Virus record (IMG/VR): IMGVR_UViG_2671181054_000001 | Span: 1-20,122 of that record | Source: a virus | Lineage: Duplodnaviria; Heunggongvirae; Uroviricota; Caudoviricetes | Length of the DNA stretch: 20,122 nt | Strand: one strand, 5' to 3' | Shown: in pieces, positions 1 through 20,122 of the stretch | Position numbering within the stretch: position 1 is the first letter of the stretch | Layout: every line of letters starts with the position of its first letter | The notes under the pieces: model-generated | Databases searched by the model: none | What the model was told of the DNA's origin: nothing | The model's input: the letters and a program-made list of their open reading frames with translations, nothing else | Program-made: the position numbers and the translations under genes

Positions 1-411
1 ATGGCTCAGGTTGCCCTTTTTAAAGAAATATTTGATCAAGTGCGGAAAGATTTAAACTGTGACCGATTTTACTCTGAACTAAAACGTCACAATGTCTCAC
101 ATTACATTTACTATTTAGCCACAGGTAATATTCACGTTGTATTGAAAAATGATAACGCAGTGTTAATAAAAGGACTTGAGGAGGTTGTGAATGTTAAATT
201 TCGCAGAGACACGCGACTTATAGAAACTTACTCTCATAAGTTGAAATCAAGAGAAATCACATTTCATGAATACAGGGAAAATCTGGCTAAGGCTGGAGTT
301 TTCCGATGGGTTACAAATGTCCATGAACACAAAAGGTATTACTATACCTTTGACAACTCATTATTGTTTACCGAAAGCATTCAGAACACGACACAATTTT
401 TTCCACGCTAA
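1..411 (+). CDS. DUF1398-family prophage protein (YbcV/YdfO-like), 136 aa
   Basis: 136-aa ORF starting at window edge; size and position next to bor match the DLP12 ybcV arrangement as I recall it. Assignment is from memory. Confidence 0.5.
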
Positions 412-635
412 ACCATATCGCCCGGTTTAATCCCCCTCACTATCCGGCACTCCCACACAGGAGTTACCAGTCGGTACTGAGGACATAGTTAATCCGGGAA
501 TACAATGAAAATACAGCACATCTGGCATACTTTAATAAACATTAAAAATATGAGATTTCAACTCATTGTTTAGGTTTTGTTTAAATTTCTACAAATACGA
601 TTCAACAACCTTAAAAACACAACGGGAATAACACT

Positions 636-929
636 ATGAAAAAAACGCTACTCACTTTCACGCTGGCCCTGCTTATCTCTGGATGTGCTCAACAGACGTT
701 TACTGTTGAAAACCAACCGACAACAGTAACACCGAAGGAAACCATCACTCATCATTTCTTCGTTTCTGGAATTGGTCAGAAGAAAACTGTCGATGCAGCC
801 AAAATTTGTGGTGGCGCAGAAAAAGTTGTTAAGACTGAAACCCAGCAAACATTCGTAAATGGATTGCTCGGTTTTATCACTTTCGGCATTTATACTCCGC
901 TGGAAGCTCGGGTATATTGCTCACAATAA
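636..929 (+). CDS. bor: Bor-family outer-membrane lipoprotein (serum-resistance, Bor/Iss family)
   Basis: 97 aa; signal peptide plus lipobox LLISGC; near-identical in layout to lambda Bor (CAQQTFTV...ETITHHFFVSGIGQKK...EARVYCSQ); located opposite the lysis genes as in lambda. Confidence 0.9.
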   Translation: MKKTLLTFTLALLISGCAQQTFTVENQPTTVTPKETITHHFFVSGIGQKKTVDAAKICGGAEKVVKTETQQTFVNGLLGFITFGIYTPLEARVYCSQ

Positions 930-936
930 TATCATA

Positions 937-960
937 AGTTGCCCATCTCGATGGGCAACT
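937..960. terminator. Perfect 10-bp stem / 4-nt loop hairpin directly after bor stop; possible terminator, no clear U-tract
   Basis: agttgcccat-ctcg-atgggcaact at 937-960, 8 nt after the bor stop codon. Confidence 0.3.
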
Positions 961-1246
961 CTATCTGCACTTGATGCGCAAATAACAACCTCCAAAAGAA
1001 AAATAGCAAAAGCAGACCGTGTCACATAAAGACGTGCAGTTACTTTCTTTTCTATTCCTTTCATAACGGACGGCTTTAAAAGAAGATTTATACGATCTGC
1101 CGAGGATTTTTCTCTGTACTCACTGATTCATATTCTCCTCTTTGTTTGGTATAAAAACCGAACTCTTTCTCCAGTCGTTTTTCTTGTTCGGTAAGTCTAA
1201 TAACAAGCTAACCGCAGGTTGGATTTACTGGCCTCATTAATGCCAA

Positions 1247-1792
1247 CTACACCACCACGCGCTCTTTCATCCAGCCATACACGAACGATTCATTAGCCTC
1301 ACGTTTTTCTGCCAGTTCAAGGTAGCGATCTCCCTGCGTACAGTTTAGCGCTGTCAGAATCACCAACTCACCATCCCTGCCACGTTTTGACAAATAGGCG
1401 CGTAACGCATTAATGGTACGTGGGCCGATACAACCATCTGCATCAATGTCCGGATACAACTCTCCTTTCTGGTTAAATACATTAAGCCAGCGCTGAAGCA
1501 TTCTGGATGCCACTGACGGCCCCATGTTTACGCCGGTATCACACAATTCAGCAGCGATCTCCGGAGACAGGCTCGCAACCTTGTGAAAACGTGGCCCGTA
1601 CCAGTAGTCCGCTTCAAGAATTTCGAGGGCCTGCCCACGCGTCAGGTCACGAATATCCCCCTGATAACCGTGTGCACGGGCAACTTTTCCAGTAATGCCC
1701 CATTTAGTCGGACCACCTTTATCATCAGGGTGGTTGACGTAGCCGCCCTCTTTGCCAAGAACAGCATCAAAAATTTCATCTTTCGACTTCAT
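1247..1792 (-). CDS. Endolysin, glycoside hydrolase family 108 N-terminal domain with C-terminal peptidoglycan-binding domain
   Basis: Start taken at internal Met (MKSKDEIF) preceded by AAGG and abutting the upstream gene stop (TGAgATG). Motif EGGYVNHPDDKGGPTKWGIT is characteristic of GH108 lysozymes. No N-terminal hydrophobic segment, so not a SAR endolysin. Confidence 0.8.
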   Translation of the reverse strand: MKSKDEIFDAVLGKEGGYVNHPDDKGGPTKWGITGKVARAHGYQGDIRDLTRGQALEILEADYWYGPRFHKVASLSPEIAAELCDTGVNMGPSVASRMLQRWLNVFNQKGELYPDIDADGCIGPRTINALRAYLSKRGRDGELVILTALNCTQGDRYLELAEKREANESFVYGWMKERVVV

Positions 1793-1793
1793 C

Positions 1794-2072
1794 TCAGCGC
1801 CTTCGTAATACAAAGATTTTTGAAACGTTCCCACGAGCACGAACCACCAGCACGCAGAACAGCAGGTTAAAAAACACTTCCAGCCAGCCCGTTGCTAACG
1901 GGCGACCACACAGATAGCTGAGGGGCGCAAAGGCATACAGCAGCATCAGCAACCAGGCCAGCCATGACATCAGCGGTTTATGTCTGGAATCACGACGACG
2001 ATAAAAAAAGAGCGTCAGCACGATAACCGTGCATAACGCCACATTCAGCAATCCGGGAAGGTTACTTAACAT
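1794..2072 (-). CDS. Small membrane protein of lysis cassette (holin/antiholin-like), about 92 aa
   Basis: Two to three hydrophobic helices (LLNVALCTVIVLTLFF, LAWLLMLLYAFAPL, VFFNLLFCVLVV); overlaps upstream holin by 11 nt and abuts endolysin start. Confidence 0.5.
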   Translation of the reverse strand: MLSNLPGLLNVALCTVIVLTLFFYRRRDSRHKPLMSWLAWLLMLLYAFAPLSYLCGRPLATGWLEVFFNLLFCVLVVRARGNVSKIFVLRRR

Positions 2073-2454
2073 TGCCGCCTCCTCCACCCCGCAGGCGGGA
2101 GAACAGGCCGGACACCAGCGATGCAATATCCTGCTGGTGGATGAACGAGAGAATCTTCACCGACACCACCGCCACCAGCACCGCACACAGAGCATCCGCC
2201 GATGTACCGTCATAACCTGTTTTTGATGCAATCCAGGCTGACAGCACATGCGCACCCAGCACGCCAACGATAAACGACACCAGAAAATGCGCTGCCACAC
2301 GCCAGGCAGATAGTGCCTGCGGCATTGTGGCCACAAACAGCGCCCCGGCAAATGCGCCAAACACAATCCCGAAATCCGTTCCGGTAAACAGCCCGAATAC
2401 CGTCGCCCCGCCGAGCGCCGCAGCCGTGCCGGAACCGGATAAGGGTTCAGACAT
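2062..2454 (-). CDS. Phage holin-like multi-TM membrane protein, about 130 aa
   Basis: Start at MSEPLSG with GGAG 7 nt upstream; Gly/Ala-rich hydrophobic helices; first gene of lysis cassette immediately after a terminator. Confidence 0.6.
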   Translation of the reverse strand: MSEPLSGSGTAAALGGATVFGLFTGTDFGIVFGAFAGALFVATMPQALSAWRVAAHFLVSFIVGVLGAHVLSAWIASKTGYDGTSADALCAVLVAVVSVKILSFIHQQDIASLVSGLFSRLRGGGGGNVK

Positions 2455-2471
2455 ACTTTTTCTCCTGTAAA

Positions 2472-2496
2472 TAAAAAAGGGCCACTGTCGGCCCGT
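2472..2496 (-). terminator. Rho-independent terminator (minus strand) immediately upstream of holin RBS
   Basis: GGGCC-actgtc-GGCCC stem followed on the minus strand by TTTTTTAT. Confidence 0.4.
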
Positions 2497-2582
2497 AAAA
2501 AAACAACACCCCGTCAAAGGCACCCGCAGATACCTTTTGTGTGGTGTTATCTGATGTGATGTGCGCCGGACGTGGCGCGGAT

Positions 2583-2608
2583 ATAAAAAAGGCCCGCCGC
2601 AGCGAGCC
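2583..2608 (-). terminator. Rho-independent terminator (minus strand) just after AraC-family gene stop
   Basis: Imperfect 6-7 bp GC stem (ggctcgc/gcgggcc on minus strand, one G-U) followed by TTTTTTATAT. Confidence 0.4.
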
Positions 2609-2633
2609 TGTTTTCAATGAGTGCAAAATTCAA

Positions 2634-3377
2634 TTATTCTTGAGTAACACTTAAACTCATCTCATTGAATGCAGCCATCCTGTAACCTGCCGGTGTAACA
2701 CCAAAATAACTCCTGAATACGCTGATAAAATAAGATGTAAAATTATAGCCACACTGAGCAGCGATTCTGTTGATGGCGCAACGAGATTGATTCAACAGCA
2801 TTGCTGCCATTCTCATTCTCTCTGTAAGCAACAACTCACTGAAACAGGTGCCTTCTTCTTTCAGTCTTTTTTTTAACAAACTTTCACTGATACATAACCG
2901 CGAAGACACATCTCTCAGAGTCCAGTTTGCTGCAATGTCCGTACGAAACAATGCACTAAGCCTGTCACTAATATTGCCAATACACGCGGTCAGAAACGAC
3001 GAAAACATTTTCTCTGATGAGAAAAACGCCAGACACGAAAAGGAAAGCATTTCCGCTAAATTGTCCGTATGAATCTTTTCCTCACAAAGATAATCAATCA
3101 GGATGCCCATCAATTCTGCCTTGGGAAAACTCACGCAAAGATATCGTGGTATTTGCCGGACTAAAACTACATCCTGTTTTTCGTCTCCACACAACAGGTA
3201 ACGGATAATTGTCGATTCACTGAGACTTATTCGCCGAAAACATTCCGAAAAGGGCAATAACGATCCAGCTCCCCCCCTGACAAGAAGTGCACTACCACTT
3301 TCAAGAGAGAGCTCTTTTCCTTCAAAGAGCACAACAAACGGGGAATGAACAAAAACAACAGAACAGGCTTCATTCAT
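2634..3377 (-). CDS. AraC-family transcriptional regulator, AppY/EnvY-like (about 248 aa)
   Basis: C-terminal double HTH typical of AraC family (WTLRDVSSRLCISESLLKKRLKEEGTCFSELL...CGYNFTSYFISVFRSYFGVTPAGY). Start chosen at MNEACSVVF (AppY-like N-terminus as recalled) because the longer frame would run through the upstream terminator. Confidence 0.75.
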   Translation of the reverse strand: MNEACSVVFVHSPFVVLFEGKELSLESGSALLVRGGAGSLLPFSECFRRISLSESTIIRYLLCGDEKQDVVLVRQIPRYLCVSFPKAELMGILIDYLCEEKIHTDNLAEMLSFSCLAFFSSEKMFSSFLTACIGNISDRLSALFRTDIAANWTLRDVSSRLCISESLLKKRLKEEGTCFSELLLTERMRMAAMLLNQSRCAINRIAAQCGYNFTSYFISVFRSYFGVTPAGYRMAAFNEMSLSVTQE

Positions 3378-3495
3378 ATCAATTGCCCTGACATTACTGG
3401 TCACAAGATAAGTATATATCGATTTACAAAAATACAAGCCGAAAGACCAGTATTCGCAACCACCAGCACGTTTTATGTTCTCTGCCGTTTTTCGG

Positions 3496-3523
3496 ACATA
3501 AAAAACCCGCTCAATGGCGGGTT
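3496..3523 (-). terminator. Rho-independent terminator (minus strand) 85 nt downstream of Q stop; tR'-like
   Basis: Minus-strand RNA AACCCGC-CAUUGA-GCGGGUU followed by UUUAUG; 7-bp stem. Confidence 0.55.
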
Positions 3524-3606
3524 GTATCAAAGTTCATGCGCTTGGTTCACCTCGCGATACAGCTTTGCGAAGCTTAGCAAAATTGAAGCGGTTTATGCGT
3601 AAAAAA

Positions 3607-4149
3607 TCAAGCCGTTTTTTGAGCGAATGATTCTCGCATAGGAATGTATAGCGCATACTCAGCAACGGCCAACCAATTAGCAATTCGCTTTTCGCATGTG
3701 CTAAAACACCACTCTGGGTGTGCATCATTTAGCAATTCAGCCATTTTGCGTTTGGTCATCCCCCGCCCCTCATACCGTTGACGAAGGACGCTAATCAATC
3801 CTGGATGCTCTGCCAGCACCTCACTTATGACCCGATCAATACATAACGCCTCTGCATCAGTACAATGCGCCAGCCAGCTCTTTTGCTTACCGTTAATCAT
3901 ATCCCGCAAAAAAGCCTCAAGTTCAGACTTGTTCAGACCTGCTTTTTTCATCCTCCGGAGCGCCTCGTTAATTGCCGTTTTTGTCAGCTTTTTAGAGGCC
4001 AACAACTGGTTGAACATATTCCCCGTCTTACCGCCGCCAATATACGACCAGCGCCCCCACATGCGCAGTTTTCCCTGAATCCAGACACTTTCCAGCGTGG
4101 TGAGACGAAGGTGTTCCCCGCTTTTGCCTATATTTGTTGGGTAAATCAT
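3607..4149 (-). CDS. Q: Late-gene antitermination protein Q-like (about 180 aa)
   Basis: Position immediately upstream of terminator and lysis cassette; start at MIYPTNIG with GGAGAAAGGAAGG upstream and ATGA overlap with the preceding gene. Family assignment is from position and general resemblance, not verified. Confidence 0.55.
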   Translation of the reverse strand: MIYPTNIGKSGEHLRLTTLESVWIQGKLRMWGRWSYIGGGKTGNMFNQLLASKKLTKTAINEALRRMKKAGLNKSELEAFLRDMINGKQKSWLAHCTDAEALCIDRVISEVLAEHPGLISVLRQRYEGRGMTKRKMAELLNDAHPEWCFSTCEKRIANWLAVAEYALYIPMRESFAQKTA

Positions 4150-4436
4150 AAATAACCTTCCTTTCTCCAGATTTCTTGCGTGCGAAAAACACCTTCTGCA
4201 TGCATCAGGCGTAATTCTTCTTTGGTGTAATCGCTTGTTTTTACCCGCCAGTCGATTAGATCGTGGCATGAGCTACAGGCTATCGCCGCCTGCATATCGT
4301 GTGGTTTTGTCGCTGTTCCGCACGTCCCCGCCAGCCTGTAATGCGCCAGCACAGAGGTTTCGGGATTGTGATTGCAGTAGCCAGGGATTCTGATCTGGCA
4401 CATCTGGCCTTTAGCCGCTTTACGTAAATTCACCAT
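4146..4436 (-). CDS. DUF1364-family nin-region protein (YbcO-like), Cys-rich putative metal-binding nuclease
   Basis: 96 aa; resembles DLP12 YbcO (LRKAA.G..CQ.RIPG.CN.NPETSVLAH.RL.G.CGT.TKP...A.IACS.CH) as recalled; TAATG overlap with upstream gene. Confidence 0.6.
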   Translation of the reverse strand: MVNLRKAAKGQMCQIRIPGYCNHNPETSVLAHYRLAGTCGTATKPHDMQAAIACSSCHDLIDWRVKTSDYTKEELRLMHAEGVFRTQEIWRKEGYL

Positions 4437-5035
4437 TACGCAAACTCCAGTAGTTGTGCGGCCACATTTACAACTTCCTCCTGAGAGGAGAATTTACGGA
4501 ACAGAATCCAGTTCCACAGCATATTCAGTACAGATTTATAAACCTGCTGAAACTCGACTTCGTCCATATTCGCAAACGCGATGGATTTCGCCCGACGCCC
4601 ACGGCTACCATCAGGATAAAAATGCTCTGTGTAAAATCCGGCCTGAATGGTTACCCACTCGCGGAAAGCCTCAAACGACTTTAGCAATGCCGTATCCCGG
4701 GTTCTGCGTGTCGCAACGGTATTCAGATATTGCTCTGCGGCACCACTCAGGGCTGGAGTATGTTCCCGACCTACTGATTCGCACAGGTAATCAACGAAGC
4801 CTGATACCAGTTCTCGTTCTCGAGGCGTGATCGCCCCACCGATCGGAGTCCAGTAATCGAATCCCAGTTGCAGGAGTTTGAAAAAACGCTTGTGGAATGC
4901 ATAGTTACGCACACGCTTAAAGTCTGCGTGTATCCACTCGCCTATTTTGATTTGATGCAGAAAATCGCAACTCTCCGGCGTCGCCGGGAGAAGTAAACCA
5001 GAAGAAGTTTGTTTGACCAGTTGTATATGCGCCAT
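4436..5035 (-). CDS. Phage nin-region protein, possibly DUF1367 family (199 aa)
   Basis: ORF with GGAGA SD 6 nt upstream of ATG; syntenic with YbcO-like gene. DUF assignment is from memory and uncertain. Confidence 0.5.
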   Translation of the reverse strand: MAHIQLVKQTSSGLLLPATPESCDFLHQIKIGEWIHADFKRVRNYAFHKRFFKLLQLGFDYWTPIGGAITPRERELVSGFVDYLCESVGREHTPALSGAAEQYLNTVATRRTRDTALLKSFEAFREWVTIQAGFYTEHFYPDGSRGRRAKSIAFANMDEVEFQQVYKSVLNMLWNWILFRKFSSQEEVVNVAAQLLEFA

Positions 5036-5106
5036 CGTAGTTCTCCGCTGGCGCAGTAGAATGGGTGTTCAGCCCGTTGTGCAGTATACCAGAATTAATA
5101 CCAATA

Positions 5107-5358
5107 CTAACAGGATGCTCTGACTCGCAATTCATCCAGCAGTTTATCATTTCCCATAATGTCACTTAACCTCATCGGTAAAAAAATTGCCTTTCGCCCA
5201 TTACGATACATCATTGATTTTTGGTTTTCAGGGAAGTAATCCATTTCGACTATAACTGACAGGTCATCACGACGTATGACTGCGTATTTGCTACTAAATA
5301 GTTTCTTTATTTTTTCCACGATGCCTCCAAGTTTATAAGTACAAGAGGTTATATCCAC
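5107..5358 (-). CDS. Hypothetical small protein (70-83 aa; start uncertain, possible GTG start with GGAGG)
   Basis: ORF in moderately AT-rich DNA at edge of the island; no family recognised; ATG at 5358 lacks an SD, internal GTG is preceded by GGAGG. Confidence 0.35.
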   Translation of the reverse strand: MDITSCTYKLGGIVEKIKKLFSSKYAVIRRDDLSVIVEMDYFPENQKSMMYRNGRKAIFLPMRLSDIMGNDKLLDELRVRASC

Positions 5359-6207
5359 ATAGAGACAAAAATATTAATCTTAAAAATATTTATTTCACGC
5401 CGTATATTTGTTTGTTTTATGCGCAGGCACAATGACTTTTATTTATTGTTATGCATATAATCAAATAAGTGATTGTTTTTTGCTCTTCAGATTCAGCAGG
5501 CAAAATGCATAAGGGCTGAAAGTGCTCGCATATAATACCTAATTTACTATCACTATATTCTAAGCACTTACCAGGTGATTAGGAACGGAACCCAGTACCG
5601 TGCGAATTTTAATTATGTGCTGGGACCAAACGGTCTGAAATGTCTTCATTGGTGACGATGATTACTCTTACTTTTTGATTTTAATATTCCGGCAATAATT
5701 TTAATAAAAATCTGTTTTAACTCTGCATTTTGCTGATTCTCCGAAGAAACTATCCATCTCTACGAGGAGATCAAATGTCGTTTCAAATCAGTATGTTGAG
5801 TATAAAAATCATGCCATAAATAGAAAACTAATTCGTCTGTATAGCAGTAATATTTCTGAAAATTAGTAGGATACTGTGGTAAAGAAATTCATTTCCAAGT
5901 AATTGGTAAACGCATTTGATTTGATTTTTTGTATGGGCTGTACTGGCTAAATAACATCCGATACTTGCCAGCACTAGCGATTGCTATTGATGAGAACAAT
6001 AGTGGCATCCGGCAAAGCATTTTGTAGGGGGGGTATCAAGCGGTGCTAACGCATTGCGGTAAAAATTCTGTCACACTTGGCGAGCAGGCATAGAGATGAT
6101 CTCATTGAATTGGTTGCAATCACAAAACACTATGCCTGCCTTTTCTATTCGCCCATTGCTGGGGAGTCCACAGCACTACTGCAGCTTTTTAGTACGATGA
6201 ACAGCTA

Positions 6208-8190
6208 TTAAGTAATTTCAGAGGTATCTATCACTTTCTCAGGAGTTGTAGATAACAATTCTTTCATACGCTGATCTTCGGGAGCACGAGAAGACAGGTG
6301 TTCTAAAAACTCACGCCATTGACGCTTTGCATCAGACAGAAGGTCATCCCAAGTTAATGTATACATTTCTTGTTCTCTCAATGTTTTCAGTTTCATATTT
6401 AACGTTGCATTTCTCTTTAAAAAATCATCAGCAACTAGATAACCGGAAACTCGCTTGAATGGACTTCCTGTTGCAGAGTCTAAATAAACTCTGAAAGTAT
6501 TAACATACTCCTCAAAGCGATTGATGTGATCTTTATCTATTTTCAGCCCTGGCCTCATGAATTCAAGTACAAGCAAATGTTCACCACTTGAAAGAACTAA
6601 GTCAACCCTTCCTTTAAAGCTTGGATCGTGTTCAATGTCTGATTCTTTTGCTGCTTCTCTAGCGATATGCTGGACATTTTTCTCAATAGCATAAGTCTCC
6701 CATTTTGGAGCTATCAGCCAAGGATTCTTCGCAATATAGTCTCGAACAGCATTTTCTAATTCTTTAGTGCGTATTCTAGTCTCAAGACCACTTATAGTAT
6801 CAAGCTTAGCTTTAACTGATTCTGCTGTGTGTAAAGCCTGAATTGTATTTGCTTCGATCAATATCTCAAGCAATTTCGTTTCATCCATATCAGGAACGGA
6901 AGCAACGCTTCTTATAAGCTCTTTTAGACGCCCTCCCTCCCATGCAGTGAGGATAGAGTTGCCTATATGCCTAAATTGCTCTGCACCGATTTGTTGGATT
7001 GATGCAATTCGTTTCAAAGCCATTATAACCGTTTTTTTCTCTACACCTAGTTTATCTAGCCTACTTCTGAAATCATCAATTTTACTTTCAATCAGTTTGG
7101 TTTTTTCATCTGCCCGCCGATCTTTCCAGATTTTTAATAATTCGCGAACACGTTTCTGTCCCCACTCTTCTAATTTGGCAAGGTGGTGACTACTCCAATT
7201 CAATCTTTGTCGTTCAGTAGAAATCACATCATCATTAAACTCATCCAAATAATCAGCAATTACAGCCCCTGTCATATATTCAGGACCATTTTGACTTGGC
7301 AACCCTCCAGTCAAGTTAAACATAAACGGCCTTTGTGCTAATTTTTTGTGAGCGTAAATCGAGATACCTTGCAACTCATCATCCTTGATTGTTTCTTTTA
7401 AGAAAAACACTCTCCATTTTATCTCATAACCATCAACGATTTCTTTTCCATACCCCAAACTGTCAATCTCCGTAAGAGAATCAGGTTTTTCATCTACAGT
7501 ATAATCTTTTGGAAAACTATATTCTGCAGTGGCAAGAAAATTTTCGACTGGCATGGGGGTATTATTAATACGAACTAAAAATTCATCGCCGCCAGAATTG
7601 ATCGCAAACCTTCTCGCCATAGATGTAGCAAAAGAAGACTCATTTAACAATCTATTTATTTTCAATGACTTAAGTGTTACTGTTGTTCCATGATTTTCTT
7701 TTTCTAATTCTGAAGGGCCTGTGCGGAAGGTCACATCAATAGCCATACTTTCAGTTTTAACGTAGTCATCTGACGATCTAATCTTATTTATATCCAAAGT
7801 AAAACTAGTTTTTTCACCTGTTTCTTGGCTAGTAGTACAAATTTCTATAATCTCAGCAATACCAAAACCAGCAAACTTTCCGATACCTTTTCTTCCCATT
7901 AAGTCTCGATTGAATAATTTCGACTTCGCTACAGGATTATCTTTCCTTTTATCAAAACCAACCGTAAGAAATTTCTTTTGACATTCTTCAAATGTCATTC
8001 CAATACCATTGTCTTTTATAACAATAGTTCTATTTTCATGCGTGGGTAGTGTAATATTAACTTCGGTTGCATCCGCGTCCCAAGCATTAGAAACCATTTC
8101 AGCTATTGCTGCTGTTGGACTTTGATACATTTGAATACCTAAATGATCAATTATCCTACCATGAAAATTTAGAAATAGTTTATTATCCAT
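6208..8190 (-). CDS. GHKL (Bergerat-fold) ATPase-domain protein, 660 aa, MORC/MutL-like N-terminus with uncharacterised C-terminal region; candidate restriction/defence effector
   Basis: N-terminal motifs AIAEMVSNAWDADATEV (N-box, E-x3-N-A-x-D), IKDNGIGMT (D-x-G-x-G), GRKGIGKFAGFG (G-rich lid). Start ATG has GAGG 6 nt upstream and overlaps the MTase stop by 8 nt. Confidence 0.85.
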   Translation of the reverse strand: MDNKLFLNFHGRIIDHLGIQMYQSPTAAIAEMVSNAWDADATEVNITLPTHENRTIVIKDNGIGMTFEECQKKFLTVGFDKRKDNPVAKSKLFNRDLMGRKGIGKFAGFGIAEIIEICTTSQETGEKTSFTLDINKIRSSDDYVKTESMAIDVTFRTGPSELEKENHGTTVTLKSLKINRLLNESSFATSMARRFAINSGGDEFLVRINNTPMPVENFLATAEYSFPKDYTVDEKPDSLTEIDSLGYGKEIVDGYEIKWRVFFLKETIKDDELQGISIYAHKKLAQRPFMFNLTGGLPSQNGPEYMTGAVIADYLDEFNDDVISTERQRLNWSSHHLAKLEEWGQKRVRELLKIWKDRRADEKTKLIESKIDDFRSRLDKLGVEKKTVIMALKRIASIQQIGAEQFRHIGNSILTAWEGGRLKELIRSVASVPDMDETKLLEILIEANTIQALHTAESVKAKLDTISGLETRIRTKELENAVRDYIAKNPWLIAPKWETYAIEKNVQHIAREAAKESDIEHDPSFKGRVDLVLSSGEHLLVLEFMRPGLKIDKDHINRFEEYVNTFRVYLDSATGSPFKRVSGYLVADDFLKRNATLNMKLKTLREQEMYTLTWDDLLSDAKRQWREFLEHLSSRAPEDQRMKELLSTTPEKVIDTSEIT

Positions 8191-9232
8191 AATCCGCCTC
8201 GTTTTTAGTTATATGTTCTTTGATAAGTTCAGCATGACGCTTAATGAATTCAGGGGGCAATGCATTCCCTATCATCAAAGCAGCCTTGTCTTTACCAAAT
8301 TGAATAGGAAAATAGTAATCACTCGGAAAAGTTTGTAATAATGCAGCCTCTCGAAGAGTTATTGCTCTATCTTGTTCAGGATGTAAAAAACGACCTTTTG
8401 AAGGATTAGTACATCCACTCGTAATAGTTGGAGCTACATCATCCCACCTCATACGACCGTAAACATCGCGAAAACCATTTGGATATCGTTTATGACATGG
8501 CAGCCAATACTCGTAAGGAAGTTGAGAGCGGCTTCCCCCATCCTTAGGAATAAGACTTATAATTTTTTTAACCTTCTCAGTTCTTCTTTCTAATATATTG
8601 TGCAGCGGATCATTGCTATTTTCAGGTCGAGCCAAATGGCCTATTGCATCGCGCACAGTTATTAAATTACTATTTTTTTGAGCACGAGTAAGCTCTCCGT
8701 ATCGCGAAGCAAGTAGTACCATGCGCTTACGTCTTTGTGGCACACCAAATTTACTAGCATCTTCAATTAAAACTGAATTATCATCGATATGATAACCCAA
8801 TTTCTTAAGCTCCGAAGTAAACATGTTTATTCGTTCGTCAAATGCCAAAGCTGGTACATTTTCAACCATTACAACTTTTGGAAAAAAGACTTTAACAAAA
8901 TCTAAAAAATTAAAAATAAGTTCATTTCTCTCATCAAAGACAGCTACTGTTTTATTTTTTGTTCTTAACGAAGAAAATCCTTGACATGGTGGACAACCTG
9001 CCAACAAATCCAGTTCACCTTGCTGAATTTTTAATTGTTTCATTAATTCATCTGGTGATATATTTTTTATATCCCCATTTATTAAGTTAACATCCGGATG
9101 GTTGATTCTATAGGTTTCAGATACAATAGCTTCTTTTTCGATTGCTGATATGACATCAAAGCCAGCCATTTTTAGACCAACTGTCAAACCACCAGCGCCA
9201 CAAAAAAGATCAATTGCTTTCATTTTATGCAT
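8183..9232 (-). CDS. DNA (cytosine-5)-methyltransferase, Dcm-type (349 aa)
   Basis: Canonical m5C MTase motifs: I DLFCGAGG, IV GCPPCQGFS, VI MVENVPAL, VIII QRRKR, X GNALPP. Start could be M1 (9232) or M4 (9223). Confidence 0.9.
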   Translation of the reverse strand: MHKMKAIDLFCGAGGLTVGLKMAGFDVISAIEKEAIVSETYRINHPDVNLINGDIKNISPDELMKQLKIQQGELDLLAGCPPCQGFSSLRTKNKTVAVFDERNELIFNFLDFVKVFFPKVVMVENVPALAFDERINMFTSELKKLGYHIDDNSVLIEDASKFGVPQRRKRMVLLASRYGELTRAQKNSNLITVRDAIGHLARPENSNDPLHNILERRTEKVKKIISLIPKDGGSRSQLPYEYWLPCHKRYPNGFRDVYGRMRWDDVAPTITSGCTNPSKGRFLHPEQDRAITLREAALLQTFPSDYYFPIQFGKDKAALMIGNALPPEFIKRHAELIKEHITKNEADYG

Positions 9233-9268
9233 TCCATTCCATCATGTATACTATGAATCTAATCGAGA

Positions 9269-9297
9269 ATCATATGAAATTGATAGGCTTTTTACAA
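9269..9297 (-). promoter_or_regulatory. Candidate sigma70 promoter for MTase-GHKL operon
   Basis: Minus strand TTGTAA - 17 bp - TATGAT, about 35 nt upstream of the MTase start codon. Confidence 0.3.
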
Positions 9298-9625
9298 TCT
9301 TTATCATCTATTTTTATTGTCTTATGTAATTTTCTTGGTTATTGGTGGAATGTAATCTCATCTGATATCCTATGTCCTAATAGATAGCAATTCTGTATGA
9401 GCTTTTATTGCCCTCATCAGACGCTTCCTTTATGAAGTTGTTCCGAGCAATGCAGCATCGCATTTATCACTTCTTTTATGTGGCTTATGTGTCACGGCGT
9501 TGTTGCCATCAAGGCCAGCGAACATTCCGTGCCTGTCAAACGCCGTGCAAAGCTCGTTAAACGCCCACGTCCGAACTTCGGCAAGGAAGGCATTGGCGCG
9601 GTCAACTCCTGGTAGCCAATCCTGC

Positions 9626-10048
9626 TCACTGCGCCGCCCCCTGAAAATGCCCCTGATAGAATGCCAGCACACGCTGCATAACTTCGCTCTTCCGGCACTC
9701 GCGACAGATTATGTTCATACGCCTGTCATAGCGGCGTATTTCTCCGTCTGGTAATGACCAGATAAGGTCAGGATCAACCACAACCGTTTTTTTCACCTTT
9801 GCCCTGGATAGTTTTTTGCGGGCGTTTTTCCAGTCCTTACGAGCCTGTTCAGAGGGAAATAACCCATAGCCAGAGTTGTATACATCGCCACTGGCAACCA
9901 ACTCTCTGGCAAGAATGCTCATCAGATATCTTGTCGCACCTGTCTTGGCCTCCAGTTGCCTTAACGTCTCGCGCCCACTCTGGCGTACCAGCTCAACAAC
10001 CTGCTCCTTAATTTTTTCACGCTCTTCCTGTGTAAAAACTTTTGCCAT
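9626..10048 (-). CDS. Hypothetical phage protein, possible winged-helix DNA-binding protein (140 aa)
   Basis: Start at MAKVFTQEE with GGAGG 6 nt upstream; C-terminal CRECRK motif; no confident family. Confidence 0.5.
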   Translation of the reverse strand: MAKVFTQEEREKIKEQVVELVRQSGRETLRQLEAKTGATRYLMSILARELVASGDVYNSGYGLFPSEQARKDWKNARKKLSRAKVKKTVVVDPDLIWSLPDGEIRRYDRRMNIICRECRKSEVMQRVLAFYQGHFQGAAQ

Positions 10049-10063
10049 AAGCGCCTCCGGCAA

Positions 10064-10825
10064 TCACTTTTCCGACACAATACGACAGGAGGAGTCGACA
10101 ATCTGTCGAACAATATCCCGGTACTTGTTCAGCTCCCGCAGCGCGGCGCAGACACGCTCCCACTTCTGGACATGATTTTTCGCCCGGCGCAGCTCACGGT
10201 TTGCCATGTGCAGCGATGGTAAAATCATGTCATCCGCCCGCGTTTCGGTAAACGATGGCAGCGACTGCACAATGTCCGCCACAGTTTCTGTTTTAATATC
10301 TTCCTGTGTTGCATCTTTCTGTACCGGCAACGCAACACCTGCTGGCTGAGGAAAGGCTTTAAAATCAGTTTCCGTTACCGATGCAGCTTTCGGCTCTGCT
10401 GGTAAATTATTGCCCGGTATGCAGTAACGAAATTTACCGTTCTGATTTACGCGAATCAGGCGTCCTTTGCTGATTGCCATTGCCAGCGTTGAAGCAAGTT
10501 TGCGGGATGTGGTACCGAACAGCGTAGCTAGTTCATCCGCCGTTTGTGGTCCGCGTTGTTCAATCGTCGCGGTTAAATCGCACTCTGAGATTTTCGCTAC
10601 TGTTGCCGTGGTGGTTTCTTCCGGCAGTTCTGCCTGCATTGGCTGTTCCTGCTGAACGTTGTTATCAGCCACACGCCAGGTGTACGCGCTTTTATCAACG
10701 AAACCAGCTTTTTTCAGTTCCCATAGTTCGTTCAGCACTTCTTCACGACTGATATCAAGTCGCGCAGCAAGTTCTATGGATGTGGCTTTTCCCATTGCTT
10801 TCAGTGCGTCAAAAACAGTCTCCAT
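10064..10825 (-). CDS. Phage protein with N-terminal winged-helix-like domain (DUF1627-like, YdaW-like), about 254 aa
   Basis: Start at METVFDALK with GGGAGGA 8 nt upstream; position after DnaC-like gene as in Rac ydaV-ydaW. Family from memory. Confidence 0.5.
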
Positions 10826-10847
10826 TAAAATTTCCTCCCGATAAAAA

Positions 10848-11594
10848 TTACTTCGCAGTTCCTGGCTGGACGACATTCGGACGCCAGCTCTCCCAGTTAA
10901 AATTCACCCATCGCCCGCCGTTCATGGTCATGCGATCCATAATCCGCTCGCCGAGCAATGTTTTCATGGCCTCATAGTTCAGGTTTGTCAGCATCCCCAC
11001 GCTGCGCATCGACGCTGTCCGGCGATCAACAATCTGGTGCAGTACCACCTGCTCGTTTTTTGTCTCGCGCTGAATGCCAATTTCATCAAGAACCAGCAGA
11101 TCCACTTCGCACAGTTCCCGCAAAAATTTTTCGCCTGATTGCCCGTCGTCATAGCTGGCGTGTAGAGCACTCATGACATCAGCCACAGTAACCACAATCA
11201 CTGTCTGGCCATCTTTCAGCAGACGATTCCCGATAGCCGCCGCCAGATGGTTTTTTCCGGTACCAGGTTTTCCGCTGAACGCAAAATTTGTACACCCGGT
11301 CATCAGTTCATCAGCGATAGATTTCGCCTGGCTCAACGCGTATCGCTGACCGTCGTTCTGCACCTGGTAATTCGCAAACGAGCATTTACGGTGCAACGGC
11401 TGGATGCCTGAGCGATTCAGAATTTTTTCCACCCGCAACTGGCGATTCAGGCGGTTGATCTCCTCGCTACGTTTCTGGCCTTCAGCAAGTTGCCACTCGC
11501 GCCACTCCGCTACCGTTCTGAATGGGGCGGTTACATGTGGCGGGGTCAGTCGGCGGATGCGTTCCAGAACGCCGCCTGTCGCAATATTTTTCAT
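10848..11594 (-). CDS. DnaC/IstB-like AAA+ helicase loader (replication protein, YdaV-like)
   Basis: Walker [16 protein letters not shown] and Walker [10 protein letters not shown]; 248 aa. Confidence 0.85.
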
Positions 11595-11600
11595 GGTTCG

Positions 11601-12389
11601 TTACCCCCTGAAGCCTGGCGGGATCGCACTGTCCGGCAACGAGACGGTGTTAACCTGTCTGAGCAACGTCTCAGGCCTAACACCTTTCGGCGCGAACAAG
11701 CCCTGGTATTCATTGGCGATGCTATGTCGAATCACCTGCTCAGGGGTAAAACCCTGCTGGCGGAATTTTTCCAGTTCCCGTATCGCCCCGTTAGCGCCCT
11801 GCTCCGTTCGAATCGGTTTTCGCAATGCCTGCCTGAACCGGACCCACTCATGCCAGAGTGTTTCCGGCAACCAATCGGGCAACTCAATAGCCTCCGGCTC
11901 GAATTTTTTAGATGCTCGTTTTTGGCGAGGGGGATTTAGGGGGAGATCAGTATTTATATCTTCCTCTTCCTCTTCCTCTGGTAACGCTTTTTGATCCGTT
12001 TGTGTAACGCTGGCAGCGTTACCTTTTCGTTTCAGTTTGCGTATTTTTGTAACCCTCTCGTTTGTAATCGCCCGTTTTTTAGAGCTTTTTCCGTTATGAC
12101 GTTCAAAGTTAGGTAGAGAAAGCCCACCGTTATTTTCGACCAGCCATCCAACCTGAATTAACGCATCAGCAAAACCAGCCATAAAAGTGATGCGATCTAT
12201 TGCACTTTTTGTAACGCCGCGAGCGTTACACTCTGCGTTACCGTCTATCATTTGTTGATCCGCCCATGCCCAGAAGCGAATGACTTTCCCTAATGCGGCA
12301 TCTGGATCAATATTCAGAATCTCAGCAAGCCTGAATATTTCCGGCTTATCCGGCGTAATAACCTCGAGCTTTATCCAGTTTGAAGCCAT
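11601..12389 (-). CDS. Replication initiation-module protein (YdaU/DUF1376-like), about 262 aa, with poly-Glu linker
   Basis: Start at MASNWIKLEV with GGTGA 7 nt upstream; directly precedes DnaC-like loader; contains internal palindromic repeats. Confidence 0.55.
   Translation of the reverse strand: MASNWIKLEVITPDKPEIFRLAEILNIDPDAALGKVIRFWAWADQQMIDGNAECNARGVTKSAIDRITFMAGFADALIQVGWLVENNGGLSLPNFERHNGKSSKKRAITNERVTKIRKLKRKGNAASVTQTDQKALPEEEEEEDINTDLPLNPPRQKRASKKFEPEAIELPDWLPETLWHEWVRFRQALRKPIRTEQGANGAIRELEKFRQQGFTPEQVIRHSIANEYQGLFAPKGVRPETLLRQVNTVSLPDSAIPPGFRG
12004..12022. repeat. 19-bp palindrome GTAACGC-N5-GCGTTAC, copy 1 (inside replication gene)
   Basis: gtaacgc tggca gcgttac; exact 7-bp arms. 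Confidence 0.8.
12211..12229. repeat. 19-bp palindrome GTAACGC-N5-GCGTTAC, copy 2 (inside replication gene), followed by an extra GCGTTAC at 12235-12241
   Basis: gtaacgc cgcga gcgttac; exact 7-bp arms. Confidence 0.8.
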
Positions 12390-12403
12390 ATTGTTTTCAC
12401 CTT

Positions 12404-12422
12404 GTAACGCTGTAAGCGTTAC
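12404..12422. repeat. 19-bp palindrome GTAACGC-N5-GCGTTAC, copy 3 (intergenic, overlapping RBS region of replication gene)
   Basis: gtaacgc tgtaa gcgttac; exact 7-bp arms. Confidence 0.8.
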
Positions 12423-12467
12423 ATTTAACTGATACCGAACAAAACAGTCCGGCACGATTAATTTCAA

Positions 12468-12890
12468 TCAATGCACTACGACAGAATCGCCGGGCGACCC
12501 ACCGCCGCTGAAATATGCTTTACGGTAAACGGCCTGGACTGCATCATCATGCGCATCAATTGCCGTACTCAACGCTTCCTGCGCCGCCAGTAATGCACGG
12601 CGTTCCAGGGTATCGAAGATGCAGAGTCGGTGACGCAGCTCGCGCGGAAGAATTGCCAGAACCGCAGGGATCAGTTTCTGAATTTTTTCCCTTTGCGCTT
12701 TCGTTTCACCTTTCAACCAACGGTGATAGATATTCTGCTGATTGTTCCAGTCCTTGCCTGGTACCAGGGGCAATTCGCCGCCCCCCTGGCGCAGATATTC
12801 TTCAGTAATTGCGTTAGCAACCCACGCCTGCCCTTTTTCGGCTGCTAGGGCTAACAACACTGATTCGATGTGCTCATGCCTGATTTTCAT
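12468..12890 (-). CDS. YdaT-like (CII-like) early regulatory protein, 140 aa
   Basis: Second gene of the rightward early operon, ATGA-coupled to the Cro-like gene; size matches Rac YdaT as recalled. Confidence 0.55.
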   Translation of the reverse strand: MKIRHEHIESVLLALAAEKGQAWVANAITEEYLRQGGGELPLVPGKDWNNQQNIYHRWLKGETKAQREKIQKLIPAVLAILPRELRHRLCIFDTLERRALLAAQEALSTAIDAHDDAVQAVYRKAYFSGGGSPGDSVVVH

Positions 12891-13129
12891 GAATCAACCG
12901 CTCCTATGCTGTTTTCGCTATGCTTACCGTCTGGGGGGAATACATCGTCAAGTCCACAATGAGCACCAAGCCGATTAAGGGTGGAAACAATTTTTCTGCA
13001 CTCCTCTAGCCCAGGGGTACGAAAATTTGCTTCGTAATTTGCCAGTCGGCTTTGTATCCACCCTAGCTGAACAGCGAGTTGTCTTTGAGACAGACCAAGT
13101 TGTTTTCGATATGTTGAAATTTTGTTCAT
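12887..13129 (-). CDS. Cro/YdaS-like HTH (XRE-family) early regulator, 80 aa
   Basis: HTH LGLSQRQLAVQLGWIQSRLANYE; GGAGG 6 nt upstream of ATG; divergent from repressor gene. Confidence 0.7.
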   Translation of the reverse strand: MNKISTYRKQLGLSQRQLAVQLGWIQSRLANYEANFRTPGLEECRKIVSTLNRLGAHCGLDDVFPPDGKHSENSIGAVDS

Positions 13130-13225
13130 TAAAAACCTCCGACGACAATTTTAAACACACCTTGTGTTTTACGGTCAAGCTATTTTGTGTTTTATATAAA
13201 TCACGATTCGTGATACAAGGACGAA
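13130..13225. promoter_or_regulatory. Divergent promoter/operator region between Cro-like and repressor genes
   Basis: Palindrome AAACACA-cct-TGTGTTT at 13153-13169; 10-bp direct repeat TTGTGTTTTA at 13162-13171 and 13185-13194; palindrome ATCACGA-T-TCGTGAT at 13200-13214; minus-strand promoter candidate TTGACC - 17 bp - TTTAAA. Confidence 0.6.
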
Positions 13226-13645
13226 ATGGAAAAAGAAAACGAAAAAATTGCCGCTAGTAGGCTCAATGACAAAATTGCAATGCGTCTTAAAGAGCGCAGG
13301 CAGAAGCTTGGTTTATCTCAAGGAAAACTTGCTGAAATCTGCGGATGGACGCAATCGCGTATAGGTAACTATGAGGCGGGCAGCAGAAATGTTGGAGTGC
13401 ATGATGCTGTCGTCCTGGGAAAGGCGCTGGGCATATCTCCTCCTGAGCTCCTCTTTGGGGAAAAAGACTCTTCTGAATTGTGGTTAAATGAATCCCAACG
13501 AAAACTTCTTGAGTTGTTTAACCAGCTACCGGGCTCAGAACAACAACGAATGATTGAGCTATTTGAAGTCCGGCTAAAAGAAATCGACGAGTATGTAGAA
13601 AAATATTTGAGGGGCAGGCTTAAAGATACCCCCCCACCGGAGTAA
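13226..13645 (+). CDS. CI/RacR-like XRE-family HTH repressor without peptidase S24 domain (139 aa)
   Basis: HTH LGLSQGKLAEICGWTQSRIGNYEAG; AAGGA RBS; divergent from cro-like gene; followed by a strong terminator. Confidence 0.75.
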   Translation: MEKENEKIAASRLNDKIAMRLKERRQKLGLSQGKLAEICGWTQSRIGNYEAGSRNVGVHDAVVLGKALGISPPELLFGEKDSSELWLNESQRKLLELFNQLPGSEQQRMIELFEVRLKEIDEYVEKYLRGRLKDTPPPE

Positions 13646-13675
13646 TGATCTTGCTATCACAGTAATATGCCAATC

Positions 13676-13700
13676 AGCCCGCTATCAGCGGGTTTTTTTT
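13676..13700 (+). terminator. Rho-independent terminator after repressor gene
   Basis: cccgc-tatca-gcggg stem followed by T8. Confidence 0.7.
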
Positions 13701-13730
13701 GTACCATCATCATATGACACGCCACCATAA

Positions 13731-13773
13731 AAACACACTTTGTGTTGACTTACAAAAACCATTTGTGTTTAAT
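13731..13773 (+). promoter_or_regulatory. pL-like promoter with overlapping operator for the leftward early operon
   Basis: Palindrome AAACACA-ctt-TGTGTTg at 13731-13747; TTGACT (13745-13750) - 17 bp - TTTAAT (13768-13773); half-site TTGTGTTTAA overlaps the -10. Confidence 0.4.
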
Positions 13774-13947
13774 AAGCATATCCAAACAACGCCCCACCGG
13801 AGAACGGCAGGACAATACCTCGAGTTATCCAGCCACTGAACAGGGCTAAGTAGCCAGCCTGAGGCATACGAACATGACGGCAGTTGTTGATTGATACAAA
13901 GCGCAGTAGATAAAACGTTCCGCCACCCGGCGTTAAGGGGAAAAAAG

Positions 13948-14082
13948 ATGGTGCATTACGAAGTAGTTCAGTATTTGATGGATTGTTGCGGTATCACTTA
14001 CAGCCAGGCTGTGCAGGCTTTACGTAGCAACGACTGGGATCTCTGGCAAGCAGAAGCCTCTATCCGCAACAACAAGATGTGA
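13948..14082 (+). CDS. Small early protein, 44 aa (YdaG-like by size and position)
   Basis: ATG at 13948 preceded by AAGGGG; first gene downstream of pL-like promoter. Confidence 0.4.
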   Translation: MVHYEVVQYLMDCCGITYSQAVQALRSNDWDLWQAEASIRNNKM

Positions 14083-14092
14083 GGTGCGAAAA

Positions 14093-14362
14093 ATGCAAAA
14101 AATCGACCTCGGCAATAACGAATCCATGGTGTGCGGCGTGTTCCCCAACCAAGATGGAACGTTCACTGCTATGACGTATACCAAAAGCAAAACGTTTAAC
14201 GTCGCTGGCTGGAAAGAAATTCAGGTGAGTGATATGGATTTCGACGCAATCATGAAAAAGGCTTACGAAGAATACTTCGAAGGCCTTGCCGAAGGCGAAG
14301 AAGCTCTCAGCTTCGGTGAGTTTAAACAGGCGCTTTCCAGTTCGACAAAATCTATCGACTAA
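14093..14362 (+). CDS. Hypothetical acidic early protein, 89 aa
   Basis: ATG at 14093 preceded by GAGGTG; tightly follows the preceding gene. Confidence 0.5.
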   Translation: MQKIDLGNNESMVCGVFPNQDGTFTAMTYTKSKTFNVAGWKEIQVSDMDFDAIMKKAYEEYFEGLAEGEEALSFGEFKQALSSSTKSID

Positions 14363-14373
14363 CGGGGTTAAAG

Positions 14374-14532
14374 ATGGAATTTAAAGATTTACCTCCAGAC
14401 ACTCAGAAAATCGCCGCAGAAACACTGAAATCTCTCATTTTGAACGGGGAGACAGAAAAGGTAGAGCCAGCTAAAAAACTGGCTCAAGAAATCAGAGAAG
14501 CCTTTATTGCTCTTTATCAGTCTTCTCCATAG
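14374..14532 (+). CDS. Hypothetical small protein, 52 aa (below the ORF-track size cut-off)
   Basis: ATG 11 nt after the previous stop; weak GGGG SD; read by hand: MEFKDLPPDTQKIAAETLKSLILNGETEKVEPAKKLAQEIREAFIALYQSSP. Confidence 0.3.
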   Translation: MEFKDLPPDTQKIAAETLKSLILNGETEKVEPAKKLAQEIREAFIALYQSSP

Positions 14533-14689
14533 CGGCTTGTTTTTCTTCTTTTAATATATTGCGAATTGTAATAACTGAATTAGCCGCCTCTGAAGGGGAT
14601 GACATTTTGCCAGCCCGAATTAACTCAACTGTTAAGTTCAAAGCTGCAACAGATGGATAGGTAAATGGGTTAATTAACTTGTCTGACAT
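14504..14689 (-). CDS. Hypothetical small protein, 61 aa, convergent to early operon
   Basis: Start at MSDKLINPF with GGAGG 5 nt upstream. Confidence 0.4.
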   Translation of the reverse strand: MSDKLINPFTYPSVAALNLTVELIRAGKMSSPSEAANSVITIRNILKEEKQAAMEKTDKEQ

Positions 14690-15256
14690 TTTATCCTCCA
14701 TTGAGGTTCTGGGTTAAAAATGGAGACCAACACGCTGCCACATGTGGTCGTGCGCCGGACACGGATAAGAATCCGGCACTGACAGTTTACTGAAAGGATA
14801 TATCCCTGAAAAGTCAGGGCATAACGCGAAAGCGCACGGCGAAGTTCGTCTCACTGTACGGTGTCGTTAAATTTAATTCGACCGTGCGCTTCCGGTTGTG
14901 GCACTCCGCGAAATGGCGCGGCGGTACGTATGGCGGGGTTATTCCTTCCCCCTGTTGAGGACACCGGGTTGTCAGGTTGACCATACGCCTGAGTGACAAC
15001 CCCGCTGCAACAACCCATGTTGATTACCTTTTGGCGGCATCAGTTTCATTGCTGGCTGATGTCCGTCCTTTTTAAAGTGAATTTTGTGATGCGGTGAATG
15101 CGGCTCAGCGCACGCGGAACAGTTAAAAAGGCCAGTTGACTTCCGTATTGGTTCTTATGGGTGGGTTCTCTGTATCCGGCGTTAATTGTTAACTGGTTAA
15201 CGTCACCTGGAGGCACCAGGCACTGCATCACAAAATTCATTGTTGAGGACGCGATA

Positions 15257-15445
15257 ATGGAAACATTATTACCAAACGTTAATACGTCTGAAGGTTGTTT
15301 TGAAATTGGTGTCAGTATCAGTAACCCTGCATTTACTGAAGATGCCATTAATAAGAGAAAACACGAACGGGAGTTATTAAATCAAATATGCATTGTTTCA
15401 ATGCTGGCCCGTTTACGTCTGATGCAAAAAGGATACTGGCAATGA
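15257..15445 (+). CDS. Hypothetical small protein, 62 aa
   Basis: ATG with GAGGA 7 nt upstream; ATGA-coupled to next gene. Confidence 0.4.
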   Translation: METLLPNVNTSEGCFEIGVSISNPAFTEDAINKRKHERELLNQICIVSMLARLRLMQKGYWQ

Positions 15446-15633
15446 ATACAGCATTCGCACTCGTTCTGACAGTTTTTCTTAATACAGGCGAACCACTTGA
15501 CCTTATTGTTGATATACGTGACTCAATGGAAGAATGCATGGCTGCCGCAGATGAACAGAAAATTCCCGGTAACTGTTATCCGGTCGATAAAGTTATTCGC
15601 ATGAATAATAACGAAGTCCCGGCAGGGCTTTAA
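15442..15633 (+). CDS. Hypothetical small protein with N-terminal hydrophobic (signal/TM-like) segment, 63 aa
   Basis: MNTAFALVLTVFLNTG hydrophobic start; AAGGA upstream; two Cys in acidic C-terminal part. Confidence 0.4.
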   Translation: MNTAFALVLTVFLNTGEPLDLIVDIRDSMEECMAAADEQKIPGNCYPVDKVIRMNNNEVPAGL

Positions 15634-15724
15634 ACCAGCACAGTAATAAATATCCGGTTTCATTTTTATATGCCAGCAATGGGCAGGGATTTGTTCACCC
15701 TAAAAATGGTTATGAGGTTTATCA

Positions 15725-18160
15725 ATGAGCACTGATAAAGAAGAAATTGCACTATATTACGAAGCCAAAAATGACAAAGTCAGAAAACGTCTTGGGATTA
15801 AAGGCGGTTTTTACTGGCGCACAGCAAAAAAATTATCGGTTGCAATATCACGCGGTGTTGTCGCAATGGACGATGCCGGATTTGACGAAGAGGATTTTAA
15901 AAAACCTGTTCGCGTCCATTTACCCGTTGTGAATGACCTTCCTCCGGAAGGCGTGTTTGATATCGAATTCTGCAACCGATACGAAAAAGGCGGGGAAGAT
16001 GGTATCACAATGGTACTTATCGCGCCCTCGCCCTCTGTTCAGGATAAACCAGCCAGCACTGACAATACCAACGTCAACGGCGAAGACCTGGCTGAGATTG
16101 AGGAGAACATGCTCCTGCCGGTTTCAGGTCAGATTCTGCCTGTTCGATGGCTGGCACAGCACGGCAGCGAAAAACCGATCACACACGTTTCGCGGGACGA
16201 ACTGCGCGCATTACATAACGCACAGGATGAAAAACTTCCCGCCGTTACCGCGCTGGCTATCTCAAATAAAGCAGCGCAACTCGAACCGCTGGAGATTCGC
16301 GATCTCCACAAACTGGTGCGAGACACTGACAAAGTTTTCCCCGCCCCCGTAAATTCGGACCTGGGACTGATAACCTCTTTTATCGAAGCATACCTGGACG
16401 CCGACTACACCGATCGCGGTCTGCTGACAAAAGAGTGGATGAAAGGAAATCGTGTTTCGCGTATCACCCGTACGGCTTCCGGTGCAAATGCCGGTGGCGG
16501 GAACAAAACCGATCGCAATCCGAATTTAGTACACACCTTCGATACGCTGGATGTGGAGATTGCAGCAGCCACACTTCCGATGGATTTTAATATTTATGAA
16601 ATTCCGGGCAGCGTTTATCGTCGCGCAAAAGAAATCGTCCTGAAAAGAGAAAGTCCGTTCAAAGAATGGTCCGCAGCACTTCGCGCAACCCCGGGTATTC
16701 TGGATTATTCCCGCGCCGCTATTTTTGCACTTATCCGGAGCACTCACCCTGAGTTTTATCACTACCCGGGACGCCTTCAGGGGTATATCAACGCCCACTT
16801 AACGGAGACTGATCACGAGAACCCCAGCAAGGAAACTCTCACTGCTGCACGACATACACCGGAAAAAGACATCCTGGAAGAAGTTAACCGCGAACTGGCT
16901 GCTGAACGCGAAACAGAAGAAGAAAAAAATAATGAGGAAAAATCACAACCGTCTGACGCAATGGCAGATGAACAGGCAACGACTGAAGCAATGGGACAGG
17001 ATACAACTGAATATCGCCAGGACACACAATCGCTGGATACTCAGGCACAGATAAATCCGGTTAATCAGGTAAAAGTTACCGCTGACGAAGTAAACAAAAT
17101 TATGCAGGCAGCCAATATCAACCAGCCTGATGCCGACAAAATACTGGCAGTCCATCGCGGTGAATTCGTTGACGGAATTAGCGACCCGAATGATCCGAAA
17201 TGGGTTAAGGGGATTGAAACCCGCAATTCTGTGAACCAGAACCAGCCCGAATCGGAACAAAACAGCCAAAATGCGTTACAAAACGAGCCAGAAACGAAAC
17301 AGCCTGAACCAGAAGAGCAACAAGAACCGGAAAAAGTCTGCACCGCCTGCGGTCAGACCGGCGGCGACAACTGTCCTGACTGTGGCGCGGTGATGGGCGA
17401 CGCAACATACCAGGAAACATTCGATGAAAAAAATCAGGCTGAAGTTCAGGAAGATGATCCGGAGGAAATGGAAGGCGCTGAACATCCACACAAGGAGAAC
17501 ACTGGCGGCAATCAGCATCACAATAGCGATAATGAAACTGGCGAGACGGCAGATCACTCAATTAAGGTGAACGGTCATCACGAAATCACATCCACCAGCA
17601 GGACGTGTGACCATCTAATGATCGACCTTGAAACCATGGGAAAAAATCCTGATGCCCCGATCATCTCAATAGGTGCAATATTTTTCGATCCGCAAACCGG
17701 AGATATGGGACCGGAATTTAGTAAGACTATCGATCTGGAAACTGCTGGCGGAGTCATTGATCGGGACACCATTAAATGGTGGCTTAAGCAATCACGCGAA
17801 GCGCAATCTGCCATTATGACCGATGAAATCCCGTTAGATGATGCACTACTGCAATTGCGGGAATTTATCGACGAAAACTCCGGTGAATTTTTTGTTCAGG
17901 TCTGGGGTAATGGGGCCAACTTCGACAACGTGATTTTACGCCGTTCATACGAACGACAGGGTATCCCCTGCCCGTGGCGCTACTGCAACGATCGCGATGT
18001 ACGCACAATCGTTGAGCTGGGGAAAGCCATAGACTTCGATGCCAGAACTGCTATCCCATTCGAAGGTGAGCGCCATAATGCACTTGATGACGCTCGTTAC
18101 CAGGCAAAATACGTTTCAGCTATCTGGCAAAAACTGATCCCGAGTCAGGCTGATTTTTAA
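15725..18160 (+). CDS. RecE-like (exonuclease VIII-like) large prophage protein whose C-terminal domain is a DEDDh (DnaQ-like) 3'-5' exonuclease fold; 811 aa
   Basis: N-terminal and middle regions resemble Rac RecE as I recall it (NTNVNGED..EIEENMLLP..RWLAQHGSEKP..THVSRD; GLLTKEWMKGNRVS.ITRTASGANAGGGN; Cys4 ribbon CTACGQTGGDNCPDCG). C-terminus has Exo I DLETMG, Exo II GNGANFD, Exo III HNALDDA. Confidence 0.7.
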   Translation: MSTDKEEIALYYEAKNDKVRKRLGIKGGFYWRTAKKLSVAISRGVVAMDDAGFDEEDFKKPVRVHLPVVNDLPPEGVFDIEFCNRYEKGGEDGITMVLIAPSPSVQDKPASTDNTNVNGEDLAEIEENMLLPVSGQILPVRWLAQHGSEKPITHVSRDELRALHNAQDEKLPAVTALAISNKAAQLEPLEIRDLHKLVRDTDKVFPAPVNSDLGLITSFIEAYLDADYTDRGLLTKEWMKGNRVSRITRTASGANAGGGNKTDRNPNLVHTFDTLDVEIAAATLPMDFNIYEIPGSVYRRAKEIVLKRESPFKEWSAALRATPGILDYSRAAIFALIRSTHPEFYHYPGRLQGYINAHLTETDHENPSKETLTAARHTPEKDILEEVNRELAAERETEEEKNNEEKSQPSDAMADEQATTEAMGQDTTEYRQDTQSLDTQAQINPVNQVKVTADEVNKIMQAANINQPDADKILAVHRGEFVDGISDPNDPKWVKGIETRNSVNQNQPESEQNSQNALQNEPETKQPEPEEQQEPEKVCTACGQTGGDNCPDCGAVMGDATYQETFDEKNQAEVQEDDPEEMEGAEHPHKENTGGNQHHNSDNETGETADHSIKVNGHHEITSTSRTCDHLMIDLETMGKNPDAPIISIGAIFFDPQTGDMGPEFSKTIDLETAGGVIDRDTIKWWLKQSREAQSAIMTDEIPLDDALLQLREFIDENSGEFFVQVWGNGANFDNVILRRSYERQGIPCPWRYCNDRDVRTIVELGKAIDFDARTAIPFEGERHNALDDARYQAKYVSAIWQKLIPSQADF

Positions 18161-18221
18161 TGTTCAACCGTCGCCAGTTGTCGTTGGTATTCTGCAACTG
18201 GCGCGTTCCGGAGTGATAGCC

Positions 18222-18491
18222 ATGAGCGAACAGTACCTGATAACGCTCGATGAGTGGAAGCCAAAACGGTTCAGTCTCCCAATAACAAACACTACCCTGG
18301 TGAAATACGGAAAACTAGGATACATCGTTCCAAGACCACAAAAAATTCGTGGGCGTTGGCTGATAGATCGCCGAGCAGTATTTGTTGGACCTGGTGAAAC
18401 AGGAATTGCGCCGGAAATTCATACTGGCGATGATGATGCACTGAAGGAGATTTTAACTCATGTCACCGAGGCCACGAAAAAACAGCACTGA
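18222..18491 (+). CDS. xis: Excisionase-like protein (Xis), about 89 aa
   Basis: Small basic ORF immediately upstream of and overlapping integrase by 32 nt; GGAG 8 nt upstream of ATG. Call is positional. Confidence 0.5.
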   Translation: MSEQYLITLDEWKPKRFSLPITNTTLVKYGKLGYIVPRPQKIRGRWLIDRRAVFVGPGETGIAPEIHTGDDDALKEILTHVTEATKKQH

Positions 18492-19578
18492 CGTAGCCGG
18501 ACTTTACGAAAAATTTGATCGCAGAACTGGCAGAGTTTACTACCAGTATAAAAACCCTGTGACTGGAAAATTTCACGGGCTCGGAACAGACAAAGGTAAG
18601 GCAGAAAAAATCGCTTCCACAGCCAATCAGCGAATAGCTGCAGCAGAGGCTGAATATTTCATGCGCAAAATTGATGAAAGTCCGTCAGCAACAAAGCGTC
18701 GGGGTATCAGATTAAAGGCATGGGTTGATCGATATCTGAAAATACAGGACACGCGACTGAAAAATGGAGATATTGCAGCTACAACTCACAAAGAAAAAGC
18801 CCGAATGGCTGCATACCTGGTTTCCCGTCTGGGAAACCACCCATTGAAAGAACTGGAAGTAAGAGACTTTGCATTAATACTGGATGAGTGGCTGGATAAA
18901 GACATGGTCAGCACAGCGAGAGTAAATCGTGGATTATGGGTTGATATTTATAAAGAAGCACAGCATGCAGGGGAAGTTCCTCCTGGATGGAATCCTCCGG
19001 AGGCTACCCGTAAACCGATCCCTAAAGTAACTAGAGCCAGGCTCACCCTGGAAGACTGGCAAAAAATTTACAACGCAACGCCTGAAAAACACTTTATCCG
19101 TAACGCAATGCTTCTTGCGATTGTTACTGGTCAGCGCCGTGATGACATTTGCCACATGCGTTTTTCAGATGTGTGGAACGAACACTTGCATATCACCCAG
19201 GGAAAAACCGGAATGCGTCTGGCGTTACCGCTTACACTACGCTGTGATGCCATTGGGATAACGTTAAAAGAAGTTATTGATGGGTGCCGAGACAGAATAT
19301 TAAGTCCATATCTAATCCATAGTCGGCACCAGAAACAACCAAAGCCGATGAGTAAAGACAACCTGAGCGACTACTTTGCCAAAGCACGGGATCTGGCTGG
19401 GATAACTCCACCAGCAGGAAAAACTCCGCCAACATTTCATGAACAACGCTCCCTGTCAGAACGATTGTACCGCGCGCAGGGTATTGATACAAAAACATTA
19501 CTGGGACATAAAGTCCAGGCAACCACCGATCGTTATAACGATACTCGTGGTCAGGAATGGGTTAAATTGGTTGTTTGA
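18460..19578 (+). CDS. int: Lambda-family tyrosine integrase, 372 aa
   Basis: N-terminal arm-binding region resembles lambda Int (RDPRTGKEFGLG-like: YKNPVTGKFHGLG); C-terminal catalytic H-x-x-R (HEQRSL) and Tyr motif (TTDRYNDTRGQEW, cf. lambda ASQYRDDRGREW). Confidence 0.9.
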   Translation: MSPRPRKNSTDVAGLYEKFDRRTGRVYYQYKNPVTGKFHGLGTDKGKAEKIASTANQRIAAAEAEYFMRKIDESPSATKRRGIRLKAWVDRYLKIQDTRLKNGDIAATTHKEKARMAAYLVSRLGNHPLKELEVRDFALILDEWLDKDMVSTARVNRGLWVDIYKEAQHAGEVPPGWNPPEATRKPIPKVTRARLTLEDWQKIYNATPEKHFIRNAMLLAIVTGQRRDDICHMRFSDVWNEHLHITQGKTGMRLALPLTLRCDAIGITLKEVIDGCRDRILSPYLIHSRHQKQPKPMSKDNLSDYFAKARDLAGITPPAGKTPPTFHEQRSLSERLYRAQGIDTKTLLGHKVQATTDRYNDTRGQEWVKLVV

Positions 19579-19623
19579 CGAAATAAATACAGCTGAAAAA
19601 TGTTGATATTGCTTTGCTAGTGT

Positions 19624-19646
19624 AAAAACCCCGGCATCAACCGGGG
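19624..19646 (-). terminator. Rho-independent terminator for the minus-strand gene at window end
   Basis: CCCCGG-catcaa-CCGGGG stem with T5 following on the minus strand. Confidence 0.5.
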
Positions 19647-19654
19647 TTCGGAGA

Positions 19655-20122
19655 CTAATCTTGATCAGGTTCCTGCTTAGAATAATGTTTTCCAACAATA
19701 AATGCCGTAACCAATGCAACAAGATCTATTGAAACGAGAGTTCCGGCAAGAACTGTCTCCCCCATGACGCCAAAGACAGTGGCAGCTAAGATGATCAATA
19801 TTGCCAACCAAAAAGCCTTTGTTTGACCATCTCTGGCAATATCAATGCTATCAGCCACTGTTTTATGGCGATGAGCCTGCTCTTTTTCGGTCAACTCAAC
19901 AAGTCGATTTGCAAGCCCAGGCACCAGTTGATCATACTTTTTAAGCATTGAAGGTGGCGGAACAGGCCCCTGAAAATGCTGGCAAACAATAGCCCGCACC
20001 TGCGGACTATCCAAAACCCTGTTTAAGACCTCTGGATTTTCGATTACTCGAGAAACCAGTTCATTATCCTTTTGTTCTTCACAAGTGAGTTTGGTGTTCT
20101 CACTTTCTTTTTGATCTGGCAT
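19655..20122 (-). CDS. Membrane protein with two C-terminal TM helices (possibly DUF2335-like); N-terminus may extend beyond the window
   Basis: ORF begins exactly at window edge; hydrophobic helices AFWLAILIILAATVFGVMG and LAGTLVSIDLVALVTAFIVG; lies outside the integrase, so may be flanking host or other element DNA. Confidence 0.45.
   Translation of the reverse strand: MPDQKESENTKLTCEEQKDNELVSRVIENPEVLNRVLDSPQVRAIVCQHFQGPVPPPSMLKKYDQLVPGLANRLVELTEKEQAHRHKTVADSIDIARDGQTKAFWLAILIILAATVFGVMGETVLAGTLVSIDLVALVTAFIVGKHYSKQEPDQD

Follow-up and report, generated by a model that had tools for sequence, protein, structure and literature searches.

A prophage-borne AraC/XylS-family regulator gene as a likely lysogenic-conversion cassette between the Q-like antiterminator and holin genes of a lambdoid Escherichia coli prophage

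We analyzed a stretch of DNA of 20,122 nucleotides (IMG/VR record IMGVR_UViG_2671181054_000001, positions 1 to 20,122), which is called the window below. This window is a lambdoid E. coli prophage that carries an integrase gene, a repressor-like gene, replication genes, a Q gene, lysis genes and Bor. It also encodes an AraC-type regulator, as do the prophages that carry regulators of the PatE/Psr type. The features of the region are as follows.

3607-4149, minus strand: Q-like late antiterminator gene, DUF1133 family, 180 amino acids (Pfam, PHROG)
3582-3610, minus strand: candidate late promoter pR', read from the sequence
3497-3523, minus strand: hairpin A (stem 3523-3504) with T-run, tR'-like terminator, upstream cassette boundary
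3405-3438, minus strand: conserved promoter-like block, from the comparison of cassettes
2634-3377, minus strand: AraC/XylS-family regulator gene, 744 nt, 247 amino acids (Pfam, PHROG, BLASTP)
2584-2609, minus strand: hairpin B (stem 2609-2590) with T-run, cassette terminator, downstream boundary
2473-2494, minus strand: hairpin C (stem 2494-2479) with T-run, second barrier in the holin leader
2062-2454, minus strand: holin gene (Phage_holin_8), the first lysis gene (Pfam)
1794-2126: Phage_holin_3_7, after Phage_holin_8
1247-1840: GH108 muramidase, after Phage_holin_3_7

Judged from the sequence, the true start of the regulator gene is the ATG at 3377, because an AGGG Shine-Dalgarno motif lies 8 nt upstream of it, because the N-terminus MNEACSV lines up with residue 1 of GadW, YdeO, AppY and PatE, and because the same start codon is used in five related cassettes in other backgrounds. 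A longer reading from a TTG at 3530 (ORF 2634-3530, 298 amino acids), which passes through hairpin A, was rejected. The protein has an N-terminal domain of about 130 amino acids and a C-terminal double helix-turn-helix (residues ~135-235). The Pfam matches HTH_18 (51.6 bits, cut-off 33.6) and HTH_AraC (49.9 bits, cut-off 26.6) cover residues 158-233 and place it in the AraC/XylS family; PHROG 1450 also matched, with 189 bits. The best match among solved structures was the DNA-binding domain of GadX (3mkl, E 2e-22). An AlphaFold2 model calculated from an alignment of eight sequences had a mean pLDDT of 64.9, and its sole confident part was the DNA-binding domain (pLDDT 73-95 at residues ~135-235); residues 71-133 were below 50. 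PADLOC gave no match for the protein.

Sequence comparison puts the regulator in the GadW/YdeO/AppY/PatE/Psr subfamily, as an orthologue of none of these proteins. The closest characterised regulator in BLASTP, over the full length, was PatE (39% identity, E 4e-50, 154 bits), which stood ahead of GadW (36%, 149 bits, full length), YdeO of K-12 (36.5%, 144 bits, full length) and AppY (30.5%, 119 bits). For EnvY the overall identity was 26%, and a match of 39% (79 bits) was confined to the DNA-binding domain. That is, every characterised regulator is at most 40% identical to the protein of the window. The identity to PatE or PsrA/B (37-40%) is not one at which we would call them orthologues; between PsrA and PsrB it is 90%. 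The best NCBIfam model was the YdeO equivalog NF007407, which scored 146.9 bits against a cut-off of 348, and the GadX equivalog NF007432 scored 98.1 bits against a cut-off of 500 with residues 111-234 alone aligned; the protein is therefore assigned to neither. In a neighbour-joining tree, the lineage of the window formed a separate deep branch beside the PatE/Psr/ev203 group, and AppY paired with GadW and EnvY with GadX. The initial annotation had called the protein AppY/EnvY type. It does share the subfamily of AppY, but PatE, GadW and YdeO are closer, and EnvY aligns in the DNA-binding domain only.

PatE is equal in length to the regulator of the window (247 amino acids) and, like it, is an AraC-type protein borne by a phage or prophage. 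The N-terminal start M-x-x-x-C-S-V and the SESLLK helix are common to both proteins, and each gene has a TATACT 33 nt upstream of its ATG. In contrast, PatE is a paralogue at 39% identity, and patE is located at the tail-fibre/integrase end of its phage and not between Q and holin. Within 320 nt upstream of patE we found no hairpin. The patE gene is 99% identical in phage mEp332, and phage ev099 has an equivalent gene in the same slot. In this comparison we took PatE (z0321) to be ECs_0287 of prophage Sp1 of O157 Sakai, because that is the sole AraC-type gene in Sp1. PatE activates the gadE/hdeAB acid resistance (PMC10877973, a review).

PsrA and PsrB (z1789/z2104; ECs1087 is PsrA in Sakai Sp4) are likewise AraC-type regulators on lambdoid prophages. 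The psrA gene occupies the same cargo region, downstream of the Sp4 antiterminator gene and followed by tRNA genes. The C-terminal 158 residues are 40% identical, and helix 6 reads SYFISVF in both cases, but PsrA is annotated with 195 amino acids and is without about 50 N-terminal residues that the regulator of the window has. PsrA and PsrB act through GadE/YhiF (PMC10877973, PMC8565820). The Psr genes of EHEC are reported to be linked to effector loci and Pch regulators (PMC10877973), and neither was seen in the window. AppY of DLP12 is also prophage-borne; it is a member of the subfamily and has the CSV motif at its N-terminus. Its gene, however, follows the tail-fibre genes in DLP12, and the quuD-essD slot there holds nmpC. 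AppY activates gadE and AR2 genes (PMC10057817). PatE, PsrA/B and AppY are all prophage-borne AraC regulators that activate gadE/hdeA (PMC10877973, PMC10057817). GadW and YdeO, the chromosomal AR2 regulators of E. coli K-12, have the same architecture and length, but they are core-genome genes under EvgAS/GadX control and not phage cargo.

The gene upstream of the regulator matched Pfam DUF1133 with 356 bits, Phage_antitermQ with 27.1 bits (cut-off 26) and PHROG 753, "anti-termination protein Q-like", with 267 bits. The regulator gene lies between this gene and the holin gene and is co-directional with Q and the lysis genes. This Q-to-holin position had been proposed at the outset and likened to that of stx and nmpC, and both points agree with what we found: the slot contains nmpC in DLP12 and stx2AB in Sakai Sp5. 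The position is conserved. In 51 of 53 related loci (42/44 from IMG/VR and 9/9 others with an upstream flank) the regulator lineage follows a Q gene, and these Q genes belong to three unrelated families, namely DUF1133, quuD-like (~127 amino acids) and PF03589 Antiterm. On the other side comes holin_8, immediately or with tRNA or TerB cassettes in between. Rfam, run over the whole window with E <=1, gave nothing in 2400-3650, and ARAGORN found no tRNA in the window.

Terminators on both sides of the gene had been predicted, and all three hairpins were found at the places given for them. Hairpin A lies 84 nt past the stop codon of Q (-11.2 kcal/mol, z -2.6). Hairpin B has -16.8 kcal/mol and z -4.3. 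Hairpin C lies 18 nt before the holin start codon (-10.8 kcal/mol, z -2.8). Among the hairpins listed in a scan of window positions 123-20122, four had an uninterrupted stretch of 5 or more T directly behind them, and A, B and C are three of these four. A hairpin with a T-run was present 108-130 nt before the ATG in all related loci that keep the upstream leader (8/8 and 44/44), with the stem sequences of hairpin A altered in two of the loci (L012 and L020). The bracketing of the regulator by hairpins is more than chance. After the stop codon, a T-run with a foldable hairpin was found in 36 of the 44 IMG/VR loci. Hairpin B is degenerate in alleles of 86-91% identity. It is duplicated in L011 and L013, where it flanks a tRNA insert on both sides, and in L016 it is found again, with the tRNA on one side and TerB on the other. 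The leader with hairpin C (2466-2578) also precedes an unrelated holin gene (essD) in L015, with 75% conservation.

The cassette has a GC content of 40-46%, the neighbouring genes one of 48-57%; along the regulator region (2601-3500) the GC fraction was 0.385-0.46, compared with 0.55-0.575 in holin and ~0.48-0.50 in Q. Among related prophages, some have the regulator gene and others do not. Two loci illustrate this: in L015 and L016 the Q region is 97-99% identical over 3502-4200, and the AraC gene is replaced by tRNA-Thr/Gly in the former and by tRNA, TerB and DUF3927 in the latter. Other prophages have tRNAs, TerB or a porin in the slot. The similarity to loci with the same Q and other cargo ends at 3502, and the similarity to AraC cassettes behind other Q types starts at 3523; in five comparisons the mosaic breakpoints fell on the hairpins (3502/3523; 2583-2608). 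Since the similarity breaks at the hairpins, the regulator gene is an exchangeable cassette. A chimeric query made of the 5' end of holin and the 3' end of Q found an empty junction in 0 of 5426 genomes. None of these genomes joins the two pieces, and thus the slot always carries cargo. A Chi site at 3460-3467 in the cassette leader seemed to be conserved at first, but was dropped as a defining feature, since L017 has TCTGGTGG.

Taken together, presence or absence between the same flanks, an own factor-independent terminator and a deviating base composition are the marks of a moron, and the term used in the initial annotation was apt. The concept is that of Hendrix and colleagues. The other morons of the Q-S slot (stx in Stx phages and nmpC in DLP12) occupy the identical slot and likewise have an off base composition, an own terminator and a variable presence among related phages. 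They differ from the present one in that the cargo here is a transcription factor and not a toxin or porin, and in that an own promoter is here deduced.

A candidate for the late promoter pR' can be read from the sequence, with TTGATT at 3610-3605, a 17-nt spacer and TTCAAT at 3587-3582, followed by the palindrome AGCTTCGCAAAGCT. A consensus promoter scan did not call this candidate. It would yield a leader RNA of ~78 nt that ends at hairpin A. The element is kept in L012, where a gene on the plus strand lies between it and a 75%-identical DUF1133 Q. In lysogens, pR' is constitutive and is terminated at tR' (PMC7547250). Hairpin A is most probably such a tR', because prophages that carry different cargo keep it together with the Q module, their similarity ending at 3502.

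Between hairpin A and the ATG (3378-3503), a sigma-70 consensus scan found no promoter. The comparison of cassettes, however, revealed the conserved block, which consists of a -35-like TTGTAT (3437-3432), a 15-nt spacer and a -10-like TATACT (3416-3411). It is near-invariant (3 of 34 positions variable) across six cassettes with coding dS up to 0.58, and was found in 44/44 IMG/VR loci. The distance from TATACT to the ATG is 36 nt in the Lambda_ev203 paralogue and 33 nt in the window, as in patE. The block is an indirect indication of expression independent of Q, and we infer that the regulator's own promoter lies there; a weak -35 and a spacer of only 15 nt speak against this candidate. A Q-modified polymerase is expected to pass all three hairpins, and the regulator should therefore also be transcribed late. 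The gene had been described as an autonomous unit outside the late operon. The cassette is indeed of the moron type, but its insulation was overstated, as it is co-directional with Q and the lysis genes and hairpin A is likely tR'.

We therefore favor, as the likely explanation, a moron for lysogenic conversion. This cassette would encode an activator of the GadW/YdeO/AppY/PatE/Psr branch, with its own promoter and with targets in the host, and is placed co-directionally in the Q-holin slot. In a lysogen, the late promoter just past Q would fire and its transcripts would halt at hairpin A (3523-3504) acting as tR'. The regulator would be made from its own promoter in the block 3438-3405, whose TATACT resembles the -10 elements of sigma-S/sigma-70 and lies at a PatE-like distance from the ATG. 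This transcript would end at hairpin B (2609-2590), and hairpin C would be a second stop before holin. The protein would bind DNA by its two helix-turn-helix motifs and act on host promoters. The likely targets are the acid-resistance genes of the gadE/hdeAB (AR2) regulon, by analogy with every characterised relative. The regulon could differ from GAD, because the identity is at most 40% and helix 6 of the DNA-binding domain varies between the paralogues. After induction, a Q-modified polymerase would read past A, B and C, and the regulator would also be contained in the late transcript.

Points against this explanation are the negative sigma-70 scan, the degenerate hairpin B of the 86-91%-identity alleles, the broken copies in some strains and a structure model that is confident for the DNA-binding domain alone. 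It also has to be weighed against others. One of them is that the gene is a passenger of the late operon, that is, that it has no working promoter of its own, is made only through Q in lytic growth and acts, if at all, in a dying cell. Its orientation, the result of the sigma-70 scan and the fact that hairpin A is part of the Q module in loci with other cargo, and so is a tR' rather than an insulator specific to the cassette, would all suit a passenger. It is difficult to reconcile with such a gene, however, that the 34-nt block with TATACT hardly varies while synonymous sites diverge, that patE has the same -10-like element at the same distance, and that a dedicated terminator, of no evident value to a gene transcribed by read-through alone, follows the regulator. 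In addition, patE expression is reported to be higher in stationary phase, and psrA transcripts occur in EHEC cultures without induction (PMC10877973, PMC13502914). We consider the passenger explanation unlikely. It is still less probable that the regulator controls the lysis or late genes of the prophage (holin expression, induction) in place of host genes. The constant location in the late-regulatory region between Q and holin would fit this, and there are prophage transcription factors with targets among phage as well as host operons (PMC11879457). On the other hand, tRNA, TerB or other cassettes separate the regulator from holin in many loci; together with the three Q families upstream, this means that there is no conserved partner gene on the phage. 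Moreover, the genes of the paralogues PatE and AppY lie at the other end of their prophages, and the two proteins have host genes as targets (PMC10057817).

That the gene is an inactive, decaying remnant in a cryptic prophage is largely refuted, and we regard it as very improbable. A few alleles are truncated or frameshifted (P0006, 158 amino acids; P0007; those of strains C41, 158 amino acids, C3 and C7), but the dN/dS of the regulator was 0.22-0.40 in all pairs, and it is under purifying selection. Both helix-turn-helix motifs of the protein are intact and above the Pfam threshold, and a match of at least 90% identity over the full 744 nt was found in 65 of 5426 complete E. coli genomes (~1%). 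The possibility raised at the outset, a pseudogene with a disrupted helix-turn-helix in related strains, is thus not borne out. A further idea, which we put forward tentatively and regard as rather improbable, is that the slot may be a cassette array in which hairpins A (3502-3523) and B (2583-2608) serve as recombination joints for AraC, tRNA, TerB and porin cargo, with the AraC gene as a separate livestock-associated lineage whose regulon is not simply GAD. The breakpoints on the hairpins and the duplicated hairpin B agree with this idea. However, that lambdoid mosaics arise by exchange at short boundary sequences is already accepted.

Under the favored explanation the gene adds one more case to a known class of lysogenic-conversion genes; it is not a new kind of system, and no long-standing question hinges on it. 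Prophage AraC regulators (PatE, PsrA/B, AppY) feed into the acid-resistance network of the host, and in EHEC such regulators have effects on type III secretion and on how the bacteria persist in ruminants as well; the regulator of the window is a further uncharacterised lineage of this group. If it also activates AR2, more phage genes would aid E. coli through the passage of the stomach than those already described. If its targets differ, it would show to what extent the paralogue family has diversified. The clear boundaries of the cassette, with hairpins and a promoter-like block, are suitable for reporter fusions.

An identical (100%) E. coli protein is known (P0001); a literature search by accession number gave no paper on the regulator protein. 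A scan of species-representative genomes, which speaks for close relatives only, found no close relative of the regulator. The gene was present in 46 IMG/VR viral contigs, and many of the carriers listed came from cattle, pigs and farm samples.

The AraC-family gene of the window has the gene order listed below around it (Q, late antiterminator; z scores of the hairpins are against shuffles).

Features of the AraC region
4436-5035 (-), DUF1367 gene
4146-4436 (-), YbcO-type nuclease gene
3607-4149 (-), DUF1133 protein of 180 aa, above the Pfam Phage_antitermQ threshold; PHROG 753, 'anti-termination protein Q-like'
3523-3504 (-), hairpin A with T-run, -11.2 kcal/mol, z -2.6
2634-3377 (-), AraC-family gene, between the DUF1133 Q-like gene and the first holin
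2609-2590 (-), hairpin B with T-run, -16.8 kcal/mol, z -4.3
2494-2479 (-), hairpin C with T-run, -10.8 kcal/mol, z -2.8
2062-2454 and 1794-2126 (-), two holins
1247-1840 (-), GH108 muramidase
beyond the muramidase gene (+), Bor and DUF1398

This order, together with the integrase, repressor-like and replication genes elsewhere in the window, identifies the region as the late-control and lysis part of a lambdoid prophage. The TTG start proposed by the ORF finder (ORF 2634-3530) was rejected because this reading crosses the terminator hairpin. Read from the ATG at 3377, which is preceded by AGGG 8 nt upstream, the product has 247 aa, and its N-terminal MNEACSV aligned with residue 1 of GadW, YdeO, AppY and PatE. 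The GC content was 0.385-0.46 across the AraC cassette; the holin has 0.55-0.575 and Q about 0.48-0.50. Such a low value agrees with how morons are usually described. In the AraC region, Rfam, tRNA and PADLOC searches gave no hit.

The protein passed both Pfam HTH_18 and HTH_AraC. The best NCBIfam model was YdeO, at 147 bits far under its cut-off of 348, and GadX reached 98 bits, where its cut-off is 500. The BLASTP comparison set consisted of K-12 and O157 Sakai genes from annotated records.

BLASTP matches of the AraC protein
ECs_0287, prophage Sp1 (PatE by inference): 39% identity, 154 bits, full length
GadW: 36% identity, 149 bits, full length
YdeO: 36.5% identity, 144 bits, full length
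AppY: 30.5% identity, 119 bits, full length
PsrA (ECs1087): 40% identity, 112 bits, last 158 residues
GadX: 40% identity, 93 bits, DNA-binding domain only
EnvY: 39% identity, 79 bits, DNA-binding domain only

ECs_0287 was taken as PatE because Sp1 contains no other AraC-type gene and is the counterpart of OI-8, in which a review places patE (PMC10877973). The initial annotation had called the gene AppY-like; this name holds at the subfamily level and not beyond it, since PatE, GadW and YdeO score higher than AppY. The closest characterised regulator, which that annotation had left to a homology search, is PatE (by inference). In the neighbour-joining tree, the window lineage formed a separate deep branch adjoining the phage-borne PatE, PsrA and Lambda_ev203 group, and AppY paired with GadW and EnvY with GadX. 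An alignment of 14 proteins contained 20 invariant columns; six of them fall in the first recognition helix (SESLLKKRLKEE in the window protein), and the second helix-turn-helix contributes the CGY...SYF motif. The residues after SYF, ISVF, are common to the window protein and PsrA and differ in PatE, YdeO, GadW and AppY. Beyond the DNA-binding domain, the predicted structure had too little confidence to be used. The annotated PsrA of Sakai Sp4 (L002 18804-19391) is 195 aa long; about 50 N-terminal residues common to all other family members are absent from it.

A 100% identical E. coli protein exists, and the members of its cluster are named only generically; an accession search of the literature for this protein and cluster found no paper mentioning them. 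Prophage AraC regulators are already known, at least one of them (psrA) in this slot, and the window gene is a new, uncharacterised lineage of them. Its full 744 nt was matched at 90% or more nucleotide identity in 65 of 5426 complete E. coli genomes, in two allele groups (about 99% and 91% identity); the species-representative genome collection held no close relative. Many listed carriers came from cattle, buffalo, pigs and farm samples, in a raw listing uncorrected for sampling background. About 100 more complete genomes matched a short stretch of the gene at 74.7% identity, the same value as strain 118UI, and may carry the 118UI-type paralogue, whose context was seen in 118UI only.

Wherever the gene occurred in annotated genomes and contigs, it stood downstream of a late antiterminator on the same strand; the antiterminators belong to three unrelated families.

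Q types ahead of the AraC gene
DUF1133: A17, C41 and A19
quuD-like Q, about 127 aa: 1303, RM10740 and related locus L019
PF03589 Antiterm: related locus L017

One of these Q genes lay 0.8-2.2 kb upstream in 42 of 44 IMG/VR loci, and holin_8 followed about 180 nt past the AraC stop codon, or further after TerB or tRNA cassettes. The equation of this slot with the stx and nmpC position was borne out, as nmpC occupies it in DLP12 and stx2AB in Sakai Sp5. In Sp4, psrA likewise comes after the antiterminator gene and before tRNA genes, and Lambda_ev203 and 118UI carry a different paralogue, 36% identical, in the Q-S slot. In contrast, the PatE-type genes of Sp1, mEp332 and ev099, and appY in DLP12, are at the tail-fibre/integrase end of the phage. 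The slot of RM10740 holds an nmpC/ompC-like porin, the AraC gene and tRNA-Gly together. Other slots hold tRNA-Thr/Gly alone (Ecol_316), tRNA-Thr/Gly with TerB and DUF3927 (ETEC4085), or the AraC gene with TerB and DUF3927 (L019). Since none of the 5426 complete genomes joins the window Q directly to the window holin, the slot is always filled, and the cargo varies.

Cassette boundaries were taken as the points where pairwise BLASTN similarity to the window stops. E. coli 1303, with another Q type, was 99% identical over 1 to 3523, where hairpin A begins, and unrelated past that base. In Ecol_316 and ETEC4085, which have the DUF1133 Q of the window and tRNA or TerB cargo, the match ran from Q to 3502 only, that is, to the last base of hairpin A. 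Judged from these end points, the Q module overlaps with the AraC cassette at hairpin A. Hairpin B (2583-2608) stands on both sides of the tRNA insert in C41 and RM10740, and in ETEC4085 it separates the tRNA from the TerB cargo. The holin leader (2466-2578, -), hairpin C included, is 75% conserved before the unrelated holin essD of Ecol_316 (L015 3755-3864), which suggests a control element common to lysis genes.

The terminator scan and fold energies confirmed the minus-strand terminator coordinates of the initial annotation. Among the hairpins that the scan listed for 123-20122, only four were directly followed by an unbroken run of at least 5 T, and A, B and C are three of them. The fourth (13676-13694, +) lies just past the repressor-like gene 13226-13645, and its stem AGCCCGC...GCGGGTT resembles hairpin A. 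A hairpin with T-run preceded the ATG by 108-130 nt in 8/8 annotated and 44/44 IMG/VR cassettes; in A19 and the metagenome contig L020 its stem differs in sequence and still pairs.

Between hairpin and ATG lies a 34-nt block (3438-3405), CTTG(C/T)ATTTTTGTAAA..GATATATACTTATCTT, with 3 variable positions in six cassettes and present in all 44 IMG/VR loci. Within it, TTGTAT is separated from TATACT by a 15-nt spacer; TATACT stands 33 nt before the ATG in the window gene and patE and 36 nt before it in the ev203 paralogue, which has CTATACTTA at this place. This -10-like element resembles the sigma-S -10 consensus. A consensus sigma-70 scan called no promoter in the block region, which we regard as a conserved candidate promoter. 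According to the review, patE and rpoS are both expressed more highly in stationary phase (PMC10877973).

Just past the Q stop codon, TTGATT-N17-TTCAAT (3610-3582) is followed by a small palindrome, and A19 keeps this element though a plus-strand gene stands between it and the A19 Q. It is a putative late promoter pR', from which transcription as far as hairpin A would make a leader of about 78 nt. The pR' of Stx phages fires constitutively, and in lysogens transcription from it is halted at the late terminator tR' (PMC7547250). In lysogens, this candidate and hairpin A (3497-3610, -) would yield a short RNA, about 78 nt long, whose origin would be comparable to that of lambda 6S RNA or StxS (PMC7547250).

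We think that the AraC cassette is probably a host-directed regulator cassette. In the lysogen, the regulator would be made from its own candidate promoter, hairpin A as tR' would keep pR' transcripts off the gene, hairpin B would end the transcription unit, and hairpin C would be an extra stop ahead of the holin. After induction, Q-modified polymerase should pass all three hairpins, so that the gene would not be insulated from the late transcript. Of the terminator-insulated unit initially described, the bracketing hairpins stand, and the insulation from late transcription is probably overstated. The expected read-through would also suit a pure passenger of the late operon; hairpin B and the candidate promoter would suit a separate unit, and we consider the passenger unlikely.

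For a host-directed regulator, gadE/hdeAB-type promoters are likely targets, because PatE, PsrA/B, AppY, GadW and YdeO converge on these promoters (PMC10877973, PMC10057817); this is analogy only, as identity to those regulators is 40% or less. That the protein regulates the phage itself seems quite improbable to us, given these relatives; it belongs to the phage family PHROG 1450, which has no assigned function. Truncated or frameshifted copies in a few strains would agree with a decaying remnant. Among six alleles, dN/dS was 0.22-0.40 (dS up to 0.58), which shows that the gene is under purifying selection, and we give decay hardly any credence. The clean hairpin-bounded structure of the cassette is notable, yet agrees with how lambdoid mosaicism is already understood.

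The nin region of the prophage carries a type II restriction-modification pair (6208-9232, -): a C5 cytosine methyltransferase (8183-9232, -; PADLOC MTase_II, 272 bits) and a HATPase-type enzyme of 660 aa (6208-8190, -; PADLOC REase_II, 177 bits). In the early-left region (15018-15289, +), two Rfam families matched below threshold: DicF, at 28.6 bits with a gathering score of 48, and STnc100, at 30 bits with one of 47. Chi (GCTGGTGG) occurs seven times in the 20 kb versus 0.52 expected from shuffles (1844-1851, 2133-2140, 2172-2179, 3460-3467, 9189-9196, 17592-17599 and 19408-19415), six times on the minus strand and four times inside the lysis/AraC region.

Follow-up and report, generated by a model that had tools for sequence, protein, structure and literature searches.

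An AT-rich cassette in a Rac-like Escherichia coli prophage carries a candidate Type II-like restriction-modification pair with a GHKL-ATPase nuclease

The analysed window, 20,122 nt of a Rac-like E. coli prophage, contains an AT-rich island between the replication and nin/Q modules. One flank of the island encodes a ydaV-like IstB/DnaC ATPase, DUF1627 and DUF977, the other DUF1367, YbcO and a DUF1133/Q-like gene, all on the minus strand. Two overlapping genes of the same orientation were identified within the island, a C5-cytosine DNA methyltransferase of 349 amino acids (8183..9232) and a candidate restriction subunit of 660 amino acids (6208..8190), which combines a GHKL ATPase with a PD-(D/E)xK nuclease. 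The methylase, for which RefSeq uses a start at 9223 (346 amino acids), matched Pfam DNA_methylase (PF00145) over residues 4-338 (E 1.3e-55), TIGR00675 dcm (E 2e-45) and the PADLOC model MTase_II (E 2e-81); its translation presents the motifs I (FCGAGG), IV (PPCQGFS), VI (ENV), VIII (QRRKR) and X (GNALPP). A search for its specificity among PDB relatives revealed matches to the catalytic core only. Across the family the target-recognition region is conserved as much as the core, as expected for the cognate partner of a nuclease. The stop of the methylase gene overlaps the start of the nuclease gene by 8 nt (ATGGATAA), with GAGG located 6 nt 5' of the nuclease ATG. No controller (C) protein or other timing device was found, nor was an HTH at the N-terminus of the methylase.

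The 660-amino-acid protein begins with a GHKL (Bergerat) ATPase, followed by a middle domain like that of Hsp90/MORC, long helices at about residues 335-474 and a C-terminal PD-(D/E)xK domain at about 476-640. Its sequence affiliates it to the GHKL ATPase superfamily (MutL/Hsp90/MORC-like), with a predicted catalytic Glu and Mg-binding Asn: HATPase_c_3 matched with an E value of 1e-23, and the Bergerat-fold residues E31, N35, D38, D60, G64, K101, G102, G104 and K105 do not vary among 62 sequences. The full-length model retrieved TRAP1, Hsp90 and MORC2/3 by Foldseek (E 1e-13 to 1e-11), middle domain included. The matches of this search reflected mostly the Hsp90/MORC part and yielded nothing on the C-terminus, thus residues 471-660 were modelled separately. 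The profile NF050001 (BbrUII/HgiDII) aligned end to end with the protein (E 2.5e-89, 300.6 bits). Since the curated equivalog cut-off of this profile is 550 bits, the protein is a relative or a member of a sister clade, not an equivalog, and the HgiDII specificity is not transferable. All 62 relatives tested matched NF050001 at E <= 1e-20 (best E 1e-144); ten of them, scored individually, reached 233-373 bits (best 372.8), all below the cut-off, and these scores do not place R.HgiDII or R.BbrUII in either the Lys- or the Met-bearing clade described below.

The methylase gene is located directly upstream of the nuclease gene, overlapping or abutting it, in all eight gene pairs examined of the protein's own clade, the window included. 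Linked methylases were present in Klebsiella, Pantoea and the P2-like Yersinia phage P37, at four loci of 49-56% identity and at one distant locus, while a sixth distant locus had Vsr without an identified methylase. Both genes are inactivated in E. coli O177:H21, a single case of a natural double knock-out. These observations bear on an alternative in which the 660-amino-acid protein is a Shedu-type innate nuclease (type 1D, like Vibrio cholerae VcSduA) that senses infection, the methylase being independent or accessory. Domain order, the Hsp90/MORC-like middle domain and a NucS/EndoMS-like PD-(D/E)xK nuclease are indeed shared with VcSduA. However, the Pfam profile SduA_C (DUF4263) was not significant (13 bits against a threshold of 27, E 0.11), and PADLOC called the protein REase_II and matched no Shedu model. 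The defining Shedu is a single gene, whereas the methylase accompanied the nuclease in every pair of the clade; the conserved target-recognition region and the double inactivation in O177:H21 fit a cognate pair as well. A Shedu-type function is thus improbable. The pair travels with an upstream region (9233..9305, minus strand) that has 81% nucleotide homology to the Pantoea and Klebsiella modules, up to 9304/9305. A sigma-70-like site (TTGTAA, 17 nt, TATGAT, 9297->9269) lies inside these conserved ~72 nt with 9 of 12 positions matching; as sigma-70-like sites were fewer than in shuffled sequences, it has to be seen as a consensus match only. The pair is probably transcribed from a promoter of its own within the 72 nt, as the early operon around it is kept repressed in the lysogen. 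The promoter and terminator scan revealed no convincing terminator downstream of the pair.

In the nuclease domain, the canonical Lys of motif III (E-x-K) is replaced by Met (M545), giving E-x-M, in the window protein and in 12 of 12 clade members, down to 33% identity, whereas 48 of 50 more distant members kept the Lys. H555 and R558 are invariant in the Met clade, at positions where the relatives with Lys carry mostly E/D and Q, and E479, D530, E543 and Y562 remain invariant. Due to the substitution the catalytic competence of the nuclease is not guaranteed. If the nuclease were dead, the functional cargo would be an orphan or anti-restriction methylase, acting in phage DNA protection or host expression, with the ATPase as a DNA-binding or regulatory partner. 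M545 itself points in this direction, as does the RefSeq name, which is merely 'ATP-binding protein' (PHROGs: phrog_6203, 'unknown function'), and orphan m5C methylases are common on phages. On the other hand, PD-(D/E)xK restriction enzymes without this Lys exist, for example BamHI and BglII. The Met is clade-wide, it co-varies with H555 and R558, and the four invariant residues are unchanged, a pattern of a rewired and selected site rather than of decay. Moreover, the open reading frame is full-length, and its translation from four other genomes gave an identical product. We consider a dead nuclease unlikely.

Just 3' of the nuclease stop lies a 0.6-kb decayed remnant of an IS4-family insertion sequence (~5613..6190, minus strand), with 68-77% nucleotide identity to plasmid-borne transposase genes of the IS4 family. 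What remains is the 5' end with the transposase N-terminus (about 154 of the 397 codons), interrupted by in-frame stops and a frameshift; in tblastn with the L005 transposase, amino acids 1-91 and 125-154 matched window positions 6091->5667 with 48% and 37% identity and stops. The insertion of this fragment next to the nuclease gene is probably a trace of how the left boundary arose. Stretches free of open reading frames of at least 50 amino acids cover 849 nt (5359-6207) and 197 nt (9233-9429) inside the island. The long non-coding stretches of the preliminary description are present as ORF-poor DNA, but the longer one consists mostly of the IS4-family pseudogene. The ~110 nt that separate the IS remnant from the left junction (5504..5612) are specific to the cassette, without homology to the related prophages L002/L003 or to the Klebsiella and Pantoea modules, and had no Rfam match of note. 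A cassette-specific AT-rich spacer of 128 nt (9306..9433), absent from L006/L008 and from L002/L003, ends at the right junction; the GC content of 9233-9433 is 0.308. No RNA family was detected in the whole window at the Rfam gathering thresholds, a search at E<=1 over 5000-6300 gave no hok/sok and one chance-level match (E 0.28), and ARAGORN found no tRNA. Terminal direct or inverted repeats pairing 5504 with 9433 were absent, and so was the target-site duplication that the preliminary description had allowed for at the junctions. An insertion bounded by a transposon or IS is not supported, as neither inverted repeats at the ends nor a duplicated target site were seen and the single decayed IS4-family end is internal.

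The GC content of 5100-9430 is 36.3%, compared to 48.5-50.8% in the flanks (1201-5035, 0.485; 9434-12900, 0.508). In sliding windows it stayed at 0.315-0.425 throughout 5001-9400 and returned to ~0.51 from 9401. Codon usage is shifted as well, with a GC3 of 0.274 in the nuclease gene and 0.229 in the methylase gene against 0.48-0.61 in eight flanking phage genes. An AT-rich island between flanks of about 50% GC, as initially seen by eye, is thereby borne out; among the AT-rich segments of the window it is both the longest and the deepest, others being located at 1-1200 (GC 0.35-0.42) and 2600-3600 (GC 0.41-0.43). With its ORF-poor stretches it interrupts, as also noticed before, a tightly packed series of genes that abut or overlap (4436; 10063/10064; 12467/12468). 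The island is a composite of AT-rich conserved backbone (5036-5503) and the true cargo (5504-9433, 3.9 kb), the latter with a GC content of 0.365 versus ~0.50 in the flanks. The backbone part (minus strand, GC 0.36) has 92-94% nucleotide identity to many other prophages, with 92.7-93.8% to L002/L003 as far as 5503, and contains a small ORF of unknown function with its upstream region (5107-5319/5358, minus strand; phrog_1813, E 7e-34), the protein of which, WP_071790254.1, is annotated in other genomes too. Thus the acquired DNA begins at the junction 5503/5504 and not at 5100, the left edge first assigned, while the right edge of 9430 proved essentially exact: homology to L002/L003 starts again at 9434/9439, and the junction is marked by the stop codon of a small conserved backbone ORF (9430..9672, minus strand; phrog_27745, E 5e-12; GC 0.535).

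The cassette was present in 19 of 5426 complete E. coli genomes with 99.5-99.9% identity between copies, whereas the flanks occurred in 4042 genomes and diverged to 83-94%. The equivalent slot of L002/L003 holds other cargo, either hokD and an HTH gene or DUF551 genes and hokD. The slot between the replication and nin/Q modules is a variable moron position, and the cassette in it is accessory, variable in its slot and compositionally distinct. Gene order of the flanks, rarity and alternative cargo support the earlier view that an accessory cassette was recently acquired at a hot-spot of lambdoid morons. The preliminary description had named a composition similar to the flanks, or a usual presence of the genes at this position, as contrary evidence; the composition is distinct, and rarity together with the different cargo of related prophages shows that the genes are not usual there. 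An empty slot was not observed: with a 600-nt query joining both flanks, none of the 5426 genomes had both halves in one place, so that no unoccupied site was available to delimit the junctions. The copies in Klebsiella and Pantoea are located in lambdoid prophages, and the slot of the pair differs, being between Q and holin in Pantoea, after gene A in the P2-like phage and after a P-like gene in Klebsiella. In six of seven other hosts, the module had a lower GC content than its flanks. That the segment is ancestral in this lineage of prophages, with loss or replacement elsewhere, its AT-richness being a general regional trait, agrees with the likewise AT-rich backbone at 5036-5503, with the lack of an empty site or target duplication defining an insertion and with the similar position of the Klebsiella pair, but is very improbable in view of only 19 carriers among ~4040 flank-bearing genomes, of nearly identical copies between diverged flanks, of the different slots in Pantoea and the P2-like phage, of the low GC of the modules in other hosts and of an IS remnant at the module edge.

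The best explanation, held with a probability of about 75%, is that the island represents a moron with a Type II-like restriction-modification pair that would serve defence, and possibly addiction, in a Rac-like prophage. The C5-cytosine methyltransferase, encoded by the first gene, would mark a specific sequence in the DNA of host and prophage. Translationally coupled to the methylase gene, the second gene would provide a GHKL ATPase joined via a coiled region to the PD-(D/E)xK nuclease. As in MutL, Hsp90 and MORC, this protein may dimerise through the ATPase heads and clamp DNA, and the ATP cycle would then license the C-terminal nuclease to cut DNA without the methyl mark. The lysogen would be protected against incoming phages and plasmids, and a loss of the prophage could be penalised. 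A wider proposal is more speculative and rather doubtful: HgiDII-like 'Type II' enzymes may be ATP-gated nucleases of the Shedu/NucS type that discriminate self from non-self via a coupled m5C methylase, bridging classical restriction-modification and single-gene Shedu. The window clade would in addition be active with a rebuilt site, in which Lys is changed to Met, His555 and Arg558 take over and the RecB-like QxxxY has become RxxxY.

As phage cargo the cassette is of an ordinary kind; its one unusual feature lies in the active site of the nuclease. To the known cargo of the replication-to-nin slot of Rac-like prophages, usually hokD, a putative defence and possibly addiction module is added. 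Labels such as 'ATP-binding protein' in RefSeq and 'unknown function' in PHROGs cause such systems to be under-counted in inventories of prophage defence. What the GHKL ATPase does in enzymes of the HgiDII type has been a question since at least 2008 (PMC2441816), and the E. coli prophage copy, together with the natural double knock-out strain, offers a convenient model for it. The clade-wide change from Lys to Met with co-varying His and Arg presents a concrete and testable case of active-site rewiring.

Among known systems, the HgiDII/BbrUII Type II restriction-modification systems (NF050001) resemble the window pair in the end-to-end alignment of the nuclease, in the C5-cytosine methylase partner and in the gene order, M then R, with coupling. 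HgiDII recognizes GTCGAC; this sequence occurs once in the window, too weak for an interpretation, and cannot be assumed as target of a sister clade below the equivalog cut-off. R.HgiDII has been described with an N-terminal GHKL domain (PMC2441816), which the window nuclease fits, whereas the window copy differs in being carried as a prophage moron. The paraMORC3 GHKL ATPases of restriction-modification operons consist of GHKL, an S5-like middle domain and a C-terminal restriction-endonuclease fold with an E-D-ExK-type motif; they are common among proteobacteria and occur in association with cytosine DNA methylases and with Vsr (Iyer, Abhiman and Aravind 2008, PMC2292703). By this published description, their architecture and methylase/Vsr association are like those of the window family, but the window clade is without the Lys of ExK. 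Shedu type 1D, exemplified by VcSduA, combines a GHKL ATPase with a DUF4263 nuclease (PMC12137116; bioRxiv 10.1101/2023.08.10.552793) and is likewise found on mobile elements and prophages; it is a single-gene system, in contrast to the methylase-paired protein of the window clade with its SduA_C match at E 0.11. The hokD-type morons of Rac/Qin-like prophages have slot, orientation, AT-richness and a variable accessory nature in common with the window cassette. They carry a type I toxin-antitoxin and small genes, whereas the cassette, in 19 of 5426 genomes, carries instead the putative restriction-modification pair and an IS remnant.

The window is a lambdoid, Rac-like E. coli prophage; its best match has ompN, uspF and trkG on its borders and includes ydaV, ydaT, kilR, sieB and recE. 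The early-right genes are on the minus strand. An HTH repressor-like gene (13226-13645, plus strand) is followed by a YdaT-like gene, a 288-aa gene, a ydaV-like IstB/DnaC ATPase gene (10848-11594, minus), DUF1627 and DUF977 (both minus) and a small conserved ORF (9430-9672, minus), which adjoins an AT-rich island. On the other side the island is adjoined by a small phrog_1813 ORF (5107-5319, minus; 5107-5358 in another listing), then DUF1367 and YbcO (both minus), a DUF1133/Q-like gene (3607-4269, minus), an AraC-family gene, a holin gene (2062-2523) and a lysozyme gene; the integrase gene occupies 18460-19578. This gene order puts the island between replication genes and nin/Q-type genes, the position assigned to it in the preliminary description. 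The AraC-family gene between the Q-like gene and the holin (2634-3530, minus; 298 aa, PF12833/PF00165, GC about 0.41) appears to be a second moron. In strain CH4797 this slot is occupied by tRNA-Gly and tRNA-Thr instead; ARAGORN found no tRNA in the window.

The contrast between an AT-rich island and tightly packed flanks was borne out by computation. Each 400-nt window across 5001-9400 had a GC content of 0.315-0.425, against approximately 0.47-0.52 in the adjoining windows; the segment values were 0.363 for 5100-9430, 0.485 for 1201-5035 and 0.508 for 9434-12900. The two large island genes had GC3 values of 0.274 and 0.229, eight flanking phage genes 0.48-0.61. Flanking genes overlap or abut (4146-4436/4436-5035, 9626-10063/10064-10876, 11601-12467/12468-12890), while the island has stretches of 849 and 197 nt without an ORF of at least 50 aa. 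The island is the deepest AT-rich segment, not the sole one: low GC was also observed at 2600-3600 and at 1-1200 (0.35-0.42), the latter with a DUF1398 ORF (1-411) and small plus-strand ORFs, opposite to the lysis genes.

The island carries two coupled minus-strand genes. The first, at 8183-9232, encodes a C5-cytosine DNA methyltransferase (PF00145, E 1.3e-55; TIGR00675, E 2e-45; PADLOC MTase_II, E 2e-81) with all catalytic motifs visible (FCGAGG, PPCQGFS, ENV, QRRKR, GNALPP). Its stop overlaps by 8 nt, ATGGATAA, with the start of a 660-aa ORF (6208-8190), preceded by GAGG. The product of this ORF, named only 'ATP-binding protein' in RefSeq, has an N-terminal GHKL ATPase domain (HATPase_c_3, E 1e-23) and matches PADLOC 'REase_II' models (E 1.2e-52) and, end to end, phrog_6203 of unknown function (E 1e-159). 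Residues 13-634 align end to end with positions 9-647 of the 659-position NCBIfam profile 'BbrUII/HgiDII family restriction enzyme' (E 2.5e-89), with a score of 300.6 bits, below the cut-off of 550 of this equivalog model. In an AlphaFold model (37 homologues; pLDDT 79.6), about 400 columns match Hsp90/TRAP1 and MORC2/3, corresponding to the ATPase and middle (transducer) domains; long helices at residues 335-474 come after the middle domain. In the structure ranking NucS (8.4), N.BspD6I (8.2) and the FokI cleavage domain (7.7) were followed by SduA of E. coli (6.8) and of B. cereus (6.8 and 6.6); Kpn2I, NucC and Cap4 ranked below these.

The two genes travel together. Window positions 6242-9305, comprising both genes and 72 nt upstream of the methylase, are 81 % homologous at the nucleotide level to a Pantoea agglomerans megaplasmid prophage and a Klebsiella pneumoniae prophage; a sigma-70-like site by consensus match (TTGTAA-17-TATGAT, 9297->9269) lies within the 72 nt. 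The pair follows a lambda-P-like gene in Klebsiella, lies between a Q-like gene and holins in Pantoea, and is situated at the genome end after a gene-A homologue in the P2-like Yersinia phage P37 (69 % nucleotide identity). In six of seven other contexts its GC content was below that of the surroundings. Four loci with nucleases 49-56 % identical to that of the window have a PF00145 methylase directly upstream on the same strand, in one case accompanied by Vsr downstream, and a more distant member has the order methylase-nuclease-Vsr; in one further distant locus Vsr was present and a methylase was not identified. A metagenomic locus (L019, L020) has two divergently placed GHKL-nuclease paralogues (L019 311-2218 and 3464-5383) and a Vsr gene; within the stretch of the contig covered, no methylase was identified. 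The strict methylase linkage argues against a single-gene nuclease of Shedu type that merely neighbours an unrelated methylase, as does the lack of a significant match to SduA_C (Pfam, E 0.11) or to PADLOC Shedu models. The target-recognition region of the methylase (residues 179-295) was as conserved as the catalytic core, with 49-58 % identity in loci L006 to L013 among the partners of nucleases that are themselves just 49-56 % identical, as would be expected for cognate pairs with related specificity; it is a hint that the clade shares a single recognition sequence or has closely related ones.

The active site was compared in 62 relatives, all matching the BbrUII/HgiDII model NF050001; the ten that were scored one by one fell below its cut-off. 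The ATPase residues E31, N35, D38, D60, G64, K101, G102, G104 and K105 were invariant, and E479, D530, E543 and Y562 of the nuclease were conserved too. The remaining active-site positions (codons 538-545 at 6556-6580, codons 552-558 at 6517-6538) split the family into the window clade, 12 sequences with 33-100 % identity, and 48 of the 50 more distant members. Position 545 in motif III is Met in all 12 clade sequences (E-F-M-R-P) and Lys in 48 of 48 distant ones (E-x-K-R-P); position 555 is His (12/12) against Glu or Asp (40/48), and position 558 Arg (12/12) against Gln (36/48), the latter giving a RecB-like QxxxY. A dead nuclease beside a functional orphan methylase could be read from the missing Lys, but clade-wide conservation and co-variation of the active site argue against it; Met545, His555 and Arg558 look like a coordinated rewiring rather than decay. 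The E. coli O177:H21 genome (NZ_CP016546.1) presents a natural double knock-out of the pair: it is the only one with a damaged methylase, frameshifted after about residue 53 (about window 9070), and its nuclease ends at residue 622 owing to an inserted IS10-like ISVsa5 with a 9-bp duplication (window-equivalent 6323-6331). In favour of a working restriction-modification pair, the nuclease is identical in five genomes, and in the other carriers, apart from O177:H21, each gene is annotated as a single CDS. Damage to both genes is the decay expected if the nuclease were toxic without the methylase, in a single case.

The junctions were set by alignment to two related prophages with other cargo, L002 of an O157-like strain (HTH gene, hypothetical gene, hokD) and L003 (DUF551 fragments, small genes, hokD). 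Homology on the left, 92.7-93.8 % identity from 4400, extends up to 5503; on the right it restarts at 9434/9439 with 83-87 % identity. The right junction is the stop codon of the ORF 9430-9672, thus the right edge of the island as initially drawn (5100-9430) was exact, while its left 400 nt (5100-5503) are AT-rich yet conserved backbone containing the phrog_1813 ORF, annotated as the same protein in other genomes. This small, AT-rich ORF adjoins the variable slot in many prophages; promoter-like plus-strand sites at 5380-5461 are directed into the slot. The acquired DNA is 5504-9433 (3934 nt). Neither a target-site duplication nor direct or inverted repeats pairing the junctions at 5504 and 9433 were found, and a query joining both flanks placed the two less than about 800 nt apart in none of 5426 complete E. 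coli genomes. The slot thus appears always to hold some cargo, and the event has the character of lambdoid module exchange, not of transposition. The cassette was present in 19 of the 5426 genomes, always chromosomal, in single copy and 99.5-99.9 % identical, its flanks in 4042; this rarity argues against an ancestral segment, as do the varied positions of the pair in other phages. The window and four further genomes share the identical nuclease WP_029402337.1 with differing accessions for the neighbouring DUF1367, DUF1627 and DUF977 proteins, so the cassette seems common to diverged Rac-like backbones. An accessory cassette at a lambdoid moron hot-spot, as initially proposed, is supported with refined boundaries and content; neither of the outcomes named beforehand as refuting it, equal composition or presence of these genes in most relatives, was observed.

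Most of the long non-coding stretch is a dead IS fragment: 5613-6190 has 68-77 % nucleotide identity to plasmid IS4-family transposase genes, and transposase residues 1-91 and 125-154 align by tblastn to 6091->5667 (minus), an alignment broken by in-frame stops and a shift of frame. About 20-35 nt separate the nuclease stop codon from the IS end downstream of it, and only about 40 % of the element is left. Present in all 19 E. coli copies and absent where the pair occurs in Klebsiella and Pantoea, the fragment probably records the rearrangement behind the left boundary.

The methylase, translated first, would mark its site in the DNA of host and prophage. The coupled nuclease may dimerise via its GHKL heads upon ATP binding, like MutL, Hsp90 and MORC, its middle domain and coiled arms closing as a clamp on DNA; the clamped state would license the C-terminal PD-(D/E)xK domains to cleave sites that lack methylation. 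For a lysogen the outcome would be exclusion of incoming phages and plasmids, and prophage loss could carry a post-segregational penalty, of note because the slot usually holds the hokD toxin. The system would gain somewhat in interest if an ATP-gated, Lys-less nuclease proves active. The feature is a putative HgiDII-like, paraMORC3-type restriction-modification system borne as a prophage moron. R.HgiDII was described as a GHKL domain with a C-terminal domain of unassigned fold (Orlowski and Bujnicki, PMC2441816), paraMORC3 as a GHKL+S5+RE-fold nuclease in restriction-modification operons with cytosine methylases and Vsr (Iyer et al., PMC2292703); the nuclease of the window fits both descriptions.

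Follow-up and report, generated by a model that had tools for sequence, protein, structure and literature searches.

A decayed insertion sequence of the IS10 branch very probably fills most of an ORF-free gap beside a putative restriction-modification gene pair in a Rac-like prophage of Escherichia coli

The locus

The DNA analysed here (hereafter the window) is the 20 122-nucleotide virus record IMGVR_UViG_2671181054_000001, assigned to the Caudoviricetes. It is a Rac-like lambdoid prophage of E. coli: in the RefSeq strain EC12 the same DNA is flanked by ompN/trkG and sieB/kilR. The phage early-right genes are carried by the minus strand of the window. Over roughly positions 5100–9400 the GC content is low (33–41%) compared with that of the surroundings (~50%), and this stretch contains a methyltransferase gene, a gene for a 660-amino-acid (aa) 'ATP-binding protein' and a gap without open reading frames. 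A first-pass annotation of the sequence had pointed out that no ORF of 60 aa or more is present on either strand in 5359–6207, and this is indeed the case, the longest open run being 53 codons. Because the neighbouring small gene (5107–5319, minus strand) begins at 5319 in the RefSeq annotation, the true gap is 5320–6207 (888 bp). It contains 14–20 stop codons per frame and is devoid of any annotation in RefSeq.

The gap is composed of two parts, a phage-backbone spacer (5320–5503) and an insertion-sequence relic (5516–6173), which together leave only 34 + 12 nt of it unaccounted for. The features of the region are as follows.

5320–5503, no strand assigned: conserved intergenic spacer of the phage backbone, ahead of the small gene 5107–5319 (minus), GC 31%
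5504–5515, no strand assigned: 12 bp that join the backbone spacer to the inner end of the relic
5516–5625, minus: 3' end of the relic with remains of the transposase C-terminus (~aa 365–399), from local alignment to an intact element
5590–6091, minus: pseudogene of the transposase N-terminal part (~aa 1–176), from blastn, tblastn and base-level alignment; start codon at 6089–6091
5775–5819, plus: 14-codon ORF behind GAGGAG, antisense to the pseudo-transposase
6027–6033, plus: run of seven G (C7 when read on the transposase strand), at a place where the pseudogene is frameshifted
6084–6139, minus: ancestral leader hairpin of the element, with arms at 6130–6139 and 6084–6093, the 3' arm holding the transposase ATG (6089–6091)
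6159–6173, minus: outer (left) terminal inverted repeat of the relic, CTGTGGACTCCCCAG, matching CTGAGGAATCCCCAG at 13 of 15 positions
6174–6207, minus: 34-nt spacer between the stop codon of the endonuclease-like gene and the outer end of the relic
6208–8190, minus: 'GHKL ATPase' gene, candidate endonuclease of the HgiDII/BbrUII type (NF050001, PF13589)
8183–9232, minus: partner gene, Dcm-type C5-cytosine DNA methyltransferase (TIGR00675, PF00145)

Homology of the gap to IS4-family elements

Several lines of homology make us highly confident that 5516–6173 is a non-functional, internally deleted remnant of an IS4-family element of the IS10 branch, closest to the ISSfl1-like elements of Enterobacteriaceae. 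The relic is on the minus strand, like the phage early genes, and lies between the stop codon of the methylase/endonuclease cargo pair and the conserved phage backbone. A sensitive blastn search of 5480–6207 against complete E. coli genomes yielded 19 near-identical copies and 638 further E. coli records at 60–80% identity, and the matches that were sampled among the latter are annotated as 'IS4 family transposase' genes. Window positions ~5613–6190 are 68–76% identical to annotated IS4-family transposase genes (blastn, E 1e-57 to 1e-67), and copies on plasmids reach 77% identity (E = 1e-74). The best DNA identity reached is this 77%, over part of the relic only, and none of the matches found is the exact parental element. 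In minus orientation, the homologous stretch takes in ~510 nt from the 5' end of a 399-aa transposase gene and ~110 nt ahead of it. A translated search for a pseudogene had been proposed as a check on the first reading of the gap; with the intact 399-aa transposase as query, tblastn recovers a transposase remnant (E = 1e-20) that runs from Met1 at 6091 (MPARQV*) and crosses stops and frame changes.

At the base level, the 5' part of the element aligns with the window from 6190 to 5590, and the 3' end aligns separately, from 5625 to 5505, with a score of 55 compared with 22 ± 2.9 in 200 shuffles; a weak collinear tblastn match to transposase aa 376–396 is present in this 3' segment. The junction of a large deletion lies at ~5590–5625, where roughly nucleotides 620–1200 of the element are lost. 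The relic is 658 bp long, compared with 1312 bp for the intact copy used as a reference (intact copies measure about 1300–1312 bp); it lacks ~600 bp that include most of the catalytic region, as well as smaller stretches of 1, 11 and 36 nt. The pseudogene is interrupted by an in-frame stop at codon 7 and by further stops, and is disrupted by two or more frameshifts and by several deletions of a length not divisible by three; an intact transposase frame, the mark of an autonomous insertion sequence, is absent from the relic.

The ends of the element can also be placed. The sequence CTGAGGAATCCCCAG, to which the outer repeat at 6159–6173 corresponds, opens eight other copies, each with its own flanking sequence, and the first bases of these same eight copies define the terminal repeat consensus CTGAGGAATCCCC; no second site of this kind is found in the window. 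The inner terminal repeat (plus strand CTGAAAGTGCTCGC from 5516) is degraded and barely recognisable, as it keeps CTGA and otherwise weak similarity. ISSfl1 shows a perfect 9-bp target duplication at these same ends, whereas the 9-mers that flank the relic, GCAGTAGTG and CCCTTATGC, match at 3 of 9 positions. A target-site duplication is thus not recognisable, a result that, given the extent of decay, weighs neither for nor against a simple insertion. No second insertion-sequence end, which would suggest a composite transposon, was found on the far side of the island, and no tandem or dispersed repeat family was found in or around the region, only short chance pairs.

The transposase of an intact relative matches the IS4-family model NF033591 of NCBIfam (E = 8e-103) and Pfam PF01609, and is 71.5% identical in amino acids to that of ISSfl1, compared with 36–38%, over ~90% of the length, to those of IS10A and of the Tn10 IS10 from plasmid R100. 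Common to the relic and the ISSfl1-like elements (for example those encoding transposases WP_001111620.1 and WP_005064872.1; also ISSfl9) are the terminal repeat CTGAGGAATCCCC, the leader and its hairpin over the start codon, the MPARQV N-terminus and the 3' end, at a DNA identity of 57–77%. It differs from them in its length of 658 bp, in the deletion of most of the catalytic region, in a frame broken by stops and frameshifts, in having no recognisable target duplication and in a GC content of 38% compared with 47% in the intact element. The relationship to IS10 of Tn10 is more distant but visible: the two fall within a single branch of the IS4 family, the terminal repeat of the relic family resembles the IS10 end CTGATGAATCCCC, and related copies make 9-bp target duplications.

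Decay and distribution of the relic

The substitutions that separate the relic from the intact reference are spread nearly uniformly over codon positions 1, 2 and 3 (45:44:65, p = 0.065), whereas other family copies compared with the same reference show an excess at third positions (for example 19:11:75, p < 1e-5). The relic departs from the family at 42 of the 233 sites that are invariant in the eight other copies, and its changes from GC to AT (0.224 per GC site) are more frequent than those from AT to GC (0.096 per AT site). This near-uniformity over codon positions, together with the bias towards AT, points to neutral decay of the relic, and we infer that such decay followed a period in which the element was active.

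Of 5426 complete E. coli genomes, the same 19 contain both the relic and the restriction-modification genes, and since these copies are all at least 99% identical, the present arrangement goes back to a single recent spread. Among the carrier genomes there are 9 variable sites in 704 bp of the relic and 14 in 3025 bp of the two restriction-modification genes, that is, a variability per bp 2.8 times higher in the relic (Fisher p = 0.027), although copies that are at least 99% identical allow only a weak comparison of rates. The same relic haplotype is found in a metagenome contig that is 94% identical and has a recombined backbone. No copy of the island was found in the phage collection searched.

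The leader hairpin

The inverted repeat gcaggcatag/ctatgcctgc to which the first-pass annotation had drawn attention is real, but it lies at 6084–6093 / 6130–6139, one base away from the position first given, and its loop is 36 nt, not 41 nt; its start, 69 nt past the stop codon of the upstream gene, is close to the ~70 nt first proposed. A perfect 10-bp inverted repeat is attained in 7.6% of 500 dinucleotide-preserving shuffles. Of the features that had been noted in the gap, however, it is the only one that is supported by related sequences. The relic and the intact copies adopt the same fold (z = −3.0 to −3.7; −36 kcal/mol and z = −3.0 for the relic). Over nine copies the 11-bp helix is 97% paired, with three pairs changed on both sides, whereas sliding the partners as a control brings the pairing down to 32–42%. 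The hairpin is conserved, with compensatory changes, in the eight copies other than the relic.

IS10 from R100 has an equivalent stem, also with the AUG in the 3' arm, and this region of IS10 (nt 46–115) matches the Rfam RNA-OUT family with 98.8 bits. In both the relic family and IS10 the start codon is located ~95–108 nt from the outer end, and the 5' arm of the stem lies ~40–50 nt upstream of the arm that holds the AUG. The hairpin sequences themselves are unrelated, and neither a pIN-like nor a pOUT-like promoter was detected in the relic or in the intact copy. The RNA-OUT model (RF00240, gathering score 41 bits) gave no match in window 5300–6300 at E up to 10, nor in three ISSfl1-like copies at E up to 1. 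By their placement and shape, the hairpins of the relic and of the ISSfl1-like elements are thus best described as positional and architectural analogues of the RNA-OUT stem, not as members of that RNA family. According to a passage of PMC13181058 that cites Davis, Simons and Kleckner (1985), the translation signals of IS10 are sequestered in RNA structure, and RNA-OUT pairs with the 5' end of RNA-IN (PMC4513863). By analogy with IS10, we infer that the hairpin of ISSfl1-like elements serves in start-codon control, and the inverted repeat in the gap would be the element's own translational-control hairpin, which buried the start codon and now stands over a dead gene.

These observations change how the gap can be read. 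The 'regulatory leader' that had been envisaged is retained only as a fossil: covariation and the shared fold indicate a translational-control hairpin of an insertion sequence, at the head of a gene that is dead. The proposal that the region is simply a degraded copy of a gene with no conserved secondary structure essentially holds as far as the degraded copy is concerned, but not for the structure, as the hairpin is conserved and inherited. A small RNA, the other proposal, finds no support: a scan of the whole window at Rfam gathering thresholds gave nothing, and a permissive scan of 5300–6300 gave only a chance-level match to SQ1002 (18.5 bits compared with a threshold of 128) and none to RNA-OUT, while the IS10 control does match.

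It is unlikely, although this is the alternative to which we give most weight, that the hairpin module (~6060–6150) is still functional, either as an RNA-OUT-like antisense RNA on the plus strand or, on the minus strand, as a stem-loop in the 3' UTR of the restriction-modification mRNA. Identity to the family majority is 95% in the hairpin segment, compared with 57–80% in the remainder of the relic, and the segment differs at 5 of 57 family-invariant sites, compared with 37 of 176 in the remainder (p = 0.046). However, conservation within the family is highest in the leader, so that it would seem better preserved under neutral decay too, and the better preservation of the hairpin may simply reflect this; the 19 carriers, all at least 99% identical, are uninformative about selection. 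The fold of the relic hairpin is stable, as the energy and z-score given above indicate, but its loop is 11 nt shorter than in the family. Past the stem the plus strand reads CTTTTCTATT, where intact copies have TCTTTTTTT; in the relic this U-tract is interrupted. IS10 has its antisense RNA in the equivalent position, and an RNA-OUT copy encoded in a pathogenicity island of Vibrio is reported to have a proposed function (PMC6601013), which we count in favour of a functional hairpin. Against the antisense version, no sigma-70-like plus-strand promoter is present at 6030–6080 in the relic, nor at the equivalent position of the intact copy, and the RNA-OUT model fails to match even under the permissive E-value limit. 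If the antisense version were nevertheless true, it would damp in trans the transposition of related ISSfl1-family elements in the host; if the stem-loop version were true, it would stabilise or insulate the restriction-modification transcript, in place of the terminator that other prophages have at the junction. We thus favour a hairpin that is a fossil, part of the decayed element.

The putative restriction-modification cassette

The product of the GHKL gene aligns end to end (13–634 of 660 aa) with NF050001, the BbrUII/HgiDII model (E = 2.5e-89), although the score of 300.6 bits falls short of the curated cut-off of 550. A GHKL domain is found at the N-terminus of R.HgiDII (PMC2441816), and the gene product is likely to be a restriction endonuclease of the HgiDII/BbrUII type, as predicted from its sequence. 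In 10 of 11 distant loci that encode a homologue of this endonuclease a methylase gene adjoins it, and in the eleventh it is ~1.6 kb away. The cassette in the window, judged by this gene content, looks like a complete two-gene pair of the HgiDII/BbrUII type.

Two phage contigs carry a pair that is 81–83% identical to that of the window and lacks the relic. In one of them the pair is in a nin-like region, and in the other it lies between the genes for a Q-like antiterminator and a holin, with an intrinsic terminator straight after the endonuclease stop codon. Because the relic is missing from these contigs, it does not belong to the ancestral cassette. The pair resembles a self-contained restriction-modification cargo of the HgiDII/BbrUII type, and it occurs in at least three different lambdoid phage slots.

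The first-pass annotation had suggested that the gap could be a decayed third gene of the cassette. It is a decayed gene, but blastn and tblastn homology identify it as that of a transposase and not as a partner of the methylase and the GHKL gene. A third cassette gene, such as one for a Vsr mismatch endonuclease or a controller, would not be without precedent, as Vsr is a third partner beside the homologous pair in 5 of the 11 distant loci. We nevertheless regard this explanation as very improbable: no Vsr (PF03852) remnant was found in window 5000–9800 with five Vsr proteins as tblastn queries (best E = 0.16), the insertion-sequence homology and the backbone leave only the 34 + 12 nt mentioned above to be explained, and the 81–83% identical cassettes are two-gene units, one of them closed by its terminator right after the endonuclease stop.

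The cargo slot and its junction with the backbone

In ~150 other E. coli prophages, whose cargo differs (Hok/Gef, Doc, QueH), the spacer 5320–5503 is 88–93% identical, and the homology to these prophages ends at 5503; this spacer is not derived from the insertion sequence. The cargo slot is bounded by the DUF977 gene and by the small gene that precedes DUF1367, and in other prophages it is occupied by Hok/Gef, Doc, QueH or DUF551. It is comparable to a lambdoid moron slot, located between the replication genes and the module of the Q-like antiterminator, and in the window its cargo is the restriction-modification pair with the relic.

In the hok- and doc-carrying prophages a canonical intrinsic terminator (minus strand AAAACCCGCTTCGGCGGGTTTTTT) is found exactly at the point that corresponds to the 5504–5515 junction. 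This terminator marks the boundary between cargo and backbone in those prophages, whereas in the window the relic is found there instead and an intact terminator is not detectable: a terminator scan found none on the minus strand between the endonuclease stop codon and the next gene. The position of the relic fits an insertion that split the backbone terminator of the hok/doc type. On the other side of the relic, the last 17 nt of the 6174–6207 spacer resemble the terminator-like flanks of other insertions of the family. The similarity of the left flank of the relic to the terminator-like flanks of two family copies is significant (P = 0.005–0.014), and that to the backbone terminator of the hok/doc prophages is not (P = 0.53). 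Rho-dependent termination in the untranslated stretch has no real support, with a C:G ratio of 169:155 on the minus strand.

As a separate observation, several intact members of the family are inserted within very similar terminator-like hairpins or palindromes.

Minor sequence features of the gap

Three further features had been singled out by eye, and none of them (TATAAT, mini-ORF, G7 run) has comparative support. The TATAAT at 5531–5536 is exactly as described; it lies inside the degraded inner-repeat region of the relic, and the number of occurrences (2, compared with 1.8 expected from 500 dinucleotide-preserving shuffles) is that of chance. The G7 run exists, one base away from its first placement, at 6027–6033. 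A run of at least seven G or C is attained in 1.2% of shuffles, a figure that concerns a feature chosen post hoc. The run reads G6 in all five other copies examined, so that its length polymorphism is private to this window, and intact family members lack the run and read ...AAATACCGAC... at this place; the seventh G arose by slippage in this copy alone or reflects a difference in sequencing.

The 14-codon ORF at 5775–5819 was also correctly read, with GAGGAG, 5 nt and an ATG. That it could be a genuine gene for a micropeptide or leader peptide deserves almost no credence: the Shine-Dalgarno sequence and its spacing are ideal, and the exact pattern is attained in only 1.8% of shuffles, but the pattern was singled out after the fact, the ORF is antisense inside a pseudogene, its Shine-Dalgarno sequence occurs in the relic only, intact elements having none at the corresponding place, no promoter-like site is nearby on the plus strand (the closest are at 5380–5461), and codon 8, Leu in the window, is Met in all five other copies examined, although few sites of the relic vary. 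We judge this ORF to be a chance product of decay.

Discussion

In this work we assign an ORF-free stretch of a Rac-like prophage to two sources, a spacer of the phage backbone and, very probably, the remnant of an ISSfl1-like insertion sequence. If this assignment is right, the sole present effect of the relic would be to add ~660 nt of untranslated RNA to the early-right transcript, and this added RNA would separate the restriction-modification genes from the gene module downstream, to which the Q-like antiterminator belongs. The hairpin may be viewed as the fossil of a device of the IS10 type, which would have hidden the transposase start codon in transcripts entering the element from outside; its complementary strand would correspond in position to the stem of the antisense RNA-OUT of IS10. 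The TATAAT, the mini-ORF and the G7 run would be by-products of AT-biased decay and of replication slippage.

The proposed origin accounts for 0.9 kb that carry no annotation in 19 RefSeq E. coli genomes as an ordinary genomic fossil, and with it the candidate small RNA, the micropeptide and the third defence gene can be dropped from consideration. Two points may be of more specialised interest. Several ISSfl1-like copies are located inside terminator-like palindromes, and ISSfl1-like elements carry a covarying hairpin over their start codon, in the same position as the fold-back structure and RNA-OUT stem of IS10.

Backbone spacer and junction terminator

When the whole island region was compared with the phage collection, the only match was a 161-bp stretch of Actinobacillus phage vB_Apl-pPE4 (PP818812.1, 13671-13831), which shares 88.8% identity with window 5320-5480 in the backbone spacer. 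The host genus, Actinobacillus, is unexpected for a match to this spacer. Comparison of a relic-bearing metagenome contig, L034 (OIER01000750.1), with window 3502-6150 shows that recombination has produced a mosaic, its breakpoint lying close to the small gene, because the relic, the spacer and the small gene are about 99% identical in the two sequences, whereas the adjacent DUF1367, DUF1364 and DUF1133 genes of L034 differ from those of the window by 6-14%.

A promoter-like site and an intrinsic terminator are found in or next to the spacer, the terminator in the hok- and doc-carrying prophages L005 and L006:

Window 5432-5461, plus strand: promoter-like site (ATGACT, 18 nt, TATAAT; 10/12 matches)
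L005 5205-5231 and L006 5205-5231, minus strand: strong intrinsic terminator at the cargo/backbone junction, AAAACCCGCTTCGGCGGGTTTTTT

The promoter-like site lies within the conserved spacer, and the hok- and doc-carrying prophages keep both of its hexamers (equivalent positions about 5133-5162 in L005 and L006). Since it faces the junction terminator there, at a distance of about 45-70 nt, a short transcript running from this predicted promoter up to the terminator is conceivable in these prophages. The terminator position corresponds to window 5504 onward. In the window, the plus-strand promoter-like site points into the relic, and no intrinsic terminator is detectable from the endonuclease stop codon (6208) to the next gene (5319), which leaves no evident barrier in a lysogen between transcription of the restriction-modification genes and the Q-like antiterminator module.

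Target sites of ISSfl1-like elements

At three unrelated places the terminator-like hairpins around ISSfl1-like elements are near-identical (AAAACCCGCCGNAGCG...):

L002 (locus with an intact element) 3109-3128: element in terminator-like hairpin
L003 (another family insertion) 2852-2872: element in terminator-like hairpin
L019 (another family insertion) 288-307: element in terminator-like hairpin

The flanks of the ISSfl1 copy in L018 and of the element in L024 place these within small palindromes (CCCTGAAGGG, CCCTTTTAGGG). Insertion into hairpins and palindromes at these five loci suggests that ISSfl1-like elements prefer palindromic or terminator targets, a preference that recalls the symmetric hotspot of IS10.

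Mobility of the methylase-endonuclease pair

The cargo also includes about 400 bp (window 9233-9636) from the methylase start codon to the return of backbone homology at 9637. In one carrier genome, NZ_CP016546.1 (E. coli O177:H21), an ISVsa5/IS10-type element interrupts the island's Dcm methyltransferase gene (region homologous to window 8183-9232); the endonuclease-like gene retains a full-length match to the window, which raises the question of whether restriction stays active there. Related pairs are present in two phage contigs:

L030 2968-5986: methylase-endonuclease pair, 81-83% nucleotide identity, between Q-like antiterminator (DUF1133) and holin genes
L031 2821-5986: methylase-endonuclease pair, 81-83% nucleotide identity, between a DUF1627-like gene and RusA

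As the pair occupies differing slots in other lambdoid phages, it moves among them as a two-gene cargo unit.

Follow-up and report, generated by a model that had tools for sequence, protein, structure and literature searches.

A two-gene cassette of an m5C methyltransferase and a GHKL ATPase protein in the nin region of a lambdoid prophage: a candidate restriction–modification module

The DNA analyzed here is a 20,122-nucleotide stretch of a caudoviral genome (IMG/VR record IMGVR_UViG_2671181054_000001, positions 1 to 20,122), hereafter called the window. Its genes are arranged in the order integrase, Xis, RecE, CI/Cro/CII, O-like and DnaC-like replication genes, a Ren-like gene, and a two-gene cassette, past which lie NinB, Q, holin, endolysin, Bor, and a head protein. 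This lambda-like prophage gene content, annotated with PHROGs, confirmed the original prediction that the cassette is carried by a temperate phage. The cassette is located in a low-G + C accessory island of approximately 4.5 kb (5060..9610) between ninB and the ren-like gene. The composition profile of the island showed 34–41% G + C, compared with about 50% in the surrounding DNA. In addition to the gene pair, the island holds an 83-aa ORF (5358..5107) and approximately 850 bp without an ORF, and only its edges (window positions 5000–5060 and 9610–9700) are common to other phages. Direct and inverted repeats within the island were limited to short pairs at chance level, no RNA families were detected in 4900–9800 at E ≤ 0.1, and no tRNA genes were identified across the window. 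Being AT-rich, the island could be subject to silencing in E. coli. In a search with the whole window, complete E. coli genomes covered at most 57% of it; the window is thus a mosaic.

The upstream gene of the cassette encodes an m5C DNA methyltransferase (8183..9232, minus strand; 349 aa from the first ATG). The RefSeq start is 9 nt further in, at 9223, and gives 346 aa. The downstream gene (6208..8190, minus strand) encodes a 660-aa GHKL protein, which is a candidate restriction nuclease of the BbrUII/HgiDII–paraMORC3 superfamily. The two genes share 8 nt on the minus strand (ATGGATAA). At the putative translational-coupling junction (8183..8200, minus strand), the letters read directly from the sequence are CGAGGCGGATTATGGATAA, comprising GAGG (8200–8197), a 6-nt spacer, the ATG of the GHKL gene (8190–8188), and the TAA stop codon of the methyltransferase gene (8185–8183). 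The predicted co-orientation, 8-nt overlap, and Shine–Dalgarno sequence inside the methyltransferase 3′ end were all found at this position. The overlap was identical in relatives L010 (91% identity), L004 (58%), and L005 (51%), and likewise in L023, L028, and L084. Such an arrangement would make translation of the nuclease dependent on prior translation of the methyltransferase. A promoter-like site (TTGTAA-17-TATGAT; 9269..9297, minus strand), located approximately 37 nt upstream of the methyltransferase ATG by consensus scan only, could be the cassette's own promoter. Promoter-like sites are rarer in this region than in shuffled sequences (8 versus 16 ± 4), and the promoter evidence is weak for this reason.

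The methyltransferase matched Pfam family PF00145 (E value, 1.3e-55; 189.5 bits against a cut-off of 22), TIGR00675 (155.7 bits, above the cut-off of 100.65), and the PADLOC MTase_II model (2.3e-81). Its translation contains the intact catalytic motifs FCGAGG, PPCQGFS, ENV, QRRKR, TLREAALLQTFP, and GNALPP, and motifs I (FxGxG), IV (PC), VI (ENV), VIII (QRR), IX, and X of the C-5 cytosine methyltransferases were all found. The earlier description of the enzyme as Dcm-type holds at the family level (PF00145) but not in the sense of an E. coli Dcm orthologue, as the NF007772 model (E. coli Dcm, CCWGG) gave only 31.3 bits against a cut-off of 710. Many proteobacterial homologues are approximately 60% identical to the methyltransferase, and one homologue with 60% identity bears the source name "modification methylase HgiDII." M.HgiDII has been reported to methylate GTCGAC. 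The window contains this sequence only once, at position 10094, and a guess at the target from site counts was dropped because a single GTCGAC in 20 kb is uninformative.

The 660-aa protein begins with a GHKL (Bergerat-fold) ATPase domain (aa 1–200; 7591..8190, minus strand), as indicated by a PF13589 (HATPase_c_3) match at aa 25–169 (Pfam E value, 9.8e-24), motif conservation, and the structural model. All of the predicted Bergerat motifs were present in the translation: the N-box EMVSNAWDAD (E31, N35, and D38), the D-x-G-x-G motif DNGIG (D60, G62, and G64), and the glycine-rich lid GRKGIGKFAGFG (99–110). Residues E31, N35, D38, D60, G62, G64, K101, G102, G104, and K105 are fully or almost fully conserved, each in at least 107 of the 108 aligned sequences, and the whole lid from K101 to G110 shows the same conservation except for the variable G108. 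GHKL motifs I–IV are intact, which is one of the features that define paraMORC3 (Shedu type I-D). The ATPase domain is followed by a beta-rich, transducer-like middle domain (aa 201–333; 7192..7590, minus strand; AlphaFold2 pLDDT 80–93), in which K283 is Lys or Arg in 107 of the 108 sequences. The next segment is a long helical region with four long helices (aa 334–476; 6763..7191, minus strand; AlphaFold2 secondary structure, pLDDT 62–92). This region had no family match and may possibly serve for dimerization or DNA contact.

The predicted structure of the protein aligned to the N and M domains of Hsp90/TRAP1, with Foldseek alignments of approximately 390 columns spanning both domains, and to MORC3 (TMt 0.55). 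MutL, Hsp90/TRAP1, and MORC share with the protein Bergerat motifs I–IV and a middle domain with a conserved Lys/Arg, whereas their C-terminal halves are unrelated to its own. When solved structures were searched by sequence, only GHKL N-domains, MutL, and Hsp90 were retrieved. The matches to MutL (TIGR00585; 38 bits against a cut-off of 180), HtpG (34.5 against 371), and PRK14083 (46 against 455) were limited to aa 11–195. With all models far below their cut-offs, identity as MutL, HtpG, or a histidine kinase was not supported, and the reservation in the original prediction that the protein might belong to such a non-defence family was not borne out.

The C-terminal part of the protein was assigned by its fold to a PD-(D/E)XK nuclease domain (aa 477–634; 6289..6762, minus strand), with residues E503, R528, D530, E543-F-M545-R546-P547, H555, R558, and Y562. 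The catalytic E-D-ExK motif is incomplete: D530 and E543 are present, but the Lys is replaced by Met545, and nuclease activity is therefore not assured. The fold resembles that of SduA. By sequence, no DUF4263/SduA_C domain was found with Pfam (PF14082; E value, 0.098, not significant).

Database models placed the 660-aa protein among restriction enzymes. The NCBIfam model NF050001, "BbrUII/HgiDII family restriction enzyme," matched over the full length (E value, 2.5e-89; 300.6 bits; aa 13–634 against model positions 9–647 of 659), and two PADLOC REase_II models also matched (PDLC03419, 1.2e-52; PDLC03485, 5.3e-33). Together with the PD-(D/E)XK-fold C terminus, these matches overturn the earlier statement that the protein is not a recognizable standard restriction endonuclease. 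NF050001 is an equivalog model with a curated cut-off of 550 bits, and equivalence to BbrUII/HgiDII is not established because the protein scores below it. Scores of 20 other relatives were between 233 and 392 bits, and none of them reached 550. By these scores, the protein is related to NF050001 at the superfamily level only, as a sister clade and not as an equivalog.

The known members of this superfamily resemble the cassette in several respects. The BbrUII/HgiDII family likewise joins an N-terminal GHKL domain to a separate C-terminal domain within a single chain of approximately 650 aa (R.HgiDII; PMC2441816), and an m5C methyltransferase partner of approximately 350 aa adjoins it (M.HgiDII and M.BbrUII). 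ParaMORC3 (Shedu type I-D) shares the GHKL domain, the middle domain, and a C-terminal RecB/NucS-like nuclease. In contrast, NucS/EndoMS and canonical Shedu SduA are without the GHKL module, and their likeness to the window protein is at the fold level only (13–21% identity). The GHKL domain of R.HgiDII was described in 2008 (PMC2441816), as were paraMORC families in restriction–modification (R-M) operons (Iyer, Abhiman and Aravind, 2008; PMC2292703), and genetic tests of the Vibrio cholerae GHKL-Shedu protein VcSduA were reported in 2025 (PMC12137116). The prophage cassette belongs to a kind catalogued since 2008.

To describe the linkage of the two genes, 85 loci of relatives were surveyed with one m5C methyltransferase query and then with four more; the Dcm of locus L031 is divergent. 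An m5C methyltransferase was present within 5 kb at 76 of the 85 loci, in bacteria and archaea. This result and the overlap kept in relatives indicate that the pairing is not due to chance. In the clade nearest to the window protein, the methyltransferase gene is directly upstream and often overlapping, and neither gene was ever found without its partner in 19 E. coli genomes. Vsr often accompanies the gene pair in relatives; in the window, neither a tblastn search using the Vsr of L004 nor translation of 5300–6210 in all six frames revealed a Vsr remnant downstream of the nuclease gene. The other nine relatives, three Streptomyces loci among them, were without an m5C methyltransferase within 5 kb, and one of these adjoins an AspBHI-like methyl-dependent enzyme. 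Therefore, the nuclease can exist without a cognate methyltransferase. Lambdoid prophages of Klebsiella and P2-like prophages of E. coli and Yersinia carry the same cassette, demonstrating its recurrent carriage in prophage accessory-gene sites, and both cassette genes are under strong purifying selection (dN/dS of the whole GHKL gene, 0.021).

We consider the locus to be a two-gene R-M module that a lambdoid prophage carries as accessory cargo in its early-right (nin) region, with a restriction component that joins a GHKL clamp to a nuclease; we put the probability of this reading at roughly 0.7. The family assignment, conserved linkage, purifying selection, and recurrent carriage in prophages support the restriction-like defence module that had been predicted. 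In the proposed mechanism, the m5C methyltransferase would methylate a short target sequence in the DNA of both host and prophage, and the 660-aa partner would be the restriction enzyme. The latter is expected to act as a homodimeric GHKL ATPase clamp, like MutL, Hsp90, and MORC. ATP-driven closure of its N-terminal domains around DNA would position or activate the C-terminal NucS/Shedu-like PD-(D/E)XK nuclease, which would cut DNA without the methyl mark. Cleavage would thereby be site-specific and blocked by methylation, the nuclease would be expected to be toxic in the absence of its methyltransferase, and the module would be expected to protect against phages.

An unlikely, though the best-surviving, alternative is that the 660-aa protein is an immune nuclease of the Shedu type (type I-D, paraMORC3) that senses an infection-related DNA feature instead of a particular unmethylated sequence. 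The methyltransferase would then provide an accessory self-mark or an independent anti-restriction function, and would not be a strict antidote as in Type II systems. The protein is homologous end to end to the "ParaMORC3" of E. coli phage PhiR44_1 (26% identity over 93% of the length of the 660-aa protein; E value, 3e-47), whose gene adjoins a Dcm gene. The SduA-like fold of the C terminus, the protection conferred by VcSduA as a single gene, the nine relatives without a nearby m5C methyltransferase, and the frequent occurrence of Shedu genes inside R-M loci (bioRxiv 10.1101/2023.08.10.552793) also point in this direction. However, the methyltransferase is directly upstream in the nearest clade, the 19 E. 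coli genomes do not carry either gene alone, and Vsr, the repair partner of m5C methylation, is often alongside. Among curated models, the strongest match is to a family of restriction enzymes (NF050001) of which REBASE lists the named members as Type II R-M systems, whereas the PADLOC Shedu models gave no match. The active sites also differ: paraMORC3 and VcSduA have E-D-ExK, and in PhiR44_1 ParaMORC3 the aligned residues are E-M-K, whereas the window protein has ExM with His555 and is encoded in apparent translational coupling to a methyltransferase.

The replaced lysine is also central to a second and improbable alternative, in which the nuclease domain is inactive and the protein is an ATP-driven, non-cleaving clamp, for example, one that compacts or silences incoming unmethylated DNA in a MORC-like manner. 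Met stands where mutation of the Lys abolishes VcSduA function, and the MORC relatives of eukaryotes function without DNA cleavage (PMC2292703). Nevertheless, D530, E543, R528, R546, and Y562 stay conserved, and the low dN/dS of the whole gene argues against decay. D-E-x-Met replaces D-E-x-Lys throughout the clade that contains the 660-aa protein, and a His ten residues downstream of the Met (H555 here) was present in all 30 Met-type representatives but in only 2 of 66 Lys-type sequences. The site thus looks remodelled, not decayed. PD-(D/E)XK enzymes without the lysine exist, such as BamHI and BglII. From this covariation, H555 probably takes over the role of the canonical nuclease lysine in the Met-type clade.

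Orphan m5C methyltransferases are common on temperate phages, but the idea that this one merely shields phage DNA from host restriction beside a functionally unrelated GHKL gene, which the original prediction had named as an outcome against it, is very improbable given the linkage kept across bacteria and archaea, the conserved overlap, and the invariable co-occurrence of the two genes in E. coli.

A more tentative proposal is that the Met-type clade might represent a distinct ATP-gated restriction nuclease with a rebuilt PD-(D/E)XK site (Lys545 to Met, with His555). If true, the clade would link single-gene Shedu/paraMORC3 immune nucleases, in both evolution and mechanism, with classical Type II restriction in which methylation protects, and would provide a tractable E. 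coli model for the part played by the GHKL clamp in restriction. No report of the D-E-x-Met/downstream His pairing was found in the literature, nor were experiments on the Met-type clade found in the searchable literature; this detail is the one point not found reported, and the module itself is not new. The Lys-to-Met/His switch offers a specific mutational test. The role of the GHKL ATPase in HgiDII-type restriction enzymes was raised as an open point by Orlowski and Bujnicki (2008), and no report of it was found in searchable papers. The E. coli copy and a natural knockout strain together would make a convenient system for addressing this role: the cassette is intact in FDAARGOS_1268 (CP069501), and neither gene is intact in O177:H21 (CP016546).

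The cassette adds one more defence cargo to the lambdoid nin region and the P2 accessory-gene site. For annotation, a gene named only "ATP-binding protein" would be the restriction component of an R-M system: RefSeq gives the GHKL gene no other label in any of the 19 E. coli genomes listed, and close homologues, where named by a source, are nearly all called the same. The O177:H21 copy contains a frameshift within a homopolymer, which could be a sequencing error.

Direct reading of the sequence demonstrated two overlapping ORFs on the minus strand, an m5C methyltransferase ORF of 349 aa (9232..8183) and a GHKL nuclease-candidate ORF of 660 aa (8190..6208). The junction between them reads CGAGGCGGATTATGGATAA on the minus strand. 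The overlap measures 8 nt, with the nuclease ATG at 8190–8188 and the methyltransferase TAA at 8185–8183, and a GAGG at 8200–8197 is located six nucleotides 5′ of the nuclease ATG. The original prediction of two such genes, with an 8-nt overlap and a GAGG inside the 3′ end of the methyltransferase gene, was confirmed by this reading, and its interpretation of the pair as a restriction-like module was essentially right.

The 660-aa protein contains the GHKL ATPase motifs quoted in that prediction, and residues 25–169 matched the GHKL ATPase domain PF13589 (9.8e-24). Over residues 13–634, the protein aligned with positions 9–647 of the 659-position NCBIfam model NF050001, "BbrUII/HgiDII family restriction enzyme" (E value, 2.5e-89), at a score of 300.6 bits, which is under the 550-bit equivalog cut-off. 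MutL, HtpG, and related families were rejected, as their matches were confined to the N-terminal ATP-binding region and fell far under the cut-offs. The profile search of both proteins that had been proposed as a check returned PADLOC Type II restriction-enzyme models for the 660-aa protein (PDLC03419, 1.2e-52; PDLC03485, 5.3e-33) and MTase_II for the methyltransferase (2.3e-81); standard defence-finder models therefore recognise both as Type II restriction-modification (R-M) components. The cassette belongs to a kind that has been catalogued since 2008 and is recognised by current profile libraries.

The methyltransferase was assigned as a C-5 cytosine methyltransferase by PF00145 (1.3e-55). 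It scored 155.7 bits against TIGR00675 (cut-off, 100.65), and all of its catalytic motifs are readable in the translation. A homologue with 60% identity is labelled "modification methylase HgiDII" by its source, and orthology to E. coli Dcm was rejected (NF007772, 31 bits vs 710). A promoter scan located TTGTAA-17-TATGAT at 9297 to 9269; this putative promoter could drive expression in the lysogen, and promoter-like sites in the scan showed no enrichment over shuffles.

When phage genomes were searched by tblastn, the "ParaMORC3" protein of E. coli phage PhiR44_1, whose gene adjoins a Dcm gene, matched the 660-aa protein with 26% identity over 93% of the query (E value, 3e-47). The paraMORC3 family, as defined in 2008, combines a GHKL domain with an S5 domain and a RecB-like nuclease that bears an E-D-ExK motif (PMC2292703). 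It is now classed as Shedu type I-D, and VcSduA, its member from Vibrio cholerae, is a single-gene system that confers protection from T1-like phages and requires both E27 and K557 (PMC12137116). In the pairwise alignment, R-I-D ... E-M-K-R-P of the PhiR44_1 protein corresponds to R-V-D530 ... E543-F-M545-R546-P547, which places a methionine, Met545, at the expected position of the catalytic lysine, whereas the PhiR44_1 protein has Lys.

This position was compared in an alignment of 108 sequences (106 cluster representatives, the 660-aa protein, and PhiR44_1 ParaMORC3). Met, Val, or Thr occupied the 545-equivalent position in 30 of the 108, all 30 of which had His555; Lys occupied it in 66, with His555 in only two. 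Most Lys-type proteins instead had an acidic residue (Glu or Asp) at 555, together with Gln at 558. D530, E543, R528, R546, and Y562 remain conserved. A scan of related loci found ExM or a close variant in most relatives with at least about 34% identity, and ExK only at 35% or less. We infer from these residue patterns that the Met-type nuclease site has probably been rebuilt rather than lost. No description of the Lys-to-Met/His switch was found in the searchable literature, and the remaining interest lies in this switch and in what the ATPase does in this restriction-enzyme family.

An m5C methyltransferase was present within 5 kb of the relative in 76 of the 85 related loci examined (80 species genomes and five others). 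In 33 loci it lay directly upstream, at most 35 nt away, and in 17 it overlapped the nuclease gene; the identical 8-nt overlap recurred in Klebsiella (91% identity), Paraburkholderia (58%), L005 (51%), L023, L028, and L084. The nuclease gene preceded the methyltransferase gene in 16 loci, and the order methyltransferase-Vsr-nuclease was observed in six. Nearly half of the loci had a Vsr gene. A duplicated version of the system was seen in two metagenome contigs, where a GHKL-nuclease gene of 639 aa has a paralogue of 626 or 635 aa on the other strand, about 1.2 kb away, and a Vsr gene comes next. In the four-gene operon of a Lys-type relative (L011, 935–4854), the GHKL nuclease gene is accompanied by genes for an HTH protein, an m5C methyltransferase, and an HhH-GPD glycosylase; this glycosylase may substitute for Vsr in T:G mismatch repair.

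Nine loci lacked an m5C methyltransferase: three from Streptomyces, three from Cenarchaeum, one from Sphingomonas, one that has an N6 methyltransferase, and one truncated at a contig end. In one of the Streptomyces loci (Streptomyces flavochromogenes; L035, 3513–4814), the Met-type homologue adjoins a Type IV restriction enzyme that is AspBHI-like and m5C-dependent (RE_AspBHI_N, 3.1e-34; Mrr_cat), which suggests that the nuclease can work without a cognate Dcm. Such exceptions keep alive the rival explanation that the nuclease acts in a Shedu-like, methylation-independent mode. The reading that we prefer, with a probability of roughly 0.7 for the whole mechanism, is that the methyltransferase would mark a short sequence and the nuclease would be a dimeric clamp of the GHKL type, in which the ATP cycle would gate a NucS/Shedu-like nuclease that cuts DNA without the mark. 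Translational coupling would keep nuclease synthesis dependent on methyltransferase synthesis.

Of 5,426 complete E. coli genomes, 19 contained the cassette at an identity of at least 99.7%; it was always chromosomal with both genes present, and lay in a Rac-type prophage in every copy whose setting was examined. RefSeq names the pair "DNA cytosine methyltransferase" and "ATP-binding protein". In a Klebsiella prophage, the pair directly follows a lambda-P-like replication gene; in P2-like E. coli prophages and Yersinia phage P37, it occupies the gpA-portal accessory-gene site (67% identity); and in Paraburkholderia, it adjoins an integrase. The cassette is recurrent cargo of temperate phages. 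Relative to the Klebsiella copy, the nuclease gene had a dN/dS of 0.021 and the methyltransferase gene one of 0.054, rough ratios given saturated dS. In E. coli O177:H21 (CP016546), ISVsa5 interrupts the nuclease gene toward its 3′ end (9-bp target duplication, window positions 6323–6331), which removes the last ~40 residues, and the methyltransferase gene is frameshifted around residue 57 by a 1-nt deletion equivalent to 9063. This strain is a natural double knockout with the decay order expected for an R-M pair, although the methyltransferase deletion falls within a homopolymer and could reflect a sequencing error. The remaining 18 copies carry no pseudogene flags in their annotation.

PHROGs and Pfam scans located the pair in a lambdoid prophage, which is ordered across the window as head protein, Bor, endolysin, holin, AraC-like regulator, Q antiterminator, HNH protein, NinB, an 83-aa unknown, the R-M pair, Ren-like protein, DUF1627, DnaC-like loader, O-like initiator, CII, Cro, CI, RecE, Xis, and integrase. 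The pair lies within a ~4.5-kb island of 34–41% GC, in surrounding DNA of ~50% GC. The ~850 bp of AT-rich DNA that lie downstream of the nuclease gene (5359–6207) lacked ORFs of at least 60 aa and Rfam matches, and a Vsr remnant was found neither there nor elsewhere in the window. An inverted repeat in this stretch, GCAGGCATAG (6087–6096) and CTATGCCTGC (6131–6140), with CTTTTCTATT after it on the plus strand, resembles a terminator facing the cassette. Segment 5001–5480, which covers the ninB start, the 83-aa ORF, and some of the spacer, shares 94.4% identity with Actinobacillus phage vB_Apl-pPE4 (PP818812); enterobacterial lambdoid DNA would not be expected in that host. The AraC-family regulator (298 aa; 2634–3530, minus strand; HTH_18, 1.8e-13; HTH_AraC, 5.8e-13) lies between the Q antiterminator and holin genes, in an accessory-gene site just downstream of Q that is occupied by tRNA genes in the related Rac-type prophage L001. 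No complete genome covered more than 57% of the window, and the RecE-type exonuclease VIII gene (811 aa; 15725–18160, plus strand) shares only ~77% identity, in part (16912–17555), with the Rac recE in L001; the window prophage is therefore mosaic and distinct from Rac.

Follow-up and report, generated by a model that had tools for sequence, protein, structure and literature searches.

We propose that three exact 19-bp palindromes, two half-sites and an AT-rich polypurine tract together form the replication origin of this prophage, located in and just upstream of its own initiator gene; on the basis of sequence comparison we regard this reading as probable. The protein that binds the palindromes is likely to be the initiator. 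The original prediction had named the initiator and the upstream YdaT-like protein as candidate binders. The former is favored by the association of the motif with its N-terminal domain, by codon bias, by frame-independent conservation and by the adjoining AT-rich polypurine tract, and the latter did not hold up. The genes concerned all lie on the minus strand. The elements are listed below, with coordinates of the window, by which we mean the whole stretch of 20,122 nucleotides that was analyzed.

10848-11594, minus strand: ydaV, which encodes a DnaC-like loader of the helicase and directly follows the initiator gene
11601-12389, minus strand: initiator gene, 262 aa, with its ATG at 12387-12389
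11604-11882, minus strand: DnaT-C-like C-terminal domain of the initiator, residues 170-262
Residues about 100-160 of the initiator: disordered linker
12090-12389, minus strand: winged-helix-like N-terminal domain of the initiator, roughly residues 1-100
11951-11979, minus strand: AT-rich polypurine tract, coding strand AGAGGAAGAGGAAGAGGAAGA (11959-11979) and TATAAATA (11951-11958)
11981-11987, minus strand: right half-site, which reads GCGTTAC on the coding strand and lies 16 nt past site B
12004-12022, unstranded: site B, in-gene palindrome, codons 123-129 (G-N-A-A-S-V-T)
12211-12229, unstranded: site A, in-gene palindrome, codons 54-60 (C-N-A-R-G-V-T)
12235-12241, minus strand: additional left half-site, GTAACGC, which precedes site A by 5 nt
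12404-12422, unstranded: site U, upstream palindrome, GTAACGC-TTACA-GCGTTAC in the coding-strand reading
12468-12890, minus strand: ydaT, upstream of the initiator gene

A motif search of the 20-kb window found GTAACGC-N5-GCGTTAC exactly at sites B, A and U, with centre-to-centre distances of 207 and 193 bp, and no further copy with 0-1 mismatch. A search for the 7-mer confirmed the half-sites at 11981-11987 and 12235-12241 that had been reported along with the palindromes. The claim that such a cluster exceeds chance was also upheld, as the count of three copies was matched by 0 of 100 dinucleotide shuffles. The 7-mer half-site occurs 12 times against 1.9 expected, and 8 of the 12 lie inside the 440-bp palindrome stretch; in flanking DNA, of which 187 kb from 80 genomes were scanned, it has a background density of 0.23 per kb. 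In an unbiased reverse scan of viral contigs, 100 of 120 sampled exact palindromes were located in or beside a homologue of the initiator N-domain, and all 52 multi-site loci fell in genes for such homologues. A count of the motif elsewhere had been suggested as a check, and the scan shows that it is not common outside this initiator family. The shuffles, the half-site background and the scan thus reject both a chance occurrence and a genome-wide motif. The half-site at 12235-12241 derives from a 12-nt duplication beside site A (GGT AAC GCA GAG / TGT AAC GCT CGC), which adds four residues, ECNA, and appears in the alignment as a 4-aa insert with respect to other family members. The half-site at 11981-11987 reads GCG TTA CC (A-L-P), is followed by an invariant C and is part of a conserved unit of half-site and polypurine tract.

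The initiator matches two families annotated as “replication initiation protein”, phrog_2509 over its full length (E 3.5e-89) and phrog_9474 over residues 4-131 (E 1.9e-26), and 6,584 cluster representatives match the N-domain family defined by the two at E up to 1e-3. Pfam scans found no match with E cut-offs of 0.01 for the full-length protein and 10 for N-domains, and N-domain sequence searches against the PDB and Pfam returned nothing meaningful. In the AF2 model the N-domain appears winged-helix-like, and its structural matches are mostly winged-helix DNA binders. Site A encodes a low-confidence loop on the surface of this domain (residues 54-57, pLDDT <50), and site B is encoded within the disordered inter-domain linker (pLDDT <50). 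The protein would tolerate the DNA elements because they occupy DNA coding for a surface loop and a disordered linker. The C-domain is homologous to that of DnaT, with phmmer E-values of 9.5e-5 (2ru8) and 3.2e-4 (9zbt), and both end in PPGFRG. YdaV matches the NCBIfam profile PRK12377 (3.5e-153) and the DnaC profile PRK07952 (2.4e-91), as well as IstB_IS21 and Bac_DnaA in Pfam. A homologue search with a 122-aa fragment returned mostly truncated proteins. The searchable literature yielded no binding, unwinding or replication experiment on this initiator family, and nothing relevant on Rac oriJ, DUF1376, the motif string or epsilon15 replication.

To follow the sites across the family, we used a sample of 80 species from Pseudomonas, Planctomycetota, Verrucomicrobiota/Akkermansia and Enterobacterales, picked by N-terminal peptides encoded outside the motif. 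Site A was present within 2 mismatches in 73 of the 80 species and site B in 70. The compared sequences are related by descent, so that Fisher p-values overstate their independence, even though amino-acid identity across phyla drops to 40-65%. Site U was found only in enterobacterial members (8/80 species, at -32 to -44), and in 59 of 67 distinct close relatives it is retained within 1 mismatch, with 13 different spacers. Palindrome offsets at N-domain homologues are stereotyped, at about -32, +148 to +165 and +337 to +441, and the separation of the sites ranges from 189 to 264 bp across the family, with no strict helical phasing. Phages that combine the same N-domain with different C-domains and neighbours retain the motif. 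The co-occurrence of motif and N-domain is in part physical linkage, because two of the three sites lie inside N-domain-encoding DNA. The weight of the argument thus falls on codon usage, reading frames and covariation.

Both in-gene sites are preserved by a strong bias among synonymous codons. At site A this bias shows as GGT in 64/64 cases against 23% and GTT in 71/77 against 29%, and codon 5 has the form xGC for each of six amino acids. Depending on the lineage, the reading frame through site B is 0, 1 or 2, and its DNA is unchanged while encoding VTLAALQ, VTPTALQ or GNAASVT. The TAACG core is 94-100% conserved, and close relatives carry 13-14 different spacers alongside exact arms. Rare variants coincide between sites A and B of one genome, and in two loci (L287 and L289) position-3 variants are common to all four half-sites. 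The same layout occurs with a different sequence in the epsilon15 clade (GTCCGC-N7-GCGGAC), and a Vibrio phage follows the same grammar with GTCAC-N9-GTGAC. These patterns indicate that the in-gene sites are under DNA-level selection and track the initiator N-domain.

It could be argued that the conserved DNA involves no binding at all and is merely an echo of conserved peptides (GNAxxVT, ALPEEE/REEKRRE), or a recombination “boundary sequence” for shuffling of N- and C-modules. Site A does overlap the conserved peptide DGNAxxVT, and the mosaic joint between the modules comes right after the polypurine tract. Nevertheless, synonymous positions are fixed, the same site B DNA is maintained in different frames, rare AGA and TTA codons are used in GC-rich hosts, and neither coding constraint nor recombination linkers explain concerted changes over four half-sites. 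We therefore consider this explanation very improbable, and in its pure coding form the synonymous-codon and frame evidence rejects it. A second possibility is that the palindromes function as hairpins in the ydaT-ydaU transcript, affecting stability, processing or translational control, or are extruded as cruciforms or single-strand hairpins. A hairpin of 7-9 bp is possible at every site, RNA from the ydaT-initiator gap folds better than its shuffles (z = -3.7), and the site U hairpin lies just 5' of a free Shine-Dalgarno sequence. However, selection acts on the sequence rather than on pairing: among 164 sites, 65 have a broken outermost arm pair and 43 a broken innermost one, compensation is seen in only 3 and 1 of these cases, respectively, and TAACG is nearly invariant. 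In addition, isolated half-sites are conserved as well, and the sharing of variants between sites A and B of one genome is not required of a cis-acting hairpin. We judge the hairpin explanation highly improbable; an Rfam search of the whole window gave no match at the gathering threshold.

The polypurine tract at 11951-11979, which we regard as a candidate DNA-unwinding element, is a family-wide feature. In the family profile, the region +30 to +50 from site B has a purine fraction of 0.83 and an AT fraction of 0.67, compared with a background of 0.52 and 0.42, and C is absent from about 27 aligned columns across the family. Arginine codons in the tract are AGA in 96 of 160 cases, against 59 of 1054 elsewhere. 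In 56 of the 70 family loci, site B is followed by a half-site after 4, 16 or 28 nt, and the leucine codon of this half-site is always TTA (55/55), against 9.5% elsewhere in the same genes. These rare AGA and TTA codons are kept even in GC-rich hosts. A polypurine tract also follows the GTCCGC-type sites of the epsilon15 clade.

The position of site U raises the question of whether the palindromes serve as operators rather than as origin sites, with the initiator or some other repressor acting on them to regulate ydaU-ydaV transcription or translation. Initiators such as plasmid Rep proteins often autoregulate, and dyad symmetry with a free spacer is typical of operators too. Site U lies within the 77-bp gap between ydaT and the initiator gene, 33 nt 5' of the ATG and immediately 5' of the Shine-Dalgarno sequence AAGGTGA (12397-12403), which it directly abuts. 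The original prediction had one palindrome overlapping the ribosome-binding site, which is not the case, and the autoregulation suggested on that ground is unsupported: a consensus scan of 11500-13400 found no sigma70-like promoter, and site U occurs only in an enterobacterial subclade. It is the two in-gene sites that are universally conserved, and the operator explanation leaves the half-site and the AT-rich polypurine tract held by rare codons unaccounted for. An operator function in place of an origin is thus unlikely, although site U may have a regulatory role as a secondary function.

YdaT was considered as the binder of the palindromes because its gene is directly upstream and it is a DNA-binding tetramer that recognizes inverted repeats (PMC9986795, PMC11879457). 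Two characterized homologues with 30% mutual identity bind TTGATT/ATGATT-N6-AATCAA (PMC11879457, PMC9986795), a type of box that differs from the GTAACGC palindrome and is found here with 1 mismatch at 12880-12897, over the ydaT start codon. Moreover, the palindromes are present where ydaT is missing, in Klebsiella, Xylella, Ralstonia and Pseudomonas phages and in prophages of Planctomycetota, and the Rac prophage of K-12 has ydaT and no palindrome. We rejected YdaT on these grounds, as a binder of these sites that is extremely improbable. Host DnaA and IHF were rejected as well, since the palindrome region contains no DnaA box and no IHF consensus. C5-methylase genes often neighbour the initiator gene, and a methyltransferase target was also considered. 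The bipartite 7-N5-7 dyad is unlike a typical C5-methylase site, and among the loci with inspected annotation, some that have the palindrome (L002, L003, L005, L008 and L011) show no annotated methylase nearby.

Returning to the proposed origin, we can outline how it would work. Dimers of the initiator N-domain would bind each 19-bp dyad, a step that we infer, with each monomer reading one TAACG core, so that the spacing would be fixed and the spacer sequence free. Site B and the downstream half-site would position the initiator directly beside the polypurine tract, which would serve as the unwinding element. Site A, ~207 bp upstream, and the enterobacterial site U, 193 bp further, would contribute additional initiator dimers, which would probably cooperate via looping or wrapping to form a complex similar to the lambda “O-some”. 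The DnaT-like C-domain and the DnaC-like YdaV would then recruit host DnaB and load it at the melted tract.

A broader proposal, which we put at slightly below an even chance, is that this arrangement represents an undescribed pan-phylum class of phage and prophage origins. It would comprise a winged-helix initiator family without a Pfam model (6,500 sequence clusters or more), a TAACG dyad that hardly varies, two sites ~200 bp apart that bracket the DNA for the initiator's own DNA-binding domain, and a strict polypurine tract for melting, written in the linker with rare AGA codons. We found no description of the origin of this large family in the searchable literature. If the proposal is correct, the origins of thousands of prophages, ranging from Enterobacteria to Planctomycetota and Akkermansia, would be predictable from sequence by a simple grammar: the site A dyad ~200 bp upstream, and then a dyad, a half-site, a C and the polypurine tract. 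Such a dispersed, “split-site” geometry would mean that the initiation complex is looped or wrapped, in contrast to the tandem O-some of lambda. The grammar also provides testable constructs, such as plasmids with a minimal ori and exchanges of specificity between the GTAACGC class and the GTCCGC class. Furthermore, the locus offers a clear example of dual coding, in which a DNA element imposes rare codons and frame-independent conservation on a coding sequence.

Comparison with the Rac prophage of K-12 shows the same gene order (repressor, cro-like gene, ydaT, initiator, ydaV) and the same loader. The C-terminal roughly 115 aa of K-12 YdaU are near-identical to those of the initiator, whereas its N-domain is of the DUF1376 type (PF07120) and is not alignable with the N-terminus of the initiator. 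The GTAACGC palindromes are absent from K-12 Rac, and the ydaT-ydaU gap is 12 bp, compared with 77 bp here. These differences indicate that the initiator is not a DUF1376 protein despite the “YdaU family” name given by PGAP; a single RefSeq record labels it “phage replication initiator YdaU family protein”. In this clade, the label reflects the common C-terminal module and not the DNA-binding domain. DnaT shares the C-terminal module, its residues 92-179 aligning with initiator residues 170-262, including the NTVSxPDSxIPPGFRG tail, but lacks an origin-binding N-domain. In DopC/DopE, a DnaT-C domain protein is likewise paired with an IstB/DnaC-like ATPase gene (PMC5509034). DopC is a fusion whose N-terminus is an HTH of the lambda O type, and the study that described it saw no iterons at the locus (PMC5509034).

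In iteron plasmids (RepE, TrfA, Pi), a winged-helix initiator binds repeated sites next to an AT-rich DNA-unwinding element, an arrangement that the proposed origin would resemble. Their iterons, on the other hand, are direct repeats bound by monomers and are usually accompanied by DnaA boxes, whereas the sites here are inverted repeats in a region with no DnaA box or IHF consensus. Plasmid Rep proteins are also reported to contact one strand of the unwinding element (PMC4081077), and the half-site next to the polypurine strand may be a parallel to this here.

An origin embedded in its initiator gene is the textbook arrangement of lambda. The earlier comparison with the lambda iterons inside O was borne out in location, since sites A and B lie within the coding sequence, and failed with respect to the array, as the sites here are dispersed ~200 bp apart. 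The lambda origin and Gifsy-1 O also have origin elements in DNA for the inter-domain linker, in the same order of dyad repeats, purine- and AT-rich tract and C-module, and Gifsy-1 O carries the same C-terminal module as this initiator. The lambda repeats (TCCCTC-N5/6-GAGGGA) are 18-19 bp long, with an internal dyad and a spacer of about 5 nt, and within tens of bp they are followed by a tract that is AT-rich and, on the coding strand, rich in purines. In lambdoid origins, as in the family described here, the N-domain and its sites are exchangeable and the AT-rich tract and C-module are common. The lambda O N-domain, however, is unrelated in sequence to that of the initiator (BLASTP E = 1.3), which has only its C-terminal module in common with some O-like proteins, and the partner loader is the DnaC-like YdaV and not lambda P. 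The tandem array of about four iterons with roughly 20-24 bp periodicity, checked directly in lambda, is absent here. Instead, one palindrome and a half-site lie beside the tract, which is a strict polypurine run, a second palindrome lies ~200 bp upstream in the coding region of the DNA-binding domain, and a third precedes the gene in enterics only. Finally, the repeats differ between the lambdoid origins compared, the Gifsy-1 sequence being GGGATA-GT-TATCCC, whereas the TAACG core of the present family is conserved across phyla.

A pattern search and a 7-mer count confirmed, exactly as written in the original prediction, three exact palindromes and two isolated half-sites (11981-11987 and 12235-12241). 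GTAACGC-N5-GCGTTAC occurs in three exact copies in the window, at 12004-12022, 12211-12229 and 12404-12422; the next-closest match in the window has two mismatches, and none of 100 dinucleotide-preserving shuffles of the window equalled the count of three. The 7-mer half-site was observed 12 times in the window against 1.9 expected, and eight of these, including the two isolated ones, fall inside 11981-12422. Read along the coding strand of the initiator gene, the elements are as follows.

12422-12404, coding strand: site U, the first element in order
12403-12397, coding strand: Shine-Dalgarno sequence AAGGTGA, directly after site U
12389-12387, coding strand: initiator ATG
12241-12235, coding strand: extra half-site preceding site A
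12229-12211, coding strand: site A, codons 54-60 (CNARGVT)
12022-12004, coding strand: site B, codons 123-129 (GNAASVT)
11987-11981, coding strand: half-site GCGTTAC, 16 nt past site B, followed by one C
11979-11959, coding strand: pure purine run of 21 nt, AGAGGAAGAGGAAGAGGAAGA, then TATAAATA

On the minus strand, 12049-12055 is a degenerate half-site, GGGTTAC (one mismatch to GCGTTAC), which precedes site B by 26 nt in the coding-strand direction.

The genes of the palindrome region are all reported on the minus strand, and the HTH repressor gene is listed on the plus strand.

13226-13645, plus strand: HTH repressor gene
12887-13129, minus strand: Cro-like HTH gene
12468-12890, minus strand: ydaT
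11601-12389, minus strand: initiator gene, 262 aa
10848-11594, minus strand: DnaC-like ydaV
10064-10876, minus strand: DUF1627 gene
9626-10063, minus strand: DUF977 gene

This module is that of a Rac-type lambdoid prophage. Many E. coli chromosomes share it at 97% identity or above, as does phage vB_EcoS-673R7, whose copy of the initiator gene is annotated as 'DNA replication protein O'.

Judged from its homologues, the initiator is modular: in tblastn searches of phage genomes, residues 1 to ~135 and ~120-262 found different relatives. The C-terminal part is common to K-12 YdaU and Gifsy-1 O, also matches other 'O-like' phage proteins, and is homologous to the DnaT C-terminal domain (E 1e-4, with an identical PPGFRG tail). 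The N-terminal part has no Pfam model; it matches phrog_2509 and phrog_9474, 'replication initiation protein', and 6,584 representatives of clusters at 50% identity are related to it. In the AlphaFold2 model, which drew on 32 homologues, the N-domain is confident (helices 16-25, 29-48, 61-68 and 73-80; beta-hairpin 84-91; pLDDT 75-91), and so is the C-domain; the loop at 49-60 has low confidence and the linker at 97-159 is disordered. The initiator belongs to neither the lambda O nor the DUF1376 family. In many E. coli and Salmonella proteins of 374-380 aa (P0057-P0104), the first ~150 residues are ~95% identical to the initiator and the C-terminus is different and longer, a further mosaic joint directly past the polypurine tract.

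Across the genomes compared, the palindromes travel with the initiator N-domain. K-12 Rac YdaU has the same C-domain and both neighbours, but it has a DUF1376-type N-domain and no GTAACGC palindrome, and the ydaT-ydaU gap is only 12 bp. Conversely, phages of Klebsiella, E. coli (TL-2011b, HEMP4), Xylella/Xanthomonas, Ralstonia and Pseudomonas combine an N-domain 42-70% identical to this one with different C-termini and neighbours, and they have the same palindrome at the same two in-gene positions. In an unbiased reverse test, viral contigs were scanned for the exact pattern, giving at least 120 stretches, and an N-domain HMM was run on six-frame ORFs. Among the matches listed, an N-domain homologue overlaps or adjoins the palindrome in 100 of 120 stretches, the palindromes lie only at -32 to -44, +148 to +165 and +337 to +441 from codon 1, and each of the 52 stretches that contain two or three palindromes is in an N-domain-homologue gene; several of the 20 stretches without a homologue are at locus edges, and the contig of one of them (L107) does carry the gene. 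Homologues with the same two palindromes also occur in Planctomycetota (Roseiconus, Novipirellula, Stieleria), Verrucomicrobiota and Akkermansia (loci L219, L224, L235/L236, L257, L274, L275, L287, L289); for a DNA recognition sequence that is conserved, such a spread of hosts is unusually broad.

The original prediction had also named the YdaT-like protein as a possible binder, which proved wrong: the palindromes occur in phages without ydaT, and K-12 Rac has ydaT without palindromes. Two YdaT homologues with a mutual identity of only 30% both bind a different box, TTGATT/ATGATT-N6-AATCAA, which covers the ydaT start codon (PMC11879457; PMC9986795). The window has such a box over the ydaT start codon at 12880-12897 (TTGATT-N6-AATCAG, one mismatch), and K-12 Rac and CP-933P show the same overlap. 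A degenerate box with two mismatches lies over the ydaT stop codon at 12454-12471, ~35 nt before site U; overall, the count of YdaT-box-like matches is not above chance.

We compared 80 species-representative genomes, including Pseudomonas, Planctomycetota, Verrucomicrobiota/Akkermansia and Enterobacterales, sampled via N-terminal peptides encoded outside the motif. A palindrome within two mismatches was present at site A in 73 and at site B in 70 of the 80 species, and upstream regions gave background-level matches except in eight enterobacterial loci. Site A has fixed synonymous positions: Gly was GGT in 64 of 64 cases (23% for Gly elsewhere in the genes), Val was GTT in 71 of 77 (29%) and Asn was AAC in 73 of 73 (66%), and codon 5 was xGC in 70 of 77, whether the residue was S, T, G, N, R or H; because the sequences are related by descent, the p-values are not strictly independent. 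Despite the shared descent, the family spans amino-acid identities down to 40-65% and gene GC contents of 0.42 to 0.64. The reading frame of site B (0, 1 or 2) differs between lineages, and the site encodes GNAASVT in the window versus VTLAALQ or VTPTALQ in Klebsiella and TL-2011b phages. In a set of 67 distinct close relatives, exact arms occur at site U in 53, at A in 66 and at B in 62, and each site has 13-14 different spacer sequences. By these patterns, selection is on the DNA rather than on the peptide.

The variation within the sites fits recognition by a protein better than a stem. Half-site positions 2-6 (TAACG) show 94-100% conservation over 164 sites. Of these sites, 65 have an unpaired outermost 'pair' and 43 an unpaired innermost one, with almost no compensation; Rfam gave no match. 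Separate sites also change together, in that rare position-3 variants recur in the four half-sites of one genome. In locus L287 every one of the four half-sites reads GTCACGC; in L289 three read GTGACGC and the fourth GTGACGT; and in L267 and L280 the variant is common to three of the four. Both sites of the Vibrio phage read GTCAC-N9-GTGAC, and the epsilon15/SPN1S/BUCT711 clade (27-33% identity) has GTCCGC-N7-GCGGAC in the same arrangement. Such concerted variation implies a common trans-acting reader, and the sole gene common to these genomes is the initiator N-domain itself.

Site B is part of an origin-like core. In 56 of 70 family loci an extra half-site, NCGTTAC, lies 4-5, 16 or 28 nt downstream, always read GCG TTA CC, with Leu as TTA in 55 of 55 cases versus 9.5% elsewhere. 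Next come an invariant C and then ~27 columns essentially without C, in which purine content peaks at 0.83 and AT at 0.67 (background 0.52 and 0.42). In the 30 codons past site B, Arg is AGA in 96 of 160 codons versus 59 of 1054 elsewhere. The epsilon15 clade has the same half-site, C and tract unit with its own half-site, GCGGAC-C-AGAGAAGAGAAGAGAAGAGAAGA. The gap past site B (loci L215-L294; 16 nt in the window) takes only 12-nt steps, and in this clade site A gained its half-site via a 12-nt duplication, which together suggest growth by 12-nt (four-codon) units.

We consider it likely that these are origin sites bound by the initiator, largely as originally proposed. Starting from the observed sequence elements, DNA-level conservation, N-domain linkage and domain homologies, N-domain dimers would bind the dyads, site B and its half-site would nucleate beside the polypurine tract, and the tract would melt. 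Sites A and U would add cooperative initiator binding over ~400 bp, and the DnaT-like C-domain and DnaC-like YdaV would load DnaB. No DnaA box or IHF consensus was found in the region. Site U might also have a secondary regulatory role, and autoregulation at the ribosome-binding site had been suggested; however, a consensus scan gave no promoter-like sequence nearby and the site is restricted to one clade, which leaves that suggestion unsupported.

In functional terms the arrangement resembles an origin of the lambda type, set within the initiator gene. Lambda O, which we checked directly, has four dyad-symmetric iterons, TCCCTC-N5/6-GAGGGA, followed on the coding strand by ACAAAAGACACTATTACAAAAGAAAAAAGAAAAGATTATT. 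In Gifsy-1 O, GGGATAGTTATCCC repeats precede an AT- and purine-rich stretch, after which comes 'DLTPFNPPKGK...'; this C-module is the same as the one beginning 'DLPLNPPRQK...' in the initiator. By these layouts, site B and its half-site stand in place of lambda's iterons and the polypurine tract in place of its AT-rich region. The A-to-B distances are 189-264 bp (median 207) with no strict helical phasing, so the sites do not form a tandem array. Although the concept of an origin inside its initiator gene is familiar, the literature that could be searched yielded no account of this motif or origin; what is new is a grammar that runs through the family and across phyla, together with the evidence for dual coding, and both are readily testable.

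Other features of the window were also seen. Between the ydaT stop and site U, a 9-bp hairpin (RNA or DNA), GUGCCGGAC-UGUUUU-GUUCGGUAU, lies at 12431-12455 on the minus strand; it has no T-run and is thus no obvious terminator. The whole ydaT-initiator intergenic RNA folds better than shuffles (z = -3.7). A second palindrome, AACACA-N3-TGTGTT, has two exact copies (0 of 100 shuffles give two), one in the cro-like/repressor divergent region (13154-13168) and one just beyond the repressor gene 3' end (13732-13746), which look like a pair of OR/OL-like operators on either side of the repressor gene. Downstream of the replication genes, a 660-aa GHKL/HATPase_c_3 gene (6208-8190) overlaps a C-5 cytosine DNA methyltransferase gene (8183-9232), possibly a methylase-linked defence or restriction-like pair; it looks like swapped cargo, since the close relative L001 has queH and hok/gef roughly there. 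Besides the one at 8183-9232 in the window, DNA cytosine methyltransferase genes recur beside the initiator gene in the otherwise different phages epsilon15 (L012), Vibrio phage 1.211.A (L010) and BUCT711 (L006). Finally, an 811-aa RecE-like protein (15725-18160) has an Exonuc_VIII region at its N-terminus and a domain of the Rv2179c-like 3'-5' exoribonuclease fold at its C-terminus, and the integrase gene that follows it (18460-19578) indicates that the window nears one prophage end.

What the first reader, a model, noticed from the sequence alone, without database searches (positions are those of the whole stretch)
13150..13775. Shared operator palindrome AAACACA-N3-TGTGTTT on both sides of the repressor gene (OR-like and OL-like sites)
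The same palindrome occurs at 13153-13169 (between cro-like and repressor genes, inside a candidate minus-strand promoter) and at 13731-13747 (overlapping the -35 of a TTGACT-17-TTTAAT promoter pointing into the leftward operon). TTGTGTTT(T/A)A half-sites recur at 13185-13194 and 13763-13772. This matches lambdoid immunity logic in which one repressor controls both early promoters, and defines the likely immunity specificity of this prophage.
Basis: seen in the sequence. Interest (0 to 1): 0.45.

Follow-up and report, generated by a model that had tools for sequence, protein, structure and literature searches.

The report
Prophage repressor operators flanking its gene
The repeated palindromes are very probably the operator sites of an E. 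coli lambdoid prophage's lysis-lysogeny switch: a real and well-supported feature, but an ordinary one of a well-known kind.

Summary
The interpretation, one repressor controlling both divergent early promoters, is supported by comparative evidence and can be extended. The window is the early region of an E. coli Rac/Qin-type lambdoid prophage.

There are three 17-bp sites at OR, centred 13161, 13184 and 13207 (23-bp spacing). There are two sites at OL, centred 13739 and 13762. PR (minus strand) and PL (plus strand) are mirror-image modules: one site lies in the promoter spacer and runs into the -10, the other overlaps the -35. OR3 lies inside a likely leaderless PRM.

Across 76 distinct relatives with the same recognition helix, 74 carry the core motif on both sides of the gene. 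None of 16 relatives with other helices does. Half-sites are fixed while spacers and central triplets vary freely.

The repressor is a DicA homologue with no S24 protease domain. Its HTH domain and operator family are shared with the cleavable CI repressors of phages mEp213 and VT1-Sakai. Binding itself is not shown here. Verdict: new member of a known kind, low to moderate interest.

The parts
13153..13169 (.). OR1: AAACACAcctTGTGTTT, a perfect palindrome. It occupies the PR spacer and overlaps the PR -10.
   Evidence: Half-sites are invariant in 6 diverged loci and in 36 population haplotypes.
13176..13192 (.). OR2: CAAGCTAtttTGTGTTT. Only the right half is good. The left half overlaps the PR -35 and the right half abuts the PRM -35. 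Its centre is at -42 from the A of the repressor ATG.
   Evidence: The right half is conserved.
13199..13215 (.). OR3: AATCACGattCGTGATA (perfect 15-bp palindrome at 13200-13214). It lies in the PRM spacer and overlaps the extended -10.
   Evidence: The CAC-N5-GTG core at -19 from the ATG is conserved in nearly all same-family loci.
13150..13178 (-). PR-like promoter for the cro-like operon: TTGACC, 17 nt, TTTAAA. GGAGG and the ATG at 13129 lie downstream.
   Evidence: The -35 is invariant. It mirrors PL at 33/61 identity, against a random mean of 15.4 +/- 3.5.
13191..13226 (+). PRM-like promoter: TTTATA, 17 nt, TG-a-TACAAG, then 6 nt to the ATG. The predicted transcript is leaderless and starts at or near 13226.
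   Evidence: A TGnTAnAAn element 6-7 nt before the ATG recurs in relatives of several operator classes. A leaderless PRM was shown by 5' RACE in the analogous CP-933P system (PMC8630535). The promoter is inferred here, not mapped.
13226..13645 (+). Repressor gene, 139 aa: an HTH_3 domain plus a C-terminal helical hairpin, with no S24 protease domain. It is a DicA homologue.
12887..13129 (-). Cro-like gene, 80 aa, HTH_3. Its recognition helix GWIQSRLANYEA is nearly identical to the repressor's GWTQSRIGNYEA.
13676..13700 (+). Intrinsic terminator after the repressor gene. It insulates PRM transcription from PL.
   Evidence: An equivalent hairpin plus T-run is present in relatives.
13731..13747 (.). 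OL2: AAACACActtTGTGTTG. Its last 3 bases are the first 3 of the PL -35.
   Evidence: Invariant and nearly so.
13754..13770 (.). OL1: AAAAACCattTGTGTTT. It lies in the PL spacer, and its last 3 bases are the first 3 of the -10.
   Evidence: The right half is conserved and the left half is variable.
13745..13773 (+). PL-like promoter, TTGACT, 17 nt, TTTAAT, reading into the early-left operon and on to xis and int.
   Evidence: TTGAC(A/T), 17 nt, (T/C)TTAA(N) is found 100-150 nt after the repressor stop codon in relatives of all operator classes. The homologous dicBp is an experimentally verified DicA-repressed promoter (PMC10448788).

Best explanation
These are the operators of a lambda-style bistable immunity switch in an E. 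coli Rac/Qin-type lambdoid prophage. Dimers of the 139-aa DicA-family repressor recognise 17-bp sites of the form A-A-(A/T)-C-A-C-(A/G) N3 (T/C)-G-T-G-(A/T)-T-T. The 80-aa Cro-like protein, which has almost the same recognition helix, probably recognises them too.

At OR, three sites 23 bp apart cover two divergent promoters. OR1 and OR2 sit on the spacer/-10 and on the -35 of PR, so repressor bound there blocks cro, ydaT and the replication genes. OR2 is centred at -42 of PRM, the position from which lambda CI activates its own promoter. OR3 sits inside PRM, so its occupation, by excess repressor or preferentially by Cro, shuts off repressor synthesis.

At OL, two sites cover the -35 and the spacer/-10 of PL. 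The same repressor therefore silences the leftward operon (exo, xis, int).

The repressor mRNA is probably leaderless. The repressor has no S24 autocleavage domain, so induction is probably not by RecA-stimulated cleavage. An antirepressor or a stochastic or environmental switch is more likely, as for DicA.

Shown here: the sites, their geometry, their conservation and their co-variation with the HTH. Inferred: binding, order of occupancy, activation of PRM, the transcription start sites and the induction route.
For: - **Sites and geometry.**
- **Gene context.** It matches lambda's early region.
- **Mirror promoters.** PL(+) and PR(-) align as mirror modules, 33/61 identical. Random pairs average 15.4 +/- 3.5 with a maximum of 29 in 20,000.
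- **Phylogenetic footprint, 6 loci with 55-86% identical repressors.** 24/35 half-site columns are invariant against 9/61 elsewhere in the OR intergenic region (p=1.4e-7). At OL it is 17/28 against 10/58 (p=8e-5).
- **Population footprint, 36 OR and 47 OL haplotypes.** 2/35 half-site positions vary against 33/61 elsewhere (p=6e-7). At OL it is 7/21 against 50/59 (p=2e-5). Central triplets and spacers are hypervariable.
- **Co-variation with the helix.** AACAC-N5-GTGTT (up to 1 mismatch) lies on both sides of the gene in 74/76 distinct haplotypes with the GW(T/A/V)QSRIGNYE helix and in 0/16 with other helices. There are no hits inside the gene and 1 in about 172 kb of flanks.
- **Other palindromes with other helices.** Relatives with other HTH types carry TTCAC-N5-GTGAA, TAAACA-N3-TGTTTA or TAAAsC-N3-GsTTTA, again on both sides, and the Cro HTH type switches with them.
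- **Cross-match.** The OR palindrome matches its own OL at 2.3 mismatches of 14, against 4.9 for other classes (p=2.5e-7).
- **Shared helix.** Repressor and Cro are 45% identical over the HTH, with the same recognition helix.
- **DicA.** It is a full-length homologue (30% identity, E=2e-15). It is reported to repress dicCp and dicBp through three operators at each and to lack RecA cleavage (PMC10448788). Qin shows the same layout in sequence.
- **Related cleavable CIs.** S24-type CI of mEp213 and VT1-Sakai have 51-59% identical HTH domains and the same operator family at the same promoter positions. The VT1-Sakai record annotates them as putative operators.
- **CP-933P.** Footprints at OR, repression of PL by both regulators and a leaderless PRM are shown experimentally in that analogous YdaS/YdaT-type switch (PMC8630535).
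Against: - No binding, transcription-start or expression data exist for this sequence. Everything functional is inferred from comparison and homology.
- OR2 and OL1 are poor palindromes. Their left halves match 3/7 and 5/7, so they may be weak, cooperativity-dependent or half-sites only.
- There is no third OL site in this window, although some relatives have a third AAACACA half-site.
- Part of the half-site conservation could come from overlap with the promoter hexamers.
- The simple promoter scanner called none of the three promoters. Their -10 hexamers lack the A at position 2 that it requires.
- AAGGA lies 5 nt upstream of the ATG and could serve as a Shine-Dalgarno sequence if transcription started further upstream, for example from TATATAA at 13193-99. 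The leaderless model is therefore not proven here.
- The induction route is unknown. The window has no LexA box and no Rem homologue.
Confidence: 0.85

Rival explanations
1. The two HTH proteins divide the sites between them. The AAACACA/TGTGTTT sites (OR1, OR2, OL1, OL2) are repressor-only, and the distinct CACG/CGTG palindrome (OR3) is a Cro-only or otherwise separate site. On this reading they do not share one operator set with opposite preferences.
For: - OR3 differs at 2 of 7 half-site positions (AATCACG against AAACACA) and is the only site with a perfect 15-bp palindrome.
- In relatives OR3 keeps G at half-site position 7 far more consistently than OR1 does.
- In CP-933P, YdaS binds the PRM side first and PaaR2 represses PR more strongly.
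Against: - The two proteins have almost the same recognition helix.
- OR3 has the same 7-N3-7 geometry and sits exactly 23 bp from OR2.
- In mEp213 and VT1-Sakai the AATCAC-type and AAACAC/ACACAC-type half-sites are mixed among the sites.
- In CP-933P the footprints of the two proteins overlap.
Confidence: 0.12
2. The sites are bound as proposed, but the element is no longer a phage immunity switch. It is a cryptic-prophage silencing module, like Qin DicA or Rac RacR, whose present role is to keep toxic early genes off.
For: - The closest characterised homologue, DicA, works in a defective prophage.
- No isolated phage in the phage collection carries this exact repressor; the best is 67% identical.
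- The repressor lacks an SOS-cleavable domain.
Against: - The 20-kb window holds an apparently intact early region: int, xis, an exoVIII-like gene, cro, a CII-like gene, O-like and DnaC-like genes and a Q-like gene.
- The same immunity region occurs in 40-60 kb viral contigs.
- Strong purifying selection acts on all five sites across dozens of haplotypes.
- This rival concerns biological role, not the operator assignment.
Confidence: 0.3
3. The repeats are not repressor operators. They would be host-factor sites or plain promoter architecture duplicated between two homologous promoters.
For: - PL and PR are clearly homologous modules, so shared sequence could reflect common descent.
- Several half-site bases overlap the -35 and -10 hexamers.
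Against: - Conservation is dyad-symmetric and strongest in spacer positions that RNA polymerase does not read. The bases between sites vary freely.
- OR3 is not part of PR or PL.
- The motif switches with the phage HTH type across relatives, which a host factor would not do.
- The half-site order CAC...GTG is the reverse of the CRP site TGTGA-N6-TCACA (general knowledge). No LexA-type box is present.
Confidence: 0.03

Closest known systems
Qin cryptic prophage DicA / DicC / dicBp (E. coli K-12)
   Same: - DicA is a full-length homologue of the repressor: 30% identity over 125 aa covering the HTH and the C-terminal helical domain.
- The layout is the same: a divergent cro-like gene, operators in the dicA-dicC intergenic region and again at the promoter downstream of dicA, and a DUF1391 gene first in the leftward operon.
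- It has no RecA-cleavage site, is not mitomycin-inducible and behaves as a bistable switch (PMC10448788).
   Different: - The operator sequence is different, TTAGC-type palindromes, so the specificity differs.
- DicC is not detectably similar to this Cro-like protein.
- Qin uses the antirepressor Rem, which has no homologue in this window.
- Qin is defective, whereas this early region looks intact.
Phage lambda OR/OL with CI and Cro
   Same: - Divergent PR and PRM with three 17-bp sites at 23-24 bp spacing.
- OR2 centred at -42 of PRM and OR3 inside PRM.
- OL sites over PL on the far side of the repressor gene.
- PL operon ending in xis and int.
- Leaderless repressor mRNA (shown in lambda, inferred here).
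   Different: - The repressor has no S24 autocleavage domain.
- Only two recognisable OL sites.
- OL-OR distance about 580 bp rather than about 2.4 kb.
- The CII role is taken by a YdaT-family protein.
- No N gene was recognised in the window.
CP-933P PaaR2 / YdaS / YdaT switch (E. coli O157:H7; PMC8630535, PMC9986795)
   Same: - The same gene order and logic, with experimental support there: footprints of both regulators over OR, a PL-like promoter repressed by both, a leaderless PRM transcript and a non-cleavable repressor.
- The YdaT protein is homologous.
- The YdaT-box is 17/18 identical.
   Different: - PaaR2 has an unrelated N-terminal sequence (MQKKEIRRLRLKEWF...), so it is an analogue of this repressor, not a homologue.
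- Its operators differ (consensus GTTTAGTAA, four inverted repeats).
- The CP-933P repressor operon carries a ParE2/PaaA2 toxin-antitoxin pair, which is absent here.
CI operators of phages mEp213 and VT1-Sakai (S24-type CI)
   Same: - The HTH domain is 51-59% identical, with the same or a similar recognition helix.
- The operator family is the same, in the same promoter positions. Examples: mEp213 AAACACAtatTGTGATT and AATCACAtttCGTGTTG(ACA); VT1-Sakai ACACACAattTGTGATT and AATCACGttgCGTGTTA.
   Different: - Those repressors carry a LexA-like C-terminal protease domain, and the phages have N/nut antitermination.
- The VT1-Sakai operators are annotated as 'putative' only. I found no binding study in the searchable literature.

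Membership tests
Lambdoid immunity region (CI/Cro switch with OR and OL) | Divergent repressor and cro genes separated by a short intergenic region that holds both promoters | tested here: met
   The intergenic region is 96 bp, between 13129 and 13226. PR and PRM candidates lie back to back.
Lambdoid immunity region (CI/Cro switch with OR and OL) | Multiple (typically three) about 17-bp dyad-symmetric operators at about 23-24 bp spacing at OR | tested here: met
   Centres at 13161, 13184 and 13207. OR2 is only half-symmetric.
Lambdoid immunity region (CI/Cro switch with OR and OL) | Operators of the same sequence family over a second promoter (PL) on the other side of the repressor gene, reading away from it | tested here: met
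   OL2 at 13731-47 and OL1 at 13754-70 lie over TTGACT-17-TTTAAT. There are two sites, not three. The arrangement is conserved in 74/76 same-helix relatives.
Lambdoid immunity region (CI/Cro switch with OR and OL) | Repressor and Cro physically bind the same operators with opposite preference | not testable with these tools
   The only support is indirect: near-identical recognition helices and co-variation.
LexA-like (S24) CI repressors | C-terminal S24 peptidase domain with an Ala-Gly cleavage site and a Ser/Lys dyad | tested here: not met
   Only HTH families hit in Pfam. The protein is 139 aa, and the model shows a C-terminal helical hairpin. It is therefore not filed in this family.
DicA-type non-cleavable prophage repressors | Full-length homology to DicA: an N-terminal HTH_3 domain plus a roughly 50-aa C-terminal helical domain (LLELFxxLPxSEQ motif) | tested here: met
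   BLASTP gives 30% identity over residues 14-131, E=2e-15. The C-terminal motif is conserved in 46 relatives.
DicA-type non-cleavable prophage repressors | Inactivation by an antirepressor rather than by RecA-stimulated cleavage | tested here: inconclusive
   The window has no Rem homologue and no LexA box. Only 20 kb of the prophage is available.
YdaS/YdaT-type (Rac, CP-933P) early-right operon | A YdaT-family CII analogue downstream of cro, with a TTGATT-N6-AATCAA box at its start codon | tested here: met
   PF06254 hit and a match to 8bt1. TTGATTCATGAAAATCAG lies at 12880-12897(-), across the ATG, against CP-933P TTGATTCATGAAAATCAA.

The most novel reading that the evidence does not exclude
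A non-cleavable DicA-type repressor and the SOS-cleavable CI repressors of phages such as mEp213, ECP1, mEpX1 and VT1-Sakai (an Stx1 phage) share one DNA-binding domain lineage and one operator family. The resident prophage's repressor could therefore cross-repress those phages. That would give the host SOS-proof superinfection immunity, or would damp induction of a co-resident Stx-type prophage. It would be a case of immunity specificity moved between repressor architectures by domain shuffling.
Probability: 0.2. Interest if true: 0.55.

Novelty: new member of a known kind. Interest (0 to 1): 0.25.

Why it matters
This defines the immunity specificity (operator family and recognition helix) of a prophage lineage found in about 150 complete E. 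coli genomes, with close relatives in Salmonella. It gives a clean, testable map of its genetic switch: three OR sites, two OL sites, three promoters and a probably leaderless repressor mRNA. More broadly, it shows one operator and HTH specificity attached to two different repressor architectures, one cleavable and one not. That bears on how prophages in polylysogens may cross-regulate each other. None of this is surprising to a phage geneticist.

Tried and rejected
- **Mirror alignments.** My first two scripted mirror alignments of PL and PR were one base out of register and gave meaningless identities.
- **Rfam.** Nothing on the whole window at gathering threshold, nor on 13700-14000 at E<=1.
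- **Leader downstream of PL.** I tested whether the conserved block is an HK022-type put RNA. It has no blastn similarity to HK022. RNAalifold gives a weak fold with 1 compensatory pair of 14. Its function is left open.
- **LexA boxes.** Only one-mismatch chance-level matches, 8 found against 5.7 expected.
- **Rem antirepressor.** No homologue in the window.
- **RacR homology.** None.
- **DicC homology of the Cro-like protein.** None.
- **PaaR2 homology.** Its N-terminus is unrelated, so it is an analogue only.
- **Literature for this exact operator or for mEp213 / H-19B operators.** Nothing usable in the searchable library.
- **CRP-like site.** Considered and rejected, because the half-site order is reversed (general knowledge).
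- **OL-OR helical phasing as evidence for looping.** The distance is 578 bp here but 547 and 585 bp by my own arithmetic from the coordinates for two relatives. It is not conserved, so I did not use it.
- **Fold search of the C-terminal hairpin.** No convincing PDB match beyond the HTH domain.

Full report
**1. Observation**

The sequence is as described. AAACACAcctTGTGTTT lies at 13153-13169 and is a perfect 7-N3-7 palindrome. AAACACActtTGTGTTG lies at 13731-13747. TTGTGTTTTA (13185-94) and TTGTGTTTAA (13763-72) are present.

A search for AAACACANNNTGTGTT with up to two mismatches finds three places in the 20-kb window. All lie in these two intergenic regions. That is 6 strand-hits against 0.79 expected, and 1 of 100 shuffles reached 6. 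The bare heptamer TTGTGTT is not enriched over the window as a whole. The signal is in the dyad arrangement and the location, not the word count.

**2. Context**

The window is the early region of an E. coli lambdoid prophage of the Rac/Qin type.

- **Plus strand:** a 139-aa HTH_3 protein (13226-13645), an intrinsic terminator (13676-13700), small ORFs (UBA-like, DUF1391/YdaF), an 811-aa exonuclease VIII-like protein, xis and int.
- **Minus strand:** an 80-aa HTH_3 cro-like gene (12887-13129), a YdaT-family (CII-like) gene, O-like and DnaC-like replication genes, Ren-like and DUF1627 genes, a methylase, an ATPase and a Q-like gene.

Near-identical DNA (at least 80% coverage of 12850-14100) is present in 153 of 5,426 complete E. 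coli genomes. No isolated phage in the phage collection carries it.

**3. Anatomy, extended**

Reading both strands gives three promoters.

| Promoter | Strand | -35 | Spacer | -10 |
|---|---|---|---|---|
| PR-like | - | TTGACC (13178->13173) | 17 nt | TTTAAA (13155->13150) |
| PL-like | + | TTGACT (13745-50) | 17 nt | TTTAAT (13768-73) |
| PRM-like | + | TTTATA (13191-96) | 17 nt | TG-a-TACAAG (13211-19) |

PL(+) and PR(-) align as mirror images. They share 33 of 61 positions, against 15.4 +/- 3.5 for random pairs and a maximum of 29 in 20,000. In each module one 17-mer fills the spacer and runs into the -10 (OR1, OL1), and a second overlaps the -35 (OR2, OL2).

A third OR site, AATCACGattCGTGATA (13199-13215), was not reported. 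It contains one of only three perfect 7-N1-7 palindromes in the window. It has the same 7-N3-7 geometry as the other sites. The three OR centres (13161, 13184, 13207) are exactly 23 bp apart.

OR3 lies in the spacer of the PRM candidate, which ends 6 nt before the ATG. On that reading the repressor mRNA is leaderless, OR2 is centred at -42 and OR3 at -19. This is the geometry of lambda OR2 and OR3 relative to PRM (established knowledge).

**4. Comparative test**

Repressor homologues fall into tiers. I fetched 20 genome loci, 80 viral contigs and targeted loci from Salmonella, E. coli and Klebsiella.

- **(a) Footprint across species.** In six loci with 55-86% identical repressors, the invariant intergenic columns are the half-sites, the -35 and -10 elements and the start codons. 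Central triplets and inter-site spacers differ. At OR, 24/35 half-site columns are invariant against 9/61 elsewhere (p=1.4e-7). At OL the figures are 17/28 against 10/58 (p=8e-5).
- **(b) Footprint within populations.** Among 36 OR and 47 OL haplotypes attached to 86-100% identical repressors, 2/35 half-site positions vary against 33/61 elsewhere (p=6e-7). At OL it is 7/21 against 50/59 (p=2e-5).
- **(c) Association with the recognition helix.** AACAC-N5-GTGTT (up to 1 mismatch) occurs on both sides of the gene in 74 of 76 distinct haplotypes whose repressor has GW(T/A/V)QSRIGNYE. It does so in none of 16 with other helices. There are no hits inside the gene and one in about 172 kb of flanking DNA.
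- **(d) Other helices, other palindromes.** These loci carry different palindromes, again on both sides and at the same promoter positions: TTCAC-N5-GTGAA with GASRVANYE, AGACAC-N5-GTGTC with ASRVGNYE, and TAAACA-N3-TGTTTA or TAAAsC-N3-GsTTTA with the GV(T/S)PQ(A/S)VN(G/N)WF class. The Cro-like protein's HTH type switches in step.
- **(e) Cross-match.** A blind cross-match of each locus's best OR palindrome against OL regions gives 2.3 mismatches of 14 for the locus's own OL and 4.9 for other classes (p=2.5e-7). Shuffled OL regions reach 2 or fewer mismatches in 0.03% of trials.

**5. The proteins**

The repressor and the Cro-like protein are 45% identical across the HTH, with recognition helices GWTQSRIGNYEA and GWIQSRLANYEA. 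That fits two proteins competing for one operator set.

The repressor has no S24 domain. A confident model (mean pLDDT 87.6) shows a 434/P22-C2/C.AhdI-like HTH domain and a C-terminal helical hairpin (residues 89-133) with no good PDB match. I infer, but have not shown, that the hairpin mediates oligomerisation.

The repressor is a full-length homologue of DicA (30% identity, E=2e-15) and is unrelated to RacR. PaaR2 of CP-933P has an unrelated N-terminus and is a functional analogue only.

**6. Known systems**

- **DicA.** The literature states that the dicA-dicC and dicA-dicBp intergenic regions each hold three lambda-like operators. DicA represses dicBp about 22-fold, lacks the RecA cleavage site, is not mitomycin-inducible, is antagonised by the antirepressor Rem, and forms a DicC-dependent bistable switch (PMC10448788). 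The Qin sequence shows the same layout with TTAGC-type palindromes.
- **CP-933P.** PaaR2 and YdaS footprint across OR, both repress a PL-like promoter, low PaaR2 activates PRM, and paaR2 mRNA is leaderless by 5' RACE (PMC8630535).
- **mEp213, ECP1, mEpX1 and VT1-Sakai.** The HTH domain alone is 51-59% identical to the N-terminal domains of the S24-type CI repressors of these phages. mEp213 has the same operator family at OR and OL. The VT1-Sakai record annotates three 17-bp 'putative operators' (ACACACAattTGTGATT, AACCTCAattCGTGTAC, AATCACGttgCGTGTTA) at positions equivalent to OR1-OR3 here. The operator family is therefore already recognised, at the level of annotation, in a related phage.

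**7. Mechanism and its status**

Shown by sequence and comparison: five sites in two mirror-image promoter modules, under purifying selection, co-varying with the HTH of the two regulators.

Inferred by homology and analogy:
- The repressor at OR1/OR2 and at OL1/OL2 occludes PR and PL.
- OR2 at -42 may activate PRM.
- OR3 occupancy, by excess repressor or by Cro, shuts PRM.
- The repressor mRNA is leaderless.
- Induction is not by RecA cleavage.

Not resolved: which protein prefers which site, whether OL and OR loop together, and how the prophage is induced. The window has no LexA box and no Rem homologue.

**8. Verdict**

This is an ordinary lambdoid immunity region: a new member (a distinct operator and repressor specificity) of the known DicA-type, non-cleavable branch. 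Its operator family is shared with some cleavable CI repressors. Interest is low to moderate. The only mildly novel angle is possible cross-immunity between these two repressor architectures, which is untested.

Noticed in passing
window 12880-12897 (minus strand): A YdaT-box, TTGATTCATGAAAATCAG, spans the start codon of the YdaT-like gene and the end of the cro-like gene. It is 17/18 identical to the experimentally footprinted CP-933P site TTGATTCATGAAAATCAA and close to the Rac site ATGATT-N6-AATCAA. The CII-like layer of the switch, and probably a PRE-like promoter, therefore seems conserved.
   Followed up: partly
window 12005-12021, 12212-12228, 12405-12421: Three perfect TAACGC-N5-GCGTTA palindromes about 200 bp apart lie inside the O-like (YdaU-type) replication gene. 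Expected 0.02 by chance; 0 of 100 shuffles reached even 3. They are unlike the operators and unlike the YdaT-box. They may be origin or initiator-binding sites.
   Followed up: partly
window ~13800-13935; relatives L001-L015, L026 (first ~110 nt after the PL-like promoter): A strongly conserved leader block (...GGCAGGACGCCCACGAAGTAGCTGCCGGCGGCATACGAA...GCGCAGCAGG...AACGTTCCGCC...) is shared by loci with entirely different immunity regions. The window and Salmonella carry a variant with an insertion. It has no Rfam hit, no HK022 put similarity and almost no covariation. Its function is unknown; it could be an antitermination or processing signal.
   Followed up: partly
window 13226-13645 compared with phages mEp213, ECP1, mEpX1 and VT1-Sakai (L111, L112): The repressor's HTH domain (residues 12-79) is 51-59% identical to the N-terminal domains of S24-type CI repressors, while its C-terminal half is DicA-like. 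This looks like domain shuffling between cleavable and non-cleavable repressor architectures that keeps the operator family.
   Followed up: partly
window 6208-9232 (minus strand): A 660-aa HATPase_c_3 protein (PHROG 6203, function unknown) lies next to a C-5 cytosine DNA methylase, between the replication genes and the Q-like gene. This may be a moron or defence island.
   Followed up: no
window 2634-3530 (minus strand): An AraC-family regulator gene (HTH_18/HTH_AraC) lies downstream of the Q-like antiterminator gene. It is probably prophage cargo.
   Followed up: no
IMG/VR loci L031-L097 (OL and OR spacers): Inter-operator spacers and central triplets are unusually polymorphic among prophages whose repressors are 97-100% identical: 33 distinct OL haplotypes in 41 loci. 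This suggests fast turnover or recombination in the non-contacted bases.
   Followed up: partly

Follow-up and report, generated by a model that had tools for sequence, protein, structure and literature searches.

The window analyzed here, a 20,122-nucleotide stretch of viral DNA taken at its full length, carries on its plus strand a complete gene for a chimeric exonuclease (15725-18160). The ORF list gives it an ATG start and 811 aa, and we confirmed it as a single intact gene. An excisionase gene (xis; PF07825 Exc; 18213-18491, + strand) lies directly 3' of it, as a sequence-only reading of this DNA had stated, with 52 nt between the exonuclease stop codon (ending at 18160) and xis, and is followed by the ORF of a lambda-type integrase (PF09003 and PF00589; 18460-19578, + strand). 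The excisionase is 100% identical to the annotated excisionase of a prophage near-identical to the window (L001), in which potC lies at most 1.1 kb past the integrase. On the other side, the exonuclease gene is preceded by dicB (15257-15445, + strand), identified from its ORF translation and from the annotations of prophages L001, L003 and L114 and of K-12 Qin, and by a ydfD-like DUF1482 gene of the same operon (PF07358; 15442-15633, + strand). A gene for a DicA-like HTH repressor (PF01381; 13226-13645, + strand) stands at the head of the early-left operon and is divergent from a DicC-like HTH gene (12887-13129, - strand), both in the order of K-12 dicC/dicA.

The order then reads ydfA-like, DicF-like, dicB, ydfD-like, exonuclease, xis, int. 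This is the early-left operon, under dicA control, of a lambdoid prophage of the Qin/DicB type, and the exonuclease gene is the final large gene in it. The DicF-like element is weak (28.6 bits against a cutoff of 48), and an Rfam search for DicF in the operon returned nothing at the gathering score. The same gene order is found in the phage-collection record vB_EcoS-813R8, which is partial and continues into host genes, and in the complete genome of phage Tritos, whose exonuclease has a YdfE-type N-terminus. A consensus scan found no promoter-like site directly upstream of the exonuclease gene; such a scan is a crude test, and the gene may be expressed in lysogens all the same.

The C-terminal head of the protein is a DEDDh 3'-5' exonuclease domain of the DexA/EcD/Rv2179c family (residues 630-801; 17612-18127, + strand). 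It matches PF16473 (Rv2179c-like) over model positions 2-177 of 177, with an E-value of 1.7e-67 and 227 bits against a cutoff of 27. The homologue alignment places Exo motif I at DLETMG (residues 634-639; 17624-17641), motif II at GNGANFD (residues 728-734; 17906-17926) and motif III at HNALDDA (residues 784-790; 18074-18094), all on the + strand. Together these supply the full catalytic set, D634 and E636 from motif I, D734 from motif II, and H784 and D789 from motif III, each residue being invariant or at least 90% conserved among 25 homologues. The AF2 model of the domain (pLDDT 85.6) has a DnaQ/RNase T-like fold: its best Foldseek match is T4 DexA (8kel, E 6e-12, TM 0.72), followed by RNase T, a DnaQ domain, Orn and REXO2. 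A phmmer search against the PDB (E <= 10) likewise retrieved T4 DexA and otherwise chance-level RNA polymerase matches only. No PD-(D/E)xK domain was found by Pfam in the window protein, while RecE itself scores PF12684 at residues 615-850. The earlier proposal that the head is DnaQ-type rather than PD-(D/E)xK is therefore borne out by the PF16473 match, by the motifs that it had quoted and by the lack of PF12684; pairwise alignment to RecE and the C-terminal profile search agree that the head is PF16473 and not the canonical RecE nuclease.

The N-terminal ~600 residues had been likened to those of RecE, and the alignments uphold this. Residues 58-613 align by BLASTP with residues 50-591 of a Rac-type RecE (L002:19518-22115, 866 aa) at 56% identity, and no alignment extends beyond. 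The exoVIII model NF007259 matches residues 1-613 only, corresponding to model positions 1-602 of 877, and the resulting 893 bits do not reach the RecE equivalog cutoff of this NCBIfam model (1269). PF06630, the Exonuc_VIII N-terminal region, matches residues 56-189 (E 8e-28, 98 bits against a cutoff of 25). The scaffold proper spans residues 1-375 (15725-16849, + strand), is supported by BLASTP to RecE and by PF06630, and comprises a small alpha/beta domain (residues ~1-86) and a helical region (~130-375); homologue alignments show it to be conserved across genera. Within it lies a near-invariant Gly-rich motif, RTASGANAGGGNKTDRN (residues 249-265; 16469-16519, + strand), of which G253, A256, G257-G259, N260, T262, D263, R264 and N265 are invariant in the homologue alignment. 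For residues 1-400, an AF2 model that drew on 16 sequences had an overall pLDDT of only 61.5 (~80 at residues 1-86, 70-84 at 130-250 and lower elsewhere), and a Foldseek search of the PDB with this model gave nothing below E = 1.

Between scaffold and head runs an acidic low-complexity linker of ~250 residues (376-625; 16850-17599, + strand), which aligns with the RecE linker. It consists of 23% D+E, 8% K+R and 42% Q/N/S/T/P/G, and looks disordered. It holds the motif RGEFVDGISDPNDPKWVKG (residues 478-496; 17156-17212, + strand), common to RecE and the Klebsiella homologues, with the consensus '...ERGExVxGISDPxDPKWV' across homologues, and further on a Cys4 ribbon with a GDATY tail, CTACGQTGGDNCPDCGAVMGDATY (residues 539-562; 17339-17410, + strand). 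The ribbon (CTAC at 539-542, CPDC at 550-553) is nearly letter-identical to the same motif in RecE, gives a weak match to Pfam DZR (E 0.072), and occurs also in a Dam-like methyltransferase of P2-like prophages. Since it is common to RecE and missing in fused homologues outside Escherichia, it is part of the scaffold and was inherited from RecE: the sequence-only reading was right about its presence, and its status as something special to this protein does not hold. Nucleotide homology to recE ends at position 17555 (+ strand; residue ~610-613), the last base of the final blastn segment against L002 (16912-17555, 75% identity), and we take this base as the junction of a head swap. Compared with RecE, the PD-(D/E)xK 5'-3' head has been exchanged at the linker for the DEDDh domain. 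The product is a modular phage early protein made of a ~375-residue RecE-type scaffold, a ~250-residue linker and a catalytically complete DEDDh head.

No annealase was found to accompany this exonuclease. RecT, lambda Bet/Exo/Gam and P22 Erf/Abc1/Abc2 were all without a tblastn match in the window, and Pfam scans of its 23 ORFs, every long ORF included, found no annealase family; ralR and rcbA are absent from the locus alongside recT. Across the fused-form loci of 80 species, tblastn with these proteins likewise showed no RecT, Bet or Erf in the 10 kb around the gene. The only tblastn annealase or Red matches came from the RecE control locus and from one locus with a standalone form of the exonuclease; the latter gave the sole Erf match (L042), in a gene adjoining the standalone copy, directly upstream of the homologue. 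The claim that the gene has no recT partner thus stands both in the window and in the fused-form loci of related prophages. RecE works by resecting the 5' strand, and RecT uses the 3' tail so exposed; known phage annealases, like RecA, load onto 3' tails. Classic RecET chemistry, which had been doubted for this protein, is ruled out on the basis of this established knowledge and of the lack of an annealase encoded here.

The gene is not unusual, being common in E. coli and Klebsiella. Of 5426 complete E. coli genomes, 1275 (~23%) have it at >=80% coverage, many E. coli assemblies contain 811-aa matches of ~100% identity, all with PF06630 plus PF16473, and the fused gene is found in records of Stx2a-converting phages too. 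Klebsiella pneumoniae often carries related fused forms, and several further enterobacterial genera have them too. Every region of the protein is under purifying selection, with dN/dS at 0.11-0.32 in comparison with two homologues. Many copies at NCBI are named "3'-5' exonuclease", and many are still named "exodeoxyribonuclease VIII" or "RecE"; a literature search found no functional study of the protein or of any fused form.

The scaffold occurs with three heads, namely RecE's own nuclease, the DEDDh domain and a third that is possibly Rad52-like. This third head of ~270 residues gives a sub-threshold match to Rad52_Rad22 (E 0.0024, 18.3 bits against a cutoff of 20.3), and a profile search of the PDB with it found nothing. 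The Pfam scan of 43 scaffold proteins made in the search for this head returned only PF06630, with RecT in 2 and DUF3799 in 1. The N-terminus varies as well: in the 823-aa form, the same fusion has a second type of N-terminus. It is this type that K-12 YdfE matches. YdfE had been considered as a remnant of the window gene itself, but BLASTP finds it dissimilar to the window N-terminus.

We consider it somewhat more probable than the alternatives combined that the gene encodes a Mg-dependent 3'-5' DNA exonuclease of lytic growth that is incapable of RecET-type annealing recombination. Upon induction or infection the protein would be made with the other early-left products. It would probably act as a dimer, by analogy with DexA, and free DNA 3' ends are predicted to lose nucleotides by two-metal catalysis at D634, E636, D734, H784 and D789. 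RecET/Red-type annealing would then be impossible, because the enzyme destroys 3' tails and no annealase is present. The scaffold may deliver the head to whatever target the RecE N-terminus recognizes; this is an assumption, because the function of the N-terminal part is not known even in RecE (PMC11611040). The most likely task is predicted to be the trimming or degradation of linear DNA in lytic growth, acting on host or competitor DNA or on phage recombination or replication intermediates. Such phage intermediates could then be handled by host RecA and by phage junction nucleases, RusA or YbcO-type enzymes being encoded in prophages that carry the fused gene. This interpretation draws on the domain architecture, the catalytic conservation, the DexA-like model, the DNase relatives, the end of recE homology at 17555, the annealase searches without a match, the gene order found again in two phage-collection records, the missing promoter-like site, the purifying selection and the abundance of the gene; the biological role could be salvage, recombination trimming or exclusion.

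A rival reading is a defense of the lysogen against superinfection, in which the head would selectively degrade the 5hmC-type DNA of incoming T-even-like phages. The model for this is EcD ('HREX'), which gives E. coli protection against T4 and can digest the DNA of that phage but not unmodified DNA (PMC12153337). As a stand-in for EcD (HAK9828821.1), we used a 189-aa protein fitting the published forward primer, Ala78 and, with an extra A, the reverse primer, and we infer that it is EcD. The window domain belongs to the same Pfam family, is 38% identical to this EcD-like protein (E 1e-36) and is likewise prophage-borne. Against this stand the residues linked to modified DNA. Recognition of 5hmC is attributed to DexA W152 and D169, and the selectivity of EcD to Ala78 in place of a tetramer-forming Asp, DexA D90 (PMC12153337). 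DexA W152 corresponds to Cys754 of the window protein in a gap-free, well-anchored stretch, whereas the EcD-like protein and only some of the homologues have Trp; D169 corresponds to Ala, an assignment that is uncertain next to a gap; and D90 corresponds to Asp, in a helix where the alignment is approximate. The window gene has no PADLOC match (PADLOC-DB 2.0, 0 families at E <= 0.01) and sits in a repressed early-left operon without a promoter-like site of its own, and the EcD-like gene is itself an early-region gene of a P2-like prophage. We consider such a defensive role unlikely.

The anti-defense role that the sequence-only reading had put forward is without direct support, given the repressed operon and the missing PADLOC match. 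Here the nuclease would degrade a nucleic-acid component of host immunity and so let the phage escape; candidates include the msDNA of retrons, oligonucleotide signals, whether linear or cyclic, and the 3' ends of guides or primers. In favor of this role, the gene belongs to the early lytic operon of a temperate phage and occupies an accessory position beside xis/int, and the DEDDh enzymes Orn and REXO2 are among the structural neighbors of the head. Yet, among relatives whose substrates are known, the closest ones act on long DNA, and a protein that has ~600 N-terminal residues in common with a recombination exonuclease is, in our judgement, unlike the known small anti-defense nucleases; we hold the proposal to be improbable. 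To an exoribonuclease, which would trim RNA 3' ends, for instance to process or turn over the dicB-operon transcript, a DicF-like sRNA or host RNAs, we give the same low probability. The head matches RNase T and oligoribonuclease strongly in structure, and the weak DicF-like element is upstream in the same operon. PF16473 takes its name from a 3'-5' exoribonuclease, Rv2179c, so the substrate may be RNA. Against an RNA substrate, T4 DexA stands in the phmmer search of the PDB with nothing but chance-level RNA polymerase matches, the head stands in for a DNA exonuclease on a DNA-recombination scaffold, and the nearest characterized relatives, EcD-like (38%) and DexA (23%), are DNases. Finally, the enzyme might serve recombination by resecting the 3' strand to leave 5' tails, or by trimming flaps, with the annealase or RecA coming from another part of the genome. 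The gene does occupy the slot of exo/recE in lambdoid genomes, has kept a RecE scaffold under purifying selection, shares its prophages with junction nucleases and has a standalone homologue directly downstream of an Erf gene (L042). Known annealases and RecA, however, load on the 3' tails that the enzyme would remove, and the tblastn search found no RecT, Bet or Erf within 10 kb of any fused-form locus, which makes this role very unlikely in our view. The only relatives that have been tested are EcD, reported as a defense against T4, and T4 DexA, which acts in host-DNA scavenging and has a role in intron homing (PMC12153337), the latter being a further point for recombination.

The "exodeoxyribonuclease VIII" and "RecE" labels imply the wrong chemistry and would mislead the mining of prophages for recombineering enzymes. 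With at least two, and probably three, heads on one scaffold, there is now a handle on the role of the ~600-residue RecE N-terminal part, whose binding target should be common to all head types. It is conceivable, though we lean against it, that the RecE N-terminal region serves lambdoid prophages as a general adaptor on which DNA-processing heads can be exchanged and are all brought to a shared target, for which DNA ends, the replisome and a host factor are candidates. Should that be true, the DEDDh form would represent a distinct, annealase-free handling of DNA ends in lytic growth.

Among known systems, RecE (exodeoxyribonuclease VIII of Rac) shares with the window protein PF06630, the linker motif GISDPNDPKWVKG, the Cys4 ribbon and the genomic slot in the early-left operon of a lambdoid prophage. 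The two differ in that RecE has its own PF12684 PD-(D/E)xK nuclease (615-850) where the window protein has DEDDh, and in that recT, ralR and rcbA are absent at the window gene; RecE is a 5'-3' exonuclease, whereas the opposite polarity is predicted for the window protein from the DEDDh fold. Rv2179c of Mycobacterium tuberculosis is the namesake of PF16473, a Pfam model that the window domain matches end to end. It is a chromosomal, standalone exoribonuclease acting on an RNA substrate.

Of all solved structures, T4 DexA (PDB 8KEL/8KEN) matches best, both in sequence and in structure. It is likewise phage-encoded, belongs to PF16473 (79.9 bits) and has the same five catalytic residues, but it is only 23% identical to the window domain and is a standalone protein of 227 aa with extra loops and without the N-terminal scaffold; its W152 and, with less certain assignment, D169 are not conserved in the window protein. 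Both DexA and EcD degrade DNA in the 3'-5' direction (PMC12153337). The EcD-like protein scores 168 bits against the same Pfam family (227 for the window domain); it aligns Trp with DexA W152 and Ala with D90, the corresponding window residues being Cys and Asp. EcD is a standalone protein encoded in a P2-like prophage beside a Dam-like methyltransferase, while the window gene is fused and sits in a lambdoid prophage; the EcD-like gene is likewise in a prophage early region. EcD has been presented as a bacterial defense protein (PMC12153337), and its native role may need re-examination because the matching protein is found in the early region of a P2-like prophage. TONDO, a group of ISG20-like bacterial exonucleases considered as a relative, was set aside, as the paper on it has nothing that connects it with the PF16473 family or RecE (PMC13344964).

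The YdfE pseudogene of K-12 Qin and the 823-aa exonuclease of Tritos occupy the same operon position as the window gene (dicB, ydfD, exonuclease, xis/int). Their first ~270 residues, common to the 823-aa variants L004, L006 and L114, are unrelated to the window protein, and beyond them the Tritos and window proteins share a RecE-type middle region, the Cys4 ribbon and the DEDDh head.

The 811-aa product of the exonuclease gene (the window protein) is a DexA-family exonuclease on a RecE scaffold, encoded at 15725-18160 (+) as a single open reading frame of 811 codons with an ATG start. Pfam places Exonuc_VIII (PF06630) at residues 56-189 (E 8e-28) and the Rv2179c-like 3'-5' exoribonuclease domain (PF16473) at residues 630-801 (E 1.7e-67, positions 2-177 of a 177-position model). 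The NCBIfam equivalog for exodeoxyribonuclease VIII matches residues 1-613 only (1-602 of 877 model positions), with 893 bits against a cutoff of 1269. The reference RecE was taken from L002, a Rac-type prophage with recE, recT, ralR, rcbA, xisR and intR, and contains PF06630 followed by a PD-(D/E)xK domain (PF12684) at 615-850. By BLASTP, residues 58-613 of the window protein are 56% identical to RecE 50-591, with no alignment beyond residue 613 (RecE 591), and the last recE-similar DNA segment of the window ends at nt 17555. Because similarity ends there and PF12684 spans RecE 615-850, the junction lies in the linker just ahead of RecE's nuclease domain. The sequence-only reading had proposed a RecE-like stretch of about 600 residues and a DnaQ-type C-terminal domain in place of RecE's nuclease. 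The pairwise alignment and the profile search of the C-terminal part gave exactly this, and the motifs it quoted were located at 634-639 (DLETMG), 728-734 (GNGANFD) and 784-790 (HNALDDA). Every part of that observation was confirmed, far beyond chance, and its structural interpretation is sound.

The catalytic site of the DEDDh head is intact: across 25 aligned homologues with identities as low as 58%, each of D634, E636, D734, H784 and D789 is either invariant or conserved to 90% or more. When an AlphaFold2 model of residues 615-811 (mean pLDDT 85.6) was compared with the PDB using Foldseek, T4 exonuclease A (DexA) came top (8kel, E 6e-12, TM 0.72), followed by RNase T, a DnaQ domain and oligoribonucleases. 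DexA was also the sole significant sequence match among solved structures (E 2.5e-7). Also in PF16473 are DexA, at 79.9 bits, and, at 168 bits, a 189-aa E. coli prophage protein that is 38% identical to the window DEDDh domain (E 1e-36). We are confident that the head is a member of the family of DexA, the E. coli exonuclease EcD and Rv2179c.

Residues 1-375 are conserved among fused proteins (scaffold and head in one chain) of many enterobacterial genera in two alignments of homologues (A2 and A3), where a Gly-rich motif at 249-265 is nearly invariant. An AlphaFold2 model of residues 1-400, of moderate confidence (pLDDT 61.5), found no structural neighbour in the PDB. A 2023 review describes the N-terminal domain of RecE as of unknown function and notes better linear-linear recombination with the full-length protein (PMC11611040). 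Residues 376-625 form an acidic, low-complexity stretch, which includes a short motif, GISDPNDPKWVKG, at 478-496 that is common to RecE, the window protein and Klebsiella homologues. The Cys4 ribbon noticed earlier is present at 539-562 but is not distinctive, being that of RecE save for one substitution (T540 where RecE has Asn); none was found in the fused proteins examined outside Escherichia. The ribbon appears to be a portable module, since the same ribbon and a GDATY tail end the Dam-like methyltransferase that adjoins the EcD-like gene of P2-like prophages. Calculated against two homologues, dN/dS stayed within 0.11-0.32 for each region, including the scaffold and the linker, a pattern indicating purifying selection on the entire 811-aa protein.

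With residues 1-375 as query, a search of 1.84 billion representative proteins returned only 219 clusters, and heads were classified among the best 150. The DEDDh head is complete in at least 12 of these 150, and 25 match the RecE nuclease; there are also 67 short fragments, and 43 long proteins with neither head. Nine of the 43 (P0367, P0425, P0427, P0428, P0431, P0458, P0481, P0506 and P0445) share a third kind of C-terminal domain, ~270 residues long, in which the motif DGEAxKKSLTDAxKKALSxLGFxADxxxGLYD occurs. One of them gave a sub-threshold match to Pfam Rad52_Rad22 (E 0.0024; 18.3 bits, cutoff 20.3) and a PDB profile search gave no match to this domain; a Rad52-like identity is tentative. 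At loci L115 and L116 the same prophage slot holds such a gene (6001-8445), with a Sipho_Gp157 gene and an integrase gene after it. This survey and the third head are the basis for the idea that the scaffold may carry interchangeable heads. A RecT domain occurs in two of the 43, including P0364 (703 aa), whose RecE ribbon continues directly into RecT sequence (CNACGQTGGD followed by SALGHAYLLPFG) and which looks, from its sequence, like a recE-recT fusion by deletion.

The N-terminus varies as well. Variants of 823 aa, intact in E. albertii, E. ruysiae and phage Tritos (L004, L006, L114), have the middle region, ribbon and DEDDh head of the window protein behind ~270 unrelated residues. The K-12 pseudogene ydfE was considered as a relative of the window N-terminus and ruled out, as the two are not similar; it matches the first ~270 residues of the 823-aa variants, and ydfE of Qin (L113, 6079-6999) is the IS2-truncated start of such a variant.

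No annealase family was found by Pfam among the 23 window ORFs scanned, every long ORF included. A scan of one genome per species gave 80 loci. The long fused forms, of 640-830 aa, are spread over Escherichia, Enterobacter, Citrobacter, Kluyvera, Klebsiella, Pluralibacter, Buttiauxella, Kosakonia, Atlantibacter, Phytobacter and further genera; standalone copies, ~185-240 aa in length, are more widespread. In most enterobacterial loci the integrase starts 250-300 nt downstream. The tblastn queries were RecT, the nuclease domain of RecE, lambda Bet, Exo and Gam, and P22 Erf and Abc; within 10 kb they matched only the RecE control and one Erf gene, which lies immediately ahead of a standalone copy (L042). 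As far as tblastn with these queries reaches, no RecT, Bet or Erf lies within 10 kb of the fused forms, and to that extent the absence of a recT partner remarked on earlier for the window extends to related loci.

On the + strand, the gene comes after a DicA-like repressor (13226-13645), several small genes with a YdfA-like DUF1391 gene among them, a weak match to DicF at the site expected upstream of dicB (15018-15068; E 9e-4, 28.6 bits where the gathering score is 48), dicB (15257-15445) and a YdfD-like gene (15442-15633), and precedes the excisionase (18213-18491) and integrase (18460-19578). The dicB operon of K-12 Qin has this order, and so do two phage-collection records, the partial one of vB_EcoS-813R8, which continues into host genes, and the complete genome of phage Tritos. 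A terminator-like hairpin (15036-15063) overlaps the DicF-like match, and a weak STnc100 match follows it (15066-15289). There is no sigma-70-like site directly upstream of the exonuclease gene. Between its stop and xis, a strong hairpin without a T-run, CGCCAGTTG...CAACTGGCG (18169-18205, +; -18.9 kcal/mol, z-score -2.66 against shuffles), might modulate read-through into xis and int.

Sequence identities indicate that the window is a mosaic lambdoid prophage, recombinant of two types: 3502-14199 is 98.2% identical to the Rac-like L002, a prophage at ttcA, and 14678-20122 is 98.7% identical to a prophage adjoining potC (L001), with the switch between 14199 and 14678, among the small genes that lie downstream of the repressor. 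The early-right region contains a restriction-modification pair, also in L002, of a 660-aa ATP-binding protein matching type II restriction enzyme models (6208-8190, -; PDLC03419, E 1.2e-52) and an overlapping Dcm-type cytosine methyltransferase (8183-9232, -; E 2.3e-81). Situated between the lysis genes and a Q-like antiterminator (DUF1133, 3607-4269), the gene for a 298-aa AraC-family regulator (2634-3530, -) is probably cargo (a moron).

The window gene is common and already partly annotated. By megablast, at least 80% of it is present in 1275 of 5426 complete E. coli genomes, labelled "exonuclease" or "3'-5' exonuclease", and protein searches returned ~100% identical matches and many near-identical copies, all PF06630 plus PF16473; in Klebsiella pneumoniae, copies of a 712-aa form are abundant. 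Several phage records still label the gene exodeoxyribonuclease VIII, and literature searches found no paper on the function of the protein. The main value of these findings lies in correcting the annotation and in an experimental opening onto the function of RecE's N-terminal region.

The reading that we rank first, and as a whole lean towards slightly, is a lytic-phase role in DNA end processing or degradation. Upon derepression, the protein would be made together with the other early-left products and would strip nucleotides from DNA 3' ends, probably as a dimer by analogy with DexA, while the scaffold would give it the same localisation as it gives RecE, whatever that is. In RecET and Red recombination, a 5'-3' exonuclease is required to bare the 3' tail for the annealase (PMC11611040); because the polarity predicted here is 3'-5', the window protein would be unable to replace RecE. 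Recombination with an unlinked partner is the least probable of the alternatives that we weighed, and anti-defence and RNA trimming both seem unlikely, to an equal degree.

Defence of the kind described for EcD is doubtful too, if less so than these. DexA and EcD are 3'-5' DNA exonucleases, and EcD on a plasmid protects E. coli against T4; recognition of 5hmC has been assigned to W152 and D169 of DexA, and the selectivity of EcD attributed to loss of D90 (Kang et al., PMC12153337). In our alignment, W152 corresponds to Cys754 of the window protein, D169 to an Ala whose assignment is uncertain as it adjoins a gap, and D90 to Asp, and for these reasons we would not classify the head as an HREX-type, 5hmC-specific enzyme. 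The 189-aa prophage protein fits the published description of EcD: the forward primer matches the gene start, the reverse primer matches the 3' end except for one extra A, and residue 78 is Ala. EcD-like genes lie in the early region of P2-like prophages, flanked on one side by the integrase/repressor end and on the other by a gpA-like replication gene (L110; also L105 and L107); in L110 the pair formed with the neighbouring Dam-like methyltransferase gene covers 5187-6167 (-) and 6401-6991 (-). Because the matching protein sits in this early region, EcD itself may natively be a phage lytic function.
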